From an uncultured bacterium (GTDB lineage Bacteria; Fidelibacterota; Marinisomatia; Marinisomatales; UBA1611), in the NCBI GenBank assembly GCA_964586315.1, contig CAZPHE010000002.1, positions 31,706 to 95,705 of the forward strand: DNA of 64,000 bases, read 5' to 3'. Positions 1 to 64,000 of this stretch are shown here, piece after piece. The notes under the pieces are model-generated. The model made no database searches and was not told the origin of the DNA. It worked only from the letters and a program-made list of their open reading frames with translations. Within the stretch, counting starts at the first letter, position 1. Every line of letters begins with the position of its first letter. The translations under genes and the position numbers were made by a program.

Positions 1-1
1 T

Positions 2-1030
2 TTGTGGGCTCTTCCATTATTAATTTTAAGATCAGAAGAAAGAGCTATACCATATATAGTATTTAGTCTAATCAATGTAATAACAACAATGCTGTTAAAT
101 ATTATATTTGTCATTCATTGTGGATATGGCATAGAAGGAGTATTTAAAGCAAATATTTTAGCATCTGGAATAGTATTTTTACTATCTCTACCAATTATTA
201 TTAAACGAATTGATTTAAGAATATTAGATAAAAAAACCTTTATAAAAATATTGTCTTTTGGGTTGCCATTTCTACCTGCAGGTATATTCACGATGGTGAT
301 GGAATTATCTGATCGTTATCTATTGGAATGGTTTTTAGGTACATCGGAAGTAGGTCTTTATTCCGCAGGAAAAAAAATGGGGATGCTGGGACTTACTGTG
401 GTTATGGGATTTAATATGGGTTGGACACCATATTTTCTTAAAAGAGGTAAAGAAACTGGAGCTAGAATTGAATTTGCAAAAGTCACAACTTTATTTTTAG
501 GAATTATGGGTTATTTATTAATATTGGTAAGTCTTTGGATAACTGATATTATGCAGTTTTCTATTGCTGGACAACCCTTGATAGGGCATCAATTTTGGGA
601 TTGTAAACCAGTAGTCCCAATTATTCTTCTTGGATATTTTTTCTTTGGTACCTACGTGTTACAGCTTCCAGGAGTCTATATTAAAGAGATTACTAAATGG
701 GTGCCGATATTTCGCATTGTTGGTGCATCCACATTAATCATTTCTAGTATTTTTCTTATTCCTTTTGTAGGGTTTGTAGGTGCGGCATATGGAGTAGTTT
801 TGGCTTATTTTTCTATGAGTGCAGCCATTTATTTTAAAACGTATCGTATCTACCCTACACCCTATAATTGGCGTGGATTTATAACACCTCTTATTTTTTT
901 ATTAGGAATACAATTTGGAATTGAAAGTATATATTCTAAGATAGCAATTATAATTTTTTATCCTTTTATTTGGTATGGATTTACTCTGAATAAGAATGAG
1001 AAAGTAAGTTTGGTAAGGTTGATCAAATGA
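2..1030 (+). CDS. polysaccharide/O-antigen flippase (MOP/Wzx-type polytopic membrane protein), C-terminal part; 5' end lies outside the window
   Basis: ORF is open at the window start. The translation is hydrophobic throughout with many predicted TM helices. Its stop overlaps the next start (ATGA) at the head of a glycosyltransferase operon. Confidence 0.65.
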   Translation: MWALPLLILRSEERAIPYIVFSLINVITTMLLNIIFVIHCGYGIEGVFKANILASGIVFLLSLPIIIKRIDLRILDKKTFIKILSFGLPFLPAGIFTMVMELSDRYLLEWFLGTSEVGLYSAGKKMGMLGLTVVMGFNMGWTPYFLKRGKETGARIEFAKVTTLFLGIMGYLLILVSLWITDIMQFSIAGQPLIGHQFWDCKPVVPIILLGYFFFGTYVLQLPGVYIKEITKWVPIFRIVGASTLIISSIFLIPFVGFVGAAYGVVLAYFSMSAAIYFKTYRIYPTPYNWRGFITPLIFLLGIQFGIESIYSKIAIIIFYPFIWYGFTLNKNEKVSLVRLIK

Positions 1031-2136
1031 TAGCAGTTGTTTCTTGTGATCATAATCCTGATGATGAGCGAATTTTTCATAAACAGATTCAGTCTTTAAT
1101 AGAAAAGCGATTCCAGCTAATTTATTTTACAAGATCTGATAAAAATCTGGATTTATCAAATAGTTTGATTAAGCATTACAATTTTAGAAAAAATATGGAT
1201 ATAAAAACCTATATAAATACTGTCGGGGATATTCTTTTTACCATTAAGGATTTAAGTCATGTTCAAATTCATGAAACAGATTTATTGCGTCTTCTAAAAA
1301 ATATTAAATTAAAACAAATTAATATTTCAACTATTTATGATGTCCATGAGAATATGGAAGCTCTTTATCGTACGTTTTCTAATCGTACCAAATTATTAAA
1401 AGAATTATCTATTTTTATTCGTCAATTAAAAGAAAAAAAATACTTGAAATATGTAGATAAAATTATCCTTGCCAATCCACCACTTTCTAATAATTATTAT
1501 ATAAATGCAGACATACCAACAACAATTATTGAAAACTTTCCAGAATTAAAATATTTAAAAACAGTTCCAAGTGTTTTACGTAAAAACCATTCGATTATTT
1601 ATCATGGCCACCTTGGCCCAGAAAGAGGCATACAAGATTTAGTTAAAGCGATGACTGATGTAATACAGCATTTTCCAGAAGCGGCGCTTACTCTTATAGG
1701 TACCTTTAGAACAAAGATATTTAGAACCCAAATATATCGTTTAATTGATGATTTAAAACTTAATCAATCAATACATATATTTGATCAGATTCCACATGTA
1801 GATATTTGGACTCATCTTTCTAAACATACTATTGGTGTTATTCCTTTTAGAAAGACACCGCTCACTAAAGAGAATACGCCAACGAAACTTTTTGAAATGA
1901 TGGTTGCTGGATTAAAAATTGTTTCTAGCGATTTACCGCCAACACGGAATTTTGTTGGTAATTCTATCCATTGGTCTGAACCGGGAGATGTATTTTCACT
2001 TGCGTCTGCTCTTATTCATGCCTGTTCCATGCCTAATAATCATCATAATCTTCGAAAGAACAAAGAATTAATCAAAAAAAATTACAATTGGGAAAAAAAT
2101 AAAGATAAATATCTCTCTCTATTCTATTCGCGATGA
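1027..2136 (+). CDS. glycosyltransferase, GT4-like (GT-B fold)
   Basis: C-terminal motif 'TPTKLFEMMVAGLKIVSSDLPP' resembles the GT4 E-x7-E/sugar-donor region. Start and stop overlap both neighbours. Confidence 0.65.
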   Translation: MIAVVSCDHNPDDERIFHKQIQSLIEKRFQLIYFTRSDKNLDLSNSLIKHYNFRKNMDIKTYINTVGDILFTIKDLSHVQIHETDLLRLLKNIKLKQINISTIYDVHENMEALYRTFSNRTKLLKELSIFIRQLKEKKYLKYVDKIILANPPLSNNYYINADIPTTIIENFPELKYLKTVPSVLRKNHSIIYHGHLGPERGIQDLVKAMTDVIQHFPEAALTLIGTFRTKIFRTQIYRLIDDLKLNQSIHIFDQIPHVDIWTHLSKHTIGVIPFRKTPLTKENTPTKLFEMMVAGLKIVSSDLPPTRNFVGNSIHWSEPGDVFSLASALIHACSMPNNHHNLRKNKELIKKNYNWEKNKDKYLSLFYSR

Positions 2137-3221
2137 AAATATTATATATATCACCAGAAAATACAGTTGGAACACTTACATTATGGAAAAAAGAGCATGA
2201 ATCTCGTGGCCATCAATGTCGGACAATAACCTTTTTTAAAAATCCAAAAAGTTATAATGAAGATATTTGTTTGAATCTCCCATTTAATTTTACTTTACCA
2301 ATAATGTCACAATTAAGAAATTATATATATAAGTATTATCGTGGGAAAGAAGGGTATCATAAAAAAAAAGATGGCTATCCTCCTGTTTGGGAGCCAGAAG
2401 GATTTCTTGATCGTTCTTTTTTTAAGTTTAAGGATTTTCTGTGGAAGCCAATAGTTGAAAGAGCAATTATAAAATATCATTTATATGATTTTGATGTTTT
2501 TCATTTTGAAAGTGGAACGGATTTTCTGAAAAATGAATTTTTTGTAAAAGAATTAAAAAACAAAGATAAAAAAATTATTTGTCATTATCATGGTGAAGAT
2601 TTAAGAGCTCGAGGTGTTATGCCATTTATTAATAAGGAATCAGATCTTAATCTTACCAATGAATTGGATTTATTAAATAAACATCCAAATATACATTATA
2701 TTTTTTTACCTTTTGAAACCTCTGCGTTTATAGAAAAAAAACAACTTAATGATACCTTGCGTGTATCACACGCGCCTACCAATCGTTTTTATAAGGGTTC
2801 GGACCATATAATATCTACATGTGAACAATTACAAAGTGAGGGCCATATTGATTTTGATCTTATAGAGAATGTTCCTCATGAAACTGTCTTAAAAAAGAAA
2901 GCTAAATCAGATATATTTATAGACCAAATTGGCAATCGAGGAGGATGGGGTTATGGTATGAATTCGGTGGAAGCACTTTCCATGGGTATTTGCACACTGA
3001 CTGAGATGAATGATAAATATAATACTTTTTTACCTGATCATCCGTTTATCCACGTCACTAAAAATACTTTAGATTATGAACTTCGGGCACTTATTAACAA
3101 TAGGGAAAAAATCCTACTGCATAGTACAAATGGAAAGATGTGGGTTGAAAAAATCCATGACGTGGGGAAAGTTGCGGATTCTCTCTATGATTATTACAGA
3201 TCGATAGGACTTATATGTTAA
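2133..3221 (+). CDS. putative glycosyltransferase (GT-B-like), divergent
   Basis: 'GWGYGMNSVEALSMGICTLTE' resembles the GT4 C-terminal motif. Operon context between two glycosyltransferases, with overlapping start and stop. Confidence 0.45.
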   Translation: MKILYISPENTVGTLTLWKKEHESRGHQCRTITFFKNPKSYNEDICLNLPFNFTLPIMSQLRNYIYKYYRGKEGYHKKKDGYPPVWEPEGFLDRSFFKFKDFLWKPIVERAIIKYHLYDFDVFHFESGTDFLKNEFFVKELKNKDKKIICHYHGEDLRARGVMPFINKESDLNLTNELDLLNKHPNIHYIFLPFETSAFIEKKQLNDTLRVSHAPTNRFYKGSDHIISTCEQLQSEGHIDFDLIENVPHETVLKKKAKSDIFIDQIGNRGGWGYGMNSVEALSMGICTLTEMNDKYNTFLPDHPFIHVTKNTLDYELRALINNREKILLHSTNGKMWVEKIHDVGKVADSLYDYYRSIGLIC

Positions 3222-4306
3222 ATAATCAAATTTACAGGCCAGCCCATTTGGTTTTTGCAAATTTGGTGAGTTTAATTTTATATCCATATTATGCCATTTG
3301 TAATTTTTTTCGTACCAAAAATTCTATAGAGAAAATTGAAATTAAAACTATTCTTGTTACAGAGTATCATCGCATTGGTGATATTTTAATAATTGCACAA
3401 CCGTTGGATTCTATTAAGAAAAAATTTCCTAATGCTAAGCTAGTTTTAGTTTGCCACCAATCAGCGGCTAAACTTGCTGAACATTTAGGGTTAGCTGATG
3501 AAGTGTTATCAGTTATGGTGCCTTGGACAAATTGGAATTGGTCATTAATTCATTGGATTCAAGCTAGATCCTTTGCGCGACAATTAAGAAAAAAAGAAAT
3601 AGACTTGGCATTTGATTTTAAAGGAGATTTAAGAAATGCTTGGTTTCTATGGCAAATGAAGCCGAAAGTTAGTTTTGGATATTTAACAACGGGCGGTAAA
3701 TATTTTTTTACTAATTCATTTAAAATGGATCCAAATCTTCATCAATCTATCCGTGCGGAAAAATTAATCAGCGAAGTTGGCTGTAAACCGAATAATAAAA
3801 ATCTTCCCAAATCAAAGTTAAACACAGATGGAATGATAGCTTTTCATATGGGGACTAGTGATTCAAGAAGATCATGGCCTGTAAAACATTGGTTAAAGTT
3901 GGCAAAATTGCTATCATCTAATTACCAAATTAGTTTAGTGAAAACCTCTGAAGCATCAGATTTACAAAAATTATTTAAGAATACAACATTAAATATTAAA
4001 GTTTTTCAAGGAGATTTAATCGAGTTTAAAAACTGGTTGGAGAATCAGAGATGTTTAATTTCACCTGATTCCATGGCAGGTCATCTTGCCGCACATGTTG
4101 GCATTCCAGTATTTACTATTTTCGGTTCTCAAAATCCTAATTTAACACGTCCTATAAGTAATATTAGTACCGTAATAGCACCGGATATTCCGTGTGAGCA
4201 TCAACGTAGTCATTGGCGTTTATGTCAAGATTGTATGGAATCTGTATCACCAAAAAAGGTAGCCAAAACGATCATAAATAAACTGTCTAGTTTTGAAAGT
4301 CAATAA
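3215..4306 (+). CDS. glycosyltransferase family 9 (LPS heptosyltransferase-like)
   Basis: 'ILVTEYHRIGDILIIAQPL' N-terminal pattern and 'PDSMAGHLAAHVGIPVFTIFGSQNP' (compare RfaF/RfaC 'DSGxMHxAAAxxxPxxxLYG'). Confidence 0.75.
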   Translation: MLNNQIYRPAHLVFANLVSLILYPYYAICNFFRTKNSIEKIEIKTILVTEYHRIGDILIIAQPLDSIKKKFPNAKLVLVCHQSAAKLAEHLGLADEVLSVMVPWTNWNWSLIHWIQARSFARQLRKKEIDLAFDFKGDLRNAWFLWQMKPKVSFGYLTTGGKYFFTNSFKMDPNLHQSIRAEKLISEVGCKPNNKNLPKSKLNTDGMIAFHMGTSDSRRSWPVKHWLKLAKLLSSNYQISLVKTSEASDLQKLFKNTTLNIKVFQGDLIEFKNWLENQRCLISPDSMAGHLAAHVGIPVFTIFGSQNPNLTRPISNISTVIAPDIPCEHQRSHWRLCQDCMESVSPKKVAKTIINKLSSFESQ

Positions 4307-4476
4307 TAAATATAAATATTGTCAATAACTCCATTATTAGTAAATTTACTCAATGAAAAAAAGAATGACCTTGAATTTCAATCAAGATTCTATTAAGTCA
4401 ATCTTTTTTCATGTGATTGAGATTATTGCACTCGGTAATATTCTCAACCAAAAAACCAAACCAAGGAGGTATCGGC

Positions 4477-4686
4477 ATGGCTGATGTTACTTCAACCGTA
4501 TCAAATGCAGCATCTGGTGTAGTGGGTGTAATTAAAGCGCTCATTGTGTTGTTTGTTTTTGTCAACATTATTTATTCCACGGGTTTTGATCCTATTGGCG
4601 GAATTGTAGATCTTGTAAATACATTTTTAGATGGTGGATTTGCTGGGCTACTTGCTTTGTTGGTTTTTCTCTCGTTTCTGGCATAA
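4477..4686 (+). CDS. small 2-TM membrane protein, paralog A (69 aa from the ATG at 4477)
   Basis: The track ORF starts at 4417 with TTG, but the ATG at 4477 is preceded by a strong SD, 'ccAAGGAGGtatcggcATG'. Two hydrophobic helices. C-terminal motif 'DGGFAGLLAL' is shared with the next ORF. Confidence 0.6.
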   Translation: MADVTSTVSNAASGVVGVIKALIVLFVFVNIIYSTGFDPIGGIVDLVNTFLDGGFAGLLALLVFLSFLA

Positions 4687-4752
4687 TAACACAGGATAAA
4701 TTAGGAAGATTATTTACTTTAATCTGCCTAATCCTGAAAACAGGAGGAAACT

Positions 4753-4968
4753 ATGCTTAAAGGCATGCAACAGGTAAATGAATGGCTAGCTCAGCTTACT
4801 GACTTAGCTAAAACCTTAGTCGTGATCGGTATTATTGTAGGAATTCTGTTTGATGATTACTTTGGTGTTATCGCAGGATTAGGACGTGTTATGTCCCAGT
4901 TTGGCGATGCAGGATTTGCAGGAATACTAGCTCTGGCTATTTTAGTAATGTGGTACGAAAAAAAATAG
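4753..4968 (+). CDS. small 2-TM membrane protein, paralog B (71 aa)
   Basis: SD 'acAGGAGGaaactATG'. Aligns with paralog A (K-x-L-[IV]-V ... F ... G ... F-x-D-[GA]-GFAG-[LI]-LAL). Followed by a GC-rich intrinsic terminator. Confidence 0.65.
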   Translation: MLKGMQQVNEWLAQLTDLAKTLVVIGIIVGILFDDYFGVIAGLGRVMSQFGDAGFAGILALAILVMWYEKK

Positions 4969-4988
4969 ATTGAAATTGAAATCAGAGA

Positions 4989-5019
4989 AAGCGCCCCGAT
5001 TCGGGGCGCTTTTGTTTTA
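4989..5019 (+). terminator. Rho-independent terminator
   Basis: 'aaGCGCCCCgattCGGGGCGCttttgtttt': a GC-rich 7-8 bp stem, short loop and T-tract immediately after the small-protein pair. Confidence 0.85.
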
Positions 5020-5102
5020 AGTTCTAAACTGCGTTTGGATAGATAATTATCATTAAAACTATGGTAATGCGTTTTTATATTGTATTTATTTAACCATTAA
5101 TT

Positions 5103-6575
5103 TTGTCAATGAAATATAGTATCTTGATTTTTTTAGTTGCTGCAATTGTATATGGAGATATACATGTGTTTAATCGCCGCGCAGGTACAGAATCTGAAAT
5201 TAGGATACTACCAAATTCTAACCCCCTTTATATTTCTGCAAAAGATTTAGCACAATCTTTAACTTCAAAGATATATGAAAATTCAGAAAGACAGAAACTG
5301 GTTTTATATATTGGTTCTAATAAAATTAAAATTTCTGGCAATAGTAGCTATATAATTATTGATGACAAGCCATTTCAAATGACCTCAGCAATTCGTGCGG
5401 AATTAGATGATTTATATATCCCAGCTATAGATTTTTTTGATATTTTAAAGATGACTATAATGCCTGGAATTAATTTTGATTCTAAAAAGGAATTACTAGA
5501 AATTGATGTTATTAAATTTAATATCACCGATATTAAAATAGATGTAAAGTCTAACGGTACAATAATCAGACTTTCTACGAAGAAACCATTTTCTGAAAAT
5601 GGAGTTAGTTCCTTTATTAATAAACATGGATGGTTCTATTTAACTGTATCAGATGGGATAGTAGATACATCTATTATAAATACAGGTTTAACACGTGGAG
5701 TTGTTCGACAAATTGAATCAGACCAAATTGGAAAAACAGCTCAGGTTGCATTTAAGCTTGGTTCTGAAGTTATAAGCCATGAATGGTATCAAAGTCTAGA
5801 TCCCAATGAAATTGTCATAACATTACGCACTCCATTAGGAAAACTAAATGAGCATATTAAAGATGTCAAAGAAAAATGGAAATTAGATACTGTTGTTTTA
5901 GATGCTGGACATGGAGGAAAAGATCCAGGCTCACAAGGTAAATATGGTACAAAAGAGAAAGATGTTGTTTTAGATATAACAAAACGTATTGGGAAACTAT
6001 TAAAAAAAGCGGGTATTAATGTTATATATACGAGAGAAGAGGATGTTTTTATACCACTTATTGATCGTACTAAAATGGCCAATGATTCCAACGGAAAATT
6101 GTTTGTTAGTATCCATGCAAATTCTAATAATAATCGTAAAATACAAGGTTTTGAAACATATCTCTTACGCCCAGGTAAAAGTGAAGATGCGATAGAAGTT
6201 GCATCACGAGAAAATTCTGTAATAAAATTTGAGGAAAAGACTGGTCAATATGAAAAATTAACTGGTGAAAATTTAATTATGGCAACAATGGCCCAAAGTA
6301 TGTTTATGAAAGAAAGTGAAGATTTAGCTTCTATTATTCAAATGGAATTGGATAAAAGATTGGAAACACCAAATCGCGGTGTAAAACAAGCAGGGTTTTA
6401 TGTACTTATAGGAGCATCCATGCCGAATGTTCTTGTTGAGGTAGGCTATCTTTCTAATCCTGATGAAGAAAAAAAATTGAAACGTGGGGACCATAAACAA
6501 AGAATAGCAGAATCTATTGTCTCAGGTATTAAACATTTTAAATATACAAGAGAAAAACTCTTAGCTAAAGAATAA
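5103..6575 (+). CDS. amiC: N-acetylmuramoyl-L-alanine amidase (Amidase_3, AmiC-like) with an N-terminal AMIN-like region
   Basis: 'VVLDAGHGGKDPGSQG', 'FVSIHANS' and 'PNVLVEVGYLSNPDEE' are Amidase_3 motifs. N-terminal signal-like helix. The start is ambiguous (TTG 5103 or ATG 5109). Confidence 0.85.
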   Translation: MSMKYSILIFLVAAIVYGDIHVFNRRAGTESEIRILPNSNPLYISAKDLAQSLTSKIYENSERQKLVLYIGSNKIKISGNSSYIIIDDKPFQMTSAIRAELDDLYIPAIDFFDILKMTIMPGINFDSKKELLEIDVIKFNITDIKIDVKSNGTIIRLSTKKPFSENGVSSFINKHGWFYLTVSDGIVDTSIINTGLTRGVVRQIESDQIGKTAQVAFKLGSEVISHEWYQSLDPNEIVITLRTPLGKLNEHIKDVKEKWKLDTVVLDAGHGGKDPGSQGKYGTKEKDVVLDITKRIGKLLKKAGINVIYTREEDVFIPLIDRTKMANDSNGKLFVSIHANSNNNRKIQGFETYLLRPGKSEDAIEVASRENSVIKFEEKTGQYEKLTGENLIMATMAQSMFMKESEDLASIIQMELDKRLETPNRGVKQAGFYVLIGASMPNVLVEVGYLSNPDEEKKLKRGDHKQRIAESIVSGIKHFKYTREKLLAKE

Positions 6576-6578
6576 AAT

Positions 6579-7376
6579 ATGGATAATAGGCCTATTGGAG
6601 TATTTGATTCAGGTATAGGAGGATTGACTGTTGTAAATACTCTAATAAAAATTTTGCCAGGTGAGACTATATACTATGTGGGTGATACAGCTAGAGTACC
6701 CTATGGTAATAAAAGTAAAAAACGTATCCAGCAGTTTAGTGCTGAGATTACTGAATGGTTAATAAAAAAAGATTGTAAAATGATTGTTGTGGCTTGTAAT
6801 ACAGTATCATCTTTAGCGTTGGATTATTTACAATTAAAATTTTCAATACCGATTATTGGTGTTATTAAACCAGGTGTAGATAACGCTGTTAATTCAACTA
6901 GAAACTTTAATATTGGGGTTATAGGAACTCAGGCAACAATTAATTCTAATGCTTATGGAAAATATCTAAAATCTATCAATCCATCAATAAAAACAGTAAG
7001 CCAATCGTGCCCTTTGTTTGTTCCGTTGGTGGAAGAAGGTTGGATAGATGGTGATATCCCTATGTCGATTGCTAAGGTTTACCTTGATAGAATAATAAAT
7101 GCTGAAGTTGATACAGTTATTTTAGGATGCACCCATTATCCATTATTGAAGGGAATTATCCAGTTGATTCTTGGTGAGAAAATAAATCTAGTTGATTCAG
7201 GGCAATCTATAGCCCAACTCGTAAAGTCTGAGTTAAGTAATAATAATTCTCTATCTAAAAACTGTTTAGGAGATATACATTGTTTTGTAACGGATGATGC
7301 AACATCTTTTAGCTCTCTAGCCAGTCGGTTTTTAAATAGAGATATACGAAAAACTATTATCATTGACATCTACTGA
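6579..7376 (+). CDS. murI: glutamate racemase
   Basis: 'VFDSGIGGLTV', 'VVACNTVSS', 'LGCTHYPLL' (both catalytic Cys motifs present). Confidence 0.92.
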   Translation: MDNRPIGVFDSGIGGLTVVNTLIKILPGETIYYVGDTARVPYGNKSKKRIQQFSAEITEWLIKKDCKMIVVACNTVSSLALDYLQLKFSIPIIGVIKPGVDNAVNSTRNFNIGVIGTQATINSNAYGKYLKSINPSIKTVSQSCPLFVPLVEEGWIDGDIPMSIAKVYLDRIINAEVDTVILGCTHYPLLKGIIQLILGEKINLVDSGQSIAQLVKSELSNNNSLSKNCLGDIHCFVTDDATSFSSLASRFLNRDIRKTIIIDIY

Positions 7377-8625
7377 ATTTTACCAATTACTGAATTCACT
7401 TTATTCCCTTCAAAGAAAAGGGATCAAACTCGGTCTTAGCCATACTCGCAGGCTATTAAATTTTTTAGGGAGCCCTCAACATAATTTTAAAATAATCCAC
7501 GTTGCAGGCACCAATGGAAAAGGATCAACATGTGTTCATATTGAAAGTATTTTGCGAGAAAATGGTTACAATGTGGGTTTATACACATCTCCCCATTTAA
7601 TAAAATTTAATGAACGCATTAGAGTTAATGGTATTCCTATTACCAATCATGACATTGTTCATTTCATGGATTTTGTTAAAAATGAAATAAAAAAAATACG
7701 ATCTACTTTTTTTGAAACTACAACTGCAATGGCTTTAGATTATTTTAATAAAAAACATATTGATGTTGCTGTTATTGAAACAGGTTTGGGTGGTAGGTTA
7801 GATGCCACAAATATAATAAAACCATACCTTACTGTTATGACACCGATTTCGATGGATCATATGGAAATCCTTGGAGACACTATACAAAAAATTGCTAAAG
7901 AAAAGGCAGGGATCATTAAAAAGAATATACCCTTAATTACTGCTCCTCAGATTCAAAAAGTGATGAATATTCTTGAAAAGAAAGCATTAGAAAAAAATAC
8001 AACAGTTATTCTTTCCGATTCTCCATCCTCTATTAAAATTACTAATCAAGGGACTACATTTTCACTTGGAAAACATACTATCACTACACCACTTCTTGGC
8101 TGTCATCAAGCTATTAATGCATCTTTGGCAATTTCTGCAACAAAATATTTTTGTTCAGATATAATACAAAAAAAAATAAATAAAGGGTTGAAGAATGTTG
8201 TCTGGCCAGGACGGATGCAAAAAATTTCGGAAAAAATCTATTATGATGTCGCTCATAATGAAGACGGAATTAAAAGAACATTAAATACAATAAAAAATCT
8301 GTATCCCAAATGTAACCTTTATGGATTGTTCTGTATTAAACAAAATAAAAATATTAAAAATATAATTGGAGTGATTTCAGGGCAGTTTAAGCAAGTTTTT
8401 GTATTGAATGATAAAAATGATTTATTAATTAATGCAACAGAGTTATATAAAAAATTAAAAGATTTCGGTTTTAAGAGTACTCCTGTTAAATCGATTAAAA
8501 GTGGTCTGATTCAGATTAATGGCTTTGGTGATGAAACAGGGATTACATTGATTTTTGGATCTCATTATATAGCTAAGGATATTTTTACTGCATTTGAAAT
8601 ATCTTTTGACTCAGTTAAAATTTGA
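7363..8625 (+). CDS. folC: bifunctional folylpolyglutamate synthase/dihydrofolate synthase
   Basis: Mur-ligase P-loop '[11 protein letters not shown]' and '[12 protein letters not shown]'. TTG start overlaps the murI end. Confidence 0.85.
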
Positions 8626-8701
8626 TGTAATTTTAGTCTACTCTGCTATTCCTGCCGAGTGTATTAATTTTTCTAGAATATATATAATAGGTGTAAAATA
8701 T

Positions 8702-9952
8702 ATGAATCTTAATGAATTACAATCTTTGCATATTCGTGAACTCACAGAATTAGCTCAAAAATTAAATGTTTCTGGCAATATTGCAGGCCTTAATAAACAA
8801 GAACTAACAATTAAAATTCTTGAAGCAAATGCAAAAAAAGAAGGGGCTTTTTCTGCTCGTGGTGTTTTAGAAGTTATGCAAGATGGATATGGGTTTCTTC
8901 GTTCGCCAGATTTTAATTATATGCCTGGGCCAGATGATATTTATGTTAGCCCATCTCAGATTAAACGATTTGGTTTAAAAACTGGGCACTTGGTATCAGG
9001 GCAAATAAGACCTCCAAAATCTAAAGAACGTTTTTATGCTTTATTAAAAGTAGAAACTGTTAATTCATCGCCAATTGATAAACTTCAGGATATAATATTA
9101 TTTGATAATTTCACTCCATTATATCCAGAAGAAAAATTCAATTTAGAAACAAAGTCTAAAGATTTATCTATGAGGATTATGGATTTAATATCTCCTATAG
9201 GTAAAGGGCAAAGAGGTCTGATTGTTGCCCAGCCAAAAACAGGAAAAACAATTCTAATGCAAAAATTAGCTAATTCTATTAGTGAGAATCATCCAGAAAC
9301 AAAAAGAATTGTTTTGTTAATAGATGAACGACCTGAAGAAGTGACAGATATGAAAAGGAATGTTAATGCAGAAGTCATCAGTTCTACATTTGATGAGCCA
9401 CCTGAGCGTCATGTGTCTGTAGCAGATATGGTTCTCCAAAAGGCAAAAAGGATGGTTGAATATGGAGATGATGTAGTGATTTTACTTGATAGTATCACAC
9501 GTTTAGCAAGGGCTCATAATGCTGTTATTCCACATAGTGGGAAAATTCTCTCAGGTGGAGTCGATTTTAATGCACTCAAAAAACCAAAACAATTTTTTGG
9601 TGCAGCGCGAAATACAGAGGAGGGCGGAAGTTTAACTATTGTTTCAACGGCACTTATTGATACTGGCAGTAGGGCTGATGAAGTGATTTTCGAAGAATTT
9701 AAAGGCACTGGTAATATGGAGCTTGTTCTTGATCGTAGATTAAGTGATAGAAGAACTTATCCAGCTTTCGATATAATTCGTTCAGGAACTAGAAAAGAAG
9801 AATTACTTCTAGGTCGTAAAGAATTAGGTAGAATGTGGATTCTTCGTAAACTTCTCAATGACATGAAGGTTGAAGAAGCTATGGAATTCATGCAAGATAG
9901 AATGAAACGTACAAAATCTAATGATGAATTTCTTGATACAATGAGCCAATAA
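8702..9952 (+). CDS. rho: transcription termination factor Rho
   Basis: '[21 protein letters not shown]' Rho N-terminal helix bundle, an OB-fold region, Walker A 'AQPKTGKT' and '[20 protein letters not shown]'. I use the ATG at 8702 rather than the track start at 8594. Confidence 0.95.
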
Positions 9953-9976
9953 TAATTTTGGAATTTAATATGTAAA

Positions 9977-11050
9977 ATGAATGAGAAAAGTACTGATATT
10001 AAATCAGTTGTAGTAAAAATTATAACTGATAAACCTGTTCGAAAAACACCTTATCAAGTTAAAGGTGTCTTTATGCGCCAATATCCTGATGAACCGATTA
10101 TTCCAATGTTGGATGGGTCATACCGTGATAAATTTTTATATCCTCGTGTCCAAGTTAAAATATTAAATGAGCAAATTTATATTATTGGAATCCACGAAGG
10201 TGTAGATACTATTTTGTCTGCAACTAAAAAATTTAAACAATTTGATTTTGGAAACATAACTTTTACAGTTCAAGATTATGATATAGAAAGATTAAACAAT
10301 CAATTTATCCCGTCTGATCGTCCCTTAAGATATCGTTTTATCACTCCTTGGGTTGCACTTAATCATATGACAGGTGGAAAGTATCGGCTTTTGAGCAATA
10401 AAGAAAAACCATCATATTTAAATAAACTTTTGGGTCAAAATCTAATTTTTTTAGCAAATGAAGTTGGGATAAACATTGAAAAAGAAATTTTTTCAAAAGT
10501 TAAAGTTAAAAGCCTGTTTCCAAAACCAATTGATGAAAATAAATGGGGCGCATTTAGGGGGGAATTCAAAACAAATTTTGTTTTACCTAATTATATTGGT
10601 GTGGGTAATGGCATCACTCGTGGTTTTGGTACAATTTATAGCATGTTTAACCCAGAATCTTTTTCTTTTGATGAAACACAATTAAAAAAAGATGTAAAAA
10701 GCCAAGCTGAAGAAACCATTAATGATAAAGAAATGGAAAAAATATCAGTCTCGGATGTGCCAAAACCAAAAAGGAAACGTCTTCAAACTAAATATAATAA
10801 AGGCAAAAAGAATAAAGGAAAAAGTTTTCAAGCAGATCAAAGTTATAAAAGGGGAAAAAATTACCACAAAAGAAAACGTTCTAAATCGAAAGAGAAAGGG
10901 CATTCTAATAATTACCGATTTCGAAAATCTGGGAATATTTTTTCAGAAGAATATGATATAGAAGAAGTTAATAATATTAATAAAGAAGGATCTAAAGACG
11001 ACCAAAGATTTAACACAGAACAACATCATAAAAAGCAACATAAGTTTTGA
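9977..11050 (+). CDS. Cas6-like (RAMP/ferredoxin-fold, DUF2276-type) protein with a ~130-aa Lys/Arg-rich C-terminal tail; no CRISPR context
   Basis: Glycine-rich loop 'GVGNGITRGFG' fits the Cas6 consensus G-h-G-x5-G-h-G near the end of a ~225-aa globular part. 'YPRVQVK' resembles the Cas6/DUF2276 'YP-x-IQ-x-K' strand. The tail is 'KPKRKRLQTKYNKGKKNKGK...KRKRSKSKEK'. Confidence 0.5.
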   Translation: MNEKSTDIKSVVVKIITDKPVRKTPYQVKGVFMRQYPDEPIIPMLDGSYRDKFLYPRVQVKILNEQIYIIGIHEGVDTILSATKKFKQFDFGNITFTVQDYDIERLNNQFIPSDRPLRYRFITPWVALNHMTGGKYRLLSNKEKPSYLNKLLGQNLIFLANEVGINIEKEIFSKVKVKSLFPKPIDENKWGAFRGEFKTNFVLPNYIGVGNGITRGFGTIYSMFNPESFSFDETQLKKDVKSQAEETINDKEMEKISVSDVPKPKRKRLQTKYNKGKKNKGKSFQADQSYKRGKNYHKRKRSKSKEKGHSNNYRFRKSGNIFSEEYDIEEVNNINKEGSKDDQRFNTEQHHKKQHKF

Positions 11051-12249
11051 TTTATAAACTTTCTGAAAGAGTAAAAAAAATACAACCATCTTTTACTCTA
11101 CAAATGGCAACAGTAGCAGCTAATATGCGTTCTAAAGGGATAGATATAATTAATTTTTCTGTAGGAGAGCCAGATTTTAATACACCATCCCATATTATAC
11201 ATGCTGGTCAATTAGCGATGGATGAAGGATATACAAAGTATACAGCAGGCCCCGGTATGATAGAATTTAGAAAAGCTATCTGTGAAAAACTGATGCGAGA
11301 AAATGGTATTATTTATGATCCTGAAGATATATTAGTCTCAAACGGGGAAAAACAGAGTTTATACACAGCGTGCCAGGCATTGTTTGGGCGTGGAGATGCT
11401 GTATTTGTATGTAGACCTTATTGGGTATCTTTTCCTGAGTTTATAAGACTTTCTGATGCGGAGCCGATTTTTATTAATACATTAGCACAACAGAATTTTG
11501 AACCAGACTTTGAGAATCTTTGTTCTAAGATTAAAAACAATGTGAAAGGCATTATTATTAACTCACCATCAAATCCAACTGGTGGAATTTGGAGTGCAGA
11601 AGCAATAATTAAATTATTAAAAATTGCTAAAGATCATAATTGGGTGATTATATCCGACGAATGTTACGAACGTTTAGTTTATGAAGGAGATTTCATTAGT
11701 ACTGAAAAATTAAATCGAGATCATAGTATTAATGCATTAGTAGTTACTTGTATGAGTCTTTCAAAAACTTATGCAATGACAGGTTGGCGTATTGGTTACG
11801 CTGCAGGACCAAGAGAAATTATTAAGTCAATGTCAAAACTCCAAGGTCAGGCAACCTCTTGCGCAAATTCAATAGGTCAAATGGCTGGTATAGCAGCCTT
11901 AAAAAGTAGTCAAAAATGTGTAGAAAAAATGAAAAAATCATTTTTAGAAAGAAGAGATTTAATGGTTAATCTTTTAAATCAATTGCCAGGTGTTTCGTGT
12001 TCTACGCCTCAGGGCGCGTTTTATGCTTTTCCTGATTTTAGCTCATATTTAAATAAATTAGGTGATGGTAAGTTATTGAAAGATACTTTTGATATTTCAG
12101 AGTATATTCTACGTTCTGTTAATGTGGTTACTGTCCCCGGTGATGGTTTTGGAAGCAAGGGGCACATACGTTTTTCTTATGCCACTAGTAAAGATATAAT
12201 AAAACATGGCATTGAACAAGTTGCCATTGCTTTAAAAAAAATTGTTTAA
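11047..12249 (+). CDS. aspartate/aromatic aminotransferase (class I PLP-dependent)
   Basis: 'NFSVGEPDF', 'INSPSNPTG', PLP-lysine motif 'SLSKTYAMTGWRIGY'. TTG start overlaps the upstream stop. Confidence 0.85.
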   Translation: MIYKLSERVKKIQPSFTLQMATVAANMRSKGIDIINFSVGEPDFNTPSHIIHAGQLAMDEGYTKYTAGPGMIEFRKAICEKLMRENGIIYDPEDILVSNGEKQSLYTACQALFGRGDAVFVCRPYWVSFPEFIRLSDAEPIFINTLAQQNFEPDFENLCSKIKNNVKGIIINSPSNPTGGIWSAEAIIKLLKIAKDHNWVIISDECYERLVYEGDFISTEKLNRDHSINALVVTCMSLSKTYAMTGWRIGYAAGPREIIKSMSKLQGQATSCANSIGQMAGIAALKSSQKCVEKMKKSFLERRDLMVNLLNQLPGVSCSTPQGAFYAFPDFSSYLNKLGDGKLLKDTFDISEYILRSVNVVTVPGDGFGSKGHIRFSYATSKDIIKHGIEQVAIALKKIV

Positions 12250-12263
12250 TTTAGGAGTACCCA

Positions 12264-12512
12264 ATGAAAAAAGATGTTCATCCAAGTAATTATAGATTGG
12301 TTGTATTTAAAGATACATCTTGCGAATATGCTTTTTTAACTAAGTCAACAGTAGATACAAAAGAAACAATTAAGTGGGATGATGGTAATGAATACCCTTT
12401 ATTTAAGATTGAAATTTCAAATAAATCTCATCCGTTTTTTACAGGTAAACAGAATCTTGTTGATACAGCTGGACGTATAGAAAAATTCAATAAAAAATAC
12501 GGTCGTAAATAA
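12264..12512 (+). CDS. rpmE: 50S ribosomal protein L31, type B (no Zn-ribbon cysteines)
   Basis: '[17 protein letters not shown]...[25 protein letters not shown]'. SD 'taGGAGtacccaATG'. Confidence 0.9.
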
Positions 12513-12662
12513 ACAAGTTGTTTTCTAATTTGGCTCTTTAAAGTTAACGCTAATCTAACTGAGTCAATTTTGTTAAAAGGCGTGAAAATGAAACCAATTA
12601 CTTTCTTTTGTGAAAGTGAATTTCTAGGCAGTACAATTATATGTGCATTGAATACTTGTTAG

Positions 12663-12698
12663 ATTATTATAAATATTTCATTGAATATTTATAATAAT
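12663..12698. repeat. perfect 15-bp inverted repeat (hairpin) with a 6-nt loop in the rpmE-prfA spacer
   Basis: 'ATTATTATAAATATT tcattg AATATTTATAATAAT'. The arms at 12663-12677 and 12684-12698 are exact reverse complements. It is AT-only and has no adjacent T-tract. Confidence 0.8.
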
Positions 12699-12804
12699 GC
12701 TCATCAAATATTAAACACGTCTATTTTTTGGGAGAGCACACTTTTTTATTGTATTTAATTAAAGAATCTGAATTGTGGAATAAACATATTATTGAGGTTA
12801 TAAA

Positions 12805-13872
12805 TTGAGAAAAAAACTCAATGCGATTATAGAAAAGTATAACAATCTTTCGGAAAAAATGGCAGATCCAGCTATTTTATCAAACCAAAACCAATTAACG
12901 TCAATTGCAAAAGAACATCGTTCATTAGAAAATGTTGTTAAGATAAGTAAAGCTTATATTAATGTATTAGATCAGCTGGATGAAGTGAAAGAAATGCTTA
13001 ATGAAAAAGATGACGAATTACGTAAAATGGCAGAAGAAGAACTAAATGTCTTAGGAATAAAAAAATCTAGATTTGAAGAAAAAATTAAATTATTATTATT
13101 ACCTAAAGATCCAAATGATGATAAAAATCTTATCTTAGAGATTCGAGCCGGAACAGGAGGTGATGAAGCCGCACTTTTTGCATCAGATTTATTTAGGATT
13201 TATATGCGTTATGCAGAAAGAAAAAATTGGAATTATAAAATAATGGATTCTTCTGAAACGGGAATTGGAGGGATTAAAGAAGCAATTGTATCTATTCAAG
13301 GAAATGGAGCGTTTGGATTATTAAAATACGAAAGTGGAGTACATCGTGTTCAAAGAGTTCCTAAAACTGAAACTAGCGGTCGTGTGCATACTTCTGCTGC
13401 TACTATTGCAGTTCTTCCAGAAGCTGAAGATGTAGATATCGAAGTAAATGATTCAGACCTAAAAATTGATACATATCGCGCGAGTGGCGCCGGTGGTCAG
13501 CATGTAAATAAAACAGAATCTGCAATTAGAATCACCCATATACCTACGGGTATGGTAGTAACCTGTCAAGATGAATCATCACAGCATAAAAATCGAGCTG
13601 CGGCCCTGAAAGTATTAAAAGCAAGATTGCTCGTTTCTGAACAAGAAAAAGCTGCTGCAGAACGCGCTGCAGAGCGTAAAAGTTTGGTGTCAACAGGAGA
13701 TAGATCTGCAAAAATTAGAACTTATAATTTTCCACAAGGGAGAGTGACGGATCATCGAATTAATTTTACATCATATCGTTTGAATGAAGTATTAGACGGT
13801 GATCTTAATGAAGTAATTGAAAAACTTAAAATTGCAGAACAGCAAGAGCTGATGGCTTCTGATATTTATTAG
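12805..13872 (+). CDS. prfA: peptide chain release factor 1
   Basis: GGQ motif 'SGAGGQHVNKTESAIRITHIPTG' and RF1-type length and N-terminus. TTG start. Confidence 0.95.
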   Translation: MRKKLNAIIEKYNNLSEKMADPAILSNQNQLTSIAKEHRSLENVVKISKAYINVLDQLDEVKEMLNEKDDELRKMAEEELNVLGIKKSRFEEKIKLLLLPKDPNDDKNLILEIRAGTGGDEAALFASDLFRIYMRYAERKNWNYKIMDSSETGIGGIKEAIVSIQGNGAFGLLKYESGVHRVQRVPKTETSGRVHTSAATIAVLPEAEDVDIEVNDSDLKIDTYRASGAGGQHVNKTESAIRITHIPTGMVVTCQDESSQHKNRAAALKVLKARLLVSEQEKAAAERAAERKSLVSTGDRSAKIRTYNFPQGRVTDHRINFTSYRLNEVLDGDLNEVIEKLKIAEQQELMASDIY

Positions 13873-13912
13873 AAATTATAATGTTCAACCAACAGATTGT
13901 TATATTATAATA

Positions 13913-14767
13913 ATGTCAGAATTATGGCGTATTATTGATTTAATTAAATGGGCAGAATCCTATTTTAAAAAAAAAAATATTAGTAATCCAAAATCAGAAA
14001 TTGAATGGCTTTTATGCTCTTTATTAGGATATAGTAAGTTAGATCTTTATTTAAAATTTGAAGAACAGATAACTAAAGCTAACCTTACCATTTTACGAAG
14101 TTGGGTAAAACGAAGACTCAATAATGAACCCCTACAATATATAACTAAATCATGCTATTTTTATGGTAGAAAATTTTTTATTACACCAGATGTCCTTATT
14201 CCTAGACCAGAGACAGAACGAATAGTTGACATAGCAATAAAAAAAATAAATGAAATTAAATCCCCTCAAATTTTAGATATAGGCACAGGTTCTGGTTGCA
14301 TTGCGTCTACGTTAGCATTGGAACGCCCTGATTCTAATGTTTGGGGTATTGATATTTCACCTAATGCTATAAAAATAGCTAATGAAAATAAATCTATTTT
14401 TTTATTAAATAATGTTGAGTTTTTAATTATGAATATTTTGAAAGAGCATCCAAAAAGAAAATTTGATTTGATAGTTTCAAACCCTCCTTATATTCCAAAA
14501 GAAGATATAAGAAATCTTATGAAAGATGTGAAAAATTTTGAACCTCATATTGCCCTAACAGATCAAAAAGATGGGCTTACATTTTATAGACGTTTATCAA
14601 AAATTGGTAAAACTAATTTAAAGCTAGGAAGCTGGATAATAATAGAAGTAGGACAAGGAGATCATCCCGAAGCTTCAAAATCTTTATTTGATCAATCACA
14701 ATATTTAAATGTTTCACTTATTAAAGATTATAATGGAGACAATCGAGTATTGATTGCCCAAGTTTAA
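13913..14767 (+). CDS. prmC: release-factor glutamine N5-methyltransferase
   Basis: SAM motif 'ILDIGTGSGCIA' and catalytic 'SNPPYIP'. Conserved prfA-prmC synteny. Confidence 0.9.
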   Translation: MSELWRIIDLIKWAESYFKKKNISNPKSEIEWLLCSLLGYSKLDLYLKFEEQITKANLTILRSWVKRRLNNEPLQYITKSCYFYGRKFFITPDVLIPRPETERIVDIAIKKINEIKSPQILDIGTGSGCIASTLALERPDSNVWGIDISPNAIKIANENKSIFLLNNVEFLIMNILKEHPKRKFDLIVSNPPYIPKEDIRNLMKDVKNFEPHIALTDQKDGLTFYRRLSKIGKTNLKLGSWIIIEVGQGDHPEASKSLFDQSQYLNVSLIKDYNGDNRVLIAQV

Positions 14768-14814
14768 ATGAAAATTAAATTGAAAATATCGTTTTAGAAA
14801 TTTTTTAAAAAACT

Positions 14815-15657
14815 ATGCAAAAGATATTTTATTATATAAAATTATTGCGCCCTTTTAATATTATTATTTCTAGCTTTGCTATGCTAACTGCTTCAGCAAT
14901 TTTGGATGGCTTAAATAATACTACAACTGTTTTTTTAGTAATATTAGTTGTTGTTAATTATGCAGCAGGTGCAAATGCCCTTAATGATGCAATCGATTCT
15001 GAAATTGATTTAATCAATTGTCCCACTAGACCTATACCTAGCGGAATGATCAGCAAAAAAGAAGCATTAATAATTTCTTTTTTGTGTTTTTCATTGGGTA
15101 CCGTTTTTTGTCTTAGATTACCTGAACCAGCAAAGGTGATTGGAATAATTGTTTCTATGCCACTTTTGATACTATATAATACTCATTTAAAAGGTATGCC
15201 GTTAATTGGTAATATTGTTGTTTCTATGATTCTTGGATTATCCTTTTTATTCTGTGGTGCCGCACATGCAAAGATTAGCCCTATGTGGCTACCCATGGTA
15301 TTGGCTTTTGGACTTACGTTATTGAGAGAATTAATAAAAGACATAGCAGATCTGAAAGGTGATCTTTCTGCAGGGCTTGCTACTTTCCCAATTACCGCTG
15401 GTGTTGAAAAATCTATTAGACTGTTTATAATATTATCAATCTGTATTGGAATATTTATATTATTTCCATATTTTGATGGTAAATATGGAATTTGGTATGG
15501 AATTATTGTATTTATAGGCGTTGAGATTCCTCTAATGATAGTTGTAGCTTTATTCATATTTAAACCAGGGATTCCATCGGCAAATCTTGGAGCTAAAATA
15601 TTAAAGGTCAGCACCTTGATGGGTCTAATTGCCATATATGCAGGATATAAATTATGA
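14815..15657 (+). CDS. UbiA-family prenyltransferase resembling digeranylgeranylglyceryl-phosphate (DGGGP) synthase
   Basis: Asp-rich motifs 'NALNDAIDSEIDLINCPTRPIPSG' and 'RELIKDIADLKGD'. About 8-9 TM helices in 280 aa. The stop overlaps the dnaE start (ATGATG). Confidence 0.75.
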   Translation: MQKIFYYIKLLRPFNIIISSFAMLTASAILDGLNNTTTVFLVILVVVNYAAGANALNDAIDSEIDLINCPTRPIPSGMISKKEALIISFLCFSLGTVFCLRLPEPAKVIGIIVSMPLLILYNTHLKGMPLIGNIVVSMILGLSFLFCGAAHAKISPMWLPMVLAFGLTLLRELIKDIADLKGDLSAGLATFPITAGVEKSIRLFIILSICIGIFILFPYFDGKYGIWYGIIVFIGVEIPLMIVVALFIFKPGIPSANLGAKILKVSTLMGLIAIYAGYKL

Positions 15658-18600
15658 TGTCAGAGTTTGTTCATTTACACAACCATTCCGATTATAGCCT
15701 TTTAGATGGTGCTCAAAGGATAGATCAATTAGTAAATACTATTGATGACCTAAATATGGATGCTGTGGCTTTGACAGAACATGGTAATATGTTTAGTGTG
15801 TTACCTTATTATAAGGAAGCTAAGCGAGCTGGAATAAAACCAATTATTGGTTGTGAAATATATGTAGCAGTTGGATCAAGATTTGAAAAAAAACCTCGAG
15901 TTGAAGGAGGTTGGGGGAATAATCATCTTATTTTGCTTGCACAAAATTATACAGGTTATAAAAATCTTATGAAATTGGTAACGGCAGGTTATTTAGATGG
16001 TTTTTATTATCGACCTAGAATTGATATCGATTTATTGCGTCAATTTAATGATGGTCTAATTTGTATGTCTGCATGTTTAAAGGGTGTGGTCCCAGAAAAA
16101 ATGCTAAATGGTGACTATGAAGGGGCAAAAAAAGAAGCACTGGTATTCTCAGAAATTTTTCCAGGACGATACTTTTTAGAGATTCAAAATCACGGGATCG
16201 CTGAAGAAGAAGCTAATATTCGCAATATGAAAAAATTATCTGATGAATTAAATCTCCCATTGGTTTGCACAAATGATGCTCACTATGCAAAGAAAGATCA
16301 TTGGGAAGCCCACGATATACATATTTGTTTAGGGACTGGTAAGGAGCGGAATGACCCGAATAGATTAAGGTATGCAACACCTGAATTTTATTTCAAATCG
16401 CAAGATGAAATGTATGCTCTATTCAAAGATTTTCCTGAATCAATCGAAAACACTAGAAAAATTGCAGATAGTATTGATATGACTTTACCTATAGGAGAAT
16501 CCCACCTCCCTAATTTCCCGATTCCGGATAAAGCATTAACTAATGACCCTAATGAATATTTAAGGCAACTTAGTGAGTCAGGTGCGGAGTTAAAATATGG
16601 TGATTTAAGTCCAGAGGTAAAAAAGCGCCTAGACCATGAACTGAAAGTTATTCAAAATATGGGTTTTGCCGGATACTTTTTAATTACAGCTGATTTCGTA
16701 AAATATGCTAAGGATTCAAGTATACCAGTTGGTCCAGGACGTGGGTCTGCGGCAGGCAGTCTTGTATCATATGCTTTAGGTATTACTAGCATTGACCCCT
16801 TAAAACATAATTTATTATTTGAAAGATTTCTTAATCCAGATCGTATCAGTATGCCGGATATAGATATTGATTTTTGTATTGAACGTCGAAGCGAGGTTAT
16901 AAATTATATAAAAGATCAATATGGAGAAAATTCAGTAACACAAATAATTACTTTTGGTAAAATGAAAGCAAAACAAGTTGTAAGAGATGTGGGTAGAGTG
17001 ATGGGTTATTCTTTTACAGAAGTTGATAAAATTGCTAAAGCTATCCCGAATGAATTAAATATTTCTCTTGAAAGAGCATTAGAAAAAAGTTCTGAATTAA
17101 AAAGAATGTCAGAAGGTGAATATCAAGAATTAATCACACATTCAAAAGTTTTAGAGGGAATGAATCGTCATGCATCTATTCATGCTGCAGGAGTGGTAAT
17201 AGCCCCCGGTGATTTAACTGACTTTATTCCCCTATATAAATCTACAACGAATGATATTACTAGCCAGTATGATATGAAGGGCTTAGAGGAATTAGGCCTA
17301 CTGAAAATGGATTTCCTAGGTTTACGCAATCTTACAGTTATCAACAAAGCAATAAAATTAATAGAGAAAGGAGGACAATCTGTATATCTTGAAAAATTAC
17401 CTTTGGATGATGAAGAGGTTTATAAATTGTTTGCCAAAGGACATACAATAGGGGTTTTCCAATTTGAATCTTCTGGTATGAGGGAGTTTTTAAAAAAACT
17501 CGAGCCTACAATATTAGGTGATTTAATAGCAATGAACGCTTTATACCGTCCAGGTCCCATGGAAAACATCGATAATTTTATTGCACGTAAACATGGTAAA
17601 AAAAATATAGTATATCCACATCCTTTGATGGAACCAATCTTAAAAGAAACTTATGGAATTATTGTATATCAAGAACAAGTAATGCAAATAGCACATGAAA
17701 TTGCGGGTTTCACATTAGCTGAAGCAGATATAATGCGCAGAGCAATGGGGAAAAAAATTAAATCGTTAATGGATGAACTAGCCTTGAAATTTGTAGTTGG
17801 AGCAGAAAAGAAGGGAATCAAGAAAAAAAAAGCAGGAGAAATTTTTTCTCTTATCGAAAAATTTGCACAATATGGATTTAATAAAAGCCATTCGACAGCC
17901 TATGCCTATATCGCTTATCAAACCGCGTGGTTAAAAGTGCATTACCCAGCTGAATTCATGAGCGCAAATTTAACTAGTGAAATGTCAAATATCGATCGCG
18001 TAGTTGTATTAATAAATGAATGTAAAAAAATGGGTATTAAAGTAACACCACCGGATATAAATGTTTCTGTTAAAGATTTTAAACCTATTGATAACACATC
18101 AATTTCTTATGGATTAAATGCAATTAAAAATGTTGGTTCAAAAGCTCTAGATATAATAATTAATGAAAGAGCAAAAACCGGTGCATTTATATCAATTTTT
18201 GATCTTTGTGCTAGAGTAGATCAACAAAAAGTTAATAAACGTGTTATTGAAAGTTTGATCTTATCTGGAAGTTTTGATTCTATTGATGGTAATAGAGCTC
18301 AAAATTTTGCAGCTGTAGATGAAGCGGTTAAATATGGGCAGCAAATGCAAATTAAAAAGAATAAAAATCAAGTTGATCTTTTTGGATCTGAAGCTGACCA
18401 AGGTGCACTAATCAAAATACCTAAATTAATGCAATTAGATGAATGGTCAGAAAAAGATTCACTTGCAAAAGAATTAGAAGTTCTAGGTCTCTATGTTTCT
18501 GGGCATCCTTTATTAGAGCATGCTGAAAATCTTGAAGAATTCACTAATATTTTATTTGAAGAGGGTCAGGAGTTTTCTAGTAATGATAAGATTACGCTTG

Positions 18601-19088
18601 GTGGTATGATAACAAAAATTGTGACACGTTTTGACCGAAGAAATCGTGAAATGGCCTTTTTTGATATGGACTGTCTTGGTGGTCATGCTGAAATAGTAGT
18701 ATTCAGTGATTATTATAAGTCTTTTGAAAATTTAATTGTTGAAGGAAATGTTGTTTTTGTGAAAGGAAACCCTTCTGATACATCTGATTTTTCAGATTTA
18801 AAACTTATTTGCAATGAAATTATACCTGTAGATAAGGTTCGGGACCTACTTTCGCAAAAAATAAATATCAAATTTCCGACAGGTTCAGTTGAACCAACTG
18901 ATATTGATGAATTAATGATAATATGTAAAGAGTATCGTGGAAATTGTAAATTGATTTTTCATTTGCCAAATGCAAAGTCCACCCGCCCTTTGAAAGTTTT
19001 AGCCCACAATATTCTAGTTTCATCAGAAAGTAATTTTTTAAAAAAACTTAGATCCAAATATGGTAAGGATAATATTTGGGTAGAATAG
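15654..19088 (+). CDS. dnaE: DNA polymerase III alpha subunit
   Basis: PHP domain 'FVHLHNHSDYSLLDG', 'PDIDIDF' and 'GFNKSHSTAYA' in a 1144-aa protein with a C-terminal OB fold. Confidence 0.97.
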   Translation: MMSEFVHLHNHSDYSLLDGAQRIDQLVNTIDDLNMDAVALTEHGNMFSVLPYYKEAKRAGIKPIIGCEIYVAVGSRFEKKPRVEGGWGNNHLILLAQNYTGYKNLMKLVTAGYLDGFYYRPRIDIDLLRQFNDGLICMSACLKGVVPEKMLNGDYEGAKKEALVFSEIFPGRYFLEIQNHGIAEEEANIRNMKKLSDELNLPLVCTNDAHYAKKDHWEAHDIHICLGTGKERNDPNRLRYATPEFYFKSQDEMYALFKDFPESIENTRKIADSIDMTLPIGESHLPNFPIPDKALTNDPNEYLRQLSESGAELKYGDLSPEVKKRLDHELKVIQNMGFAGYFLITADFVKYAKDSSIPVGPGRGSAAGSLVSYALGITSIDPLKHNLLFERFLNPDRISMPDIDIDFCIERRSEVINYIKDQYGENSVTQIITFGKMKAKQVVRDVGRVMGYSFTEVDKIAKAIPNELNISLERALEKSSELKRMSEGEYQELITHSKVLEGMNRHASIHAAGVVIAPGDLTDFIPLYKSTTNDITSQYDMKGLEELGLLKMDFLGLRNLTVINKAIKLIEKGGQSVYLEKLPLDDEEVYKLFAKGHTIGVFQFESSGMREFLKKLEPTILGDLIAMNALYRPGPMENIDNFIARKHGKKNIVYPHPLMEPILKETYGIIVYQEQVMQIAHEIAGFTLAEADIMRRAMGKKIKSLMDELALKFVVGAEKKGIKKKKAGEIFSLIEKFAQYGFNKSHSTAYAYIAYQTAWLKVHYPAEFMSANLTSEMSNIDRVVVLINECKKMGIKVTPPDINVSVKDFKPIDNTSISYGLNAIKNVGSKALDIIINERAKTGAFISIFDLCARVDQQKVNKRVIESLILSGSFDSIDGNRAQNFAAVDEAVKYGQQMQIKKNKNQVDLFGSEADQGALIKIPKLMQLDEWSEKDSLAKELEVLGLYVSGHPLLEHAENLEEFTNILFEEGQEFSSNDKITLGGMITKIVTRFDRRNREMAFFDMDCLGGHAEIVVFSDYYKSFENLIVEGNVVFVKGNPSDTSDFSDLKLICNEIIPVDKVRDLLSQKINIKFPTGSVEPTDIDELMIICKEYRGNCKLIFHLPNAKSTRPLKVLAHNILVSSESNFLKKLRSKYGKDNIWVE

Positions 19089-19091
19089 CTG

Positions 19092-19544
19092 ATGGTTGCT
19101 CTTATACAAAGATGTAGTCGCGCCAATGTAAAAGTAAATGATCATATTATTGGTCAGATAGGAAATGGTTTTTTGGTTTTACTGGGCATTCATAAAGAAG
19201 ACCAAAAAAGGGATGCTGATTATTTGGTAAAAAAGATATCATTATTACGAATATTTAATGATGATAATAATAAAATGAACTTATCAATTAAAGAAGTCAA
19301 AGGGTCAATCCTTGTTATAAGTCAATTCACTCTATGCAGTAATATAAAAAAAGGTAATAGACCTAGCTATATTAATGCTGCTCCAGCAGATAAAAGTAAG
19401 CAACTTTATAAATATTTTATTTCTTTATTATTAGATAAAAACCTTCCTGTCCAATCAGGAAAATTTGGAGGGGCAATGAATGTTGAACTTGTTAATCAGG
19501 GACCTGCTACCTTTATATTAGATAGTAGGGTCCAAACTTTCTAA
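19092..19544 (+). CDS. dtd: D-aminoacyl-tRNA deacylase
   Basis: 150 aa. 'VALIQR...', 'ISQFTL' and 'GNRPS' are Dtd motifs. Confidence 0.9.
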   Translation: MVALIQRCSRANVKVNDHIIGQIGNGFLVLLGIHKEDQKRDADYLVKKISLLRIFNDDNNKMNLSIKEVKGSILVISQFTLCSNIKKGNRPSYINAAPADKSKQLYKYFISLLLDKNLPVQSGKFGGAMNVELVNQGPATFILDSRVQTF

Positions 19545-19595
19545 TAATGAATCTAGGTTATGAACTAAATTGCCAGACCATTAATTTATACTCTT

Positions 19596-20000
19596 ATGGA
19601 AAGGAAAATACGTGTTGTTATGGCTAAACCTGGTCTAGATGGTCATGATCGAGGAATAAAAGTACTTGCAGCTGCATACAGAGATGCAGGAATGGAAGTT
19701 ATTTATTTAGGTTTGCGACAAACTCCAGATATGATAGTATCTGCAGCGTTGCAAGAAGATGCTGATGTCATAGCTTTATCTAGCTTGAACAATGCCCATA
19801 ATACTATTTTTAATAATGTACTTGATCTTATGAAAGAAAAAAACTTGGATGATGTATTATTGGTAGGCGGAGGTATTATTCCTAAAAAAGATATGCAGAG
19901 CTTAGAAAGAAAGGGTGTAGGTAAATTATTCGGTCCTGGAACTCCAGTACAAATTACCATAGATTATATTACAGAATGGGTTAATTCAAATAGGCGATAA
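19596..20000 (+). CDS. cobalamin-binding small subunit/domain of a methylmalonyl-CoA-mutase-family isomerase
   Basis: 'RVVMAKPGLDGHDRGIKVLAAAYRDAGMEVIYLG...DADVIALSSL...GGGIIP' contains the DxHxxG B12-binding motif. Confidence 0.85.
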   Translation: MERKIRVVMAKPGLDGHDRGIKVLAAAYRDAGMEVIYLGLRQTPDMIVSAALQEDADVIALSSLNNAHNTIFNNVLDLMKEKNLDDVLLVGGGIIPKKDMQSLERKGVGKLFGPGTPVQITIDYITEWVNSNRR

Positions 20001-20001
20001 T

Positions 20002-20712
20002 ATGGATCTTACAAACCAAATTGAGCTAGAATTATATTTTTCAGATCATTTTGATACAATTTTGTTTCCTGTTCTAGCCGAGATATATTTAAATCAAAAT
20101 GATTTGAAACGTGCGCGAAAAGTTTGTGAAATTGGTTTGAAATATCATAATAATGATCCTTCTGGATTATTTATTCTTGCACAAATAGAAAAACTAGAAG
20201 GCAATTTAAAAGATGCTGAAAAAACTTTAGAAAAGATTTTGTTATATACATCTGATCATTTAGCAGCTTCCCTTGCGCTCTGCGAAATCCAAACAGTTCT
20301 AGGTAGAGCAACCAGTCGTTTACTAAAATCTTGGAAACATGTTTTATCTTTAGATCAAGATCATAAAACAGCACAGGATTTTATAAATAAAGTTGATGGC
20401 AAAAAAAATATTACAGAAAAAAAACGCAATCCTAAAGTATATAAAAAAAATCAAACTAAAACAGAAATATTGATTGCTCCCAACCGGGAAACCCCTGAGA
20501 AAGTGTCTTTAAATGATGAGTACCAAGATCCGCTAAAAGTAAGTCCAAGATTAGCTACTTTTACATTAGTATCAGTTTTGAAAAACCAAGGTTTATTTGA
20601 TCAAGCTCTAGAAATATTGGATGCTTTGGAAAAAAAAGGAGAGAACCCTAAGGCGATTGCTTTGGAACGAGACACGATTGCAACACTAATGACAAACTTA
20701 AAAAAGGAATAA
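20002..20712 (+). CDS. TPR-like repeat protein, function unknown
   Basis: Helical-repeat pattern ('AEIYLNQNDLKRARKVCEIGLKYHNNDPSG...') and a basic low-complexity linker. Abuts both neighbours. Confidence 0.4.
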   Translation: MDLTNQIELELYFSDHFDTILFPVLAEIYLNQNDLKRARKVCEIGLKYHNNDPSGLFILAQIEKLEGNLKDAEKTLEKILLYTSDHLAASLALCEIQTVLGRATSRLLKSWKHVLSLDQDHKTAQDFINKVDGKKNITEKKRNPKVYKKNQTKTEILIAPNRETPEKVSLNDEYQDPLKVSPRLATFTLVSVLKNQGLFDQALEILDALEKKGENPKAIALERDTIATLMTNLKKE

Positions 20713-21801
20713 ATGGGTATGGAAGATTTAATTTATAAAAAACGACAGGAAAATTTAAACGATATTATTGGGAAACTTGGTTATGATGGTATTTTAATTA
20801 CTAACTTGACTAATATAAGATACATTTCGGGATTTACTGGTTCTGCAGCCTCTTGTTTGATCACTCCCAAAGGTCAATATTTTATTACAGACGGTCGATA
20901 TATAGAGCAATCAAAAACTCAAGTTAAAGGATTTGAAAGGTTTATTGGGATGGAATCCCATTTATCCCAAATAAAAAAAAACAACCTCAACCCAAAAGGA
21001 TTAAAAATAGCTTTTGAAGGTGATCATATGAGCTATGCTCAATATGAAAATATTAAAGAAGTTTTCCCAAATACAAGTTGGGTCAACACTTCAATGATTC
21101 TTGAAGATTTAGCATCTGTTAAAGATAATTATGAATTAGACTGTATTCGGACTGCTGTTGAAGTGACAGATAAGGTTTATGAAGAAATATTACATATGTT
21201 ACGACCAGGTTATTCAGAAAAACAGGTTGCCAATATGATGGTTTCAAAATATCGTGACTATGCTGAAGGTGAAGCGTATTCTCCTATTGTAGCAACAGGA
21301 CCAAATGGTGCGTTGCCTCATGCAATCCCAACTGATAGGGAATTTCAAAAAGGTGATTTTGTTGTTATTGATGCTGCCGCAAAGTATGCTGGGTATCATG
21401 CAGATATGACAAGAACCCCTGTCGTTGGTAGGGCAACAGGTAAACATAATGAAGTCTATGCAATTGTTAAAGAAGCCCAACAGAGGGGATGTAACCTTGC
21501 TAAAGCTGGTGTCCTTTGTAAAACAGTTGATGCAGCGACCCGCGATTATATCCATGAAATGGGTTATGGTGAATATTATACTCATGGTACAGGACACGGG
21601 CTTGGACTTGAGATTCATACTTCTCCTCGATTTAGTCCCCAAAGTGACCAAGTACTGGAAAAACATAATGTAATGACAATAGAACCTGGAATCTATCTTG
21701 CTGGATGGGGTGGCGTTCGGATAGAAGATGACGTTATTATTGAAGAAAATGGATGTGAAATTTTGAATAAAACAACAAAGGATTTGGTTGTTTTAAATTA
21801 G
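20713..21801 (+). CDS. Xaa-Pro aminopeptidase/dipeptidase (peptidase M24B)
   Basis: 'HGTGHGLGLEIHTSP', 'EPGIY' and 'GGVRIEDDV' are metal-ligand motifs. A creatinase-like N-terminal domain is present. Confidence 0.9.
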   Translation: MGMEDLIYKKRQENLNDIIGKLGYDGILITNLTNIRYISGFTGSAASCLITPKGQYFITDGRYIEQSKTQVKGFERFIGMESHLSQIKKNNLNPKGLKIAFEGDHMSYAQYENIKEVFPNTSWVNTSMILEDLASVKDNYELDCIRTAVEVTDKVYEEILHMLRPGYSEKQVANMMVSKYRDYAEGEAYSPIVATGPNGALPHAIPTDREFQKGDFVVIDAAAKYAGYHADMTRTPVVGRATGKHNEVYAIVKEAQQRGCNLAKAGVLCKTVDAATRDYIHEMGYGEYYTHGTGHGLGLEIHTSPRFSPQSDQVLEKHNVMTIEPGIYLAGWGGVRIEDDVIIEENGCEILNKTTKDLVVLN

Positions 21802-21822
21802 TGTAATTTATTTCCCCGGTAA

Positions 21823-22554
21823 ATGGATATATATTCCAATCCTCAGTTGTATGATGCAATACATCAAAATTATAAATGGGATAAAAAACTGATTCAAACA
21901 TATGCGAAAAAATCCAATGGTCCAGTATTAGAGTTAGCATCTGGAACAGGAAGACTAACACAACCAATCATTGAAATGGGACTAGGTTATACAGGACTTG
22001 AAGCGAGTGAATCATTTTTTGATGAGGCAAACAAAAAGTATCATGGAAAAGTAAAGTTTGTTTTTGGTGATATGCGAGACTTTAGTTTAGGTTTAAAATA
22101 TAATTTTATATTTATGGGGTTTAACGCATTTTTACATAATCTTACAATATCTGATGCCAAAAATTGTTTAGAGTGTGTTAAAAAACATTTAAATGCAGGT
22201 GGGCAGTTTTTATTATCTTTATTCATTCCTGATCCAAGTTTTCTCTACAGAGATAAGTGCCAATTATATCCCGCAAGTGATTTTTTTCAATTCCAGAATT
22301 CTAAATGTAGAGTAATGGAAAAAAATCAATATGACCCAGAATCTCAAATAAATGATCTCACTTGGTTTGTTGAAAAAGATGGAACAATTGAACTAGAAGA
22401 ATATCATTTCAGGATGAGAATGTTTTATCCCCATGAGATGGATATATTACTATCTGAATCTGGATTTATCATAAAAGAAAAATTAGGTGATTACAATAAT
22501 TCACCCATGGATGCTGAAAGCGGCATGCAGATTTATGTGTGTGAAAAATATTAA
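21823..22554 (+). CDS. class I SAM-dependent methyltransferase
   Basis: Motif I 'VLELASGTGRLT' followed by 'FVFGDMRDF'. Confidence 0.75.
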   Translation: MDIYSNPQLYDAIHQNYKWDKKLIQTYAKKSNGPVLELASGTGRLTQPIIEMGLGYTGLEASESFFDEANKKYHGKVKFVFGDMRDFSLGLKYNFIFMGFNAFLHNLTISDAKNCLECVKKHLNAGGQFLLSLFIPDPSFLYRDKCQLYPASDFFQFQNSKCRVMEKNQYDPESQINDLTWFVEKDGTIELEEYHFRMRMFYPHEMDILLSESGFIIKEKLGDYNNSPMDAESGMQIYVCEKY

Positions 22555-23173
22555 AGAATTTGACTTGGTTGATTCGATCAAGTATCTAAAAAAGATTGAC
22601 ACTGGTCTGAAAAAGTTATTCGAATGTTATGCAGTGAAGAGTTTAGAACCAGAAAAAAACTACTTTAAAGCACTTACACGTTCAATAATATACCAGCAAC
22701 TAAGTGGCAAAGCTGCAAGAATAATTTTTGAAAGATTCAAATCTATTTTCCCAGGAAATAATTTTCCTTGCCCAAAGGACATATTGGACATTGATATCGA
22801 AAAACTTCGTTCATCAGGCATTTCATATGCAAAATCACAATATATTAGCAATATATCCCAAGCCTTTTTGGATGATCCAGATATGTATCTTAATCTTGAT
22901 CAGATGAATGATGAAAACATCATAGACAGTTTGACAAAGGTGAAAGGTATTGGTCTTTGGACAGCGCAGATGTTCTTGATTTTTACCCTAAATCGTCCAG
23001 ACATTTTTCCCGCCACTGATCTTGCGATACAAAAGGGCTATCAGAATTACTTTGAAATAGATGAGTTGCCCAATCCTACTTCAATGATAAAGAGGTCAGA
23101 ACAATGGATTCCATATAGAACAACTGTTAGTCTTTATCTTTGGGCTGTATTAGAGGGCCCATTTGAGTGGTGA
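22535..23173 (+). CDS. DNA-3-methyladenine glycosylase II-like (HhH-GPD superfamily, AlkA-like)
   Basis: HhH-GPD pattern 'LTKVKGIGLWTAQMFLIFTLNRPDIFPATDLAIQKG'. The start is moved to the ATG at 22535 to limit overlap with the upstream gene (the track ORF starts at 22487). Confidence 0.75.
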   Translation: MCVKNIKEFDLVDSIKYLKKIDTGLKKLFECYAVKSLEPEKNYFKALTRSIIYQQLSGKAARIIFERFKSIFPGNNFPCPKDILDIDIEKLRSSGISYAKSQYISNISQAFLDDPDMYLNLDQMNDENIIDSLTKVKGIGLWTAQMFLIFTLNRPDIFPATDLAIQKGYQNYFEIDELPNPTSMIKRSEQWIPYRTTVSLYLWAVLEGPFEW

Positions 23174-23174
23174 T

Positions 23175-23783
23175 ATGATTAAAACTATAGTGTTTGATAT
23201 TGGTGGTGTATTATTAGATGTTTCCCCTGAAAAAACCTTCCAATATTTGAGTGATTCAACAGGTGTAGCTAAACAAATTATTGAAAAAAAATTTCCTTGG
23301 AAAATACATGATGAGTACGAAAAAGGAAATTGTACTAATAAAGAGTGGTTTCATGGAGTTAGAGATGCTCTCCCTCAGCCATGTTGTTTAAAAGAGGCTG
23401 ATTTTTGGAAGGCATGGTCATTATTGTTAGGAAAAGAAAAAGAAACAGTTAGCTTATTTACTGATTTGTCAAAAAATTACTCATTGTGGTTGCTGTCTAA
23501 CACAAACCCTAAACATATTCAGAACGAAATAGAGAAAAAATATTTATTTCCTAATCTAGTGAATGGTGCAATATATTCTTTTGATGCAGGTTGTAGAAAA
23601 CCTGAGAAAGAAATTTATAATATTTTGTTACATAAAAGTCAATCAAGACCTAATGAATGTGTGTTTGTTGATGATTTAATTGCAAATGTTCGTGCGGCAC
23701 AATTACTTGGGATTCAGGGAATACACTATAAAGATGACGAAAATTTAATTGTGCATTTCAATAAAATAGGAATTAAAATTTAA
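23175..23783 (+). CDS. HAD-superfamily hydrolase (subfamily IA)
   Basis: Motif I 'VFDIGGVLL', 'LLSNTN', 'VFVDDLIANV'. The ATG at 23175 directly follows the upstream stop (the track start at 23163 is TTG). Confidence 0.75.
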   Translation: MIKTIVFDIGGVLLDVSPEKTFQYLSDSTGVAKQIIEKKFPWKIHDEYEKGNCTNKEWFHGVRDALPQPCCLKEADFWKAWSLLLGKEKETVSLFTDLSKNYSLWLLSNTNPKHIQNEIEKKYLFPNLVNGAIYSFDAGCRKPEKEIYNILLHKSQSRPNECVFVDDLIANVRAAQLLGIQGIHYKDDENLIVHFNKIGIKI

Positions 23784-26728
23784 TGAAAATAAGAAGTTTA
23801 GCTACACTATTATTAATAATCTTTTCATTGTTAAATGCAATGGGAACATGGGTGTTGAATAATCGTTCACATGGTGAACTAAAATGGCACACTATTGAAA
23901 CGGAAAACTTTGATGTACACTATCATGAGGGAATTCGGGATATTGCGATAAGTGGAGCTTCAATGGCCGAACAAATAAGGCCCGTATTAATGAAACAAAT
24001 GGGGCTTGAGACTCTTCCTAGATTAGACATTGCATTTACCACAGAAGATGAAGTTTTGAATGGCTTTGCTGTGTCCGGGAATTATACAATTATTTGGGTA
24101 GATCAGAATGATGCAGCACTTTGGAATGGGGATGAAAAATGGTTAAGAACAGTATTAGCACATGAATTACAGCATCTTGTTTTTTTTAATACTACGAAAG
24201 GACCAAAATGGATTCCTGATGTGATGCATTCTCTTTTTTCTGGTGTTCCCGGATGGGTTGTAGAAGGATTAGCGGAGTATTATACTGAAAAATGGCGTCC
24301 ATTCCGATATGATATTTCTCATAAGGGTCATGTAATTAATAACTCAGTACATAAAATAGCAGATCCTCATAATGATGGTTTTTCTAAAAGTCTATACCTC
24401 GCAGATCGATTCGGAGACTCTACTATTACAAAAATATTAAATCATCGAAATAAAGCAGGATTTCTGTTTTTTGGAAATTCTTTTAAGAAACATACAGGGA
24501 TAAAATTAAAACAGTTTAATGAAGACTGGAGACGTCAAATGAACACGTTTTTTTATGGACAAAGATCCCAGAAAGAACGACTAGTAGATGTAGGGAGAGT
24601 GCACAAGCTACCGATGAAGAGAGTGGTAACTTTTGATTATTTTCCAGATAGTATGGGTATTGTCATGATGGGTTTCTTATCCAAAGGTCAAAGAGATTTA
24701 TCTTTGGTTGTTGCCAAAAGAGATACGGCAAAGGAAAAAAAATTGTGGAAAAAACGGTTAAAAAAATCCAAAACAACCAATAAAAAACCAAAAAGAGTTC
24801 ACCCAAAATGGAAACTAACGGAATTGGATTACGGTATTTTTGGAGAATTAATTATGAATCTCGATGTTTCGCCAGATGGAAAATCAGTCGTATACCCAAA
24901 ATATCGCTATGGAAAAAATCAAAGTATGCTTTTTGATATATGGATGGTTGATATGGAAACAAAGAAAAAAACATTACTCACTTCATCTATGCGTGCTAAT
25001 TATCCAAAGTTTTCACCAGATGGAGAAAGCATATTATACGTTGCACATGAAAACTCGACTTCTCAATTATTCTTGATTGATTCAAAAGGGAGGAATAGAA
25101 AACAAATAACATCAAATGAATTTGATACACAGATTATCACTCCATTCTGGAGTCCTGATGGTGAAAAGGTAGTTTATGCTAAATCTGGTCCTGATGGTAA
25201 AATGGATATATATATGATGGACCTTGAAACCCAAAATCTGCAACAAATAACAAGAAGTAGTGAAGGGGATTTATTACCAATCTGGCATCCAAATGGAGAC
25301 AAGATCTCCTTTACAGGGCTCTATGAACATACCCCTAATCTGTACACCTATAATATTATGACTGGAGAAATAATTCAAAACACTGATGTTGGAGATATAG
25401 TAATGGGGATCCAGTGGGATAAAATAACGTCAACGATCACAGCTATGACATTAAACACAGTTGACTCAGCTAGAGTAGTTTCGATCGATCCAAATAGAAT
25501 AGCTAATAAAACTACAATCAATATGAATCCAGGTTTTTCATCTTGGCGAACAAAAAGTCCCGATTATCCATTAAAAAATATTAATCCAAAAACGGAGGTG
25601 AAGATCAAGAATGAAATTCGATATAAATTTCAAAATAACATGACCCATTTAGGAAGTCTTATTTTACCTGATACTAGAAGTTTTTTATATAATGGAGTAT
25701 TTACAGATGCTCTTGGACGACACAATACTGGAATATTATATGCTACAGATTATGATACGGTACATAGTGTTTATATTGCATATCAAAATTTTTCTGGGTT
25801 CCCTTTTAGGGGAGTCTGGGGAATTAATTTATACAAAGATGCAAATTTTCAAATCCAGTTTTTGAATAAGAATCAGGCATTTCTTGAAATTTTTAATGGC
25901 TTTACTTTGTGGGGAAGTTTACCGTATAACTTCGGTAGATCTCTTTGGGCAAATCATAATATTGGTTTTGAATTGCAATTTGTTAATAGAGATGTGTATT
26001 TAGAAGATGTATTACGAGAAACATCGATATTTTCTGAACTTGATAAAGGGAAAGAGCTTAGTGCAAAATGGAATTATACTTTTGTTAATAAAAGGAATCA
26101 CAAGAGGAACACTTTCTCTCCTAATCAAGGATATGGATTAAATATATCCTTTCAAAAATCATCGACTACCATATGGGGGGAATTTGATTATACTAAACTA
26201 GGAGTTGATTTATATACAAATAATAAATTAGGGCCATTCTCTTTTTTTACACGAGGAAGGTTCGAGGCTATAAATGGGAAACCGCCTAATCAGGAATCCC
26301 TGGGAATATTTGATATACCTAATTTTTATATAATGGGTGTATCCACACCAGGAAGAGAGTATATGTCACCAAGAGGCTATGTCAAAGGTAATAGAGAATA
26401 TTCTAGAGGCGATAGGGCTTATATGGCAACATTAGAATTAAGGACTCCTGCATTACCAATCAGTCTTTTAGAAGCATTAAAGGTTTTCAAGATTGGAATG
26501 CCATCCCTTGTATTGTTTTCTGATTTTGCAAACGCATGGACTGAAAATATCCTATCTGAAGAGATGATTATTACTTCCGGAGCTGAAATGAGACTTTCTT
26601 TTAACCTGATATCAGAACCCATTTTTATTTTCAGTTATGGATGGGCACAAGAATTAGATATGTGGTCTAAAGAAAAGGTTCAAATACCAGAACCATACTT
26701 ACAGCTAACACTTATAAACCCTTTTTAA
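23783..26728 (+). CDS. large outer-membrane-targeted protein: HExxH peptidase-like N-domain, PD40/TolB-like beta-propeller repeats and a C-terminal beta-barrel-like region
   Basis: Signal peptide 'MKIRSLATLLLIIFSLLNA'. 'LAHELQHLVF' is an HExxH motif. Repeated 'SPDG' PD40 motifs are present ('VSPDGKSVVY', 'FSPDGESILYV', 'WSPDGEKVVYA', 'WHPNGDKISF'). The C-terminus 'LQLTLINPF' ends in Phe, like an OMP beta-signal. Confidence 0.6.
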   Translation: MKIRSLATLLLIIFSLLNAMGTWVLNNRSHGELKWHTIETENFDVHYHEGIRDIAISGASMAEQIRPVLMKQMGLETLPRLDIAFTTEDEVLNGFAVSGNYTIIWVDQNDAALWNGDEKWLRTVLAHELQHLVFFNTTKGPKWIPDVMHSLFSGVPGWVVEGLAEYYTEKWRPFRYDISHKGHVINNSVHKIADPHNDGFSKSLYLADRFGDSTITKILNHRNKAGFLFFGNSFKKHTGIKLKQFNEDWRRQMNTFFYGQRSQKERLVDVGRVHKLPMKRVVTFDYFPDSMGIVMMGFLSKGQRDLSLVVAKRDTAKEKKLWKKRLKKSKTTNKKPKRVHPKWKLTELDYGIFGELIMNLDVSPDGKSVVYPKYRYGKNQSMLFDIWMVDMETKKKTLLTSSMRANYPKFSPDGESILYVAHENSTSQLFLIDSKGRNRKQITSNEFDTQIITPFWSPDGEKVVYAKSGPDGKMDIYMMDLETQNLQQITRSSEGDLLPIWHPNGDKISFTGLYEHTPNLYTYNIMTGEIIQNTDVGDIVMGIQWDKITSTITAMTLNTVDSARVVSIDPNRIANKTTINMNPGFSSWRTKSPDYPLKNINPKTEVKIKNEIRYKFQNNMTHLGSLILPDTRSFLYNGVFTDALGRHNTGILYATDYDTVHSVYIAYQNFSGFPFRGVWGINLYKDANFQIQFLNKNQAFLEIFNGFTLWGSLPYNFGRSLWANHNIGFELQFVNRDVYLEDVLRETSIFSELDKGKELSAKWNYTFVNKRNHKRNTFSPNQGYGLNISFQKSSTTIWGEFDYTKLGVDLYTNNKLGPFSFFTRGRFEAINGKPPNQESLGIFDIPNFYIMGVSTPGREYMSPRGYVKGNREYSRGDRAYMATLELRTPALPISLLEALKVFKIGMPSLVLFSDFANAWTENILSEEMIITSGAEMRLSFNLISEPIFIFSYGWAQELDMWSKEKVQIPEPYLQLTLINPF

Positions 26729-26737
26729 AATTTTATT

Positions 26738-28222
26738 TTAAAATCTAAAAGTTCTTAATGAAATTGAAAAATTAAGTCCTTGGTGGTTTATAATTGGTTC
26801 AGGACCAAAGTTTTCTAGCCATACCGCATCTTCTGTATCAGTAATATTTTTTCCTTCATTATCTTTTTTCCCTGTGTCTTTTTGCCACTGCCATCGACCA
26901 TGTATGTTTGTAAAAATATAACTGATTGAAAAAACCACATCTCTGTTTTTATTGATTTGTATAGAAAGGTTTGCATCAACAGATGGATCCAGAAATAATG
27001 ACGATGTTGTATGCTTTGCATCATCGCGTTTTAAGGCAAATAATAAAGGGAATTTAAATGATGCAGATCCACGTGTTCCAAATGTAGAAAAAATAGTATA
27101 GTCTAGATTTGTTCCCATCCCTAAATAACCATCAAGCTCTTCTCTAGAATCGCGAACTACTCCTATGTATCCGTTAAGGCTTGCTGAAAAATAACTGAAA
27201 GACTGAAACCAACCTTTAACAGAAAATTCATATTTTTTCCCTTTTAAATAGTTAAAGGTAGCATCGATTGTTTCAGGAGGATCTTTTAATTCATATGCTT
27301 TATGTCCGGGTTTTATTTTTCTCCATTTGCGAACGATTTTTGCTCTACTAGCATTAGGTCCAATATCAGTTAATCTCACAAGACCCCTTGATTTCCCAGG
27401 TAGTGCTATAGTTTTTCCTTTATAAGTTTTACTTTTATTTTTTGATGCTATTTCAAAGATAGCACCTTTCTTTAGCCCAAGATTTTCTCCAGAAAAAATA
27501 TTTACATATGAACCATTCTTTTCAATGATTTCACTAGTAATCATATATAGATCTTTAAGTTTAATTCTTATCTGGGTAGAGACCTGATTTAGAGCATTAG
27601 AAAGAGATAAATCACGGTTTCCACCAGTATAGCTTGCATTAAATTCAAAAGAATGCTCTGCAATTCCTGTAACAATATTTACTAATTTAACATTCCCTTT
27701 TAATTCTGTATGGATATTGTTTTCAAGTTGCAATTTGATCTTGGAGCTATCATTCTTAAGAGTATTGTTTATTGTTTCTTTTACAATTGTCTTGATCAAC
27801 CACTTAAATAGTGTTTGATCATCATCATTGTCATCATTTTCTTCTTTTTCTGGCTTTGGCACTCCTTTTTGACCAAAATGAACAATATCTAGTATCAAAG
27901 CTTCTTCTGCCGCCGCTAATTCTCCTATTTCTAAAATCTGGTTGTTATTTACAATTCCAGATAATTGAAACTCTTGTTCTGAAAGAATATTTTTAATGAT
28001 AGTGCGATCAATAACTTCAAATCTTCCTATGGATATAGCCTGACTAGAAATAATAGATAGCATTTTTTCTGCTAGTTCTTCTTCGTCTTCTAACTCTGAT
28101 GGAAGAATCATTAAAGATTTTTTTTCTAAAGTAATATTTCTATCCAGACTCTGTGCACTTAACGGGTAGATAATAAAAAAAGTAAAAATAATATTAAATT
28201 TTTTTTTCATTAAAATATCCAA
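26738..28222 (-). CDS. secreted/outer-membrane protein with a CsgG/LpoB-like N-terminal module, an acidic insert and a C-terminal barrel-like region
   Basis: Signal peptide. 'GRFEVIDRTIIKNILSEQEFQLSGIV...IGELAAAEEALI' matches the CsgG-family pattern. Acidic run 'EKEENDDNDDDQ'. The C-terminus 'SISLRTFRF' ends in Phe. Confidence 0.45.
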   Translation of the reverse strand: MDILMKKKFNIIFTFFIIYPLSAQSLDRNITLEKKSLMILPSELEDEEELAEKMLSIISSQAISIGRFEVIDRTIIKNILSEQEFQLSGIVNNNQILEIGELAAAEEALILDIVHFGQKGVPKPEKEENDDNDDDQTLFKWLIKTIVKETINNTLKNDSSKIKLQLENNIHTELKGNVKLVNIVTGIAEHSFEFNASYTGGNRDLSLSNALNQVSTQIRIKLKDLYMITSEIIEKNGSYVNIFSGENLGLKKGAIFEIASKNKSKTYKGKTIALPGKSRGLVRLTDIGPNASRAKIVRKWRKIKPGHKAYELKDPPETIDATFNYLKGKKYEFSVKGWFQSFSYFSASLNGYIGVVRDSREELDGYLGMGTNLDYTIFSTFGTRGSASFKFPLLFALKRDDAKHTTSSLFLDPSVDANLSIQINKNRDVVFSISYIFTNIHGRWQWQKDTGKKDNEGKNITDTEDAVWLENFGPEPIINHQGLNFSISLRTFRF

Positions 28223-28917
28223 TTAAGAACTTCATTAAATGATATTGTAAGAAAAAAAGATGGGTCAGGATTTTTATTCTGAATATCGCAGGTAAATCCA
28301 GCAATTAAACCGACTTTTCCATTTAGATCCCACTTTGCCTCAGTTAGAATTTGAAATCTCGACAGGTTTTTTGAATTAATAACCTCGCTAAGTTGGTAAA
28401 AATAATCAATCTCAAATTTTGCTGAAAGAAAGTTTAGAGCATGGTCCATCGAACATCCCGCCCTTGCATATGTTGTTTTCTGTTCAGTGTTTAAATAATC
28501 TGAGTTGTCAAATGCAACGCCCATTTCTAAGGTTGTGTTTCCTGAATTATTATTCTTTATTATATAACCCAGTCCTTGATTATAATGATATCTCAGGTCA
28601 ACATTAATGATAGTGTTTTTTTCATATATTAGTGTGTTAAATGAGTAAAATTGCTTTAAGGAAAGGAAACGCCGGCTGGATTTTTGTCTAATTCTGATTT
28701 CAGTATCATTTTCAAATACATGTCCAAAAAATCTAATATCCTTAAATGTGTTTTTTGTAGTACGCTTTAAGCGTGCGTATCCTGCAGCACCAATTTTTGG
28801 CATTTGAGAGTAAACTGTCCCTAATCTATAATAATGTCTCCATTTTAAATTTTCCTTATCTGGGTCATGTGCCAATAAAATTGATGTAAGAAATATTAAC
28901 CTCCAATAGGTTTTCAT
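28210..28917 (-). CDS. predicted outer-membrane beta-barrel protein (possibly DUF481-like)
   Basis: Signal peptide 'MKTYWRLIFLTSILLA', alternating hydrophobic strands and a C-terminal 'LNWIF'. It overlaps both neighbours. Confidence 0.4.
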   Translation of the reverse strand: MKTYWRLIFLTSILLAHDPDKENLKWRHYYRLGTVYSQMPKIGAAGYARLKRTTKNTFKDIRFFGHVFENDTEIRIRQKSSRRFLSLKQFYSFNTLIYEKNTIINVDLRYHYNQGLGYIIKNNNSGNTTLEMGVAFDNSDYLNTEQKTTYARAGCSMDHALNFLSAKFEIDYFYQLSEVINSKNLSRFQILTEAKWDLNGKVGLIAGFTCDIQNKNPDPSFFLTISFNEVLNWIF

Positions 28918-29675
28918 TGTTTAATTTTTTTCCCACTTTGCATTAGTAAAATTGAGGTTAATGTAAATATAGCTGTGAGCAGAATAGCCATTATAATACT
29001 AATTTCTACTTCAGAGTCACTTACGCCTAGTATAGTATAACGAATTCCATTAATCATATAATATATTGGATTAATAAAGCTTAGTGTTTGGGCCCATTCA
29101 GGGAGCATTTTAATAGAATAAAAAATTCCTCCTAAAAAGCTCAAAGGAGTTAGAAAAAAATTTTGCATCATAGCCAATTGATCCCAACTTTCTGCAAGTT
29201 GCCCTAGAAGTAGTCCCATACTAGAAAAAGCCCAAGACACCAAAAAGATGAATGCAACAGTCCCGATTGGATCTTTAACAGGCATACCAACTAAGACTAT
29301 CCCAAGAATCAAAACGAGAATCCCGTTAACTAATCCTCTTACCGCTCCTCCAATAATGTATGCTATAGAGATTTCTAAACCAGATAATGGTGCTGTTAAA
29401 AGATCTGGTAACTGTTGAAGTAGTTTCATTTGTAACATAGAAGATGATGTATTAGAACTTGCGTTAGTGAGTGTATTCATCATAATTAATCCAGGCAAAA
29501 TAAACATTGTATATGAAATGCCTTGAATTTCTGATATTCGTTGTTCTAGGGTAAAACCAAAAATTACAATATAAAGAGCAGTTGTAATTAGTCCGGGCAA
29601 AACAGTTTGACGATAAACGGAAAAAAATCTTCCTACTTCTCTGTGTATTAAAGTACTTAATCCAATCCAGTTCAA
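28914..29675 (-). CDS. ABC-2 type transporter permease (YadH-like)
   Basis: 253 aa with six TM helices. N-terminus 'LSTLIHREVGRFFSVYRQTVLPGLITTALYIVIFG' is typical of ABC-2 permeases. A 4-nt overlap joins it to the ATPase gene. Confidence 0.85.
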   Translation of the reverse strand: MNWIGLSTLIHREVGRFFSVYRQTVLPGLITTALYIVIFGFTLEQRISEIQGISYTMFILPGLIMMNTLTNASSNTSSSMLQMKLLQQLPDLLTAPLSGLEISIAYIIGGAVRGLVNGILVLILGIVLVGMPVKDPIGTVAFIFLVSWAFSSMGLLLGQLAESWDQLAMMQNFFLTPLSFLGGIFYSIKMLPEWAQTLSFINPIYYMINGIRYTILGVSDSEVEISIIMAILLTAIFTLTSILLMQSGKKIKQ

Positions 29676-30598
29676 TCGTTTATGCCTTTACCCGTTAGAT
29701 TTAAAAATACATCTTCCAATGATGATTTATTTGATTCTATACTTTGAATATGCAGATCTTCTCTTGATAGGATTTGAATAATTTTTGGCAATTCTTGATC
29801 TGGATCTTTCACTGAAAAATGAAGTCTTTTATCATCAATAGTGTAGGTATACCCTTTCAGCTGTTCTTTAAGTTGAACACATGTGTTCTCAAGATTAATT
29901 GTAATGCCGGAATTGCCTAATTCTTGTGTAAGTGTTTTTGGAGATCCTTTCTTTAAGATTTTCCCTTCATCTATAATTGCCACGTTTTCACATAGTAATT
30001 CTGCTTCTTCAATATAATGAGTTGTTAATAAAATTGTTTTTCCTTCAGAGTGTAAGTCCCGTAAATATTGCCAAAGATTTCTACGAAGTTCAACGTCAAC
30101 ACCCGCGGTTGGTTCGTCAAGAATAATGATTTCGGGATCATGTACTAGAGCTTTTGCAAGTTGAAATCGTCTTTTCATACCCCCAGATAATTGCCTTAAT
30201 CGAGAATTTCTTTTTTTTGAAAGTCCTAAACGATCCAATAAACTATTGACCATTGGAGTCGCTTCTTTTTTTCTTATACCATAATACCCTGCTTGGAAAA
30301 AAAGAAGTTTTTCAATTGGGAAAAACCAATCAACAGAAAATTCTTGAGCAGCAATACCAATCTTTGACCTTGTAAACCGGAAGTTACTTACTGTATCTTG
30401 ACCAAATACTTTAGTGTAGCCATTCTCGCGAAACACTAATCCTGTCAGAATATTAATTGTTGTTGTTTTTCCCGCTCCATTAGGTCCTAATAATCCAAAA
30501 AATTCTCCATTTTTTATTTTTATATCTACACCATTGAGAGCACGTACATCACCATAGGACTTAGTTAATCCTTTGATTTCAATAGCTAGTGATGACAT
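29672..30598 (-). CDS. ABC transporter ATP-binding protein (ABC-2 subfamily, YadG-like)
   Basis: Walker A 'GPNGAGKTT', signature 'LSGGMKRR', Walker B 'IIILDEPT'. Confidence 0.9.
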   Translation of the reverse strand: MSSLAIEIKGLTKSYGDVRALNGVDIKIKNGEFFGLLGPNGAGKTTTINILTGLVFRENGYTKVFGQDTVSNFRFTRSKIGIAAQEFSVDWFFPIEKLLFFQAGYYGIRKKEATPMVNSLLDRLGLSKKRNSRLRQLSGGMKRRFQLAKALVHDPEIIILDEPTAGVDVELRRNLWQYLRDLHSEGKTILLTTHYIEEAELLCENVAIIDEGKILKKGSPKTLTQELGNSGITINLENTCVQLKEQLKGYTYTIDDKRLHFSVKDPDQELPKIIQILSREDLHIQSIESNKSSLEDVFLNLTGKGIND

Positions 30599-30913
30599 TT
30601 AATTTTTAAAACCGATATAGTGTTTAAATGGCGATGGAAAATCAAATCCTTCAGCGCCCGGGAAATGTGCAATTGAGACAATAAATACCCATGGTATCAG
30701 GATTGATGCTTCTAGTTTTTTTGTTGCGTTATCCTCATCTACTTTAAAATTAGGGACTTGAAACTCTGGATGGTGAATCCACATACCATTTTCATCATAT
30801 CCTTTGACTTGTACAAATATTTTATCTTTATCAATGCCTATTTTTTTTAGTGGTTCATGGTTATCTAATACAAGAAGAATTAAATCCCCTACCACTTCTT
30901 CTATTTTCATCAT
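30599..30913 (-). CDS. hypothetical protein (104 aa), first gene of the ABC-2 operon
   Basis: The ORF abuts the ABC ATPase start with no gap. No motif recognised. Confidence 0.4.
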   Translation of the reverse strand: MMKIEEVVGDLILLVLDNHEPLKKIGIDKDKIFVQVKGYDENGMWIHHPEFQVPNFKVDEDNATKKLEASILIPWVFIVSIAHFPGAEGFDFPSPFKHYIGFKN

Positions 30914-30927
30914 GGTTAATCTTACAT

Positions 30928-32124
30928 TTAATTAGATATGAATTTATAAATAGCACCAAAATAATCCACTACATAGAGTTCACCAGTACTATCTTTACCA
31001 AATGATGAAATAAACATAGGAAGTTCAATACTATATTTTTTTAATTCCGATCTGATATTTCTAAATGAAGATATTTTTTTATTTTTTAGTTTGAAAGACC
31101 ATATACGACCGGTACAATAATCACCAAAAATATAACTTCCAAAAAGAGAAGTGTGCTCTTTGCCTCTATAAACATATCCTCCAATTACTGAACAACCTGC
31201 TATTTCTTTGTCATCCATTCCAATAAGTATTTTTAAATAAGGCGCATTATTTGGATATACATGTATTGGTAAAATAAGATTTGTTGTATCACAAAAATCT
31301 TCAGAATCATAACAATGCATTCCTTCCATAATATTCCAACCAAAATTATTTCCTTTTGATTGGTCCCAAGATGTCCAGTTTATTTCTTCCCAAAAGTCTT
31401 GTCCAACATCTCCAATAATTAAATCATTTGTTTTTTTATCAAAAGAAAACCGCCATGGGTTTCGTAGTCCATAACAAAAAATTTCAGGTTTTATATTTTT
31501 TTGCCCAACGAATGGATTATCTTGTGGAATACCATAAGGGTCACCATTATCTACATCAATACGAAGTATAGATCCATGCAGTGTATTTAAATTTTGGCCA
31601 TTATTTAGTGGGTCACCCGAGCTTCCACCATCTCCAAAGCCTATGTATAACATACCATCTTTTGGTCCAAATGTTAGGTGCCCTCCATTATGATTATCAA
31701 ATGGCTGATCTAAACGCAATAGTATTTTTTCGGAATGTTTATCTGCAAGATTAGAGTTTTTTGTAACGGAAAAACGCGAAACAACAGATGTATTATTTTT
31801 GTTAACATAATTCAAAAAAAAATACCCATTATTTTTATAATTAGGGTGAAATGCGAGACCTAAAAGACCTTTTTCACTACCTGGATTTATGGAGTTATGC
31901 ACTCTATCTGATATGTCAAGAAATGGTTGTTTAAGGACTTTATTATCAAGTATAATATTGATTGTTCCTCCTTGATGAACAACAAAAAGACGATTTTTTT
32001 CAGATAAGGGTTGGGTAATATAAATCGCTTTGGAAGGCACGTCGGCTATTTTGACAACTGCTAAATTTTCTCCAATTAAAGGAATAGTTGAAAATATAAA
32101 AAAATAATGTATGATTTTTTTCAT
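30928..32124 (-). CDS. PQQ-dependent sugar dehydrogenase (soluble glucose/sorbosone dehydrogenase family, beta-propeller)
   Basis: Signal peptide, then 'GLLGLAFHPNY', 'HNGGHLTFGPDG', 'GLRNPWRFSFD' and 'GDVGQDFWEEIN'. Confidence 0.8.
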   Translation of the reverse strand: MKKIIHYFFIFSTIPLIGENLAVVKIADVPSKAIYITQPLSEKNRLFVVHQGGTINIILDNKVLKQPFLDISDRVHNSINPGSEKGLLGLAFHPNYKNNGYFFLNYVNKNNTSVVSRFSVTKNSNLADKHSEKILLRLDQPFDNHNGGHLTFGPKDGMLYIGFGDGGSSGDPLNNGQNLNTLHGSILRIDVDNGDPYGIPQDNPFVGQKNIKPEIFCYGLRNPWRFSFDKKTNDLIIGDVGQDFWEEINWTSWDQSKGNNFGWNIMEGMHCYDSEDFCDTTNLILPIHVYPNNAPYLKILIGMDDKEIAGCSVIGGYVYRGKEHTSLFGSYIFGDYCTGRIWSFKLKNKKISSFRNIRSELKKYSIELPMFISSFGKDSTGELYVVDYFGAIYKFISN

Positions 32125-32136
32125 TATTAAATGATT

Positions 32137-34640
<2,504 letters not shown>

Positions 34641-34687
34641 ATAGTATTAATTTAAGTTTTGATGTCCTGAGCTAGGTATTTACACTA

Positions 34688-35110
34688 CTAATTGTTTTGT
34701 ATAGATAAACAATTTTTTCTCCATTGAATTTCATTTTGTTTCTTATCTATAAAATATTTTTTAGAACAAGACAACTCTGTTTTAGCAATAATTGGTAATG
34801 CATTAATTTTGAAATGCATCACAACAATTGAATGTGTGAAATTTGTTTTTGAAATATTGGCAAGCTTGCTGATGATTTTGAAACTAAAAATCATAGCGTC
34901 ATTTACATTTTTAGCATCGGTTTCTATTTCCACTTGAAAAACCATTTCATTTTTATTTTTGTAAAAATGATGTCCAAATAATGCAGGGCTGTTTTTTGAT
35001 TCTTTAAAAAATTCCTCTAACATCATAATAATTTGTTCGTTTCCATAATGAGGGTTATTACCCATTACTGCTTTAAAAAGTATTAGTGTTGAAATAATTT
35101 TTTTAATCAT
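34688..35110 (-). CDS. hypothetical secreted protein (140 aa)
   Basis: N-terminal signal-like segment 'MIKKIISTLILFKAVMG'. Its start lies 1 nt downstream of the stop of the upstream gene (35112-36074). Confidence 0.35.
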   Translation of the reverse strand: MIKKIISTLILFKAVMGNNPHYGNEQIIMMLEEFFKESKNSPALFGHHFYKNKNEMVFQVEIETDAKNVNDAMIFSFKIISKLANISKTNFTHSIVVMHFKINALPIIAKTELSCSKKYFIDKKQNEIQWRKNCLSIQNN

Positions 35111-35111
35111 A

Positions 35112-36074
35112 TTAATGTCTAAATCGAAACCAATGGATTACCCCTAACAGTCCTATTATACTAACTAAAATTAATGTTTTTTGTATTAGTTTAATATCAT
35201 ATACAATTGAACTACTTTTTATTTTGAAGTCATTGGACAATAAAGAATCAATTCCAAAATTCCATATTAAAGTATCTTTTTTTATTGTATGAGAGTTTGT
35301 TCCAATTATCTGTCCAGGCATTAATAATTTGATTATAAATCTGTCATCATTCAAATCAATAGTAGACTGTAATATTTCGATGTTTTTTCTCATTATTTTT
35401 GTTAGCCTATTAGCAGTGTCCTTTTTTAAATTGAATGATTGTATTAAATCATTGAAAATATTTTCCCAAGTATTATTTAAAAGCACTAATTGATTAATAT
35501 AATCCGAATTTATTAATGTATTATTTAACTGACCCATTATACTCTCTATTGGAAAATCACTTTTTTCAAACAATGTACTTTTATCATATTCAATCATTGT
35601 TTTTTCAATCAATTTTTTGAATACTTCTGGAGCCCAAGAAAGAGAATCAATTTTTTGATTTAAAATAGCCTTATTTAATTGTGGATAGTCCATATTAATG
35701 TTTCTTCCAAAAAAGATAAAGCTGAATTCATAAGTAGAGCTTAACCAATTATTTTTTATGGTTTGTTTATATCCATAACCCAAAGGTGCTTTATCAGGGT
35801 TGAAAAAAACAAATTCTTGATCTTCAAGAATCCCTTCTGTGATGTGATAATAATTGGTATCATTTCCATCTTCTAAAATATTGAATGAAGTAGTCCACCC
35901 CACTAAATCCATAGGATGTAGAAAATCAAAGTTGAATATATCAAGGGAATCACCGCGGCTTTCAAATTTAAAATATGTATTTTGATCGGGGTGAATTTGA
36001 ATGAAAATTCTATTTTCTACACATGAAAGCAATATAAAACCCCCGAAGAATAAATAGATAATTGGTTTATACAT
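35112..36074 (-). CDS. hypothetical lipoprotein with a C-terminal TM anchor (320 aa)
   Basis: Lipobox-like 'GGFILLSC' at the N-terminus and a C-terminal helix 'LILVSIIGLLGVIHWF'. Confidence 0.4.
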   Translation of the reverse strand: MYKPIIYLFFGGFILLSCVENRIFIQIHPDQNTYFKFESRGDSLDIFNFDFLHPMDLVGWTTSFNILEDGNDTNYYHITEGILEDQEFVFFNPDKAPLGYGYKQTIKNNWLSSTYEFSFIFFGRNINMDYPQLNKAILNQKIDSLSWAPEVFKKLIEKTMIEYDKSTLFEKSDFPIESIMGQLNNTLINSDYINQLVLLNNTWENIFNDLIQSFNLKKDTANRLTKIMRKNIEILQSTIDLNDDRFIIKLLMPGQIIGTNSHTIKKDTLIWNFGIDSLLSNDFKIKSSSIVYDIKLIQKTLILVSIIGLLGVIHWFRFRH

Positions 36075-36168
36075 ATTGGTAAGAAACTTACTTAATCAAA
36101 TTGTTTTTTGTGCAGTTGCAAATCGATGCTCAAAATTGGTAGCTTTTCTTATGTCCATATGAGGTAGT

Positions 36169-37014
36169 ATGAGTAAATATATATCAATTTTCTTAATCAT
36201 TATTAGTAATCTGCTTGCAGTTGATTCACAAATGACTTGTGTAGTTAGAACAGATTTTGGATTTATTGATTATGCAAACCGAGTTATTATATCCCGTGGG
36301 ACAGCTTCTATTGTTTCTAATGAAGTATCGGAAAACGATGTGCAATTAATAGATAAAAATTTAAAATTATCAAAAGGAGAAGCAAAAACGCGGGCAAGGG
36401 AAAACCTTCTAGGATTAGTCAAGCTAGTAAATTTTGATGGTAGGACAGTAGGCGAAATTATGACTAATGATGCATTAATTGAGAGTAGAGTTGAAACATT
36501 GGTTGGTAGTGCTTATCAACAGGGAGAGATAGAATACTTAGAACGTAATGAAGTAGCTATAGCACTTGCTATAAAAATGTCAGGCCTTGCGGAAATTCTA
36601 ATCGCTGCAGATGGACATATGAAAGATAATTTATCACAATCTACATTCTTAATGACTCGTAATTCCATTCCAAAAAGCGAAAGAGCATCTGGTATTGTAA
36701 TTGATGCGAGAAACATATATCATATTCCTGCTATGGTTCCAAAAGTATTTAATGAGAATGATAAACTTGTATATGGCCCTAGACATTATACGCGATCACG
36801 ATCTGTTAATAGAGGACCTATAGGATATGCACACAGTATGCGAGATGGGAATGTCCGAAGAAGAGTTGGCAATAATCCTATTATAATTGAAGCAGTTAGT
36901 AGTAATGATACTGTAAATCTGACTATTTCCAACATGGATGCGGAACTAATTAGAGATGCAGAAAAAAAGTTTGGACTATTGACTAATTGTAAAGTGTTGG
37001 TTCTATTAAAGTAA
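36169..37014 (+). CDS. hypothetical secreted protein (281 aa), possibly LPP20/FlgT-like
   Basis: Signal peptide 'MSKYISIFLIIISNLLA'. Divergent from the 35112-36074 gene. The family assignment is only a weak impression. Confidence 0.35.
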   Translation: MSKYISIFLIIISNLLAVDSQMTCVVRTDFGFIDYANRVIISRGTASIVSNEVSENDVQLIDKNLKLSKGEAKTRARENLLGLVKLVNFDGRTVGEIMTNDALIESRVETLVGSAYQQGEIEYLERNEVAIALAIKMSGLAEILIAADGHMKDNLSQSTFLMTRNSIPKSERASGIVIDARNIYHIPAMVPKVFNENDKLVYGPRHYTRSRSVNRGPIGYAHSMRDGNVRRRVGNNPIIIEAVSSNDTVNLTISNMDAELIRDAEKKFGLLTNCKVLVLLK

Positions 37015-37165
37015 CCCATTGAAATCTTCTAAACATCACTTACATTTAAAACCAGCCTTATAAATTTTAGGTATGTACTGCCTATTGGAAAGGTTATTCT
37101 CATAAAGGGATGACCTTTTTTTTTAAATATATTCGACTACATATGGATTATTCATCTTTAAGATA

Positions 37166-38257
37166 ATGAAAAAAGCAATTCTTTTATTAGCTGATGGAAA
37201 GATATTTACAGGAACTGTTTTTGGTGCGGAAGGAGAGACAGTTGGAGAGGTTTGTTTTAACACAGGAATGACAGGATACCAAGAAATTTTAACGGATCCT
37301 TCCTATTGCCAACAGATTGTAACAATGACAGCACCTCATATAGGAAATTATGGCATTAACTTTGAAGATATAGAATCTGATAATATTCAGGTTGCTGGGT
37401 TTGTGGTAAAAGAAGAAAGTCCTATTGTTTCTAACTGGCGTTCGAAAAGTTCATTAGGTGAGTATTTAAGATCTGAAAATATTACTGGGATTCAAGGGAT
37501 AGACACAAGAGCTCTCACAATTCATATAAGAGATAATGGGGCAATGAATGGAATTATTTCTGCAATAGATATGGACATAAAATCACTTAAAGAGAAACTG
37601 AATGCTGTTCCTGATATGGAAGGATTAGATTTAGCTAAAGATGTGAGTTGTGAGAAAAAATATTCGTGGAAAAAAAATCAAATTGGAAAATATAATGTTG
37701 TTGCAATTGATTTTGGTATAAAATATAATATTCTCAGATTACTTGAAAACCATAATTGTAATATTACTGTTCTCCCTGCAAATGTGTCTTCTGCAGAGAT
37801 TTTTGCATTGAATCCAGATGGTGTTTTTCTTTCAAATGGGCCAGGTGATCCTGCAGCAGTAAAATATGCGATTGAAACAGTAAAAGCTATCATAGGTAAA
37901 ATTCCTATCTTTGGGATATGTTTAGGTCATCAGATACTTGCAATTGCACTCGGAGCTAAAACTTTCAAATTAAAATTTGGGCACAGAGGGATTAACCATC
38001 CTGTTAAGAATATAGAGACTGGTATAATTGAAATAACAAGTCAAAATCATGGGTTTGCAGTTGACTTGGATTCACTTCCAAAAAATGTTATATCAACTCA
38101 CATTAATCTTAATGATAATACATCTGAAGGAATTAGATGTGCAGAATTAGCAGCTTTTTCTGTTCAATACCATCCTGAATCAAATCCAGGACCCCATGAT
38201 AGCAGATATTTATTTAAAAACTTTATAGAACTAATGAAAAATGCCAAAAAGGACTGA
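37166..38257 (+). CDS. carA: carbamoyl-phosphate synthase small (glutaminase) subunit
   Basis: '[10 protein letters not shown]' N-domain and class I GATase 'GICLGHQ' followed by 'YHPE'. Confidence 0.95.
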
Positions 38258-41200
38258 TATAGAGACCATTTTGATCATTGGTGCAGGACCAATTGTAATT
38301 GGTCAAGCATGTGAATTTGATTATTCTGGTACACAGGCAACTAGGGCATTAAAAGAAGAGGGATATAGAGTTGTTTTGGTCAATTCAAACCCTGCAACTA
38401 TAATGACAGATCCAGATTTAGCAGACGCCACATATATTGAACCATTAACAATCGAGTTTATAGAAGCTGTTATTAAAAAAGAAAAGCCAAATGCTATCCT
38501 TCCAACCGTGGGGGGACAAACAGGATTGAATTTAGCAATGGAATTATATAAAAAAGGCACCCTTGATTTTTTTGATGTAGAATTGATTGGTGCACAAATA
38601 GATGTTATAGAAAAAGCCGAAGATAGAGAAAGGTTCAAGAATGCAATGGATAAAGTTGGAATTAATACAGCACGGGGGGACTTTGTTAAGTCTTGGAAAG
38701 ATGCAGAAACCATTCTTAACGAAATTCAATTCCCGATTATTATTAGGCCTTCGTTCACTTTAGGTGGGACTGGAGGATCTGTTGCATATAATTATGAAGA
38801 ATTTAAAAACCAAGTTGAAAAAGGTCTCCTAGCTAGCCCAATAAAAGAGGTATTAATTGAAGAGTCATTACTGGGATGGAAAGAATTTGAATTAGAGGTT
38901 GTTAGAGATAAGGCTGATAATGCAATTATTATTTGCTCTATTGAAAACATAGATCCCATGGGGGTGCATACTGGAGATTCAGTCACCGTTGCACCTGCGA
39001 TGACTTTATCGGATAAAGAACTTCAAATTATGAGAAATTGGTCTTTGTTATGTTTGAGAACCATCGGGGTGGAAACAGGTGGGTCTAATGTTCAATTTGC
39101 AGTTAATCCTGCAAATGGGAAATGCGTTATTATAGAAATGAATCCAAGAGTAAGTCGTTCATCTGCATTAGCTTCAAAAGCAACTGGTTTCCCCATTGCA
39201 AAGGTAGCTGCAAAACTTGCTGTTGGATATACACTTGATGAATTACCAAATGATGTTACTGGAAAAACCTTGGCAGCTTTTGAACCCACAATTGATTATA
39301 TAGTAACTAAAGTTCCTAGATTTGACTTTGAAAAATTTCCTACTGCATCTGGGCATTTAGGAGTTCAAATGCAAAGTGTCGGTGAAGTAATGGCTATAGG
39401 TAGAACTTTCAAGGAATCTTTGCAAAAAGCGTATCGATCATTAGAAGTTGGTCTAGATGGATTGGAAGCAAAACCAATCATTGAAAATGATCCAAATTTA
39501 GTTCGTTCTAGATCATTAGATATGTCAACTCTTAGATATGCTACTAGCTTTAGACTCTTAAAGGTAAGACAAGCATTTATAAAGGGCGAATCAATAGAAT
39601 ATGTTTATCAATTAACCAAGATTGATCCTTGGTTTTTATATCAAATAAAACAACTTACAGAATTCAATAATAAAGATTCATTATCAGTGTTAAAACAAAA
39701 TGGGTTTTCAGATGCGCAAATAGGTCGTTTGTATAATAAATCAGAGTTAGAGATAAGAGACCTTAGAAAAAAGAATTCAATTTTACCTTCTTTTAAAATT
39801 GTAGATACATGTGCAGCTGAGTTTAGCTCAAAGACACCATATTGTTATTCAAGTTATGAGAATCAAAATGAAATTGAACCTCTTGAAGATAAAAAAGTCA
39901 TGATTCTAGGAGGAGGACCAAATCGTATAGGGCAAGGTATTGAATTTGATTATTGTTGTGTACAAGCCGTTTTTGGACTTAAAGATCAGGGGTATAAAAC
40001 TATAATGGTTAATTGTAATCCAGAGACAGTTAGTACAGATTTTGATTTAGTAGACCGACTTTATTTTGAACCAGTAACATTTGAAGATGTATTAAATATT
40101 ATTGAATTTGAGAAGCCTCATGGTGTATTAGTACAGTTTGGAGGCCAAACGCCATTAAAGATAGCAAATGTTCTACAAGATGCGGGGGCATCAATTATTG
40201 GTACGTCTCCAGAGAATATTGATCTTGCCGAAGATCGTGAGAAATTTGGTTTTATCCTTGAAAAATTGAATTTCACTTGTCCTAAATATGGTACAGGTCG
40301 AACCTTAAATGAAGTAATTAATGTTGCGAATGCAATAGGGTACCCCGTACTAGCTCGCCCTAGTTATGTTTTGGGTGGTCGTGCCATGGAAATAGTTTAT
40401 TCAAAAAAACAACTTATTGATTATATTGCTCGTTCTGCTGATGTTACAGAGGGTCACCCGATTCTTATAGATGAATTTCTTGAAGATGCTTTTGAATTTG
40501 ATGTAGATGCTTTATGTGATGGTCAAAGAGTACATATTGGAGCTGTTATGCAACATATTGAGGAAGCGGGTATACATTCAGGCGATTCCGCCTGTGTTTT
40601 ACCACCTTATAGAATTACCACAGAAGCATTGGAGACTATTATTCGCATTACAAAAGAATTAGCACTTGAATTGAATGTTAAAGGTTTGATTAATCTGCAA
40701 TTTGCTTATAAGGATGGGAAAGTATATGTATTAGAAGTAAATCCCAGAGCAAGTCGTACTGTACCATTTGTTAGTAAGGCAACCAATATTCCATTAGCAC
40801 GAATTGCTGCACAAATTGCTGCAGGGGCCACCCTTGATCAATTTGAATTAAAAGCCTGGGATCAAAGCCAATATGTATCGGTTAAAGAAGCAGTATTGCC
40901 TTTTACTAAATTTCCAGAAGAATCTATTTTTCTTAGTCCTGAGATGAAATCAACTGGAGAGGTCATGGCTATTTCTGAAACATTAGGTGAATCTTTTAGG
41001 AAAGCATCAATAAGTGCTGGCAATATTATTCCTAGTAAAGGTACAGTATTTATATCAGTCAATAATGCAGATAAATTAGATGTAATTTCAATCGCTAGAG
41101 ATATGTCTGAAATGGGATTCAGTTTAGTGGCAACTTTAGGTACGGCTAGGGAGTTAGAACGTAATGGATTGAAAGTAGTACCTGTATTTAAAGTTGGAGA

Positions 41201-41429
41201 AGGGCGCCCTAATATTGTTGATGGTATAAAAAATGGAGAAGTAAACCTAGTAATAAATACACCTATGGGTGCTCAATCAAGATATGATGAAGAGGCAATA
41301 GGGCGTGCCTGTATAAAGCATAACATTGTTGCTATCACTACATTATCTGGAGCAAATGCAGTCGTAAGGGCGATTCGTCTTGCATCGAAACCGGTTAAAG
41401 TAAGGTCAATTCAAAATTATTATAAATAA
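38241..41429 (+). CDS. carB: carbamoyl-phosphate synthase large subunit
   Basis: 1062 aa with duplicated ATP-grasp halves ('[24 protein letters not shown]' and '[22 protein letters not shown]') and a C-terminal MGS-like domain. Confidence 0.97.
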
Positions 41430-41510
41430 ACTTCTTATTTGCATTATCTAAAATATTTCTATAGAATTTTTATTATCATCTAATAGATTTATTATATAAA
41501 AAACAATAAA

Positions 41511-42908
41511 ATGAAACACAGCTCACAACAAGATCGCGTTCAAGAGACCGATGTGTCAAGCGCTGAACTAGAAAAGGTTATTGGTTCCAATAAGGATCTT
41601 TATGATAAACTTAATAAAATTCCTGAAATTGAAGCACTTAATTCTGTTTTATTGGAAGATGAAGAGAAAGAAGAGGTTAAAAAGGATTCCAATCTTGCTT
41701 TTGATTTCATCAATAATTTAAAATCATTTTACTCCAGCAATGAACTTATTAGATATGCTTCTTGGGCTTTTATTCTAATTCTTATTTCTACAAGCGCTCT
41801 TACAATACTAGAATATGATATGTTTCGTGCAGATGTTTCTGATGATATTAATGGGAGTTTTATTTTTGGGGAAAATGAACCGAACTGGTTAGATACTTTT
41901 TTTCATACTTTATGGTGGTCTGTTGTTACATTTACAACAGTTGGTTATGGTGATGTTAGCCCTGTTACTCATTTGGGTAAATTACTTACTATAGTAATTA
42001 TGTTATTAAATTTTGGCGTTGTTACATTATTAGGCGGGGCTGTTGCATCCGTTTTGGTTGCTCAAAGATTAAAAGGAGATGATACCTTGGATGAAAACAA
42101 ATTTAATGGTCATTTGGTTATTGCAGGTTGGAATAAAACTGTTCCATCTATTTTGGCCCTTATTGATGCGAATCAAGATTCAACTTCAATTATAATTCTA
42201 ATCAATGAAACGGATAAAGATATTATCCAGAGAACCATTGTTAGTTACGAAAGATTAGATATCACACATATCCCTGAAAACTTTACAAATGAGTCAGTCT
42301 TAAAAAAGGCTTTTTTAGATAAAGCAGGAGCATTCATGATTTTACCCGATACTTCTGGATTGCTCCCTCATGAGGAAGCCGATGAGGATAAAACAGTCCT
42401 CACATGCCTCACCGCAAAATCTATTGCTGAATCTTGTAATGTTATTGCGCATGTGCTTGATGTGGAAAACGTTTCTCATCTTCAACGTGCAAATGCCAAT
42501 GAAATTGTAATCCCGGATGAACATGTTCCGCATTTGTTAGCAAAGCATGTAACTGATCCAGGAGTCCCTCAGTTTTTTGACGATCTTATTTTAAAAGAAG
42601 AAGAAGATAAAGGACTACAGGAAGTGAAAATCCCTAAAACATTAAATGGACAGACCCATAATAAAATATCAGCTTTTTATAAATTTAAATACGGATGGTT
42701 ATTGGTTGGGTATGCTATTCGGAAAGCAGGTTTTAGTTTGGATGAACATATGGGTGAAAGCGGGAGCCCATTAATTAGGAATATGATTAAAGAACAATTA
42801 GATGGTGCTGGTATAAGCCTTAGTAGTGATGAACATGTTATTGTTGAAATTAACCCTCCGGATGACTATACTATTGATGAAAAACACAGTGCATTGGTTT
42901 TGAGATAG
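41511..42908 (+). CDS. 2-TM potassium channel with a cytoplasmic RCK/TrkA-N-like domain
   Basis: Pore helix and selectivity filter 'WWSVVTFTTVGYGDVSP' (filter at nt 41934-41954), flanked by two TM helices. 'GHLVIAGWNKTV' is a Rossmann-like RCK start. Confidence 0.85.
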   Translation: MKHSSQQDRVQETDVSSAELEKVIGSNKDLYDKLNKIPEIEALNSVLLEDEEKEEVKKDSNLAFDFINNLKSFYSSNELIRYASWAFILILISTSALTILEYDMFRADVSDDINGSFIFGENEPNWLDTFFHTLWWSVVTFTTVGYGDVSPVTHLGKLLTIVIMLLNFGVVTLLGGAVASVLVAQRLKGDDTLDENKFNGHLVIAGWNKTVPSILALIDANQDSTSIIILINETDKDIIQRTIVSYERLDITHIPENFTNESVLKKAFLDKAGAFMILPDTSGLLPHEEADEDKTVLTCLTAKSIAESCNVIAHVLDVENVSHLQRANANEIVIPDEHVPHLLAKHVTDPGVPQFFDDLILKEEEDKGLQEVKIPKTLNGQTHNKISAFYKFKYGWLLVGYAIRKAGFSLDEHMGESGSPLIRNMIKEQLDGAGISLSSDEHVIVEINPPDDYTIDEKHSALVLR

Positions 42909-42911
42909 ATT

Positions 42912-43475
42912 ATGAATCCAACACCAGAACAAATTCAAAAAATTAATCACTTTAGTAAAGTTGATATTCAAGCATGTGAAAAAATTGCATCTGTTGTAGA
43001 AATCAAAGATTGCGGACCAAAGAAACAACTATTAACAGAAGGAGATACCGGTGATACAATGGTATTGGTATTTCAAGGTCAAGTGGAAGTAAGTAAAAAT
43101 ATGATGGTAAAAACATCTAGTGGGTTTACCACATCTAGAAAACCAATCATTAGATTAGAGACTACGGATCCAAAGCCAGATTCAAAACCTATTAGCGAAC
43201 CTACAGTGTTTGTTGTTGAAGCACCAGCATTTGGGATTGGAGAATTTTCACTTGTGTTGGACAATGCTATCCGTACTGCTCATGTACATTCTACTACTAA
43301 CTTAAAATTTGGGATTCTTAGTTTAGACGACTTTACAAATATTGTGAAAGATTATCCAGAGATTGGAGGGTCGGTATATTTTGAAGTTGCAAAATCAGCT
43401 GTAAATAATTTAGCAACTGCAAGCGGTGATATTTCAAATCTAACTCAAGCGTTCTTTTTTGCTCTCACTCATTAG
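42912..43475 (+). CDS. stand-alone cyclic-nucleotide-binding-domain-like protein
   Basis: CAP/CNBD-like pattern 'LLTEGDTGDTMVLVFQGQVEV' followed by 'FGIGEFSLVLDNAIRTAHVHSTT' (compare 'FGE.al....pRtAtv.A'), with an insert between the two blocks. It starts 4 nt after the channel stop. Confidence 0.55.
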   Translation: MNPTPEQIQKINHFSKVDIQACEKIASVVEIKDCGPKKQLLTEGDTGDTMVLVFQGQVEVSKNMMVKTSSGFTTSRKPIIRLETTDPKPDSKPISEPTVFVVEAPAFGIGEFSLVLDNAIRTAHVHSTTNLKFGILSLDDFTNIVKDYPEIGGSVYFEVAKSAVNNLATASGDISNLTQAFFFALTH

Positions 43476-43482
43476 TTATATT

Positions 43483-45732
43483 TTATTTTTGAATTTTGAG
43501 CTTATCCCCAGATTTAGGTTTATTAACAATAATATTTAAATCCCATATTTTAATAGCATGTTGGATAAGGATTACTTCATTATCATGAATAAACTCATCT
43601 GCGTTAGCAATATCAATAAAACAATTGATTAGTGTTATAAGCTGATCAATATTTATTTTTTCAGATTCTTTAATAAATTTTAGTGAATCATCAAATTGTT
43701 TTTGTCGAAGATCTTCACTTTTTAAATTAATAAATTTATTAGTTGCTTGGCCAAAATCTATATTAAAGTTTTCATTAGTGAGGTCTGGAATAAAAATTTT
43801 GTAGCTATCAAAGATAACACTTTTTTCTGATTCGTCTATTTCTTGATCTGCAAAAAATGCAATGCAAAGTAAAGAATAAAGAATATCATTATTTATTGTC
43901 CAACTCTTTTCTGTTTCTTCATCACTATCTCTTGCAGAAATTTTCCTTTGTAATTCTTCCATTCTTTCTTTATCGGCATCATTTAAATAGCCATCTTGTC
44001 GCTGGCGTTTTTGCATAAGTTTATCAACTTCGAGAGTTAAAAACTTTACATCACGTTGTAACGCTTCAAGTCGTTTGTCCATTAAACCAAATAACAACTT
44101 TTTAAATGGTTCTATTTGATCTTTTTCAGGAGCAAAATAAATGTTCAGATTTCCTCGATCTGTGTCCTCCCAAAATGTTGGTCCAAATATTGAAAGTAAA
44201 AAACATTGAGTGTTTGCATTGGCTTTGAATGTTTTCTCATCAAAATAAGCTAGATCATCTAAATAATCTTCAGCAATAGCTTCAGCAAATTCTAAGTTTT
44301 TAACAGATAAGTAAAAGAGGGCTAACCCAATTTGTATTCTACGTGTACCATTGTTGCCACCAAGTATGCCTTTATCTACTCCATCTTTAGAATAGCCAGG
44401 TGGTTTATCTAGCTGTAAAATCATTTGAAGAAGATACAATTGGTCTTCTTTTTCCCATTCCATTTCATGTATTATGACTTGACATTTTCTAAGTTCAAAA
44501 GTTAAAGTGTCTACTATAAAATAAAGGGATGGATTTAATGCTGAATTCTTATATATATCATTAGCATAAAATTTAAATTTATCGTAACAATATTTGGCCA
44601 TGTCTACTCGATTTGATCTTATATACTCTTGGATCATATTTGAATAATGGAATGCAAGATTGTATAAATTTCGTGGTTCATTATTTTTATATGCATGTTT
44701 CATGGCAAATCTGAATAATGTATTAAATCGAATGTTTACATTATCTAATATGGTATCGTTATTACTATCAAGACAAGTCTTGCCTATATCCACAAGTTCT
44801 GCAGGTATTAATGATGCTATATCAAAACGATCATTTTCAATCATTTTTATATATGAATTACCCAAAAGGCGAAAAACTTTTACTTCGTAAAAGGTTTTAT
44901 TATCAGCCATTTCATTATATTGCAGATCAGTATATGTTCTGAATGTTGCATTTTCTCTTATGACTGATGTAAGAGTAAACAATTGATTATTAAAGCGAGG
45001 CTTCTCTTTAATATATAGTTGGATGATTTTACTTATTTGCCTGATAATCTCTGTTTGGGTTTCTTTGAAGTCTGTAAATGCTAAAAGATCATCTAGTTGG
45101 TCTAATGATCCCATAATTTCTTTTTGATATTCTTTTACAACTTCTAAATCATTACTCATTGCAGATTGAATCATAGATTTTCTCATATTATAAATAAAAT
45201 TTTGAATAATTGATGAAATAGTAGCTACAACATTGCTTGTTTTTGAATACAGTAAAATGTAAAAAATATATGGGAGTGTAAATATAGATGCTAAAAATAG
45301 ATAAATATATGTATTTAACACTGAACTGGATACTCTTCCTAGAGGTTCTACGTAAAACATGATAAGTACAGCGTGAAGAGAAGCTAGAATTAGAAACCAA
45401 ACGTAGATTAGGCTTAACCAATCTTTAACAAATAAATCCATTAATTTGGGAGATGATTCTGCTGCGATTGCAATCACGATAATAAGGGTACCTAGTACCA
45501 TCGCAAGAACTCCTCCCCAGATTTCCGGAGCAAAGGTTAAATCAACATCATTCGGATTTGATATGTCGACATTAAAGGTGTTAATTATAAATTCTACTAA
45601 AGATGGGAAGTAGGCATAGAATGCTATATCCGAAATAACCATTAATATAAAAACAATGATGCAGGAAATAATAGTTCTATATTTGAACTGCAGACTATTT
45701 AGCCTAACAAAAGATGCGTAAAATTTATCCAT
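43483..45732 (-). CDS. membrane protein: DUF2254-like N-terminal TM region, large helical middle part, coiled coil and a C-terminal TerB-like domain
   Basis: Four to five N-terminal TM helices with 'AAESSPKLMDLFVKDWLSLIYVWFLILASLH' (DUF2254-like 'SPR..r.f..D'). The C-terminal 140 aa carry 'FFADQEIDESEK...ANADEFIHDNE'. Confidence 0.55.
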   Translation of the reverse strand: MDKFYASFVRLNSLQFKYRTIISCIIVFILMVISDIAFYAYFPSLVEFIINTFNVDISNPNDVDLTFAPEIWGGVLAMVLGTLIIVIAIAAESSPKLMDLFVKDWLSLIYVWFLILASLHAVLIMFYVEPLGRVSSSVLNTYIYLFLASIFTLPYIFYILLYSKTSNVVATISSIIQNFIYNMRKSMIQSAMSNDLEVVKEYQKEIMGSLDQLDDLLAFTDFKETQTEIIRQISKIIQLYIKEKPRFNNQLFTLTSVIRENATFRTYTDLQYNEMADNKTFYEVKVFRLLGNSYIKMIENDRFDIASLIPAELVDIGKTCLDSNNDTILDNVNIRFNTLFRFAMKHAYKNNEPRNLYNLAFHYSNMIQEYIRSNRVDMAKYCYDKFKFYANDIYKNSALNPSLYFIVDTLTFELRKCQVIIHEMEWEKEDQLYLLQMILQLDKPPGYSKDGVDKGILGGNNGTRRIQIGLALFYLSVKNLEFAEAIAEDYLDDLAYFDEKTFKANANTQCFLLSIFGPTFWEDTDRGNLNIYFAPEKDQIEPFKKLLFGLMDKRLEALQRDVKFLTLEVDKLMQKRQRQDGYLNDADKERMEELQRKISARDSDEETEKSWTINNDILYSLLCIAFFADQEIDESEKSVIFDSYKIFIPDLTNENFNIDFGQATNKFINLKSEDLRQKQFDDSLKFIKESEKINIDQLITLINCFIDIANADEFIHDNEVILIQHAIKIWDLNIIVNKPKSGDKLKIQK
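43486..43905 (-). other. TerB-like C-terminal domain of the 749-aa membrane protein (paralogous to the ORF at 46018-46449)
   Basis: Blockwise alignment with the 143-aa ORF: 'F[FL]AD[QG]E[IV]DESEK', 'PD[LV]', 'KFI[ND]L', 'A[NR]AD[ED]FIHDNE', 'I[QE][HQ]A'. Confidence 0.6.
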
Positions 45733-46017
45733 TTCTAATGTTTTATTAAATCCTATGTCGTTTCAGTTTATCAGTTTATTTTAATTATCACTAAATTTAT
45801 AGAATTCAAACCTAAGATTTTAATAGAAAACTAAAGCCATAATATGGATTATATTGGAGCAATATTATATAAAAAAAAACTGAAAGCTAGTTTTGAGAAA
45901 TCTTGACCTTATATCTTACTCATTATAACTTATAATGTTTTATAGCTGTTTTATAAGTTGTGTTTGTACTAAATAGCTAGTAAAAATAATAATCAATAAA
46001 AAATATAAGGTGATATT

Positions 46018-46449
46018 ATGGCAAACTGGAGTCAACACCACGATTTGGTGTATGCTTTTGTGTGTGTATCATTTCTCGCAGATGGGGAAGTAGATGAATC
46101 TGAAAAAGAGGCTATGCGTGGCAATGTCAAGGTTATGTTGCCCGATGTATCTGACGAAGGATACAATGCAATTGAAGCCGAAGTAATTGATAAATTCATT
46201 GATCTTGGAGATGAAGATTCGAGGATGAATCAATATGGTCAGTCTTTGAATGCTCTGAAAGATATGTTTACTTCTGATGATGATCGTTACAAGGTTGTAA
46301 AAAACCTAGCTTACATTGCACGAGCTGATGATTTTATTCATGATAATGAAATGGCGATGATTGAACAGGCAGTGAGTTCCTTGGATATGGTAGGCAAAGT
46401 AAATCTTGTCAAAACAGATTCTACTCTTTTTGTTGATCCTACATTCTAA
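46018..46449 (+). CDS. stand-alone TerB-like domain protein (143 aa)
   Basis: SD 'tAAGGTGAtattATG'. 'SFLADGEVDESEKEAM' is the TerB/DjlA-N-type acidic motif. Visibly higher G+C than its surroundings. Confidence 0.65.
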   Translation: MANWSQHHDLVYAFVCVSFLADGEVDESEKEAMRGNVKVMLPDVSDEGYNAIEAEVIDKFIDLGDEDSRMNQYGQSLNALKDMFTSDDDRYKVVKNLAYIARADDFIHDNEMAMIEQAVSSLDMVGKVNLVKTDSTLFVDPTF

Positions 46450-46530
46450 ATATTAAAAATAAATCTATATCATAATCCAAAGTATTATTTGTTTCGGTTA
46501 GGGTTTGGATTTTAATAGGAAAAGTATATT

Positions 46531-46716
46531 ATGGAAGAACATAGAGGAAAAGGGACATCAAGAAGACAAGATGAAAGACGCTCTGAGCATAGAAGGCAGT
46601 CACATCGAAGGAAAGAAAACGCACAAATTGATGAAGACAGACGTCAAACTCTAGATCAGAGAGCAGGCTATCAGAGAAAATTGAATAGACGCAGTGGTGC
46701 AGAACGAAGACATTAA
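46531..46716 (+). CDS. Arg-rich mini-protein (61 aa) with an (RRxxx) pentad repeat
   Basis: 'SRRQDERRSEHRRQSHRRKE...EDRRQTLDQR...NRRSGAERRH'. Followed by a perfect bidirectional terminator. Coding status is not proven. Confidence 0.45.
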   Translation: MEEHRGKGTSRRQDERRSEHRRQSHRRKENAQIDEDRRQTLDQRAGYQRKLNRRSGAERRH

Positions 46717-46722
46717 ATAAAA

Positions 46723-46755
46723 TTAGAAAGGGCAGTGAGTTTCTGCCCTTTCTAA
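46723..46755. terminator. bidirectional Rho-independent terminator between convergent genes
   Basis: 'TTAGAAAGGGCAG tgagttt CTGCCCTTTCTAA': a perfect 13-bp stem (46723-46735 and 46743-46755) with a 7-nt loop. Confidence 0.8.
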
Positions 46756-46783
46756 CGTATTGTATAATTTAGAGTTTAGATTA

Positions 46784-47452
46784 TTAACAATGAACTCGTT
46801 CCATACCTGTTAAAAAGTTATTTAATGCATCCAATGCAATATCTACAGATTTAAGAATCTCTTTGTGTTTTTCTTTGGAATTATTTAGTTCTTCTAACAA
46901 ACTTCTTACAACTTTTCTATGCCATTTATCTGCATGGATATGTACAGTGAAAAATTTTAGAGCATTTTCATCCCTAATACCATAGAACTTTTTTAAGCCT
47001 TCTTTTTTTGTTTCTGAAATTTCGGGTTGCATAGATTCATAGCAATAAAGAGCGGCGAGACCTATGTGGTATTGTGTTGATTTAGAAAGGTTTGTAAAAG
47101 TTTTAACAAGATCATCAGTTTCTTTCATTGAAATTGTAGTTTTTATTTTATCACGACTATTACCCAAACCTTCAGCGAAGCGCATCCAAAGTTCTGGATG
47201 GTTTTCATCTCCTTTCTCTTCTTCAACTAAATTCTCTAAAAGGATTTGACGAATCCGTATATTATCACAATTTGAATGAATAGCAGATAAATACCTTGGA
47301 AAAGATGATACATGTTTAAAATATTGTGCAGAATATTCTTTAATAGTTTCTTTTGGTAGAGCACCAGAGTTCCAGGCTTGGTAAAATGGGTGTTTTAACA
47401 AATGCTTTTTTTCAATTTTTGCATCTATTTTATCAATAAATGTGATGTTCAT
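46784..47452 (-). CDS. heme-oxygenase-like di-iron protein of the PqqC/CADD/TenA_C family
   Basis: 'HPFYQAWNSGALPKETIKEYSAQYFKHVSSFPRYLS' and 'HIHADKWH' are typical of CADD/PqqC-like proteins. Confidence 0.7.
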   Translation of the reverse strand: MNITFIDKIDAKIEKKHLLKHPFYQAWNSGALPKETIKEYSAQYFKHVSSFPRYLSAIHSNCDNIRIRQILLENLVEEEKGDENHPELWMRFAEGLGNSRDKIKTTISMKETDDLVKTFTNLSKSTQYHIGLAALYCYESMQPEISETKKEGLKKFYGIRDENALKFFTVHIHADKWHRKVVRSLLEELNNSKEKHKEILKSVDIALDALNNFLTGMERVHC

Positions 47453-47525
47453 ATAGTTTCCCTATTCTTATTTATAAAAAATTGTACGAGATATTATAAT
47501 ATTATTCAATAATTTTAAAAGATGA

Positions 47526-48539
47526 TTATTTATCACATGTTGTTTCAATTAATATTGAACAAACTTTATATGGATCCATATTTGCAGATGGTCTTCTATC
47601 TTCAAGATAGCCATATCCATCATTGGCTGTTTGCATTGGGATTCTTATAGAGGCTCCACGGTCACTAATTCCATAACGAAATTCTTTGATACTACAGGTC
47701 TCATGTAATCCGGTAAGTCGCTCTTCATTATGCGCGCCGTAAACAGCAATATGTTCATCGTGTTTTACGGCTAATTTTTTACAAGCTATTTCTATAATTT
47801 TCATCCCACCATTTCCACGCATAGATTTTGTACTAAAGTTTGTATGTGCCCCAGCTCCATTCCAATCCCCTTTAACGGGTTTAGGGTGTAGCGTGGCACT
47901 TATGCCATAATCTTCTGATATTCTATATAAAAGCCAGCGGGACAACCAGATTTGATCTGCTACATCTAATGGTCCTAGTGGTCCAATTTGGTATTCCCAT
48001 TGACCGGGCATCACTTCTGCATTTATGCCTGAAATTTGTAGACCTGCATTTAAGCAAAGTTCTAGATGTTCTTCAACAATATCACGCCCAAATACTTCAT
48101 CGGCACCTACTCCACAATAAAATGGTCCTTGTGGTGCAGGGTATCCACCTTCTGGCCAACCAAGAGGGTTACGTCCTTCAAATAGCGTATATTCTTGTTC
48201 AATTCCAAACCACGGTTCTTGCTCCGAATAGTTTTCTACAACATCTCTCAAATGTGCTCTTGTGTTTGATGCATGTACCGTTCCATTAGGATTCATTACT
48301 TCACACATTACAAGGATATCATCTGCACCTCTGATAGGGTCATGGATTTTATAAACTGGTTTAAGCATACAATCACTATCATTTCCTTTCGCTTGATTGG
48401 TGCTAGATCCATCAAATCCCCACAGTGGAAGCTCCTCTAGTTTGTTTTCTATCACATCTAAGACTTTTGTTTTGGATCTAAGTTTCTGGGTTGGCTCATG
48501 CCCATCCATCCAAATATACTCTGCTCGAATTTTACTCAT
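47526..48539 (-). CDS. glnII: glutamine synthetase type II (eukaryote-like GSII)
   Basis: 'KIRAEYIWMDG' N-terminus, 'GADEVFGRDIVEEH', 'NAEVMPGQWEYQIGP', 'NGAGAHTNFS', 'RRPSANMDPY'. Short (337 aa), GSII-type length. Confidence 0.9.
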   Translation of the reverse strand: MSKIRAEYIWMDGHEPTQKLRSKTKVLDVIENKLEELPLWGFDGSSTNQAKGNDSDCMLKPVYKIHDPIRGADDILVMCEVMNPNGTVHASNTRAHLRDVVENYSEQEPWFGIEQEYTLFEGRNPLGWPEGGYPAPQGPFYCGVGADEVFGRDIVEEHLELCLNAGLQISGINAEVMPGQWEYQIGPLGPLDVADQIWLSRWLLYRISEDYGISATLHPKPVKGDWNGAGAHTNFSTKSMRGNGGMKIIEIACKKLAVKHDEHIAVYGAHNEERLTGLHETCSIKEFRYGISDRGASIRIPMQTANDGYGYLEDRRPSANMDPYKVCSILIETTCDK

Positions 48540-48587
48540 TATTAGTTCCTATTATTAATTACTCAACATTTATAATTATTTAAATAT

Positions 48588-49061
48588 TTATTTTGACTGA
48601 TTATTTCCTGTTGGTATTGGGATTTTAGTCCCATATTTATATGATGAAAGAATAATCTGTGTTTCTGTGCGTACCACGCCTGGCCAGCTTTGAATTTTTC
48701 TTAGCAACTCTTCTAAAGTATTTGAATTTTTTGTATTAACAAGTAAAGTATGAGAACCATTTCCAGTTGTACTAAAACATTGTACAATTTCTGATGTCTC
48801 TTCTGCAGCTAAGGTGACTTCTTTATAATATTGTGAAGAGCCAGAAATAATTGTAATAATCGCTGCTACATCTAAACCAATAGTTGCTGGATTAAGAATG
48901 GCCTGGAAACCTAAAATTATACCGTTATCTTGAAGCTTTCGTATACGCTCGGTGATCGTAGGGACTGAGACGTTTATTTTTTCTGCAATATTGCTTGCAG
49001 ACTCACGACCAAATTTTTGTAAGATTATTAATATTTTTCGATCTAAATCATCAAGTCTCAT
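48588..49061 (-). CDS. Lrp/AsnC-family transcriptional regulator
   Basis: 'MRLDDLDRKILIILQKFGRESASNIAEKINVSVPTITERIRKLQDNGII' HTH followed by a RAM/ACT-like C-domain. I use the ATG at 49061 rather than the TTG at 49076. Confidence 0.85.
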   Translation of the reverse strand: MRLDDLDRKILIILQKFGRESASNIAEKINVSVPTITERIRKLQDNGIILGFQAILNPATIGLDVAAIITIISGSSQYYKEVTLAAEETSEIVQCFSTTGNGSHTLLVNTKNSNTLEELLRKIQSWPGVVRTETQIILSSYKYGTKIPIPTGNNQSK

Positions 49062-49253
49062 AATTACAAGAAACAATAAAATTCATAAATTATTTAGCAA
49101 ATATGATTATAAATATAAAATATTTAAACAAAATTTTTAAATAAATTAACTATTTAAATAAAAAATATTTAATCAGTTCTTTTTTCCCTATTTTTTATTT
49201 TTGTCATAGTTTATATTTTTGAATGTGTATAATAACATTTCATTATTTAAACT

Positions 49254-50552
49254 ATGCATTATATGGGAACCCCAGTTAAACGCGTAGCATTCCATACTTT
49301 AGGATGTAAATTAAATTTTTCAGAAATGTCTACAATATCGCGTGACATTATCGAAAGTGGTTTTAAAAAAGTAAACTATCAAGAAATTGCAGATATTTAT
49401 GTATTAAATACATGTTCAGTTACCGAAAACGCAGATAAAGAAGCAAAAAAACTAATACGCCAAGCTAAACGTAAAAACCCCAAATCAAGCATTGTAGTTA
49501 TTGGATGTTATGCTCAATTGAAACCAGCTGAGATTGCTGCAATAGATGGTGTGGATATGGTGCTTGGATCTGATGAAAAATTTAATATTTTAGATTATCT
49601 AAATCAGATTGATTTAAAAAATGATACTAAAATAATTGAATCAAATAAGGATAATCTGCAGACTTTCACTCCATCTTTTTCATTAGAAGAAAGAACACGT
49701 TCATATTTGAAAATACAGGATGGTTGTGATTATACTTGTTCATTCTGCACGATACCATTGGCAAGAGGTAAAAGCAGAAGTCAAAATATAGAACATACTA
49801 TTAAAATAGCTAAACAAATTTCTATTGCCGGGAAAAAAGAAATTGTTCTTTCTGGCGTTAATATTGGAGATTTTGGAAAAGGATCAGAAGAAAGTTTTTT
49901 GGATTTAATTTGTGAATTAGATAAACTTGAAAAAATTAAACGTATTCGGATTTCATCGATAGAGCCTAATTTACTTACGGATGAAATTATCGAGTTTTGT
50001 TTTAAATCTAAAAAATTTGTTCCCCATTTTCATGTTCCTCTTCAATCTGGATCAAATAAAATTTTAAAATCCATGCGCAGGAGGTATAATTGTGAGCTCT
50101 ATGAAAATAGAATAGCAAAAATTAAATCAATTAATTCTGATATTTGCATAGGAGTTGATGTAATTGTTGGTTTTCCAGGTGAATCTGATGATGACTTTCT
50201 AGATACCTATAATTTTCTGAATCGCTTAGATATTTCATATCTACACGTCTTTTCTTATTCAGAAAGGTCAAACACTAATGCCATAGAATTTCCTGACAAA
50301 GTATCTATTCAGGTGCGAAAAGTCCGTAGTAAAATGCTACATATACTATCAGAAAAAAAACGACTATTTTTTCAAAGTCAATTTATAAATACAAAACGGG
50401 AAGTTTTATTTGAATATAAAAAAAATGATAGATGGATTGGATATACGGATAATTATATTAAAGTTGAAGTTAACTCAGAAAAGAATCTTATTAATAAAAT
50501 CTGTTTTGTAACTCTAATAAAAAATCAAGGTACAGTTTTAGGGAAAGTTTGA
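49254..50552 (+). CDS. mtaB: radical-SAM methylthiotransferase, MtaB-like (tRNA ms2t6A)
   Basis: UPF0004 N-domain 'HTLGCKLNFSE' and radical-SAM cluster 'CDYTCSFCTIP' (CxxxCxxC), with a C-terminal TRAM-like region. The start could be 49254 or 49263. Confidence 0.8.
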   Translation: MHYMGTPVKRVAFHTLGCKLNFSEMSTISRDIIESGFKKVNYQEIADIYVLNTCSVTENADKEAKKLIRQAKRKNPKSSIVVIGCYAQLKPAEIAAIDGVDMVLGSDEKFNILDYLNQIDLKNDTKIIESNKDNLQTFTPSFSLEERTRSYLKIQDGCDYTCSFCTIPLARGKSRSQNIEHTIKIAKQISIAGKKEIVLSGVNIGDFGKGSEESFLDLICELDKLEKIKRIRISSIEPNLLTDEIIEFCFKSKKFVPHFHVPLQSGSNKILKSMRRRYNCELYENRIAKIKSINSDICIGVDVIVGFPGESDDDFLDTYNFLNRLDISYLHVFSYSERSNTNAIEFPDKVSIQVRKVRSKMLHILSEKKRLFFQSQFINTKREVLFEYKKNDRWIGYTDNYIKVEVNSEKNLINKICFVTLIKNQGTVLGKV

Positions 50553-50581
50553 ATGTGTTTAGGTTTTAAAATTGATTTGAA

Positions 50582-52465
50582 ATGATACATCTTGAAGGTG
50601 TTTCAAAATCTTATCTTGATCAGTCATTATTTTCACAAGTAAATATCTCTATAAAATCTGGCATGCGCATTGGACTAATTGGTCCCAATGGATCGGGTAA
50701 AACTACTTTTCTAAAAATACTTCTAGGACAAGAAACTTATGATATTGGAAATATAAAAAAAGAAAAAAATATATCTATTGGTTATCTTCCTCAGGAGATC
50801 ATAGTTGGTCTCGATCGATCCATTCTTCAAGAAGTTTTAACTGCATTCCCTGAGATTAATAAAATTCAGAAAAAAATTGAGGTTTTATTAAAAAATTTAT
50901 CCAATGATTCAAAAAATATTGATTTAATAAACGAAATTGGTGAATTACAAAATCAATTTGAAGTTCTAGGTGGATGGTCCATAGAAAATAAGGCAAAAAT
51001 TATTTTGTCTGGACTTGGGTTTTCAGAGAATGAATTCAAAAGACACATGGATACTTTTTCTGGAGGGTGGAGAATGCGAGTTGCCTTAGCTTCAATTCTT
51101 TTAAAAGATCCAGATATTATTTTTTTAGATGAACCGACTAATCATTTGGATTTAGATGCAACTATTTGGTTAGAAAACTTTTTAAAAAGTTGGAAAGGAG
51201 GAATGGTTGTAATTAGCCATGACAGGGAATTTCTTGATCAATCTGTAAATTATATATTTGAAATAAATTTTAAAAAAATTATAAAGTATCATGGAAATTA
51301 TTCGGAATATAAAAAAGAAAAAACCCTTAGGATGAGACAACATAAAAACGCATATAAAAATCAGCAAAAGATGATTAAAGATAACGAAAGATTTATTGAA
51401 AGATTTCGATATAAAAACACTAAAGCTAGCCAAGTGCAAAGCAGAATAAAAATGTTAGATAAACTTGACAAAATAGAACAGCCAGATATTGATAATAATT
51501 CTGTTAACTTAATTATTCCAAATCTGGAAAGATCACCCCTCAAATTAATTCAATTAAAAAATGCAGTAAAAAATTATACCAAAATAAATGTGTTTGAAAA
51601 ATTAAACATAGTAATTGAAAGAAATCAAAAGATTGGCTTGGTTGGTTATAATGGAGCCGGGAAATCAACCTTTTTAAAAATATTGGCTGGTGTTGAAAAT
51701 TTGACAAGTGGAAAGATAAAAATTGGAGAAGGAGTTACAATAGCGTATTATGCCCAAAATCAGCTGGATATATTAAAAATAAATGATACAGTGTTTGAAT
51801 CAATTATTAGAGTTTCAAGTAAATTAAATGAAAGCGAATTACGTACTTATTTGGGTGGATTTTTATTTTCAGGAGAAGATATAGAAAAAAAAGTTAAGGT
51901 ATTGTCAGGTGGTGAAAAAGCAAGATTAGCTTTGGCAAGAATTGTAATACAACCTTCCAGTTTATTATTACTAGATGAACCAACAAATCATTTAGATATG
52001 AGGTCAAGGCAAATTTTAGAAAGAGCTTTGAAAAACTTTAATGGATCAATAGTCTGTATATCACATGATCGCCATTTTTTGAATAGTGTGACAAGTATAA
52101 CTTATGAAGTGGGTAAGGGAGGTATCCGTATTTATGAAGGGAATTATCAATACTACGTATGGAAAAACCTTAATGCGTCTGATCAAAATATTTTGGGTGG
52201 ATCAATTAAAATACCAAACCACAAAAACAACAATAATTATGTAGAAAAAAAGAAAATCAGGAATCGATTAAATCAAATAAATAAACGTTTTAAAGAATTA
52301 GATAAAAAAATTAATACCGCCCGGGCGGTATTAAATAATCCAAATAATTCAGATAATTATATATTATTAGAAGAATCAATTGATAAAATAAAAATGTTAG
52401 AAGATGAATATTTAGAACTTCTAGATGAAAAGGAGTCTTTAAAAAAGAAAAATAAAATATTATAA
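50582..52465 (+). CDS. ABC-F family ATPase (two NBDs, no TM domain; translation-factor type)
   Basis: Walker A 'GPNGSGKTT' and 'GYNGAGKST'. Signatures 'FSGGWRMRVALA' and 'LSGGEKARLALA'. An inter-domain linker and a C-terminal coiled-coil tail are present. Confidence 0.9.
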   Translation: MIHLEGVSKSYLDQSLFSQVNISIKSGMRIGLIGPNGSGKTTFLKILLGQETYDIGNIKKEKNISIGYLPQEIIVGLDRSILQEVLTAFPEINKIQKKIEVLLKNLSNDSKNIDLINEIGELQNQFEVLGGWSIENKAKIILSGLGFSENEFKRHMDTFSGGWRMRVALASILLKDPDIIFLDEPTNHLDLDATIWLENFLKSWKGGMVVISHDREFLDQSVNYIFEINFKKIIKYHGNYSEYKKEKTLRMRQHKNAYKNQQKMIKDNERFIERFRYKNTKASQVQSRIKMLDKLDKIEQPDIDNNSVNLIIPNLERSPLKLIQLKNAVKNYTKINVFEKLNIVIERNQKIGLVGYNGAGKSTFLKILAGVENLTSGKIKIGEGVTIAYYAQNQLDILKINDTVFESIIRVSSKLNESELRTYLGGFLFSGEDIEKKVKVLSGGEKARLALARIVIQPSSLLLLDEPTNHLDMRSRQILERALKNFNGSIVCISHDRHFLNSVTSITYEVGKGGIRIYEGNYQYYVWKNLNASDQNILGGSIKIPNHKNNNNYVEKKKIRNRLNQINKRFKELDKKINTARAVLNNPNNSDNYILLEESIDKIKMLEDEYLELLDEKESLKKKNKIL

Positions 52466-52927
52466 TTAGATAGGAATTAAAGTTTGATTTCTATTATTAT
52501 AAAATAATATTAGATTGTAAATTAATTTAAAAATTGCCTTTACACCTTGGATGTATTGTAATTATTTAAAATAATTTACAATAAGACCATTTTAAATTTT
52601 TAAATCTTAGATGCTGATTATTCTTAATATACCCTCTATAAATATTAAAATTCAGATTTATTATATTTTAAAAATATTAAAATATAATTTCTCCCATTTA
52701 GTATTTAAATACTATTTACAGATATAATGATTATAAATAATAAATAAATAAATTTAGCTCATCTTTGTTTTTATTTTATATTTTAACGGAAATAACACAA
52801 TGTTGTAATTATAATCAATCCTTGTAAACAATAGTCTCGATACAATAAATTCAGGAAATTACTTTTCCCGGGGTAATACATGATGCGGAATCAATACATA
52901 TTAGTGGGTAAACCACTAAACCAATTA

Positions 52928-52948
52928 AATGGCTATATAATAGCCATT
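52928..52948. promoter_or_regulatory. 9-bp inverted repeat 30 nt upstream of the giant ORF start (candidate operator or 5'-UTR hairpin)
   Basis: 'AATGGCTAT ata ATAGCCATT': arms 52928-52936 and 52940-52948 are exact reverse complements. The function is inferred only. Confidence 0.3.
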
Positions 52949-52977
52949 CCTAAGTCCAATTATTTTAATTCAGAAAA

Positions 52978-55900
52978 ATGAGTAAAAAGCAAAAAGATAT
53001 TGTAATTATTGATGATTACAGAATTGTAAAAATTCTTAATAAAAATTTTACAAAAAAGATCCTAAAATCTTTTTCTGATCAGCCTAAAACAGCCACCGAA
53101 ATAGCGAATTCAATTTCATTCCCAAAAGAAAAAATTTATTATCACTTAAAAAATCTCCTAAGCAACAATATTCTTTTTATCAAAAAAACTGTAAAGGTAA
53201 AAGGTATAGAACAAAAATATTTTTTACCTACCGGAAAATCTTTTCAAATAAAAAGTAATAATAATGAACCTTATGTTTCAAATGAAATAAATAACCAAGT
53301 TCAATTGGAAAAAGAAAATCAGGAAAAAATAAATAATACAATTGAAAATAAAAATTTAAGTCATAACCAACATGTAAGAAAAATTATTGATAGGAGAAGG
53401 AATACAAATCGAAGAACAATTCAAAGGAGATTTTTAAAACCCCGTCGTGGAAATCAAAACCAAAAATTTTTACGTAAAAACAAAAGAAAAAATTCTGAAA
53501 GAAGAATCAATGATGAAAATAGAATTAATAATAAAAGAAGAAAAGTCTCTGAACGTCGAACAAATTATGATTTTGGTGTTGATATCCCAAAGAAAAAGTA
53601 TAAACAAAAACGGTATAAACCATATCCCCCCCAAAAAATAACACATAAAAATTTATTACTTCAACTGAATGGTGTAAAAAATGCCATGACTTTTGTACAA
53701 TCTAATAATATAGTAACCTTTTTGTATTGTACCTTAAAACAAAATGGTTTTGAAATAATACATATTAACAATTATCGGTTACCTATAAAAATAAAAGGTC
53801 ACCAAATAAAAACTCTGCCTGAATTAATTATCAACATCTATAATCAATTTATAAATCCTAGATCAAAGAAGAAAACCTTTCTTGCCATCCAATCTGATAA
53901 TTATCAATGTGAAATGACCTATTTTATAGGTAAAGGTAAGAGCGATAAACTTTTTCGAAAAAACATAATGGAAACGTTAAATGAAGCTTACAGGGTAAAA
54001 AAGGAAAATAGCTTGATGGATTTTATTAGGTATTATGATGGTCAAAAAAATTCTACGGTATGCTATTCTTCAAAAAAATCACAGATAGAAGAAGACTATA
54101 AAAATCTAGATGCTGCAGGGATTCCTTTAAGGTATATAACTTCAATCCCTAAAATATTGAATAACATATACACCTACTATAATTTAGAAAAAAATAATAA
54201 AACATCACTCCTTATATATATAGGTCACATTAAAACACATACAGTGTTCACTTTTGGCGATAGAATAGTTGAATCCCGTGAAATTGATAAAGGACTTAAT
54301 TTTTTTACCGAACCTTTGGCCGAATTATCACTAACTAGGGTCATTCATGATCAGGCTTTGCATGAAGCAACACATTTTTTATCATATTATGGTTTAAGCC
54401 CAGAATCTTCAAACACAAATATTCAAGATGGATTCCCTTTTAAAAAGGCAAAAGCGATTATAAATCATTTATCCCTTAGTTTTCTCTATGATATAAAAGA
54501 CTCCATTCAATATTTTGAAAGCATTCTAATAAAAGAAAGGTATACTGAAAAACCAATTTCAAAAATTTTTATCACGGGCCCAGGAAGTCACATAAAATAT
54601 CTTGACAAGACAATAGAAGAAATGTTTCGTGTTTCTGTAAAGAATTTTTCTCAAATCTGTGATGCACTACTTAAGGGTAATAAAAATCTAAATGGACCTG
54701 TATATAACAGATTTAAAGAAAAATTTTTATATAGAAAACAAGAAAGTTCTGAATCAAGTTTAAAAGAATTAAAACAAAAAATAAAGAACCATGAAGATGC
54801 CATTGAATCAACACAGAGTCCTGAAAGCGCGAAGTACAGTTTAGCACGTTTAGAAATTGAAAAAAATTCTAAAATCAAATCTATTGATTCGGCTAGTAAA
54901 AATTTAAGCTCTACAGCCCAAGAATTTAAAGATCTGAAAGAGAAATATGTTAAAACACAAGAGACCTTAGGATCTGATCTAAAATCAATTAATTCCCAAG
55001 TTGAAAATCTTAGTGAAGAATTGATTTATAAGTATAGTCAATATGATGAGATCAATAAAAAAATATCAGAATTAGAATTTGAAATAGACCAAGAAAAGAA
55101 TAAGAAAGATAAAATTCAACGCGAAGAAAAAAATCGCTATGGATCACAAATTAAAGCTGTGGCACAATCTCGAGCAAAATTAACAGATGATAAAGATTAT
55201 ATTGAACAAGAAATTGATGAACTTGAATCTAGTATAATAAAATATCAAGATTTATTTCACCAAAAAAATTATAAAATACAAAATGGACAGGATGAGATCG
55301 CTGTATTTGAATATTTAAAAAGCTCAATACAAAATGTTGCAAATATTTTTAAACGGTCTTTCCTAGTTCATTTAAAATCTTTAGAAGATCTTAATAAAGA
55401 TGATGTAAATACACTTCAAAAAGCTGGATATTTTATCACTAGTAATACAAAAAGGATTGATGAAATAAGAGAATCATTTAATGCTTTTATCTCTGGAGAG
55501 ACTAGTATTAATCCAGATCAAATGATAGATAATGAAAACGGAATCGCAATAAAGGAAAAATTGTTGGATATATTGAGCTTGGTTCAAAAGGCACCTGATG
55601 ACTTAATACATTTAAAAAATTTATCAACCACTATTGTAAAAATTAATGAAGATCAAAGTGATCTTAAAATGCAGAAGGAAAAACTCTCAAATCAAATAAT
55701 AAAATCAAAGAACAATATTAGAGAGAATCAGGGAACACGTTTTTCTATTAAAAGAGATATTGAAATCCATAAAGAAAGTTTAACAGAAAAAAGTAAGGAC
55801 AGGTCAGAAAGAATTGATGTACTGAATTATATTCGTGAGAGAATAGAGTTGAATGATGAATTTGATTATCATACAAAGCTTCTAAAAGAAATACAGCCTC

Positions 55901-58900
55901 AGAAAAATAAAAAGATAAAAAAATTAAAAAGTTTAAATAATCAAATTCAGGAAACCAAAGGCTCTATTAAAAGATTAGATCAATCATTTGAAGGATTAGA
56001 AATTGAAAATGCTGAAGTAAACCACTCTTGCCAAAAAAAGAAAAGAGACCTAAACGATCAAATCGAATTTTTCACAAAAGATACTGAACAAATAAAAAAC
56101 AAATTCAATGATAATGTAGATAAAGGAGATGCAATATCTATAGAAATCTCTAATGGGAAAACTTATATAGATCAATTAGAAAAACACTGTGTAAATAAAA
56201 AAGTAGAATTGGAAGATCTAAATCAAAAAAAGGTGCCAATTGTTAATAAATCCATAGAAGATAAGAAGCAAATAATTAAGGCATATGAAAAGAAATTAAA
56301 AATTTTAGATAGAGAACAAAATCAAAAAACATCTAAGGCTCAAAAAACTAAAAAGATCACAATTAAAGCCTTTTTTAAAAAAGAATTAGAAATGCTTAAA
56401 AAGGATTACAAAAACCTCGAAAAAAGTATTGATAAAATTAAGAAAGAGAAAGAAAAGGCATTACTTGAAAAGAATAATGCCACTGTATCCTTAGGTAATA
56501 TTAAAAAGAAAAAAATACCTCAGATAACATTATTGAAAAAACAAATAAAGAATTGGGAGATAGATATCAAGCGCGGACGAAGAATCCAAGAAAGATTAGA
56601 TCAACTTGAAATTAAAAAAGCACATTGGGATCAATTATTAGAAACTGAACAAAAAAATCATACAGAACAAATTGAATCTTTAGAAAAAAGTATAAATAGG
56701 AAGAGTTCTGATCAATATCTTGGTTTTCTGAAGGATGGTTTAAATCGTTTTAATAATGATGGTAATTTAGATGAGATTGCAAAAAAAATGTCACAAGAGA
56801 GTATCGATCTAGATCTTGAAACAATAAATAAGCTCAATATCAATTTTAAAAAATTCAAACAAACACATAATACATTTTTGAAAGGGTATAAAAAAAGAAG
56901 CAAAGAAATTTTACTAAAGCTAAAACCTTTTGGTGGAAAGAAAAAAATAATCCTAGCAAAAATTAAGAGCGCAAAAGATAAGCTTAGAAGCGCAGAATCT
57001 TTAATGCAGGAATATGTTAATAGACTGAATAAAAAGGTTAAAATTTTAAATGAAAAGAGAGAGATATTTTTAGAAAAAAAAGAAAATGCACGATCAAAGA
57101 TTGCAGATATCAAATTACAAATAAGACAAATTCCTGAAAAGGAGAACCGTGCAATTATTGATGTTGAAAAACAGTTAGTACAAATACCATTAGATATTGC
57201 TAAAGATAAAATGAATTTGGAAAATCAAAAGAAAGAAGATTTATTAGCAGTTGATATTTGGTTAGCGAATCAAGATAATATGTTAGACATTAATAAAGCA
57301 GAAGACAAGATTGTGTATTATTTTAATGAAATCGAAAAAAATAATAGAAAAATTGAAGAACTGAAAAACAAACAGAAAAAAATACTAGGTACAAAATTGT
57401 CCTTAGAGAAAGAGTTAGAAAGCATATCAAAAAAAATTACAGCTTGTCATTCAATGGGTAATGAAATTGAAGAACAATTCAAAGTAGATAGTTCTGAATT
57501 AAAAGAAAAGATTGCTAACAACAGAGGAGAATATGCTGCTTTTGAAAAACAACTTGACGAATTGAAGAATCAAAAAGAAAATTTAGAACTTGATATTGAA
57601 AAGATAGAAAAAGAATTCAAAACATCAGATGTTATTGTAAAAAAGACAAAAAAAGATATCTCTAACCATGAACAGATCTCCGATAGTATTAATATAAATA
57701 ATAATGAACACAAATCTAATCCGAGGGAATATCGGGAATATCTATCTGAAGTTGAAAAAGATATATTAAATGATATAGAACATTCAGAAAAAATGATCAC
57801 AGAAATAAATCGTGCTTTAGACACAATGGATAATGATATATCAATTCTCAATAGTACGATAAACTTGAATACAAATGATTTGGAATTGTATGAAAGAGAT
57901 TTTTCTAGAGTAGAGACATTGATCGAAAATAACAAACAACATCTAAAAAAAATATCCACAGAACACCAGAAATCATTAAATAGCATAGTAAGAATTAAAG
58001 ACTTATACCCACCAAGTAAGATTATGCTTAATGAACGTATATCTAATCTTTACACGCTAATAGAGTTAAAAGTAAAAGATAAGGATAATTTGGAACAGGA
58101 GCTTGACTCGTTAGATGAAAAACTGAAAAACAAAAGAATTGAAATAGCAATGATAGATCAGGAAATATCAAAAATTCATGAAGAAATGAAACATGCACTT
58201 GAATATTCATTTCATGAAAAAGATGAAGAATCTGTAGAGAATAAATGGAAGTGGGAAATTGGGAATTATAAAATGAAGACCTATCTTGATATCGCAACTC
58301 TTAAAACAGATTCTAAAGATTTATATTGCCAGATTACAGAAGCCGAAGAGACAATAGCAGAATTAAAACAGAAACAATCATCCGTTAATAATCTCCTTTC
58401 TGAATCTGAAAAAATAAATCTTAATAAAATAAAAAAGATGGAAGATACTTGTACACGATTAGAGCTTCAAATAACACGAGAAAAGAATGAATTGAATGAA
58501 ATTGAAAAAAAGGTAAATCAGTTAGAGAATTTGCCCATCAACTATGGTAATCGGATCGAAGCTCTTAAAGTAGAACTAAGGAATTTTAAAGATCAGGAAG
58601 CGGAGTATGAATTATTGCTGAATGACTTAGGTAGATCAATAGAATCTATAGAAAAGGAGTCAGATAAAATTATTAAAAGTCGTAACACGATTAAAGATAA
58701 TACAATAGATCTTGATTACATGGCGAATCTTGGTTTATTGATGGACCCATATTCAAAACTAAATCTCTTGCCGGATACACCTAAGAAAGACTTTAACTAT
58801 TTTAGATCAAATCAAATTTTTCAAAGAGCCATACTTATTTTAGTAACAGTTTTTTCTCTAGGAGCGTTTGCCCATCGGACTGAAATAAAGCCATTGAAGA

Positions 58901-59334
58901 CCCAACTGCCAATAAAGCAATCTGAGCTAACTCTTCTGAATATGCGTCAAAAAATGAAAGAAGTTGTCAAAAATAAAAATGTGCTTTCCAACAATTTCAG
59001 CAAGTTTATATACGATGATGAAAAAATATCTTCTGATATAGTCTCTTTATTGAAATATCTTAGTAAAAATATACCGAAGAATTATAAAGTAATTAATTTA
59101 ACTATTGACAAAAATAAGCCGGATTTTCTCGATGAAAGTACTGATTATGAATTTTCCAGTTTAAATATTACTCTAAATGGGTTTTTCGAAAACAGTTTAG
59201 AAAAATCATCCAGATTAGCCAACAAATTAAAAACATCCTTAGAAGAAAGTAATTTGTTTAAAAGTGTTGCTTTGAGTCATGGGAAAAAACAAAAAAAATT
59301 AAAAACGGAATACACTATCCAATTAGTTTATTAG
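52978..59334 (+). CDS. giant (2118 aa) fusion protein: wHTH, Arg-doublet repeat, PilM-like actin-fold domain, ~1350-aa coiled coil, TM helix and PilN-like periplasmic domain
   Basis: One uninterrupted 6357-nt ORF. The segment-by-segment motif reading is given in the sub-features. It heads a PilO-like, PilP-like and secretin gene series. Confidence 0.75.
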   Translation: MSKKQKDIVIIDDYRIVKILNKNFTKKILKSFSDQPKTATEIANSISFPKEKIYYHLKNLLSNNILFIKKTVKVKGIEQKYFLPTGKSFQIKSNNNEPYVSNEINNQVQLEKENQEKINNTIENKNLSHNQHVRKIIDRRRNTNRRTIQRRFLKPRRGNQNQKFLRKNKRKNSERRINDENRINNKRRKVSERRTNYDFGVDIPKKKYKQKRYKPYPPQKITHKNLLLQLNGVKNAMTFVQSNNIVTFLYCTLKQNGFEIIHINNYRLPIKIKGHQIKTLPELIINIYNQFINPRSKKKTFLAIQSDNYQCEMTYFIGKGKSDKLFRKNIMETLNEAYRVKKENSLMDFIRYYDGQKNSTVCYSSKKSQIEEDYKNLDAAGIPLRYITSIPKILNNIYTYYNLEKNNKTSLLIYIGHIKTHTVFTFGDRIVESREIDKGLNFFTEPLAELSLTRVIHDQALHEATHFLSYYGLSPESSNTNIQDGFPFKKAKAIINHLSLSFLYDIKDSIQYFESILIKERYTEKPISKIFITGPGSHIKYLDKTIEEMFRVSVKNFSQICDALLKGNKNLNGPVYNRFKEKFLYRKQESSESSLKELKQKIKNHEDAIESTQSPESAKYSLARLEIEKNSKIKSIDSASKNLSSTAQEFKDLKEKYVKTQETLGSDLKSINSQVENLSEELIYKYSQYDEINKKISELEFEIDQEKNKKDKIQREEKNRYGSQIKAVAQSRAKLTDDKDYIEQEIDELESSIIKYQDLFHQKNYKIQNGQDEIAVFEYLKSSIQNVANIFKRSFLVHLKSLEDLNKDDVNTLQKAGYFITSNTKRIDEIRESFNAFISGETSINPDQMIDNENGIAIKEKLLDILSLVQKAPDDLIHLKNLSTTIVKINEDQSDLKMQKEKLSNQIIKSKNNIRENQGTRFSIKRDIEIHKESLTEKSKDRSERIDVLNYIRERIELNDEFDYHTKLLKEIQPQKNKKIKKLKSLNNQIQETKGSIKRLDQSFEGLEIENAEVNHSCQKKKRDLNDQIEFFTKDTEQIKNKFNDNVDKGDAISIEISNGKTYIDQLEKHCVNKKVELEDLNQKKVPIVNKSIEDKKQIIKAYEKKLKILDREQNQKTSKAQKTKKITIKAFFKKELEMLKKDYKNLEKSIDKIKKEKEKALLEKNNATVSLGNIKKKKIPQITLLKKQIKNWEIDIKRGRRIQERLDQLEIKKAHWDQLLETEQKNHTEQIESLEKSINRKSSDQYLGFLKDGLNRFNNDGNLDEIAKKMSQESIDLDLETINKLNINFKKFKQTHNTFLKGYKKRSKEILLKLKPFGGKKKIILAKIKSAKDKLRSAESLMQEYVNRLNKKVKILNEKREIFLEKKENARSKIADIKLQIRQIPEKENRAIIDVEKQLVQIPLDIAKDKMNLENQKKEDLLAVDIWLANQDNMLDINKAEDKIVYYFNEIEKNNRKIEELKNKQKKILGTKLSLEKELESISKKITACHSMGNEIEEQFKVDSSELKEKIANNRGEYAAFEKQLDELKNQKENLELDIEKIEKEFKTSDVIVKKTKKDISNHEQISDSININNNEHKSNPREYREYLSEVEKDILNDIEHSEKMITEINRALDTMDNDISILNSTINLNTNDLELYERDFSRVETLIENNKQHLKKISTEHQKSLNSIVRIKDLYPPSKIMLNERISNLYTLIELKVKDKDNLEQELDSLDEKLKNKRIEIAMIDQEISKIHEEMKHALEYSFHEKDEESVENKWKWEIGNYKMKTYLDIATLKTDSKDLYCQITEAEETIAELKQKQSSVNNLLSESEKINLNKIKKMEDTCTRLELQITREKNELNEIEKKVNQLENLPINYGNRIEALKVELRNFKDQEAEYELLLNDLGRSIESIEKESDKIIKSRNTIKDNTIDLDYMANLGLLMDPYSKLNLLPDTPKKDFNYFRSNQIFQRAILILVTVFSLGAFAHRTEIKPLKTQLPIKQSELTLLNMRQKMKEVVKNKNVLSNNFSKFIYDDEKISSDIVSLLKYLSKNIPKNYKVINLTIDKNKPDFLDESTDYEFSSLNITLNGFFENSLEKSSRLANKLKTSLEESNLFKSVALSHGKKQKKLKTEYTIQLVY
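53005..53247 (+). other. winged-helix (ArsR/MarR-like) DNA-binding-type domain of the giant protein (aa ~10-90)
   Basis: 'IVKILNKNFTKKILKSFSDQPKTATEIANSISFPKEKIYYHLKNLLSNNILFIKKTVKVKGIEQKYFLPTG' has the helix-turn-helix plus beta-wing pattern of ArsR-type wHTH domains. Confidence 0.55.
53374..53559 (+). other. Arg-doublet repeat region of the giant protein (aa 133-194)
   Basis: 'RKIIDRRRNTNRRTIQRRFLKPRRGNQNQKFLRKNKRKNSERRINDENRINNKRRKVSERR': RR doublets spaced 3-5 residues apart. Confidence 0.7.
53641..54657 (+). other. PilM-like (actin/HSP70-fold) domain with degenerate nucleotide-binding motifs (aa ~222-560)
   Basis: Colinear with PilM blocks. 'AMTFVQSNNIVTFLYCTLKQNGFEIIHINNYRLP' corresponds to the 'GIDISSTSVK' region. 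'LLIYIGHIKTHTVFTFGDRIVESREIDKGLNFF' corresponds to 'VVDIGATMTTL...GG..LT'. 'KIFITGPGSHIKYLDKTIEEMF' corresponds to 'IVLAGGTA'. Confidence 0.6.
54745..58740 (+). other. ~1330-residue K/E/N/I/L-rich predicted coiled coil (aa ~590-1921)
   Basis: Heptad-like charged/hydrophobic periodicity and sparse Pro/Gly by eye. One candidate break, 'LKPFGGKKK', lies near aa 1317. Confidence 0.6.
58741..59334 (+). other. pilN: complete PilN-like module (aa 1922-2118): Met, 'LNLLP' peptide, TM helix and periplasmic domain
   Basis: 'MDPYSKLNLLPDTPKKDFNYFRSNQIFQRAILILVTVFSLGAFA' contains the PilN-type N-terminal [IL]NLLP motif (nt 58759-58773) and a TM helix (nt 58828-58872). The 197-aa length equals a typical free-standing PilN. 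Confidence 0.65.
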
Positions 59335-59340
59335 GAAATT

Positions 59341-59895
59341 ATGAATCAGAAAGAAAAATATTTTAGCTTTTTAGGCCTGACAATTGTATTAATAATTGGC
59401 TATATGTTTGATCGCAATCAGATGATAAAGAAGGTTAAAGAATACGAGATGGATATTTATAAGATTGATATAAAATTAAAAGAAGGTTCTGAGATCATGG
59501 ATGAAGTCAATACTATCAGACAAAACTTAATCAAAAATATAAACACATTAAGCTCTTATGCAATATCTGGAAGCCAACTATTGGATGAGATACAAAATGT
59601 GAAAACCTTGGCTAATAGATTGGATATTAATATTAAAGATTTAGAGATTGATCCAAGAAATACATTGCCTGAAACATACAAAAATATAAGTACAGAGAAT
59701 ATCAACTTAGAACGACAGACACTAAGTTTTGATTTAGTGGGCGATTTTCTTGATATAGGAAATTTTGTTGAGACTCTAGAAAATAGCGCTTCACCACTTA
59801 AACTAAAAAATTGTTCTATTTCCTTGGACAGCTTAGACCCTAGAGGGGTAATTGCAAAACTACAGTATGTTGCCTATGGAGGAGAAGAACTATGA
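59341..59895 (+). CDS. pilO: PilO-like type IV pilus alignment-complex protein
   Basis: 184 aa: an N-terminal TM helix 'FSFLGLTIVLIIGYMF', a coiled-coil segment, then a ferredoxin-like C-domain ('LSFDLVGDFLDIGNFVETLENSASPLKLKNCSISL'). Confidence 0.6.
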   Translation: MNQKEKYFSFLGLTIVLIIGYMFDRNQMIKKVKEYEMDIYKIDIKLKEGSEIMDEVNTIRQNLIKNINTLSSYAISGSQLLDEIQNVKTLANRLDINIKDLEIDPRNTLPETYKNISTENINLERQTLSFDLVGDFLDIGNFVETLENSASPLKLKNCSISLDSLDPRGVIAKLQYVAYGGEEL

Positions 59896-60305
59896 TAAAA
59901 GAAAAAATTATATTTGGATCATTCATTATAATTATTTCTTTAGTTGTTTTGGAATTTTTGCCAAAGATATTTCCTGCTTTAAATTTTTTTTTGCGCTCAG
60001 ATAAAATAAATATTGAATCAAACATTAAAAAATCAGATCAGAATAATACAGAGATTTCAAAACCGGTATCCCTCTTCATTTCTGAATGGGGGTCTGATAT
60101 TTTTCATGATCGTAGTAATGTTTATAATAATTGGTTCCAATTAACAGGCATTACTCAATTTGAAAATAATTATAAGGCAATTATAAATGGAGAGATTCTC
60201 ATGGAAATGGATCGAGTAAGAGGATTTACCGTAAAAAAAATTACTGGTAACAAGGTGGTATTAAAAAGAAATGAGTACATCGTAACACTTAAACTGGAAA
60301 AATAA
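59892..60305 (+). CDS. PilP-like small membrane-anchored protein
   Basis: 137 aa: an N-terminal hydrophobic anchor and a C-terminal beta-sandwich-like 'FQLTGITQFENNYKAIINGEILMEMDRVRGFTVKKITGNKVVLKRN'. Positioned between the PilO-like and secretin genes, with a 4-nt overlap upstream. Confidence 0.45.
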   Translation: MIKEKIIFGSFIIIISLVVLEFLPKIFPALNFFLRSDKINIESNIKKSDQNNTEISKPVSLFISEWGSDIFHDRSNVYNNWFQLTGITQFENNYKAIINGEILMEMDRVRGFTVKKITGNKVVLKRNEYIVTLKLEK

Positions 60306-61994
60306 ATGAAATACTTAATAAAAATAGTAAAAGTCTGCTGGCATATTTTGATCTGTTCTTCCTTGGTTGGTCAAACGCAGGGCTTTAAGTACAATCTGTT
60401 TCCTGCTTCCCCTAAGCTTAAAGATATTTATATTTCTGAAGAAAAAAAATCATATGTAATGACAATGGAATTTAATGGAACAAACTTTGATTATGTAACC
60501 AGTGAAAATTTTGCACCTCCTAGTATAACTTTATTGTTTAAAAATGTAGAATGGGATAGGGGAAATTTCACTCAAAAATGTGATCAAAATCCGCTTTACC
60601 AGTATTCTTTGAGTATTCCTAGAAATGCAAATCAGAAAGAGATCGATAAAAGACTGCGTTTAAAATTGGATTTTACGCGAATACCAGAATACAAAATAAA
60701 GCTTGAGCCTGGAAAAGGTAAAAAGAAGAAACATAAACTAAAAATTATATGGAATAAGAAGAATGAAAAAAAGAAGCCACAGAGATATGCATCTTCAAAT
60801 AAACGACTGCCACCATCTCGTGTAAGTTTAAATTTCCAAAATGCAAAATTGGTGAATGTGGTCAGAATGCTTGTATCTCAGGATAACCTGAATCTTATTA
60901 TGGGTGAAGATGTGGAAGGTCGGGTCACAGTGAGTCTATCAGATGTTTTATTAGAAACAGCTTTGGATGCCATCCTTCATGTCAACAATTACGAATGGTT
61001 TATCCAAGACAATATTATCATAATTCAACCTATGACAACAAAAAAAGTATTAAGTGGGGAATTATCGACTCGCATGTTTAGGTTGAATTATATAAATGGA
61101 GATATGGCAACAGAAGCTGTTAAAGAGGTGCTATCATCACGAGGGAAAATAAAGGCTATATCATCAACGGCATCAACCAATGTGGAGCCCGGAGAAAAAG
61201 ATATATTATTGGTTACAGATTTACCAACAAACTTTTCTCTGATAGATGGAGTTATTAAATCACTTGATGTGAAGAGTGATCAAATCAATATTGCTGTGAA
61301 ATTTGTTGAGACGGCATTGAAGCATGATGAGGTAATAGGCATCAACTGGGATCTAAGAGAACAGATGAGCATTATTAAAAGTGGAGATACCGATACCTCA
61401 AAAACCTTTGACTTGGGTTATTTGATGTTAGGTGACCAGACTATGAACTTTGCAACCTTAAGCAGACCGGTTGTTAGTGCAATACTTTCTCTTCTGGCTC
61501 AGGATGGAAGTACAAAACTTCTCCAAGAACCTCAAGTGACTACTACAAATAATTCTCCGGCAAATATTGTTGTTGGCACAACAATACCAGTACTGGTACC
61601 TCAGGGAGAGGGCAGTGTTTTTGGAACCAATCCGTATACATATGAAAACCAACATATAAATATATCACTTGATGTTTTACCAAGAGTGAATGAAGAAAAA
61701 ATTATAAGTATGAAGATTGATGCTGTGGTTCAAGATATTATTGGTTTTATTGGAAAAGATCAGCGTCCAATGATCTCGACTCGATCTACCAATACAACAG
61801 TAAGAGTGCATAATGGAGAGACCCTATTAATCGGTGGATTAATATTTGATACAGCAGACGAAATTAATTCAAAGGTTCCATTACTGGGGGATCTTCCGCT
61901 TATAAAAAGATTATTTAATTATAGTAGTAAAGATAAAGAGCAGCGAGAATTATTAATCTTTATAACACCCACTGTTATTTCTAGTGATGTATAG
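60306..61994 (+). CDS. pilQ: secretin (PilQ/GspD family) with an AMIN-like N-terminal region
   Basis: Secretin C-domain 'TTVRVHNGETLLIGGLIFDTADEINSKVPLLGDLPLIKRLFNYSSKDKEQRELLIFITPTVI'. N0/STN-like 'NFQNAKLVNVVRMLVSQDNLNLIMGEDVEGRVTVSL'. Confidence 0.85.
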   Translation: MKYLIKIVKVCWHILICSSLVGQTQGFKYNLFPASPKLKDIYISEEKKSYVMTMEFNGTNFDYVTSENFAPPSITLLFKNVEWDRGNFTQKCDQNPLYQYSLSIPRNANQKEIDKRLRLKLDFTRIPEYKIKLEPGKGKKKKHKLKIIWNKKNEKKKPQRYASSNKRLPPSRVSLNFQNAKLVNVVRMLVSQDNLNLIMGEDVEGRVTVSLSDVLLETALDAILHVNNYEWFIQDNIIIIQPMTTKKVLSGELSTRMFRLNYINGDMATEAVKEVLSSRGKIKAISSTASTNVEPGEKDILLVTDLPTNFSLIDGVIKSLDVKSDQINIAVKFVETALKHDEVIGINWDLREQMSIIKSGDTDTSKTFDLGYLMLGDQTMNFATLSRPVVSAILSLLAQDGSTKLLQEPQVTTTNNSPANIVVGTTIPVLVPQGEGSVFGTNPYTYENQHINISLDVLPRVNEEKIISMKIDAVVQDIIGFIGKDQRPMISTRSTNTTVRVHNGETLLIGGLIFDTADEINSKVPLLGDLPLIKRLFNYSSKDKEQRELLIFITPTVISSDV

Positions 61995-62005
61995 GAGGCA
62001 GTTTG

Positions 62006-63196
62006 ATGAATAAAAAACAAAATATCGTTTTTTACAAAATGATATCGATATTGCTTTATTGTAAAATTGAAAAACTAATAAGTATTTTGTTTCTAATATT
62101 TATTTTTTTAGAAACTGTTACATATGGGCAGAGCGATATGTTTATGTCAGGGAATAGCAGACCATATGCCGATGCCGGTAGGGATATCAATACACTCTCT
62201 AAAGGGTCTATATTTTTAGATGGTTCAAAATCTTTTGTTACTGATGGATCAAAAATAAAATATCATTGGACTTTCGCTCCAGGTCTTGTTCTTAATAGTG
62301 ATAATGATTTTTCATCAGAAATAGGCTTTGAATCATATGATGAAAAATACTTAGAGAGTGTTCAAACTTATAAAGAAGTATTAGATGTGAAACTTGCAGA
62401 AAATGTTCCTGGAACAAAATTAGAAGTTGTTTTAACAATTAAGGATCGTATTGGATTTGAAGCTGCAGACACATTAATTGTAGAATATTATGATCCTACC
62501 ATAGTAGCAACTCCAGATACGCTTCCTGATACATTAGCATCAGAAATAGACTCTCTAAATCTTGCATTCTCAGATTCTGATACAGTTATAATAAAAATAA
62601 AAGGTCTCGATCTTCTTATTCAAGGAATTTTGAATGATGAAGTAGACCAGATTGATGAAGAGATTATTAACAGCATTATTATGGATCAACTTAAAAAAAT
62701 AGGCTTCAATTCAAAAATTTATTTAAACAGAGACTTGGAACAGGATGGTCTTGATCAGGATTACAATTTAGATTGTCAAACCGATTCATGTGCATCAGGT
62801 AATGCACGATTGTTAAATGCGGGATATGTTTTATCATGGGGTTTTGCAGAATCAGATGATATGCTTTCAATGAGAGTGTTTGATAGTTCAAGTTTTAATG
62901 ATTGGATTGCCAGCGATATTATATCAAGCCCCTATAAAATTATTGATGATTCTGGAGTATACGGTTTGGAGAACAAACTCAGGATTTCTGTATCAAAACT
63001 AATGAGCTCAAAAACTTTTAAAAAAGAGATATCGACTGTAGATCGTTTAACAATTAAAAATGAACGCTGGATAGCCTTCGGGAAATACCCCATCATGTTG
63101 GGTGCAGTATATTTATTAATTGATAAAGTTTTTTTACAAAATCCAGAAGAGCCGGCCCCAAAAGAACCACCTGGGTTTCCACATGACGGATCTTAA
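62006..63196 (+). CDS. PKD-like-domain protein with a C-terminal TM anchor
   Basis: SD 'AGGAGG' lies 7 nt before the ATG at 62006. 'PYADAGRDINTLSKGSIFLDGSKSFVTDGSKIKYHWTF' has the PKD/REJ-like pattern 'P.AdAG.d......v.LdGs.S.d.dg.i..Y.W'. C-terminal helix 'YPIMLGAVYLLIDKVFL'. Confidence 0.5.
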   Translation: MNKKQNIVFYKMISILLYCKIEKLISILFLIFIFLETVTYGQSDMFMSGNSRPYADAGRDINTLSKGSIFLDGSKSFVTDGSKIKYHWTFAPGLVLNSDNDFSSEIGFESYDEKYLESVQTYKEVLDVKLAENVPGTKLEVVLTIKDRIGFEAADTLIVEYYDPTIVATPDTLPDTLASEIDSLNLAFSDSDTVIIKIKGLDLLIQGILNDEVDQIDEEIINSIIMDQLKKIGFNSKIYLNRDLEQDGLDQDYNLDCQTDSCASGNARLLNAGYVLSWGFAESDDMLSMRVFDSSSFNDWIASDIISSPYKIIDDSGVYGLENKLRISVSKLMSSKTFKKEISTVDRLTIKNERWIAFGKYPIMLGAVYLLIDKVFLQNPEEPAPKEPPGFPHDGS

Positions 63197-63243
63197 AAAA
63201 TTTACTACAACTTAAAATTATGTTCTCAAAATAGGAGATTACC

Positions 63244-64000
63244 ATGAAGAAATTCATAATTATCCTCATTCTACTATTCGCTAATGGGTTTAGCCAGAAT
63301 AGATCTAATAATAAAACTACAAAAGACAAGGATGAATCAATAATTGGTACATTGGTCCAAAAAACACTTCAAAATGTCCCAAGGCGCATCTCTTATCAAG
63401 GTCTGATCACGAAAGCTGATGGAAGTCCAACAGCAGATGGCAGCTATGAAATATTATTTAAACTATACGACACAGCAATCGGCGGTGAACCAGTCTGGTC
63501 AGAGAATTTGGAAGTAACAGTCAATAATGGCATTATTAGTACGATACTTGGTAATATTAATCCTTTTGGTGCAATTCCTGAAGAAGCGTATCTCGAGCTT
63601 ACGGTTGATGGTTCTACTCTATCGCCTCGACAATCCCTTACATCTGTGTTTTATTCTGTTTTATCAGATACAGCCGGTTATGCTAAGACAGCGGATTATG
63701 ATGATCTTATTGATTTGCCAGATTTAGATGTTTATGTCTTAAAAGATTCTTTAGGTAGTTATACTACGAGTGAAGACCTATTTGATACTCTTTCAAATTA
63801 TCAGCAACTTGATTCAAATCTAACAGACCTTGTTGAAGACGGCATTCTTTCTGCAACTAAAATCGAATATGGAATTTCTTCAGAAGGAATAGCAGGAGAA
63901 TCCTGGATTTCAGATGGCGATGGTTCAGGAGAATGGGGTATCCCAACAGCAATCGCGGCTGATGATATTTTTACTGGAGATAGTGATATCAATATTCAGA
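63244..64000 (+). CDS. secreted repeat/fibre-like protein, N-terminal part (ORF runs off the window end; absent from the supplied ORF track)
   Basis: My own frame-1 translation from the ATG at 63244 has no stop through 64000. It starts 'MKKFIIILILLFANGFSQ' (signal peptide), then 'RISYQGLITKADGSPTADGSYEILFKLYDTAIGGEPVWSENLEVTVNNGIISTILG', a motif I associate with tail-fibre-like surface proteins. SD-like 'taGGAGattaccATG'. Confidence 0.6.
   Translation, partial: MKKFIIILILLFANGFSQNRSNNKTTKDKDESIIGTLVQKTLQNVPRRISYQGLITKADGSPTADGSYEILFKLYDTAIGGEPVWSENLEVTVNNGIISTILGNINPFGAIPEEAYLELTVDGSTLSPRQSLTSVFYSVLSDTAGYAKTADYDDLIDLPDLDVYVLKDSLGSYTTSEDLFDTLSNYQQLDSNLTDLVEDGILSATKIEYGISSEGIAGESWISDGDGSGEWGIPTAIAADDIFTGDSDINIQ

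What the first reader, a model, noticed from the sequence alone, without database searches (positions are those of the whole stretch)
9977..11050. Orphan Cas6-like RAMP protein with a Lys/Arg-rich tail embedded in a housekeeping operon (rho, this gene, aminotransferase, rpmE, prfA)
Seen:
- A ~225-aa globular part ends with 'GVGNGITRGFG'. This matches the Cas6 glycine-rich loop consensus G-h-G-x5-G-h-G exactly.
- It also has a 'YPRVQVK' strand reminiscent of Cas6/DUF2276 proteins.
- A ~130-aa disordered basic tail follows (KPKRKRLQTKYNKGKKNKGK...KRKRSKSKEK).
- The gene starts 24 nt after rho, and its stop overlaps the aminotransferase start.
- I saw no CRISPR repeats or other cas genes in the window.

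Established: Cas6 enzymes are metal-independent endoribonucleases that recognise structured repeat RNA through this G-loop.

Inference: this looks like a Cas6-fold RNA-binding protein or nuclease exapted for a non-CRISPR function, possibly housekeeping RNA processing or a ribosome- or transcript-associated role, given the basic tail and its neighbours.
Basis: partly seen in the sequence, partly recalled or inferred. Interest (0 to 1): 0.6.

Follow-up and report, generated by a model that had tools for sequence, protein, structure and literature searches.

The report
Rho-linked, histidine-less Cas6b relative
A gene descended from the CRISPR RNA-cutting enzyme Cas6b has lost its catalytic histidines, sits directly behind the transcription terminator gene rho throughout the ocean phylum SAR406/Fidelibacterota with no CRISPR system in any stretch examined, and so looks like a CRISPR part recruited into core RNA housekeeping.

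Summary
ORF 9977..11050 (+, 357 aa) is a true Cas6b homologue:
- Pfam Cas6b_N and Cas6b_C both match above cut-off.
- The best solved structure is M. maripaludis Cas6b (E 1e-25).
- The AlphaFold model matches that structure (TM 0.81-0.85).

New findings:
1. The two catalytic histidines of Cas6b (H38/H40) are absent, both here and in every member of its clade. Nearly all canonical Cas6b proteins surveyed keep an H-x-H motif.
2. The gene lies directly downstream of rho in the 20 marine genomes where that side is on the contig, and in 8 of 8 deeply diverged relatives (27-45% identity). It stays there even where every other neighbour has changed. All named sources are Fidelibacterota (SAR406/Marinimicrobia) or unclassified FCB-group bacteria.
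3. The window and about 540 kb of related sequence hold no CRISPR array, and no cas gene appears next to any member.
4. The tail occurs only in the marine subclade. It is modular: an acidic linker, a fast-evolving basic block, and conserved short motifs including an invariant-type C-terminus, FNTE(K/Q)HHKxQHKF.

Best reading: a CRISPR-independent, probably non-cleaving RNA-binding protein that is co-expressed with Rho and likely works with it. That function is inferred, not shown. I found no literature describing this protein.

The parts
8702..9952 (+). rho (transcription termination factor Rho, 416 aa), first gene of the conserved rho / Cas6b-like pair
   Evidence: Pfam Rho_N, Rho_RNA_bind and ATP-synt_ab match. 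It lies directly upstream of the Cas6b-like gene in every related locus whose upstream side is on the contig.
9953..9976 (+). 24-nt rho / Cas6b-like intergenic spacer with no terminator-like site
   Evidence: Sequence read directly. The terminator scan finds nothing here. The spacer is 18-45 nt in related marine loci.
9977..11050 (+). Cas6b-like ORF, 357 aa (stop codon included)
   Evidence: The identical protein (P0001) is on 5 public contigs, the longest 382 kb.
9995..10642 (+). Globular Cas6b domain (aa 7-222: Cas6b_N plus Cas6b_C, double ferredoxin/RAMP fold)
   Evidence: Pfam match. AF2 pLDDT mostly above 90. Foldseek finds 4z7k/4z7l at E down to 5e-18 with TM 0.81-0.85. dN/dS is 0.06.
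10094..10126 (+). Remnant of the catalytic loop (aa 40-50, PIIPMLDGSYR). It occupies the place of the H38-N-H40 loop of M. maripaludis Cas6b and contains no histidine.
   Evidence: Alignments. The catalytic roles of H38, H40 and Y47 come from PMC3479195. The first His of the protein is H73.
10598..10630 (+). Glycine-rich loop GVGNGITRGFG (aa 208-218)
   Evidence: G208, G210, G216 and G218 are invariant across 35 clade members.
10643..10762 (+). Acidic linker (aa 223-262, pI 4.3). It starts with the conserved motif MFNP(D/E)SFxF(D/N)E.
   Evidence: dN/dS is 0.26.
10730..10780 (+). Conserved motif (L/M)ExISxSDVPKP(K/R)R(K/R) (aa 252-268), modelled as partly ordered with a strand at aa 254-256
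   Evidence: Tail alignment. pLDDT is 83 and 76 for the two blocks covering aa 251-270. In about 540 kb searched, the motif occurs only in these tails, in 18 of the 20 marine loci that include the tail, plus the window.
10763..10942 (+). Basic low-complexity block (aa 263-322: 24 K+R in 60 residues, pI 11.3). Predicted disordered and variable in length.
   Evidence: dN/dS is 0.62 and median identity 26%, while the composition is kept. pLDDT is below 50 from aa 282.
10922..10966 (+). Conserved motif R(S/T)GR(V/I)FSEEFDIE (here RKSGNIFSEEYDIEE, aa 316-330)
10997..11047 (+). Conserved C-terminal motif DDx(R/K)FN(T/S)E(K/Q/E)(H/Y)HKxQHKF (aa 341-357)
   Evidence: dN/dS is 0.12 and identity 76%. 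The motif is present in all 20 marine loci that include the gene's 3' end, plus the window. A strict pattern found it in at least 148 of 200 long-tailed homologues.
11047..12249 (+). Class I/II aminotransferase gene whose start overlaps the Cas6b-like stop. It is the downstream neighbour in many but not all lineages.
   Evidence: It is absent downstream in L025, L026 and L034. In L022 and L023 other genes follow directly: the aminotransferase lies about 7 kb downstream in L022 and is not seen within 10 kb in L023.
12264..14767 (+). rpmE (12264..12512), prfA (12805..13872) and prmC (13913..14767): the housekeeping context

Best explanation
This is a CRISPR-independent descendant of the Cas6b RNA endonuclease. 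It became fixed early in the phylum Fidelibacterota (SAR406 / Marinimicrobia) as the second gene of a two-gene rho unit.

Shown:
- It keeps the Cas6b double-RRM fold and the glycine-rich RNA-binding loop.
- It has lost the H-x-H catalytic dyad.
- It is under strong purifying selection.
- It is always placed 12-151 nt downstream of rho.

Inferred:
- It binds RNA through the Cas6 surface without the canonical histidine-driven cleavage.
- It is made together with Rho.
- It works with Rho or on Rho's substrates, for example by recognising particular RNA sequences or structures and either handing them to Rho or shielding them from it.

In the marine subclade that includes this window, the protein gained a 100-145-aa tail of several parts (135 aa here). 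The fast-evolving Lys/Arg block would add non-specific RNA affinity. The four conserved short motifs, above all the C-terminal FNTE(K/Q)HHKxQHKF, look like docking sites for a partner that is still unknown.
For: Homology and fold:
- Pfam Cas6b_N and Cas6b_C match above cut-off.
- Solved Cas6b 4z7k matches at E 1e-25.
- The AF2 domain has pLDDT above 90 and matches 4z7k/4z7l at TM 0.81-0.85.

Loss of the catalytic dyad:
- Mm H38 aligns to P43, H40 to a gap or Leu, and Y47 to F53.
- H38, H40 and Y47 were shown by mutagenesis to matter for cleavage (PMC3479195).
- All 22 members of the clade in the survey have no His in this loop. 68 of 78 canonical representatives have two or more His there.
- No His is conserved anywhere in the domain across 35 members.

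RNA-binding scaffold kept:
- The G-loop glycines and the YPxxQ, YxFxTPW and GxFxGxF motifs are invariant.

Selection:
- dN/dS is 0.06 for the domain.

Link to rho:
- The order murI-folC-rho-cas6bL holds in the 19 marine loci that reach that far upstream, and rho is directly upstream in a 20th whose contig is cut within rho.
- rho is directly upstream in 8 of 8 distant lineages: P0137, P0145, P0156, P0157, P0174, P0273, P0295 and P0316, at 27-45% identity.
- In L026 and L034 every other neighbour differs.
- No terminator lies between the two genes.

No CRISPR context:
- No array was found in about 543 kb or in the window.
- No cas Pfam hit occurs in the window.
- A canonical His-bearing relative (P0170) sits inside a type III-A cas operon.

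Clade:
- The rho-linked sequences form one bipartition in a neighbour-joining tree.

Tail:
- Conservation is modular, and the motifs occur nowhere else in about 540 kb.
Against: - No experiment or structure prediction links the protein physically to Rho. Gene adjacency is the only evidence for that link.
- Losing the histidines does not prove loss of cleavage. S. solfataricus Cas6 lacks the canonical His and still cuts RNA (PMC3652601).
- No RNA ligand was found. The rho leader shows no supported conserved structure.
- Bootstrap support for one rho-linked clade is weak, 78 of 200.
- No whole genome could be scanned for CRISPR.
- Rho itself looks fully canonical and has no obvious docking insertion. 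This rests on direct reading of the sequence and the Pfam match.
Confidence: 0.6

Rival explanations
1. It is still an active, metal-independent endoribonuclease. It would use a non-histidine active site (conserved Arg, Lys or Tyr such as R50, Y55, R57 and Y119) and act as a housekeeping RNA-processing enzyme, for example processing operon transcripts or stable RNAs.
For: Cas6 active sites are plastic. SsoCas6 lacks the canonical His and remains active (PMC3652601). Single His mutants of Mm Cas6b keep considerable activity (PMC3479195). The G-loop and several polar residues near the loop are conserved. The domain is under strong purifying selection.
Against: The double H38A/H40A mutant of the closest characterised enzyme loses most of its activity. 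Both positions are lost here, and Y47 is Phe in this protein. No replacement His is conserved. No candidate substrate was identified.
Confidence: 0.22
2. It is a ribosome- or translation-associated RNA-binding protein. Its functional link would be to the downstream genes (rpmE, prfA, prmC) rather than to rho, with the basic tail acting like a ribosomal-protein extension.
For: It sits in a cluster with L31, RF1 and PrmC. The basic disordered tail resembles rRNA-binding extensions; this comparison rests on general knowledge and was not tested.
Against: Tail-less members are the majority outside the marine clade. The rpmE/prfA neighbourhood is lost or displaced in L022/L023, L025, L026 and L034, while rho adjacency is kept in all of them.
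Confidence: 0.08
3. It is a dispersed, trans-acting Cas6 that serves a CRISPR-cas locus elsewhere in the genome.
For: NCBI's pipeline names several members 'CRISPR-associated endonuclease Cas6'. Type III systems often use a Cas6 supplied in trans (PMC12669027).
Against: The gene holds a fixed position behind rho across a whole phylum and its divergence tracks that of its neighbours, unlike mobile and patchy cas genes. The catalytic dyad is lost. No array or cas gene was found in the window or in about 540 kb of related loci.
Confidence: 0.03
4. It is a decaying relic of a former cas gene with no current function.
For: The catalytic residues are lost. The protein evolves faster than its neighbours: 48-67% identity where Rho keeps 75-94%.
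Against: dN/dS is 0.06 for the domain and 0.12 for the C-terminal motif. The ORF is intact in all loci, and the protein search found 1275 homologues in public data.
Confidence: 0.01

Closest known systems
Cas6b of Methanococcus maripaludis (MmarC5_0767; PDB 4z7k/4z7l), the type I-B crRNA-processing endoribonuclease
   Same: Same Pfam domains (Cas6b_N, Cas6b_C), same double-RRM fold (TM 0.81-0.85), and the same G-rich loop, YPxxQxK and YxFxTPW motifs.
   Different: Identity is only about 24-26%. H38/H40 are absent and Y47 is Phe. It is not next to cas genes or an array but behind rho. It carries a 135-aa tail that Cas6b lacks.
Cas6 enzymes without the canonical catalytic histidine (S. solfataricus Sso1437)
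   Same: A Cas6 fold that lacks the histidine once thought essential (PMC3652601).
   Different: Sso1437 is CRISPR-associated and still cleaves repeat RNA. Whether the protein here cleaves anything is unknown.
Known CRISPR-derived, non-defence or array-less modules (Streptomyces cas5-cas6-cas7-cas8 with a STAND NTPase, haloarchaeal HRAMP, CRISPR-associated transposons), as reviewed in PMC8730458
   Same: A Cas or RAMP protein recruited outside canonical adaptive immunity.
   Different: Those are multi-gene effector derivatives, mostly linked to defence or mobile elements. This is a single Cas6b-type gene, inherited vertically inside a core housekeeping operon across a phylum. Neither review checked mentions such a case.
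Rho accessory proteins and modulators (NusG, Rof/YaeO, phage P4 Psu, Hfq); cited from general knowledge, not tested here
   Same: Small proteins, some with RNA-binding folds, that tune Rho. The proposed role here is analogous.
   Different: There is no sequence or fold relationship. None of them is a RAMP, and none is known to be encoded as a fixed rho-adjacent gene across a phylum.
C-terminal scaffold of RNase E; cited from general knowledge, an analogy for the tail only
   Same: A long disordered region with basic RNA-binding segments, interspersed with short conserved microdomains that recruit partners.
   Different: No homology. The partners of the motifs here are unknown.

Membership tests
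Cas6b (Pfam PF17955 + PF17262; CRISPR-associated endoribonuclease Cas6, subtype I-B type) | Significant sequence match to both Cas6b domains | tested here: met
   Cas6b_C scores 85.3 bits (cut-off 39.4) and Cas6b_N scores 41.1 bits (cut-off 25). PDB 4z7k matches at E 9.5e-26.
Cas6b (Pfam PF17955 + PF17262; CRISPR-associated endoribonuclease Cas6, subtype I-B type) | Double ferredoxin/RRM (RAMP) fold | tested here: met
   AF2 pLDDT is above 90 for most of aa 10-222. Foldseek's top hits are Cas6b structures (TM 0.81-0.85), followed by other Cas6 families.
Cas6b (Pfam PF17955 + PF17262; CRISPR-associated endoribonuclease Cas6, subtype I-B type) | C-terminal glycine-rich loop (GxGxxxxxGxG) | tested here: met
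   GVGNGITRGFG lies at aa 208-218, and its four glycines are invariant in the clade.
Cas6b (Pfam PF17955 + PF17262; CRISPR-associated endoribonuclease Cas6, subtype I-B type) | Catalytic histidine dyad H-x-H (H38/H40 of Mm Cas6b) | tested here: not met
   The corresponding positions are P43 and a gap or Leu, and aa 1-72 contain no His. All 22 clade members surveyed have no His in this loop, whereas 68 of 78 canonical representatives have two or more. The residues' role comes from PMC3479195.
Cas6b (Pfam PF17955 + PF17262; CRISPR-associated endoribonuclease Cas6, subtype I-B type) | Tyr47 that contributes to catalysis | tested here: inconclusive
   The position is F53 here and Phe or Tyr in most of the clade.
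Cas6b (Pfam PF17955 + PF17262; CRISPR-associated endoribonuclease Cas6, subtype I-B type) | Encoded in or near a CRISPR-cas locus or CRISPR array | tested here: not met
   No array, CRISPR-DR Rfam hit or cas Pfam hit occurs in the 64-kb window. No array was found in the related loci fetched by then, L001-L031. Neighbours are housekeeping genes in all rho-linked loci. The whole genome could not be scanned.
Cas6b (Pfam PF17955 + PF17262; CRISPR-associated endoribonuclease Cas6, subtype I-B type) | Sequence-specific cleavage of CRISPR repeat RNA | not testable with these tools
   This needs an in vitro assay, and no candidate repeat exists.
Rho-associated factor (functional class, not a sequence family) | Conserved co-location and co-transcription with rho | tested here: met
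   rho is directly upstream in 20 marine loci and 8 of 8 distant lineages. The gaps are 12-151 nt, and no terminator-like site lies in the gap in the window.
Rho-associated factor (functional class, not a sequence family) | Physical or functional interaction with Rho | not testable with these tools

The most novel reading that the evidence does not exclude
The Cas6b-derived protein is a dedicated partner of Rho. It would give the terminator sequence- or structure-specific RNA recognition, or antagonise it, throughout the Fidelibacterota. That would be a CRISPR RNA-recognition module recruited into the core transcription-termination machinery of one of the ocean's most abundant bacterial phyla. 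In this reading the marine tail motifs tether it to Rho or to another RNA-handling partner.
Probability: 0.3. Interest if true: 0.85.

Novelty: new variant of a known kind. Interest (0 to 1): 0.66.

Why it matters
- Cas proteins recruited for non-defence roles are rare. The known cases are multi-subunit effectors or parts of mobile elements.
- A single Cas6-type RNA-recognition protein, inherited vertically and fixed behind rho across a whole phylum, would be a clean example of a CRISPR component turned into housekeeping machinery. The reverse is also possible: a window on a pre-CRISPR RAMP.
- It would point to an unknown layer of Rho or RNA regulation in SAR406, a globally abundant and almost uncultured group.
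- On the practical side, public annotation calls these proteins 'CRISPR-associated endonuclease Cas6'. That label probably misleads CRISPR censuses of marine metagenomes.
- A naturally cleavage-deficient, hairpin-binding Cas6 could also serve as an RNA-tethering tool.

Tried and rejected
1. Rho / Cas6b-like complex prediction.
- No interface evidence could therefore be obtained.

2. RNA ligand in the rho leader.
- The marine loci share a short CTCC-N11-GGAG-like hairpin.
- RNAalifold finds no consensus structure.
- The leaders of deep lineages share nothing obvious.
- I dropped this as unsupported.

3. CRISPR-repeat-like RNAs. Rfam gave no hit at gathering scores or at E <= 1. The repeat and tandem-repeat finders and a k-mer array scan all found no array.

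4. Tail motifs in other proteins. Six-frame regular-expression searches over about 540 kb found the motifs only in these tails.

5. A separate gene encoding the tail in tail-less genomes. None lies downstream in L022.

7. Literature. No paper in the searched library links Cas6 with Marinimicrobia/Fidelibacterota, with rho, or with solo inactivated Cas6b.

8. NCBIfam gave no match.
Full report
**1. The observation**

The ORF at 9977..11050 (+) encodes 357 aa.
- It starts 24 nt after the rho stop codon.
- Its TGA overlaps the TTG start of a class I/II aminotransferase gene.
- rpmE, prfA and prmC follow.

**2. It is a genuine Cas6b homologue**

- Pfam matches Cas6b_N (E 2e-10) and Cas6b_C (E 4e-24), both above their curated cut-offs, over aa 7-222.
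- The only meaningful hit among solved structures is M. maripaludis Cas6b, 4z7k, at E 9.5e-26.
- An AlphaFold2 model built from a 35-sequence alignment has pLDDT above 90 for most of aa 10-222.
- Foldseek against the PDB puts Cas6b 4z7k/4z7l first (E down to 5e-18, target TM 0.81-0.85). Type IV Cas6/Csf5 and the Pyrococcus and Thermus Cas6 proteins follow.
- NCBIfam gives no match.

**3. The catalytic dyad is gone**

In Mm Cas6b, H38 and H40 complement each other. The double mutant loses most of its activity, and Y47A reduces activity (PMC3479195). In the alignments:
- H38 corresponds to P43.
- H40 corresponds to a gap or Leu.
- Y47 corresponds to F53.
- The protein has no histidine before residue 73.

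I surveyed 100 full-length representatives of 50%-identity clusters.
- All 22 sequences that group with this protein have no His in the loop. Most carry (P/S)(M/F/Y)(L/I)(D/N)G in its place.
- Of the 78 canonical Cas6b representatives, 68 have two or three His in the loop, 6 have one and 4 have none.
- No His is conserved anywhere in the domain across 35 clade members.

The RNA-binding scaffold is invariant: the G-loop glycines, YPxxQ, YxFxTPW and GxFxGxF.

One caveat applies. Cas6 active sites are plastic, and S. solfataricus Cas6 lacks the canonical His yet still cleaves (PMC3652601).

**4. Who has it, and where it sits**

- The word-indexed search found 1275 homologues. The closest are 55-68% identical, cover the full length including the tail, and are labelled Candidatus Marinimicrobia or Neomarinimicrobiota where a name exists.
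- The genome scan returned 21 species-level loci, and every one whose record names a lineage is Marinimicrobia. Nineteen keep murI-folC-rho-cas6bL; a twentieth is cut within rho, and one begins inside the gene itself. Wherever the contig continues, aat and rpmE follow, and then prfA-prmC-ubiA in most.
- The Cas6b-like protein is 48-67% identical where Rho is 75-94% identical, so it evolves faster but in parallel with its neighbours.
- More distant, tail-less relatives of 220-264 aa are 27-38% identical to the window protein, or 28-45% to P0137. I looked up eight of them: P0137, P0145, P0156, P0157, P0174, P0273, P0295 and P0316. In all eight, rho is the gene directly upstream, with gaps of 12-151 nt.
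- In L026 the downstream genes are ubiA and dnaE. In L034 both flanks are unrelated, with lspA downstream. In L022 and L023 other genes follow the pair directly. Only the rho / Cas6b-like pair is constant.
- Source names for this wider group are Fidelibacterota, Neomarinimicrobiota and 'FCB group'. Fidelibacterota is the valid name for SAR406 / Marinimicrobia (PMC11652737).
- By contrast, P0170, a canonical His-bearing relative at similar distance, lies inside a cas10-csm2-5-csm6-cas6-cas2-cas1 operon.
- A neighbour-joining tree recovers the 22 rho-type sequences as one bipartition. Bootstrap support is weak at 78 of 200. The tail-bearing marine subclade gets 194 of 200.

**5. No CRISPR context**

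- The window has no CRISPR-like array.
- It has no Rfam hit, even at E <= 1.
- None of its roughly 48 substantial ORFs matches a cas family. They are housekeeping genes or have no match.
- A k-mer scan of the window plus the 31 loci fetched by then, about 543 kb, found no array.
- Whole genomes could not be scanned.

**6. Selection and operon structure**

- dN/dS is 0.06 for the globular domain. That rules out a decaying relic.
- There is no terminator-like site between rho and the gene.
- The spacer is 18-45 nt across the marine loci.
- Rho itself is canonical. It has the Rho_N, RNA-binding and ATPase domains, is 416 aa long, and keeps the usual [14 protein letters not shown] and ERFYALLKV primary-site motifs.

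**7. The tail**

It exists only in the marine subclade. Deeper lineages end at or shortly after the G-loop, some with a short acidic extension. It has several parts:

| Region (aa) | Character | dN/dS | Conserved motif |
|---|---|---|---|
| 223-262 | acidic linker, pI 4.3 | 0.26 | MFNP(D/E)SFxF(D/N)E at its start |
| 252-268 | modelled with pLDDT about 80 and a short strand, so probably packed on the domain | not computed separately | (L/M)ExISxSDVPKP(K/R)R(K/R) |
| 263-322 | basic block of variable length, 40% K+R, pI 11.3; pLDDT below 50 from aa 282 | 0.62 | none; composition kept |
| 316-330 | short motif | not computed separately | R(S/T)GR(V/I)FSEEFDIE |
| 341-357 | C-terminus, 76% identity | 0.12 | DDx(R/K)FN(T/S)E(K/Q/E)(H/Y)HKxQHKF |

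The C-terminal motif is present in every marine locus that includes the gene's 3' end, the FSEEFDIE-type motif in 19 of the 20, and the DVPKP motif in 18. None of the three occurs anywhere else in about 540 kb of six-frame translation. This pattern, a basic low-complexity RNA-binding segment plus conserved short motifs in a disordered region, is typical of scaffold or adaptor tails. The partners are unknown.

**8. Mechanism**

Shown:
- Cas6b fold and G-loop kept.
- Catalytic dyad lost.
- Strong purifying selection.
- Obligatory position behind rho.
- No CRISPR context in any sequence examined.

Inferred:
- The protein binds RNA through the Cas6 surface, probably without canonical cleavage.
- It is made from the same transcript as Rho.
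- It acts with Rho or on Rho's substrates.

It is established that gene order conserved across deep divergence, while other neighbours reshuffle, is a strong indicator of functional and often physical coupling. That is the only basis for the Rho link. I put about 0.6 on the overall statement and about 0.3 on a dedicated Rho partnership.

The main rival is an active nuclease with a non-histidine site (0.22). The others are a translation-linked role (0.08), a trans-acting CRISPR component (0.03) and a relic (0.01).

**9. Comparison with what is known, and novelty**

- By descent it belongs to the Cas6b family. It fails two features that define a CRISPR-associated Cas6 endonuclease: the catalytic dyad and association with a CRISPR-cas locus.
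- Public annotation calls members 'CRISPR-associated endonuclease Cas6', 'Cas6b C-terminal domain-containing protein' or 'hypothetical protein'.
- Reviews of CRISPR exaptation and the 2025 classification update do not mention a solo Cas6b. In profile building, hits outside cas islands are treated as false positives.
- Searches combining Cas6 with Marinimicrobia, Rho or inactive paralogues found nothing relevant.
- I therefore rate it a new variant of a known kind, of real interest to CRISPR-evolution and Rho specialists. Its function remains unproven.

**10. What failed**

- The search for an RNA ligand in the rho leader found nothing.
- The afdb50 library was unavailable.

Noticed in passing
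window 52978..59334 (+), with 59341..59895, 59892..60305 and 60306..61994: A 2118-aa ORF has no Pfam match at E 1e-6. It is followed by two small ORFs without matches and a secretin (PF00263). This may be a giant secreted or pilus-associated protein cluster.
   Followed up: no
window 12513..12804; compare L022 18861-19841, L030 3036-3935 and L036 8244-8756: Several related loci carry a DUF1385 gene between rpmE and prfA, and other marine loci have a gap of about 1 kb there. The window has only 292 nt of non-coding sequence, and L001, L008, L009, L012 and L016 also have short gaps. This looks like lineage-specific loss of DUF1385.
   Followed up: partly
window 4417..4686, 4753..4968 and 4987..5013: Two small hydrophobic ORFs (89 and 71 aa) lie in the gap between the glycosyltransferase and amidase genes. 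The strongest terminator-like hairpin of the region follows them, with 12 pairs, 8 of them G-C.
   Followed up: no
window 8626..8701 (rho leader) and the same region of L001-L020: A short CTCC-N11-GGAG-type hairpin and a TGTAAnTT box just after the folC stop recur in marine loci. RNAalifold gives no consensus structure, and deep lineages share nothing obvious.
   Followed up: partly
whole window: The 64 kb has no Rfam match at all, even at E <= 1, so none of the 4227 Rfam families, tRNA and riboswitch families included, reached that threshold. The gene content is otherwise ordinary housekeeping: dnaE, ligA, carAB, glnA and ABC transporters.
   Followed up: no
P0384 (325 aa): One Cas6b-like homologue also carries a PF13347 transporter-family hit. 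This is probably a gene-call fusion on a 1.1-kb contig.
   Followed up: no
L036 6514..7761: In one freshwater or aquatic lineage a DEAD-box helicase gene is inserted between the aminotransferase gene and rpmE. That places another RNA-handling gene in the same cluster.
   Followed up: no

What the first reader, a model, noticed from the sequence alone, without database searches (positions are those of the whole stretch)
52978..59334. Single 2118-aa polypeptide joining wHTH, Arg repeat, PilM-like domain, ~1350-aa coiled coil and PilN-like module
Seen in sequence:
- One unbroken 6357-nt ORF covers the whole region.
- Its translation reads in this order: an ArsR-type winged helix (aa ~10-90), an RR-doublet repeat (aa 133-194), a domain colinear with PilM block by block (aa ~222-560), about 1330 residues of K/E/N/I/L-rich heptad-like sequence, an 'LNLLP' peptide, one TM helix, and a ~150-aa periplasmic domain.
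- In the PilM-like domain the phosphate-binding positions are substituted (FVQ, YIGH and GPGS instead of DIS, DIGA and GGTA).
- PilO-like, PilP-like and secretin genes follow directly.

Established knowledge:
- In type IV pilus machines PilM is a separate cytoplasmic actin-fold protein that clamps the N-terminal INLLP peptide of the bitopic PilN.
- T2SS GspL is the known PilM+PilN-type fusion, but it has no DNA-binding domain and no long coiled coil.

Inference:
- The PilM-like domain and its cognate peptide sit at opposite ends of the rod.
- The rod therefore probably folds back as an antiparallel hairpin (SMC/EzrA-like), with roughly 650 residues per arm. At 0.15 nm rise per residue this is on the order of 100 nm.
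- This would place a long cytoplasmic stalk, plus a nucleic-acid-binding-type head, on an envelope-spanning secretin machine.
- I do not know of a described T4P/T2SS alignment complex with this architecture.
Basis: partly seen in the sequence, partly recalled or inferred. Interest (0 to 1): 0.9.

Follow-up and report, generated by a model that had tools for sequence, protein, structure and literature searches.

The report
Giant stalked PilM–PilN pilus-machine protein
An uncultured but abundant ocean bacterium (Marinimicrobia/SAR406) makes one 2118-residue protein in which two normally separate parts of a pilus/secretion machine are fused, a DNA-binding-type domain sits at the front, and a roughly 1300-residue helical stalk is inserted inside one of the folds, an arrangement I found described nowhere in the literature searched.

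Summary
ORF 52978-59334 (+) is intact and conserved: 2088-2181 aa in 17 Marinimicrobia species representatives, 2607-2785 aa in two divergent ones, and 14 further complete metagenome copies.

- **N terminus:** an ArsR/PH1932-type winged helix, followed by a disordered [D/E]RR-repeat region.
- **aa 222-578:** a PilM-fold domain with degenerate nucleotide-binding motifs.
- **aa 1913-1932:** this is the most conserved 20-residue stretch of the protein. It aligns to PilM's own C-terminal helix followed by the PilN INLLP peptide. It is followed by one TM helix and a PilN-topology periplasmic domain.

The ~1320-residue helical rod is therefore inserted inside the PilM fold, giving an SMC-like split head. 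Rod-less relatives (650-1115 aa) join the same two points with about 15 residues.

In L022 the two halves of the rod lengthen together, 888/872 residues against 640/659 in the window. A conserved central motif stays at the midpoint. This supports an antiparallel hairpin of about 95 nm.

A PilO-like gene, a small GspB-like gene and a secretin follow. In sister lineages a response regulator, an MshEN-T2SSE ATPase and a T2SSF platform come next.

The function of the stalk and of the wHTH is inferred, not shown. I found no description of this architecture in the literature searched.

The parts
52843..52977 (+). Conserved ~135-nt leader upstream of the giant gene. It holds a TAAATT(T) box, an invariant inverted repeat/hairpin P1 (AATTACTTTTCCCGGGGTAAT, 52857-52877), the conserved ATGATGYGGARTCAA, and then two hairpins (about 52902-52918 and 52929-52947) whose sequences differ between species while pairing is kept.
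   Evidence: The motif occurs once per locus. In 26 of 28 metagenome matches a wHTH-type start codon follows 77-103 nt downstream; in the other two, one contig ends 163 nt after the motif and one has none detected. No Rfam family matches.
52978..59334 (+). Whole ORF, 2118 aa: wHTH, Arg-repeat, PilM head, helical hairpin rod, PilM terminal helix, PilN peptide, TM helix, periplasmic PilN-like domain.
   Evidence: Conserved at 2088-2181 aa in 17 species representatives and in 14 metagenome contigs.
52978..53253 (+). ArsR/PH1932-type winged helix-turn-helix (aa 1-92). The helix 3/4 region ISFPKEKIYYH is the second most conserved stretch of the protein.
   Evidence: Pfam HTH_5/HTH_20. PDB 1uly at 2.2e-8. 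AF2 secondary structure shows helices followed by a beta-wing, pLDDT ~80. Conservation ranking.
53254..53628 (+). Disordered basic linker with 6-9 [D/E]RR repeats (aa 93-217; net charge about +26).
   Evidence: AF2 pLDDT is below 50. The repeat is absent from the rod-less relatives P0091 and P0087.
53641..54711 (+). PilM-fold actin-like domain (aa 222-578) with degenerate phosphate-1, phosphate-2 and adenosine motifs (TFVQS, YIGH, GPGS).
   Evidence: Foldseek: PilM 3jc8_Ma 4.7e-15, 5eou, 2ych. Family profile against 1.8 billion proteins reaches canonical PilM P0176 at 1.7e-9. Bridging profile: PilM 6.8e-21. Motif alignment.
54745..58692 (+). Helical rod (aa 590-1905). The N arm runs about aa 614-1254 and the C arm about aa 1254-1913. 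It is segmented by conserved Pro/Gly at 615, 770, 840, 873, 974, 1087, 1181, 1254, 1317-1320, 1386, 1678 and 1857.
   Evidence: No internal sequence repeats.
56680..56877 (+). Conserved non-heptad central motif (aa ~1235-1300, ...QYLGFLKDGLNRF...): the proposed apex of the hairpin.
   Evidence: It stays at the midpoint in all members, including L022 whose rod is 35% longer.
58714..58773 (+). DYMANLGLLMDPYSKLNLLP (aa 1913-1932): the PilM C-terminal helix equivalent followed by the PilN N-terminal INLLP-type peptide. It is the most conserved 20-mer of the protein.
   Evidence: conservation. (aligned to FAVALGLAL of 2ych and to ACGLALR...MARINLLP of 5eou)..
58816..58875 (+). Single transmembrane helix (aa ~1947-1966), with basic residues on the N-terminal (cytoplasmic) side.
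   Evidence: Read from the sequence. In the AF2 model it is part of a ~90-residue helix.
58876..59331 (+). Periplasmic PilN-like module: a long helix followed by a beta-beta-alpha-beta-beta(-beta) domain.
   Evidence: AF2 pLDDT 75-92. Pfam PilN PF05137 gives weak hits that span the full model, in 4/19 members and in rod-less P0087 at 0.005. No significant Foldseek hit in the PDB.
59341..59895 (+). PilO-like bitopic protein (184 aa).
   Evidence: The profile hits M. xanthus PilO 3jc8_Oa at 7e-4 as top hit. Pfam PilO reaches 4e-5 in the best member. Conserved in all loci.
59892..60305 (+). 137-aa bitopic protein at the PilP position, with a GspB/CdsD_C-type C-terminal domain.
   Evidence: CdsD_C in 15/15 members and T2SSB in 13/15. 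No PilP family hit.
60306..61994 (+). Secretin (562 aa), PilQ/GspD class.
   Evidence: PF00263 at 6e-44. TIGR02515 PilQ at 1.6e-57, below its trusted cut-off.

Best explanation
The ORF encodes the inner-membrane alignment subunit of a type IV filament (T4P/T2SS-class) secretin machine of Marinimicrobia. PilM and PilN are one chain, as in GspL.

A lineage-specific helical rod of about 1320 residues is inserted inside the PilM fold, between its last strand and its C-terminal helix. The head is therefore split, as in SMC or Rad50. The N-terminal PilM body (aa 222-578) and the post-rod helix plus INLLP-type peptide (aa 1913-1932) reassemble at the membrane.

The rod loops out as an antiparallel, segmented coiled-coil hairpin of about 640-660 residues per arm. 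That is up to about 95 nm if it is straight. A conserved apex motif sits near aa 1254.

The TM helix and the PilN-like domain pair with the PilO-like protein in the periplasm. They connect through the small GspB-like protein to the secretin.

The PilM head has probably lost ATP binding. The N-terminal ArsR-type winged helix and the Arg-repeat tail hang from the head at the membrane-proximal base. They most likely bind nucleic acid.

**Shown:** domain identities, the insertion point, conservation, co-varying arm lengths and the operon.
**Inferred:** cis docking of the terminal helix, hairpin geometry, loss of ATP binding, nucleic-acid binding, and any role of the stalk (spacer, cage or scaffold under the machine).
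For: **Real and conserved.** Intact ORF in 17 species representatives at 2088-2181 aa, plus 2607 and 2785 aa, and in 14 complete metagenome copies.

**PilM.**
- The AF2 model's top Foldseek hits are all PilM, followed by FtsA and MreB.
- The family profile finds canonical PilM at 1.7e-9 among 1.8 billion proteins.
- The bridging profile scores PilM 3jc8 at 6.8e-21, 2ych at 9.4e-12 and 5eou at 4.5e-10.

**Insertion inside the fold.**
- In 'ldymaNlgLll' aligns with the terminal FAVALGLAL of 2ych.
- In the same call 'maNlgLllde..kskLNllP' aligns with 'MIACGLALRSfdssgMARINLLP' of the PilM:PilN(1-12) chimera 5eou.
- The same equivalence appears in the multiple alignment with canonical PilMs.
- Rod-less fusions P0091, P0087, P0098, P0094, P0100 and P0096 join these points with about 15 residues.
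- aa 1913-1932 is the most conserved 20-mer of the protein.

**Hairpin.**
- The N arm is 638-640 aa and the C arm 651-665 aa in every core member where all three anchor motifs were found (11 of the 17 species representatives, plus three representative-search proteins).
- L022 has 888 and 872 aa with the central motif still at the midpoint.
- Conserved breaks pair roughly about a centre near aa 1260.

**Machine context.**
- PilO-like gene and secretin.
- The gene order is conserved in all loci.
- A response regulator, an MshEN-T2SSE ATPase and a T2SSF platform follow the secretin in giant-rod loci L020 and L021.
- The rod-less relative L060 has the same genes plus two N_methyl pilins.

**wHTH.**

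**Degenerate nucleotide motifs.**
Against: - No structure prediction of the rod, or of the reassembled head, could be run. Cis docking of the terminal helix is inferred from homology.
- The mirror correlation of the heptad signal peaks at centre ~1266 (r = 0.42). This is not clearly better than a parallel-shift control (r = 0.35).
- L006 has a 31-residue deletion in the N arm with no matching one in the C arm.
- The arm co-variation rests essentially on one independent lineage, L022. The centre of L021 could not be anchored.
- The PilN-like periplasmic domain has only weak Pfam support (E 0.005-0.09). It has no significant PDB fold match.
- In the window's own lineage no ATPase, platform or pilin genes follow the secretin.
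- Nothing tests DNA binding.
Confidence: 0.72

Rival explanations
1. The rod is an extended spacer, or a parallel or antiparallel intermolecular coiled coil, not an intramolecular hairpin. The PilM-like head and wHTH would then sit up to about 200 nm from the TM segment. Alternatively, rods lie along the membrane and link neighbouring machines, with the terminal helix and peptide docking in trans.
For: - The heptad signal is stronger in the C half than in the N half, and registers change often.
- The mirror-symmetry test is inconclusive.
- L006 has an uncompensated 31-aa deletion in one arm.
- A separate family joins the same wHTH type to a 1900-aa coiled coil with no split head.
Against: - The post-rod segment is homologous to PilM's own terminal helix and is the most conserved part of the protein.
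- Rod-less relatives need only about 15 residues between the two points.
- The arms are equal and co-vary in L022.
- From general knowledge, a 200-nm rod seems unlikely to fit in these cells unless it is bent. The cell size of this organism was not checked.
Confidence: 0.18
2. The wHTH is a membrane-tethered autoregulator. It binds the conserved inverted repeat ATTACTT-N6-AGGTAAT just downstream of a promoter-like TAAATTT box. Operon expression is thereby coupled to the assembly state of the machine, and the stalk has no DNA-handling role. This concerns function and is compatible with the structural model above.
For: - The wHTH is of the ArsR/PH1932 repressor class.
- Its helix 3/4 region (ISFPKEKIYYH) is nearly invariant.
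- An invariant 7-6-7 inverted repeat lies 77-103 nt upstream of the start codon in every locus. The metagenome scan found it nowhere else.
Against: - The repeat tolerates G-T wobble positions, and two further hairpins with changing sequence follow it. This fits an RNA leader better than an operator.
- The unrelated wHTH-plus-coiled-coil family carries the same wHTH type. Whether its upstream regions carry this repeat was not examined, so this point is open.
- No binding data exist.
Confidence: 0.25
3. The long ORF is an assembly or annotation artefact: a chimeric join, a frameshifted pseudogene, or read-through of separate pilM, coiled-coil and pilN genes.
For: Some homologous contigs show splits. 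L002 has a frameshift at a poly-A run. L001 is an inverted-duplication nanopore chimera. L024, L034 and L035 have early stops.
Against: More than 30 independent assemblies from different projects keep one frame of 2088-2181 aa with 32-58% identity along the whole rod. These are SAGs, MAGs, and TARA and JGI contigs up to 382 kb. The chance probability of the open frame is about 1e-90.
Confidence: 0.01

Closest known systems
PilM-PilN of type IVa pilus machines (T. thermophilus 2YCH, P. aeruginosa 5EOU, M. xanthus 3JC8)
   Same: - Actin-like PilM fold.
- C-terminal helix of the (G)LAL(R) type.
- INLLP-type peptide about 15 residues before a single TM helix.
- Bitopic PilN topology.
- Gene order M-N-O-P-Q, with a PilO-like gene and a secretin.
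   Different: - Here the two proteins are one chain.
- The nucleotide-binding motifs are degenerate.
- About 1320 helical residues interrupt the PilM fold.
- A wHTH and an Arg-repeat are added at the N terminus.
- The protein at the PilP position hits GspB/CdsD_C-type domains instead.
GspL/PulL of type II secretion systems
   Same: - It is the known natural fusion of PilM-like and PilN-like modules (PMC10191384).
- Its cytoplasmic domain lacks nucleotide binding.
- A GspM/PilO-like partner follows.
- GspL (4pht_X) appears among the fold hits at 7e-7.
   Different: - There is no Pfam T2SSL hit to the window protein.
- PilM structures score far better than GspL.
- GspL has no DNA-binding domain and no coiled-coil insertion.
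- The operon order here is pilMNOPQ-like.
Rod-less PilM-PilN fusions found here (P0091 and P0087 with wHTH; P0098, P0094, P0100 and P0096 with an ATNRLLDLLRSQ N terminus), 650-1115 aa, unnamed metagenome proteins
   Same: - The same PilM-like subfamily (profile E 1e-38 to 1e-20).
- The same junction, Y..N(L/V)(G/A)LL.D....LN(L/I)(L/I)P, then TM and a PilN-like domain.
- P0091 and P0087 carry the same wHTH type.
- The P0091 operon has secretin, response regulator, MshEN-T2SSE ATPase, T2SSF and pilins.
   Different: - No rod.
- No [D/E]RR repeat.
- Several reach the Pfam PilM_2 gathering score, which the window protein does not.
SMC / Rad50 / MukB topology
   Same: A globular head is assembled from N- and C-terminal pieces of one chain. 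The pieces are separated by a very long antiparallel coiled coil with conserved discontinuities and a conserved apex. The arms have matched length.
   Different: - The head is an actin-fold PilM domain, not an ABC ATPase.
- The weak NCBIfam SMC hits (E 4e-10 at 38 bits, cut-off 567) are coiled-coil composition only.
- No hinge or zinc-hook motif is present.
- The protein is membrane-anchored.

Membership tests
PilM (type IV pilus assembly, actin-like; Pfam PF11104) | Actin/FtsA-like two-lobed fold closest to PilM. | tested here: met
   For the AF2 model (pLDDT 70-90 in the domain), the top 4 Foldseek PDB hits are PilM: 3jc8_Ma at 4.7e-15 (TMt 0.65) and three 5eo* chains (5eoy_B, 5eox_B, 5eou_B). 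2ych_A ranks 17th (3.6e-12, TMt 0.63). FtsA and MreB come lower.
PilM (type IV pilus assembly, actin-like; Pfam PF11104) | Sequence-profile relationship to bona fide PilM. | tested here: met
   - The window sequence alone has no Pfam PilM_2 hit.
- The family profile hits PilM 3jc8_Ma at 0.0039 in the PDB.
- It hits canonical PilM P0176 at 1.7e-9 in 1.8 billion proteins. P0176 itself scores Pfam PilM_2 at 7e-52.
- The bridging profile reaches 6.8e-21.
PilM (type IV pilus assembly, actin-like; Pfam PF11104) | ATP-binding phosphate-1 (DxG), phosphate-2 (DxG) and adenosine (GGxx) motifs. | tested here: not met
   The aligned positions read TFVQS, YIGH (YIDR in most relatives) and GPGS. This feature is also variable in canonical PilM and is lost in GspL, so it argues for an inactive PilM-like domain rather than against homology.
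PilM (type IV pilus assembly, actin-like; Pfam PF11104) | Binds the N-terminal INLLP peptide of PilN. | not testable with these tools
   The peptide is present and is the most conserved segment.
PilN (Pfam PF05137) | INLLP-type cytoplasmic peptide about 15-20 residues before a single TM helix. | tested here: met
   LNLLP lies at aa 1928-1932 and the TM helix at aa ~1947-1966. It aligns with MARINLLP of the 5eou PilM:PilN chimera.
PilN (Pfam PF05137) | Periplasmic coiled-coil helix followed by a ferredoxin-like alpha/beta domain, with profile similarity to PilN. | tested here: inconclusive
   - The AF2 topology is a long helix followed by b-b-a-b-b-b at pLDDT 75-92.
- PF05137 is the only recurrent family, but weakly: 4/19 members, best 0.026, and 0.005 in rod-less P0087. 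The match spans profile positions 2-75 of 78.
- Foldseek against the PDB gave no significant hit.
ArsR/SmtB-like winged helix | wHTH fold and profile match. | tested here: met
   HTH_5 scores 23.9 bits against a cut-off of 22 on the segment. PDB PH1932 (1uly) scores 2.2e-8 over 86 residues. The AF2 model shows four helices followed by beta strands forming a wing. DNA binding itself was not tested.
GspL (T2SS; Pfam PF05134) | Profile match to T2SSL, and a gsp operon context. | tested here: not met
   There is no T2SSL hit at E <= 1. The operon order is pilMNOPQ-like. The secretin scores higher on the PilQ model than on the GspD model, though below both cut-offs.
SMC-family proteins | ABC-type ATPase head with Walker A/B and signature motifs; hinge domain. 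| tested here: not met
   Only a 38-bit coiled-coil-region match to TIGR02168, whose cut-off is 567. There is no SMC_N or hinge Pfam hit. The resemblance is topological only.

The most novel reading that the evidence does not exclude
Each subunit of the cytoplasmic PilM ring of a Marinimicrobia type IV filament machine carries an SMC-like coiled-coil hairpin of about 95 nm. If the ring has the usual ~12 subunits (an assumption taken from other type IVa pilus machines, not checked here), about a dozen such arms form a deep cytoplasmic cage or antenna. The wHTH and Arg-repeat tails at its base would capture or tether DNA: incoming transforming DNA or the chromosome. This would be a previously unseen way of coupling an envelope-spanning pilus or uptake machine to nucleic acid inside the cell.
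Probability: 0.2. Interest if true: 0.92.

Novelty: new variant of a known kind. Interest (0 to 1): 0.8.

Why it matters
PilM, PilN and GspL are among the best-studied parts of type IV filament machines. In every described system they form a compact ring directly under the membrane.

- **A new structural solution.** A conserved stalk of about 1300 residues is inserted inside the PilM fold, and its arm length is held to within ±2 residues across species that share only 32-58% identity over the rod. This would be a new structural solution, an actin-fold 'split head' with SMC-like topology. It implies a length-dependent function, such as a ruler, cage or reach, that no current model of these machines contains.
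- **A link to nucleic acid.** The attached DNA-binding-type domain raises the possibility of a direct physical link between a pilus or DNA-uptake machine and nucleic acid or gene regulation.
- **A target in uncultured cells.** The family is confined to Marinimicrobia (SAR406), which from general knowledge is a globally abundant, uncultured ocean phylum. It therefore also flags a cell-biological feature large enough to be looked for by cryo-ET in environmental cells.
- **An evolutionary series.** The rod-less relatives give a ready-made series for testing how such insertions arise.

Tried and rejected
- **Direct hits on the window protein.** Pfam and NCBIfam on the whole protein and on segments gave no PilM, PilN or GspL hit above threshold. 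Only the wHTH and a weak PilN hit appeared. A single-sequence PDB search of the PilM region found nothing.
- **C-terminal module.** A profile of the module against the PDB found nothing. With flanking rod included it found only generic coiled coils.
- **hhalign comparisons.** The C-terminal module against the PilO-like family, and the family profiles against single E. coli HofN and HofM sequences, were all insignificant.
- **Internal repeats in the rod.** None were found by BLAST.
- **Mirror-symmetry test of the heptad profile.** The peak falls at the expected centre but is not better than the control.
- **Homology between this rod and the 1917-aa wHTH-plus-coiled-coil family (L025-L030).** None was found beyond the wHTH, and that family is not in a pilus context.
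- **Rfam on the leader.** No match. RNAalifold on the MAFFT alignment recovered only the invariant first hairpin.
- **Assembly artefact.** Rejected on the evidence of more than 30 independent intact copies.
- **Literature.** Searches for PilM-PilN fusions, or for Marinimicrobia pili, with this architecture found nothing relevant.

Full report

Window 52978-59334 (+) is one ATG-to-stop ORF of 2118 codons. The region is 73% A+T, so a stop is expected about every 11 codons. The other five frames contain 97-300 stops, and the chance probability of the open frame is about 1e-90.

The surrounding 64 kb is ordinary chromosome. It carries dnaE, rho, prfA, carAB, mtaB and an ABC-F gene.

A scan of one genome per species returned 21 loci whose N-terminal 600 residues match. 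Every locus that carries a phylum name is Marinimicrobia/Neomarinimicrobiota; the rest are unnamed 'uncultured bacterium' MAGs.
- In 17 loci the ORF is 2088-2181 aa.
- In two divergent loci it is 2607 and 2785 aa.
- Two run off the contig, and one long-read MAG has a frameshift.

Identity to the window is 32-58% along the rod, similar to the globular parts. A metagenome scan with the upstream leader motif gave 28 further contigs. Fourteen of them have complete ORFs of 2091-2122 aa. The 2118-aa protein itself occurs on contigs up to 382 kb in JGI, ENA, NCBI and Logan assemblies.

The splits seen in a few contigs are assembly or sequencing errors. They are a poly-A frameshift in L002, a nanopore hairpin chimera in L001, and low-coverage contigs. 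An artefact is excluded.

**2. The N-terminal 600 residues**

- **Winged helix.** On the isolated segment Pfam HTH_5 passes its gathering score, 23.9 against 22 bits. A profile of the first 100 residues matches the Pyrococcus regulator PH1932 (PDB 1uly) at 2.2e-8 over 86 residues. An AF2 model built with 22 sequences gives a winged helix (aa 1-92, pLDDT ~80). It gives a disordered stretch (aa 93-217, pLDDT <50) and a two-lobed alpha/beta domain (aa 222-560, pLDDT 70-90).
- **Arg-repeat region.** The disordered stretch carries 6-9 [D/E]RR units at 5-8-residue spacing in every homologue. Its net charge is about +26 in the window protein.
- **PilM-like domain.** The four best Foldseek matches of the model in the PDB are PilM: 3jc8_Ma at 4.7e-15, then 5eoy_B, 5eox_B and 5eou_B. 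T. thermophilus PilM 2ych_A ranks 17th. FtsA comes next, then MreB, and GspL at 7e-7.
- **Sequence support for PilM.** The family profile's only meaningful PDB hit is PilM. An exhaustive HMMER search of 1.84 billion representatives gave 385 hits. They include canonical 355-aa PilMs at about 1e-9, and those proteins score 1e-52 on Pfam PilM_2.
- **Nucleotide-binding motifs.** Aligned with these canonical PilMs, the phosphate-1, phosphate-2 and adenosine motifs read TFVQS, YIGH and GPGS. The canonical forms are DIGS, (D/N)IG and GG(T/G)x. ATP binding is probably lost, as in GspL; this is an inference.

**3. Rod-less relatives and the insertion point**

The same search uncovered proteins of 650-1115 aa with a variable N-terminal extension. 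A PilM-like domain follows, and then, within about 15 residues, Y..N(V/L)(A/G)LL.D....LN(L/I)(L/I)P. A TM helix and a ~150-aa domain complete them.
- P0091 and P0087 begin with the same wHTH type.
- P0098, P0096, P0100 and P0094 pass the Pfam PilM_2 gathering score.
- P0087 gives PilN at 0.005.
- BLAST shows P0091 collinear with window aa 23-~560 and aa 1914-2042. The ~1340 residues in between are simply absent.

In a multiple alignment, the segment Y..N.(G/A)LL.D of the fusions falls on the C-terminal (F/Y)A.A.GLALR helix of canonical PilM and HofM. In the giant protein this segment lies after the rod.

I tested this with a profile built from rod-deleted giant sequences plus rod-less fusions. 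It hits:
- PilM 3jc8_Ma at 6.8e-21.
- 2ych_A at 9.4e-12. The alignment runs through 'ldymaNlgLll' against FAVALGLAL.
- The engineered PilM:PilN(1-12) chimera 5eou_A. Here 'maNlgLllde..kskLNllP' is aligned with 'MIACGLALRSfdssgMARINLLP'.

So aa 1913-1932 corresponds to the last helix of the PilM fold followed by the PilN N-terminal peptide. It is the most conserved 20-mer of the whole protein. The rod is inserted inside the PilM fold.

PulL/GspL is the described natural PilM+PilN fusion (PMC10191384). This family is a second, PilM-proximal fusion lineage. The giant form is a derivative of it.

**4. The rod**

Its length is strikingly constant, at 1306-1337 aa in 17 species. It has no internal sequence repeats.

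It is K/E/I/L/N-rich with heptad periodicity. A crude alignment-averaged heptad test finds significant windows at about 40% of positions, against 5% in the PilM domain. Registers shift often. Conserved Pro/Gly sites lie at 615, 770, 840, 873, 974, 1087, 1181, 1254, 1317-1320, 1386, 1678 and 1857. It is a segmented helical rod rather than one continuous coiled coil.

Three anchor motifs allow the arms to be measured. They are SPESAKY at the start, the central YL.F...GL.R motif, and DYMANLG at the end.

| Sequences | N arm (aa) | C arm (aa) |
|---|---|---|
| Core members with all three anchors found (11 of the 17 species representatives, plus three representative-search proteins) | 638-640 | 651-665 |
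| L022 (rod 35% longer, central motif still recognisable) | 888 | 872 |

The arms therefore lengthen together and the motif stays at the midpoint.

Because both rod ends are anchored in one fold (section 3), this supports an antiparallel hairpin. At 0.1485 nm per residue (a standard alpha-helical rise, from general knowledge) the arm is about 95 nm. In L022 it would be about 130 nm.

Caveats:
- The mirror correlation of the heptad profile peaks at centre 1266. At r = 0.42 it is not clearly above a parallel-shift control at 0.35.
- L006 lacks 31 residues in one arm only.
- The centre of L021 could not be anchored.
- No structure prediction of the rod could be run.

**5. The C-terminal module and neighbours**

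- **PilN-like module.** The AF2 model of aa 1905-2118 (41 sequences, mean pLDDT 76) shows a disordered peptide and a ~90-residue helix covering the TM segment and a periplasmic stalk. A b-b-a-b-b-b domain follows. This fits PilN/PilO topology. Foldseek against the PDB gave no significant match and other libraries were unavailable. Pfam PilN is the only family that recurs among members: 4/19, best 0.026, covering the full model. PilN identity therefore rests on the aligned INLLP peptide, topology, weak profile hits and position.
- **184-aa gene.** It is PilO-like. Its top PDB hit is 3jc8_Oa at 7e-4, and Pfam PilO reaches 4e-5 in the best member.
- **137-aa gene.** It hits CdsD_C in 15/15 members and T2SSB in 13/15, not PilP.
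- **562-aa gene.** It is a secretin.

This five-gene order is identical in all 16 loci with enough sequence.

In the giant-rod loci L020 and L021 the secretin is followed by a response regulator and an MshEN-T2SSE ATPase (1e-126 in L020). In L020 a T2SSF platform gene comes next; the L021 locus ends within the ATPase gene. The rod-less relative P0091 has the same set plus two N_methyl pilins. In the window's own lineage a PKD-like 397-aa protein follows instead. The ATPase, platform and pilin genes are not in the window.

**6. How it probably works**

- **Shown:** domain identities, the insertion point, conservation, arm co-variation and the operon.
- **Inferred:** the PilM body and the post-rod helix and peptide reassemble into one head at the inner face of the membrane. 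The rod loops out as a hairpin into the cytoplasm. The PilN-like part pairs with the PilO-like protein and links to the secretin. The head is an inactive scaffold.

Several observations point to a function that depends on arm length: a spacer, cage or reach. They are the ±2-residue constancy of the N arm, rod conservation as high as that of the globular domains, and a conserved apex.

The wHTH and the basic repeat at the base suggest nucleic-acid binding. Two candidate roles could not be separated.
- One is tethering or handling DNA at the machine.
- The other is autoregulation through the conserved upstream element.

**7. The upstream element**

All loci share a ~135-nt element that ends at the start codon. 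It holds:
- a TAAATT(T) box,
- an invariant 7-6-7 inverted repeat (window 52857-52877),
- the block ATGATGYGGAGTCAA,
- two hairpins whose sequences change between species while pairing is kept.

P1 keeps pairing through G-U-type changes in L021. It matches no Rfam family. The metagenome scan found it only in front of this gene. It may be a structured 5' leader, an operator for the wHTH, or both.

**8. Novelty**

Full-text searches found no description of this architecture. Database names are 'hypothetical protein' or, for fragments, 'PilM family ATPase'.

The machine class is known and the fusion principle is known from GspL. New here are the split-head coiled-coil insertion in an actin-fold protein, the attached wHTH and Arg-repeat, and their strict conservation within an abundant uncultured phylum. 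I rate it a new variant of a known kind, with interest 0.8.

Noticed in passing
window 52843-52977 (and upstream of the giant gene in L002, L004-L024, L032-L059): A conserved ~135-nt leader lies directly upstream of the giant gene. It has an invariant inverted repeat (AATTACTTTTYCCGRGGTAAT) and the block ATGATGYGGAGTCAA. Two hairpins follow whose sequences differ between species while pairing is kept. It matches no Rfam family, and the metagenome scan found it only in front of this gene. It may be a new cis-regulatory RNA or an operator for the wHTH.
   Followed up: partly
L025:8097-13850, L026, L027:9968-15721, L028-L030 (unclassified marine MAGs): A second family of giant proteins (1917 aa) starts with the same wHTH subtype (ISFPKEKIYYHIKKL), which is 43-44% identical. 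It continues directly into a ~1800-aa coiled-coil-like region not detectably homologous to this rod. It has no PilM or PilN parts and no TM helix. It lies in a non-pilus context, next to RNase H and T9SS-sorted proteins.
   Followed up: partly
window 9977-11050 (+): A 357-aa ORF has Cas6b_N and Cas6b_C domains (4e-24). It sits between rho and an aminotransferase gene and appears to be an orphan Cas6b-like gene. I did not look for a CRISPR array.
   Followed up: no
proteins P0098, P0094, P0100, P0096 (representative search): A branch of rod-less PilM-PilN fusions carries a different conserved N-terminal peptide (K..ATNRLLD(I/L)LR(S/A)Q). It is followed by a long low-complexity acidic or Lys-rich linker of 70-550 residues. 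This peptide could be a docking site for another component, but its function is unknown.
   Followed up: no
L001 (ENA ERZ28548068 contig_36810_pilon): This nanopore/pilon contig is an inverted-duplication chimera of the same locus. The genes upstream of the giant ORF reappear reversed downstream, and there are many frameshifts. It should not be used as evidence of gene structure.
   Followed up: yes
window 62003-63196 (+) and 63243-64000 (+): In the window's lineage the secretin is followed by a 397-aa membrane or secreted protein with a weak PKD hit. A further secreted protein follows, conserved in L004-L016. The L019-L022 lineages instead have a response regulator, ATPase and platform set. 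The operon was therefore remodelled between lineages.
   Followed up: partly
window 43483-45732 (-) and 46018-46449 (+): A 749-aa protein with no Pfam hit lies next to a 143-aa TerB-domain protein. Its homologue in L001 has a faint TerB hit. The pair is syntenic in L001 and L002.
   Followed up: no

Follow-up and report, generated by a model that had tools for sequence, protein, structure and literature searches.

Conserved arginine-doublet modules in a PilM-like giant protein and a TerB-linked mini-protein of Marinimicrobia

Two proteins encoded in a 64,000-nucleotide stretch of Marinimicrobia DNA, referred to here as the window, carry strings of arginine doublets that are fixed in position among homologues, are almost never replaced by lysine and lie in regions predicted to be disordered. 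The first is a giant protein of 2118 aa (positions 52978..59334, + strand), in which the Arg-doublet module occupies aa 133-196 (53374..53565, +); the second is a mini-protein of 61 aa and pI 11.5 (46531..46716, +). Both segments are tentatively read as versions of one Arg-specific, disordered binding module, a reading to which we give somewhat less than even weight and in which binding is proposed by analogy with arginine-rich motifs (ARMs). Such a module could be described as RR doublets strung at intervals of about 5-6 residues, in many cases with D, E or H in front of them. The resemblance had been pointed out in a first-pass annotation, whose coordinates and text for the two segments hold: 53374-53559 corresponds to aa 133-194 of the 2118-aa ORF and reads VRKIIDRRRNTNRRTIQRRFLKPRRGNQNQKFLRKNKRKNSERRINDENRINNKRRKVSERR, and the mini ORF at 46531..46716 (+) reads MEEHRGKGTSRRQDERRSEHRRQSHRRKENAQIDEDRRQTLDQRAGYQRKLNRRSGAERRH. 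Each segment contains seven RR doublets, and the four doublets of the mini-protein described as exactly five residues apart are indeed found at R11R12, R16R17, R21R22 and R26R27. The Marinimicrobia (SAR406) are an abundant group without cultured members, and next to nothing is known of their cell biology.

The pattern RR-x(3,5)-RR-x(3,5)-RR occurs at two sites only in the six-frame translation of the window, namely the giant module and the mini ORF, and when the gaps are relaxed to 2-6 residues the only matches across 13 related loci are in orthologues of the same two genes. Arg accounts for a fraction of 0.31 of residues in the module and 0.28 in the mini-protein vs 0.039 in the window proteome, in which Lys reaches 0.090 and is 2.3 times commoner than Arg. 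Beyond both segments, RR dipeptides in the window are at expectation (24 observed vs 29 expected), the remaining basic stretches are dominated by Lys (7-11 K and 1-5 R per 30 aa), as had been claimed, and the sole other RR-x-RR arrangement in a long ORF is LDRRLSDRR, in the C-terminal part of the Rho factor (ORF 8594-9952). Arg pairing within the segments exceeds that obtained on shuffling their residues, with 7 doublets vs 4.3 in the giant segment (P=0.027) and 7 vs 3.6 in the mini-protein (P=0.003).

The arginines are also the residues that persist as the sequences diverge. The consensus of the giant module is RKINERRRxN[DE]RRxxxRRxxxxRRx6FxGxxKRxxxxRRxxxDQRxxxxRRxxxDRRF, and in 15 orthologues at overall identities of 28-56% its 18 Arg columns contain R 260 times, K 3 times and another residue 7 times (96% R, 1% K); R134, R139, R140, R146, R176, R182, R187 and R188 are invariant in orthologues of 28-55% identity. 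A shortened form of the module occurs in L010-L012. Module identity is 0.40 overall, 0.86 at R columns and 0.23 at other columns, with values of 0.11 and 0.18 for the flanking linker; the giant module is an island of conservation inside a fast-diverging linker. In the mini family, with the consensus MEEHREKxxSRRxNDRRxxHRRSEHRRKENxxVDxERRxxxDQRKGYQRKxNRRSGxERR, R fills 287 places in the 16 Arg columns of 19 sequences, against 5 for K and 10 for other residues. These counts bear out the earlier proposal that the doublets are under selection. The argument offered with it, that Arg is ‘codon-expensive’ at low G+C, is imprecise, since AGA, an A-rich codon, encodes more than half of the arginines, 10 out of 17 for the mini ORF and 10 out of 19 for the module; selection is better argued from the change AGA to AAA (Lys), which takes a single step and is almost never accepted. 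With Lys so plentiful in the proteome, its near-exclusion from these columns argues for guanidinium-specific contacts (phosphate, guanine or bidentate carboxylate) rather than for bulk charge.

Comparative sequence analysis identifies the mini ORF as a genuine gene that is translated and under purifying selection. Sixteen homologues were found, and the family is narrow, with 26 representative clusters among 1.84 billion proteins searched; their lengths are 40-98 aa except for one 145-aa singleton. ORF length and start are conserved among the homologues, an RBS-like motif of AGGA type (AGGAA; AAGAA in locus L016) lies 6-11 nt before the ATG in seven of the eight loci shown, and dN/dS is 0.1-0.3 (pN 0.07-0.36 vs pS 0.29-0.98, with synonymous sites saturated). 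Directly after the stop codon lies a bidirectional hairpin terminator (46722..46756, unstranded) with a 13-14 bp stem and 6 GC pairs, common to the mini gene and a convergent TENA/haem-oxygenase-like gene (46784-47452). A GGGCAG...CTGCCC hairpin follows the mini stop in the window and in L001, L013 and L016; L018 and L019 carry a related hairpin, L015 has the 3' arm only and L014 has none after the called stop. A leader peptide or attenuator was rejected because the mini ORF is followed by the terminator and the convergent gene, so that no target of such regulation is left behind it; conservation also extends to non-Arg positions (MEEHR, GYQRK, NRRSG). The ORF is not a read-through or frameshift extension of the preceding TerB gene either: the interval separating them contains TAA and TAG stops, and the relative frame of the two ORFs varies among loci. 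A recent DNA tandem expansion was likewise discarded, as the mini ORF has no tandem repeat and the module holds a single weak 18-nt repeat of 2.6 copies (53496-53542). A protein that joins the mini module to an S4 domain of RNA-binding type (P0048) is represented by one contig and one cluster member only; it is therefore treated as a possible assembly chimera and set aside as evidence.

When profiles of the two modules are aligned with hhalign, mini aa 11-49 pair with module positions 7-54 at E 2.3e-4 and a probability of 44%. The score of 23.1 is above those of the reversed controls (13.9 and 16.1), all 300 plain shuffles and 299 of 300 doublet-preserving shuffles, the remaining one scoring higher, and the claim of an RR grammar shared beyond composition is thereby supported. 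Both modules are alike in order and have a common central RR-x3-DQR element. The giant proteins were not among the matches of a mini-profile search of the 1.84 billion proteins. With a probability of 44% and one shuffle scoring higher, the alignments make a common origin of the two modules plausible rather than certain. The opposite reading, a compositional coincidence of two low-complexity segments in which the small ORF is no gene, draws on that low complexity, on the same probability and on the empty return of a module-profile search of a large database. It is largely refuted and very improbable: the mini ORF has the conservation and dN/dS described above, the Arg columns are kept at 28% overall identity, the pattern is absent elsewhere in the six frames of the window and in the 13 loci, and the shuffle and reversal controls score lower, with the single exception mentioned.

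Known families offer no counterpart. The mini-protein has no match in Pfam (E up to 10), NCBIfam (up to 1) or the PDB by profile (up to 10), and the Arg module of the giant protein has none in Pfam, NCBIfam or PDB. A module-only profile run against a 5.8-billion-protein collection gave 489 candidates, none at E<=1, and thus no further protein contexts were found. No description of either protein was found in the literature searched, and the RR module is confined to Marinimicrobia as far as the searches reached.

The giant gene, delimited in the ORF list and followed through 13 Marinimicrobia genome loci, encodes in order a winged helix, a disordered linker with the RR module, a PilM-fold domain, a coiled coil of ~1,350 aa with weak SMC-type matches, a transmembrane helix (aa 1947-1965, a hydrophobic segment) and a C-terminal part of 150 aa. 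The predicted N-terminal ArsR-like winged helix-turn-helix (aa 1-91; 52978..53250, +) matches HTH_5 and HTH_20 of Pfam at E 3e-4 to 5e-4, the score against PF01022 (HTH_5) being 21.1 bits for a cut-off of 22, and its profile from 13 orthologues finds the ArsR-like regulator PH1932 (1uly) in the PDB at E 1e-6. AlphaFold predicts a confident wHTH-like topology for it (H-H-H-beta-hairpin pattern, pLDDT about 80-87), and its mean pairwise identity among orthologues is 0.60. The module lies about 40 residues past the winged helix, between it and the PilM-fold domain, and is predicted to be disordered (pLDDT 28-49, a range that extends over region 94-230). The PilM-like actin-fold domain (aa 235-560; 53680..54657, +) is modelled with a pLDDT of 76-93 in most 10-residue blocks and dips of 63-73; its best Foldseek matches are P. 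aeruginosa PilM (5eoy/5eou), the PilM-PilN complex 2ych and chain Ma of the type IVa pilus-machine model 3jc8, all at E values of 3e-15 to 7e-12 and TM (target) of 0.55-0.66, with FtsA and MreB next in rank. Against TIGR01175 (pilM) the giant protein scores 17.1 bits (E 2e-3), below the NCBIfam cut-off of 133 bits; it is PilM-like by predicted fold and operon context, not a scored member of that family.

A secretin (PilQ-like) gene (60306..61994, +; Pfam Secretin E 6e-44, plus STN) is located two small genes downstream. The order giant gene, 184-aa gene, 137-aa gene and secretin is kept in 12 of 13 loci, L011 ending before the last two genes, and the giant protein therefore heads a pilMNOPQ-like cluster. 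It resembles the PilM/PilN platform of type IVa pili in its PilM fold (Foldseek E about 1e-15), in a transmembrane helix within the same polypeptide and in a cluster that ends in a secretin. However, canonical PilM has about 350 aa, is separate from PilN and lacks the winged helix, the Arg module and the 1,350-aa coiled coil; none of the PilM structures matched by Foldseek has a winged-helix/Arg-module N-terminal extension. A conserved leader (52856-52977) is also present upstream of the giant gene, for which the RNAalifold consensus fold is only -1.4 kcal/mol with little covariation and an Rfam search returned nothing.

In a further reading, the module binds anionic membrane lipids, or is a charged spacer, and holds the PilM-like N-terminus at the inner leaflet, while the mini-protein is a peripheral membrane peptide working with a membrane TerB protein. 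PilM-type proteins act at the cytoplasmic face of the membrane, the neighbouring 749-aa TerB protein is a membrane protein, and phosphatidylglycerol and cardiolipin head groups are bound better by Arg than by Lys. Nevertheless, there are no hydrophobic or aromatic residues in an amphipathic-helix arrangement, 18 position-specific Arg columns with DQR and F-x-G exceed what a spacer needs, and the giant protein is already membrane-anchored through its transmembrane helix; such a role is quite improbable.

The reading that we favour is that the RR module is a putative ARM-like, Arg-specific binder of a polyanion, most likely nucleic acid, and we advance it tentatively on the strength of the analogy. 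ARMs, such as those of lambda N and P22 N, which bind boxB, and of HIV-1 Rev and Tat, are short and Arg-dense with interspersed E, D, Q or H; they need Arg rather than Lys, and ARM peptides, disordered before binding, fold on specific, tight contact with a structured RNA. The composition of the two segments is that of the ARM class, with 28-31% Arg, predicted disorder (for the mini-protein, AlphaFold gives a pLDDT of 57.7, a pTM of 0.13 and just two short helices) and Arg not replaced by Lys. The P22 N sequence ‘TRRHERRRK’ resembles ‘EHRRQSHRRKE’ of the mini-protein in local grammar, which we take as a lead only. In contrast, ARMs are 10-20 residues long with a single Arg cluster and form a functional class rather than a homologous family, whereas here 7-9 regular doublets over about 60 residues are conserved together, the host proteins being a chromosomally encoded scaffold and a mini-protein linked to TerB.

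As part of the giant protein, the module would add to the ArsR-like winged helix beside it, and the cytoplasmic N-terminus of a PilM/PilN-like scaffold would then hold DNA or structured RNA; the mini-protein would be a free-standing copy of the module, made together with an acidic TerB protein and perhaps under its control. In favour of nucleic acid as the ligand, the Arg positions are fixed while other module positions vary, the module is near a well-conserved winged helix of predicted DNA-binding type, and both segments are predicted to be disordered. Against it, the 11 acidic residues of the mini-protein (net charge +9) and its three invariant His, absent from the giant module, are odd for a simple nucleic-acid clamp, and the only constant genomic partner of the mini gene is an acidic protein and not a nucleic-acid enzyme. 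If the module does bind nucleic acid, the giant protein would be an envelope scaffold of PilM/PilN type with its cytoplasmic end tethered to DNA or RNA, an arrangement that would bear on DNA uptake or machine positioning.

The constant partner is a TerB-domain gene (46018..46449, +; Pfam TerB, E 8e-9) that the first-pass annotation had overlooked and that supplies a rival explanation. It encodes a protein of 143 aa with pI 4.2 and net charge -17. A TerB gene, or a short-contig fragment of one, precedes the mini gene on the same strand by about 75-95 nt in L001, L005, L013-L020 and L023, and the pairing (TerB of 142-143 aa) is invariant wherever upstream sequence is available, the most divergent family members included. 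No terminator was found between the two genes, which are probably co-transcribed. The RR string could then be a docking motif for acidic TerB: the mini-protein would fold onto the 143-aa TerB, and the giant module might bind that surface in competition, so that a stress or metal sensor of TerB type would be coupled to a pilus/secretin scaffold. Such docking, which we consider rather unlikely, is consistent with the TerB-mini pair being the sole invariant of the genomic context of the mini family, with the missing terminator, with the contrast in charge, with TerB being the most conserved gene of the region (80-91% identity across loci) and with a second TerB domain, detected by Pfam, on the divergently transcribed 749-aa membrane protein; the preference for Arg over Lys also suits bidentate salt bridges to carboxylates. 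On the other hand, the giant gene is not strictly TerB-linked, as no TerB was found within 8-10 kb upstream of it in L007 and L010-L012, and adjacency suits equally well a regulator-plus-effector pair with a nucleic-acid-binding effector. A more speculative and decidedly unlikely scheme joins both ligands in an ‘arginine ruler’, an undescribed, lineage-specific module of fixed register that would be read by TerB and/or structured nucleic acid, with the free 61-aa copy as a TerB-controlled competitor or regulator of the giant copy; the tethering of a SAR406 secretin/pilus machine to nucleoid or RNA would in this way be tied to a stress sensor of TerB type. Whatever its ligand, the mini-protein represents an uncharacterised small-protein family with a fixed partner and a simple two-protein system for TerB binding; the practical value is modest and consists in two clean, synthesisable peptides.

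The module might also bind an anion other than nucleic acid, such as c-di-GMP (cf. RxxxR of PilZ and RxD/RxxD of BldD), polyphosphate or a TerB-related oxyanion. Its Arg-specific conservation, the invariant His beside RR in the mini-protein (HRR-x2-HRRK), a neighbour from a tellurite-resistance-linked family and the common regulation of type IV pilus machines by c-di-GMP are compatible with this. The PilZ fold, a barrel of six beta-strands, carries an N-terminal RxxxR together with [D/N]xSxxG, and the module shares with its c-di-GMP site Arg residues 3 positions apart and an association with type IV pili. Unlike PilZ, it is predicted to be disordered and lacks [D/N]xSxxG; PF07238 (E up to 10) matches neither the giant protein, nor the module, nor the mini-protein, and AlphaFold gives no beta-barrel in region 94-230 or the mini-protein, in agreement with the earlier remark that no PilZ fold is evident. 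No PilZ, MshEN, GGDEF I-site or other c-di-GMP domain or motif context was found, and nine doublets across 64 residues far exceed the needs of one dinucleotide site; this ligand class is improbable. A Tat signal, which consists of N-terminal S/T-R-R-x-F-L-K, a hydrophobic h-region and an AxA cleavage site, was also rejected: ‘QRRFLK’ is internal (aa 148-153), the residues after it (PRRGNQNQK) form no hydrophobic stretch, and its FLK is not kept in orthologues (RRLSS, RRNSF, RRVTI).

Among bacterial proteins, repetitive basic low-complexity sequence is also found in the tails of mycobacterial HupB and chlamydial Hc1/Hc2, which bind DNA electrostatically. Those tails are rich in Lys and Ala and tolerate K/R exchange, whereas the present modules keep Arg and intersperse it with acidic residues. 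Atypical Rho factors provide a closer setting, a disordered Arg- and Asp-rich region beside a folded nucleic-acid-binding domain, in M. tuberculosis, M. luteus and Bacteroides. For the Arg-rich insertions of M. tuberculosis and M. luteus Rho, a gain in RNA affinity is reported, and for the Arg/Asp-rich disordered region of B. thetaiotaomicron Rho, a role in driving phase separation (PMC11347177); the gain in affinity counts in favour of a nucleic-acid ligand here. In the Rho insertions no register is conserved beyond short RxR-type motifs, whereas the positions are fixed in the present modules. The Rho encoded in the window matches standard Rho_N, Rho RNA-binding and ATPase domains only, and LDRRLSDRR is its single Arg-rich stretch.

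The reading frame of the giant PilM-like protein (52978–59334, + strand, 2118 aa) places its residues 133–194 exactly at nucleotides 53374–53559, with the text quoted in the first-pass annotation, and the frame at 46531–46716 (+) encodes the 61-aa mini-protein quoted there, with RR doublets at residues 11–12, 16–17, 21–22 and 26–27. The observation that both proteins use the same RR grammar was confirmed by a pattern scan, by arginine content and by pairing statistics. In six-frame translations of the window, RR-x(3,5)-RR-x(3,5)-RR occurs only in the giant-protein segment and in the mini-protein; in 13 related genome loci, the pattern with gaps of 2–6 residues is restricted to orthologues of these two proteins. 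The Arg fraction is 0.31 in the module segment of the giant protein and 0.28 in the mini-protein, against 0.039 in the window proteome, where the Lys fraction is 0.090 and the remaining basic stretches are Lys-dominated, as had been stated; the G+C content of the window is ~31%. Arginines are paired above residue shuffles in the giant segment (P=0.027) and in the mini-protein (P=0.003), and RR dipeptides outside the two segments appear at the expected frequency. The sole further RR-x-RR within a long ORF of the window is LDRRLSDRR, which lies within Rho factor, in its C-terminal part.

Selection on these arginine runs, proposed earlier on the grounds of codon cost, is borne out by the orthologues of the giant protein. 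The module consensus of 15 orthologues is RKINERRRxN[DE]RRxxxRRxxxxRRx6FxGxxKRxxxxRRxxxDQRxxxxRRxxxDRRF, and R134, R139, R140, R146, R176, R182, R187 and R188 are invariant at an overall identity of 28–55%. In the 18 Arg columns, R occurs 260 times, K 3 times and any other residue 7 times, although AGA forms the majority of the Arg codons and a change from Arg to Lys therefore takes a single transition; the near-absence of this change shows selection on the guanidinium group and not on charge alone. Mean pairwise identity is 0.60 in the winged helix-turn-helix (wHTH), 0.11 in the linker before the module, 0.40 in the module, 0.18 in the Lys-rich linker after it and 0.56 in the PilM domain; inside the module it is 0.86 for the R columns and 0.23 for the remaining ones. 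On account of these regional and column-wise differences, the module is an island of position-specific Arg conservation within a fast-evolving, predicted-disordered linker. A deep subgroup (loci L010–L012 and protein P0007) carries a shortened module, RxIIDRRRSNDRRNxDNPLxVNxxGxxNKRSVIxRRxxIERRI, which retains the first and last doublets and lacks the third and fourth doublets and the DQR element; the available 8.7–10 kb upstream of giant genes of the L010–L012 type contain no pair of TerB-domain and mini genes. The module DNA has a G+C content of 27%, and at 53496–53542, beneath SERRINDENRINNKRRK, an 18-nt unit is weakly repeated in tandem (2.6 copies, 75% match), suggesting that duplication of a 6-residue unit enlarged the module in its C-terminal half.

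The small ORF is a real protein-coding gene. Its 16 homologues measure 58–98 aa, and a profile query against 1.84 billion representatives delivered 26 clusters, all small save one 145-aa singleton. The family consensus is MEEHREKxxSRRxNDRRxxHRRSEHRRKENxxVDxERRxxxDQRKGYQRKxNRRSGxERR, with 21–25 invariant positions. Seven DNA orthologues give a dN/dS of 0.1–0.3 where computable, with synonymous sites near saturation (pS 0.29–0.98; pN 0.07–0.36). An AGGA-type motif lies 6–11 nt before the ATG in the majority of loci, and the stop codon is followed in the window by a strong bidirectional hairpin terminator, a similar hairpin being visible in most other loci. That the RR strings are a coincidence, or the small ORF a non-gene, is largely refuted and highly improbable. 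The mini-protein has no relatives in Pfam, NCBIfam or PDB and is predicted by AlphaFold to be disordered (pLDDT 57.7, pTM 0.13). The G+C content is 42% in the ORF and ~31–34% in the surrounding region, and it falls to 24–29% in a nearby genome stretch; the difference between the ORF and the giant module stems from the non-Arg residues and the use of CGN/AGG codons. The 145-aa singleton (P0048, L022:158–595), encoded outside the TerB context, joins an S4 RNA-binding domain and the start of a pseudouridine-synthase-like domain in frame with a complete mini-protein sequence; being known from a single contig and as a single cluster member, it is possibly an assembly chimera, whereas a genuine fusion would point toward RNA binding in the manner of a Rosetta stone.

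In every contig with upstream sequence (L001, L005, L013–L020 and L023, the most divergent family members included; short contigs show only a TerB fragment), the mini gene lies ~75–95 nt downstream of a gene for a 142–143-aa TerB-domain protein on the same strand, and a convergent TENA/haem-oxygenase-like gene usually comes next. No terminator was found between the TerB gene (46018–46449 in the window) and the mini gene, so that co-transcription of the two is likely. The 143-aa TerB protein is acidic (pI 4.2, net charge −17) and is the most conserved of its neighbourhood, with 80–91% amino acid identity across loci, above ABC-F (56–64% in those loci), GS and secretin. A divergently transcribed 749-aa membrane protein (43483–45732) ends in a similar TerB domain (ADEFIHDNE vs ADDFIHDNE), and the three genes may form one functional unit. 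The acidity of this partner raises a lesser possibility, that the RR strings dock onto the TerB domain; such docking is compatible with binding to nucleic acid, since TerB could act as a mimic or regulator.

Alignment of the mini family with the giant module by hhalign matched mini positions 11–49 to module positions 7–54 (E 2.3e-4, score 23.1, probability 44%), pairing RRxNDRRxxHRR with RRxNxRRxxxRR, and RRxxxDQR with RRxxxDQR. This score was reached in 0/300 plain column shuffles and in 1/300 shuffles preserving RR doublets, and reversed-sequence controls scored 13.9 and 16.1; the two strings are therefore similar in order and direction beyond composition and periodicity. Common origin, or convergence upon the same binding register, is plausible from these alignments but not proven, since the mini profile by itself picked up no giant proteins among the 1.84 billion representatives.

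Relatives of giant-protein residues 1–641 are marine metagenome proteins, and all taxon-named records among the 13 genome loci belong to Candidatus Marinimicrobia/Neomarinimicrobiota (SAR406), the others being labelled uncultured bacteria only. Residues 1–91 appear to form a winged helix of ArsR-like type (HTH_5 and HTH_20 in Pfam, ~3e-4 to 5e-4; AlphaFold pLDDT ~85) whose orthologue profile matches PDB 1uly (PH1932; E 1e-6), and residues 94–230 a linker predicted to be disordered (pLDDT 28–49). For residues 235–560 the best Foldseek matches are PilM (5eoy, 5eou, 2ych) and 3jc8, a model of the pilus machine (E 3e-15 to 7e-12), with FtsA and MreB ranking behind; the TIGR01175 sequence score is far under cut-off. 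A coiled coil of ~1,350 aa with weak SMC-like matches follows, and then a single transmembrane helix (1947–1965). A secretin gene (Pfam 6e-44) lies downstream after two small genes, an order kept in 12 genome loci out of 13; in the remaining one, L011, the sequence stops before the last two genes. The PilM fold and this secretin-cluster context justify the label 'PilM-like'. One chain (52978–59334) thus unites winged helix, PilM fold, coiled coil, transmembrane helix and, at its end, a periplasmic part of 150 aa; no PilM–PilN fusion with so long a coiled-coil spacer was found in the literature searched.

Arg- and register-specific conservation, predicted disorder, winged-helix adjacency and linkage to an acidic TerB protein are the observed basis for our tentative reading, that the RR module is ARM-like (arginine-rich motif) and has a polyanion as its binding partner, nucleic acid being the likeliest. 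In the giant protein it would extend the adjacent wHTH, and the mini-protein would serve as a free copy of the binding module. Small anionic ligands are improbable partners; binding of c-di-GMP, raised in the first-pass annotation, found no support, and a PilZ domain and other known sites are absent. Less probable again is a role as anionic lipid binder or spacer. Comparable ARMs are those of phage N and HIV Rev/Tat. As a class, ARMs are nearest in kind to the RR segments, along with disordered basic extensions on domains that bind nucleic acid; the RR segments differ in having 7–9 regularly spaced doublets in fixed register, in their interleaved acidic or His residues, and in their contexts, a wHTH–PilM–coiled-coil–PilN-like giant protein and a mini-protein linked to TerB. 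A further comparable case is that of atypical Rho factors, whose Arg-rich insertions are reported to raise RNA affinity (PMC11347177). Both RR segments are outside every described family and offer a clean, testable peptide pair from an uncultured yet abundant lineage; no long-standing question depends on them, and their function is inferential.

The intergenic block upstream of the giant gene (52790–52981) is conserved in 12/12 Marinimicrobia loci aligned. It contains the pair CTTGTAA ... TAAATTT[GA], which we take to be promoter-like of the Bacteroidota type, followed by a near-invariant leader, ATTACTTTTTCCGAGGTAAT-AATGATGTGGAGTCAAT, and by two hairpins of locus-variable sequence; the leader region has no Rfam match, and RNAalifold support for its structure is weak. 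From a conserved ATGATG (52880), an upstream ORF encodes MMW[SN]Q... over 30–33 codons, conserved at the first ~5 residues only; it continues in frame in two loci and has only eight codons in three. In 10 of 14 loci its stop lies at −4 to +5 nt relative to the giant-gene ATG, with an ATGA overlap in the window, and these features suggest a translated leader with termination–reinitiation coupling.
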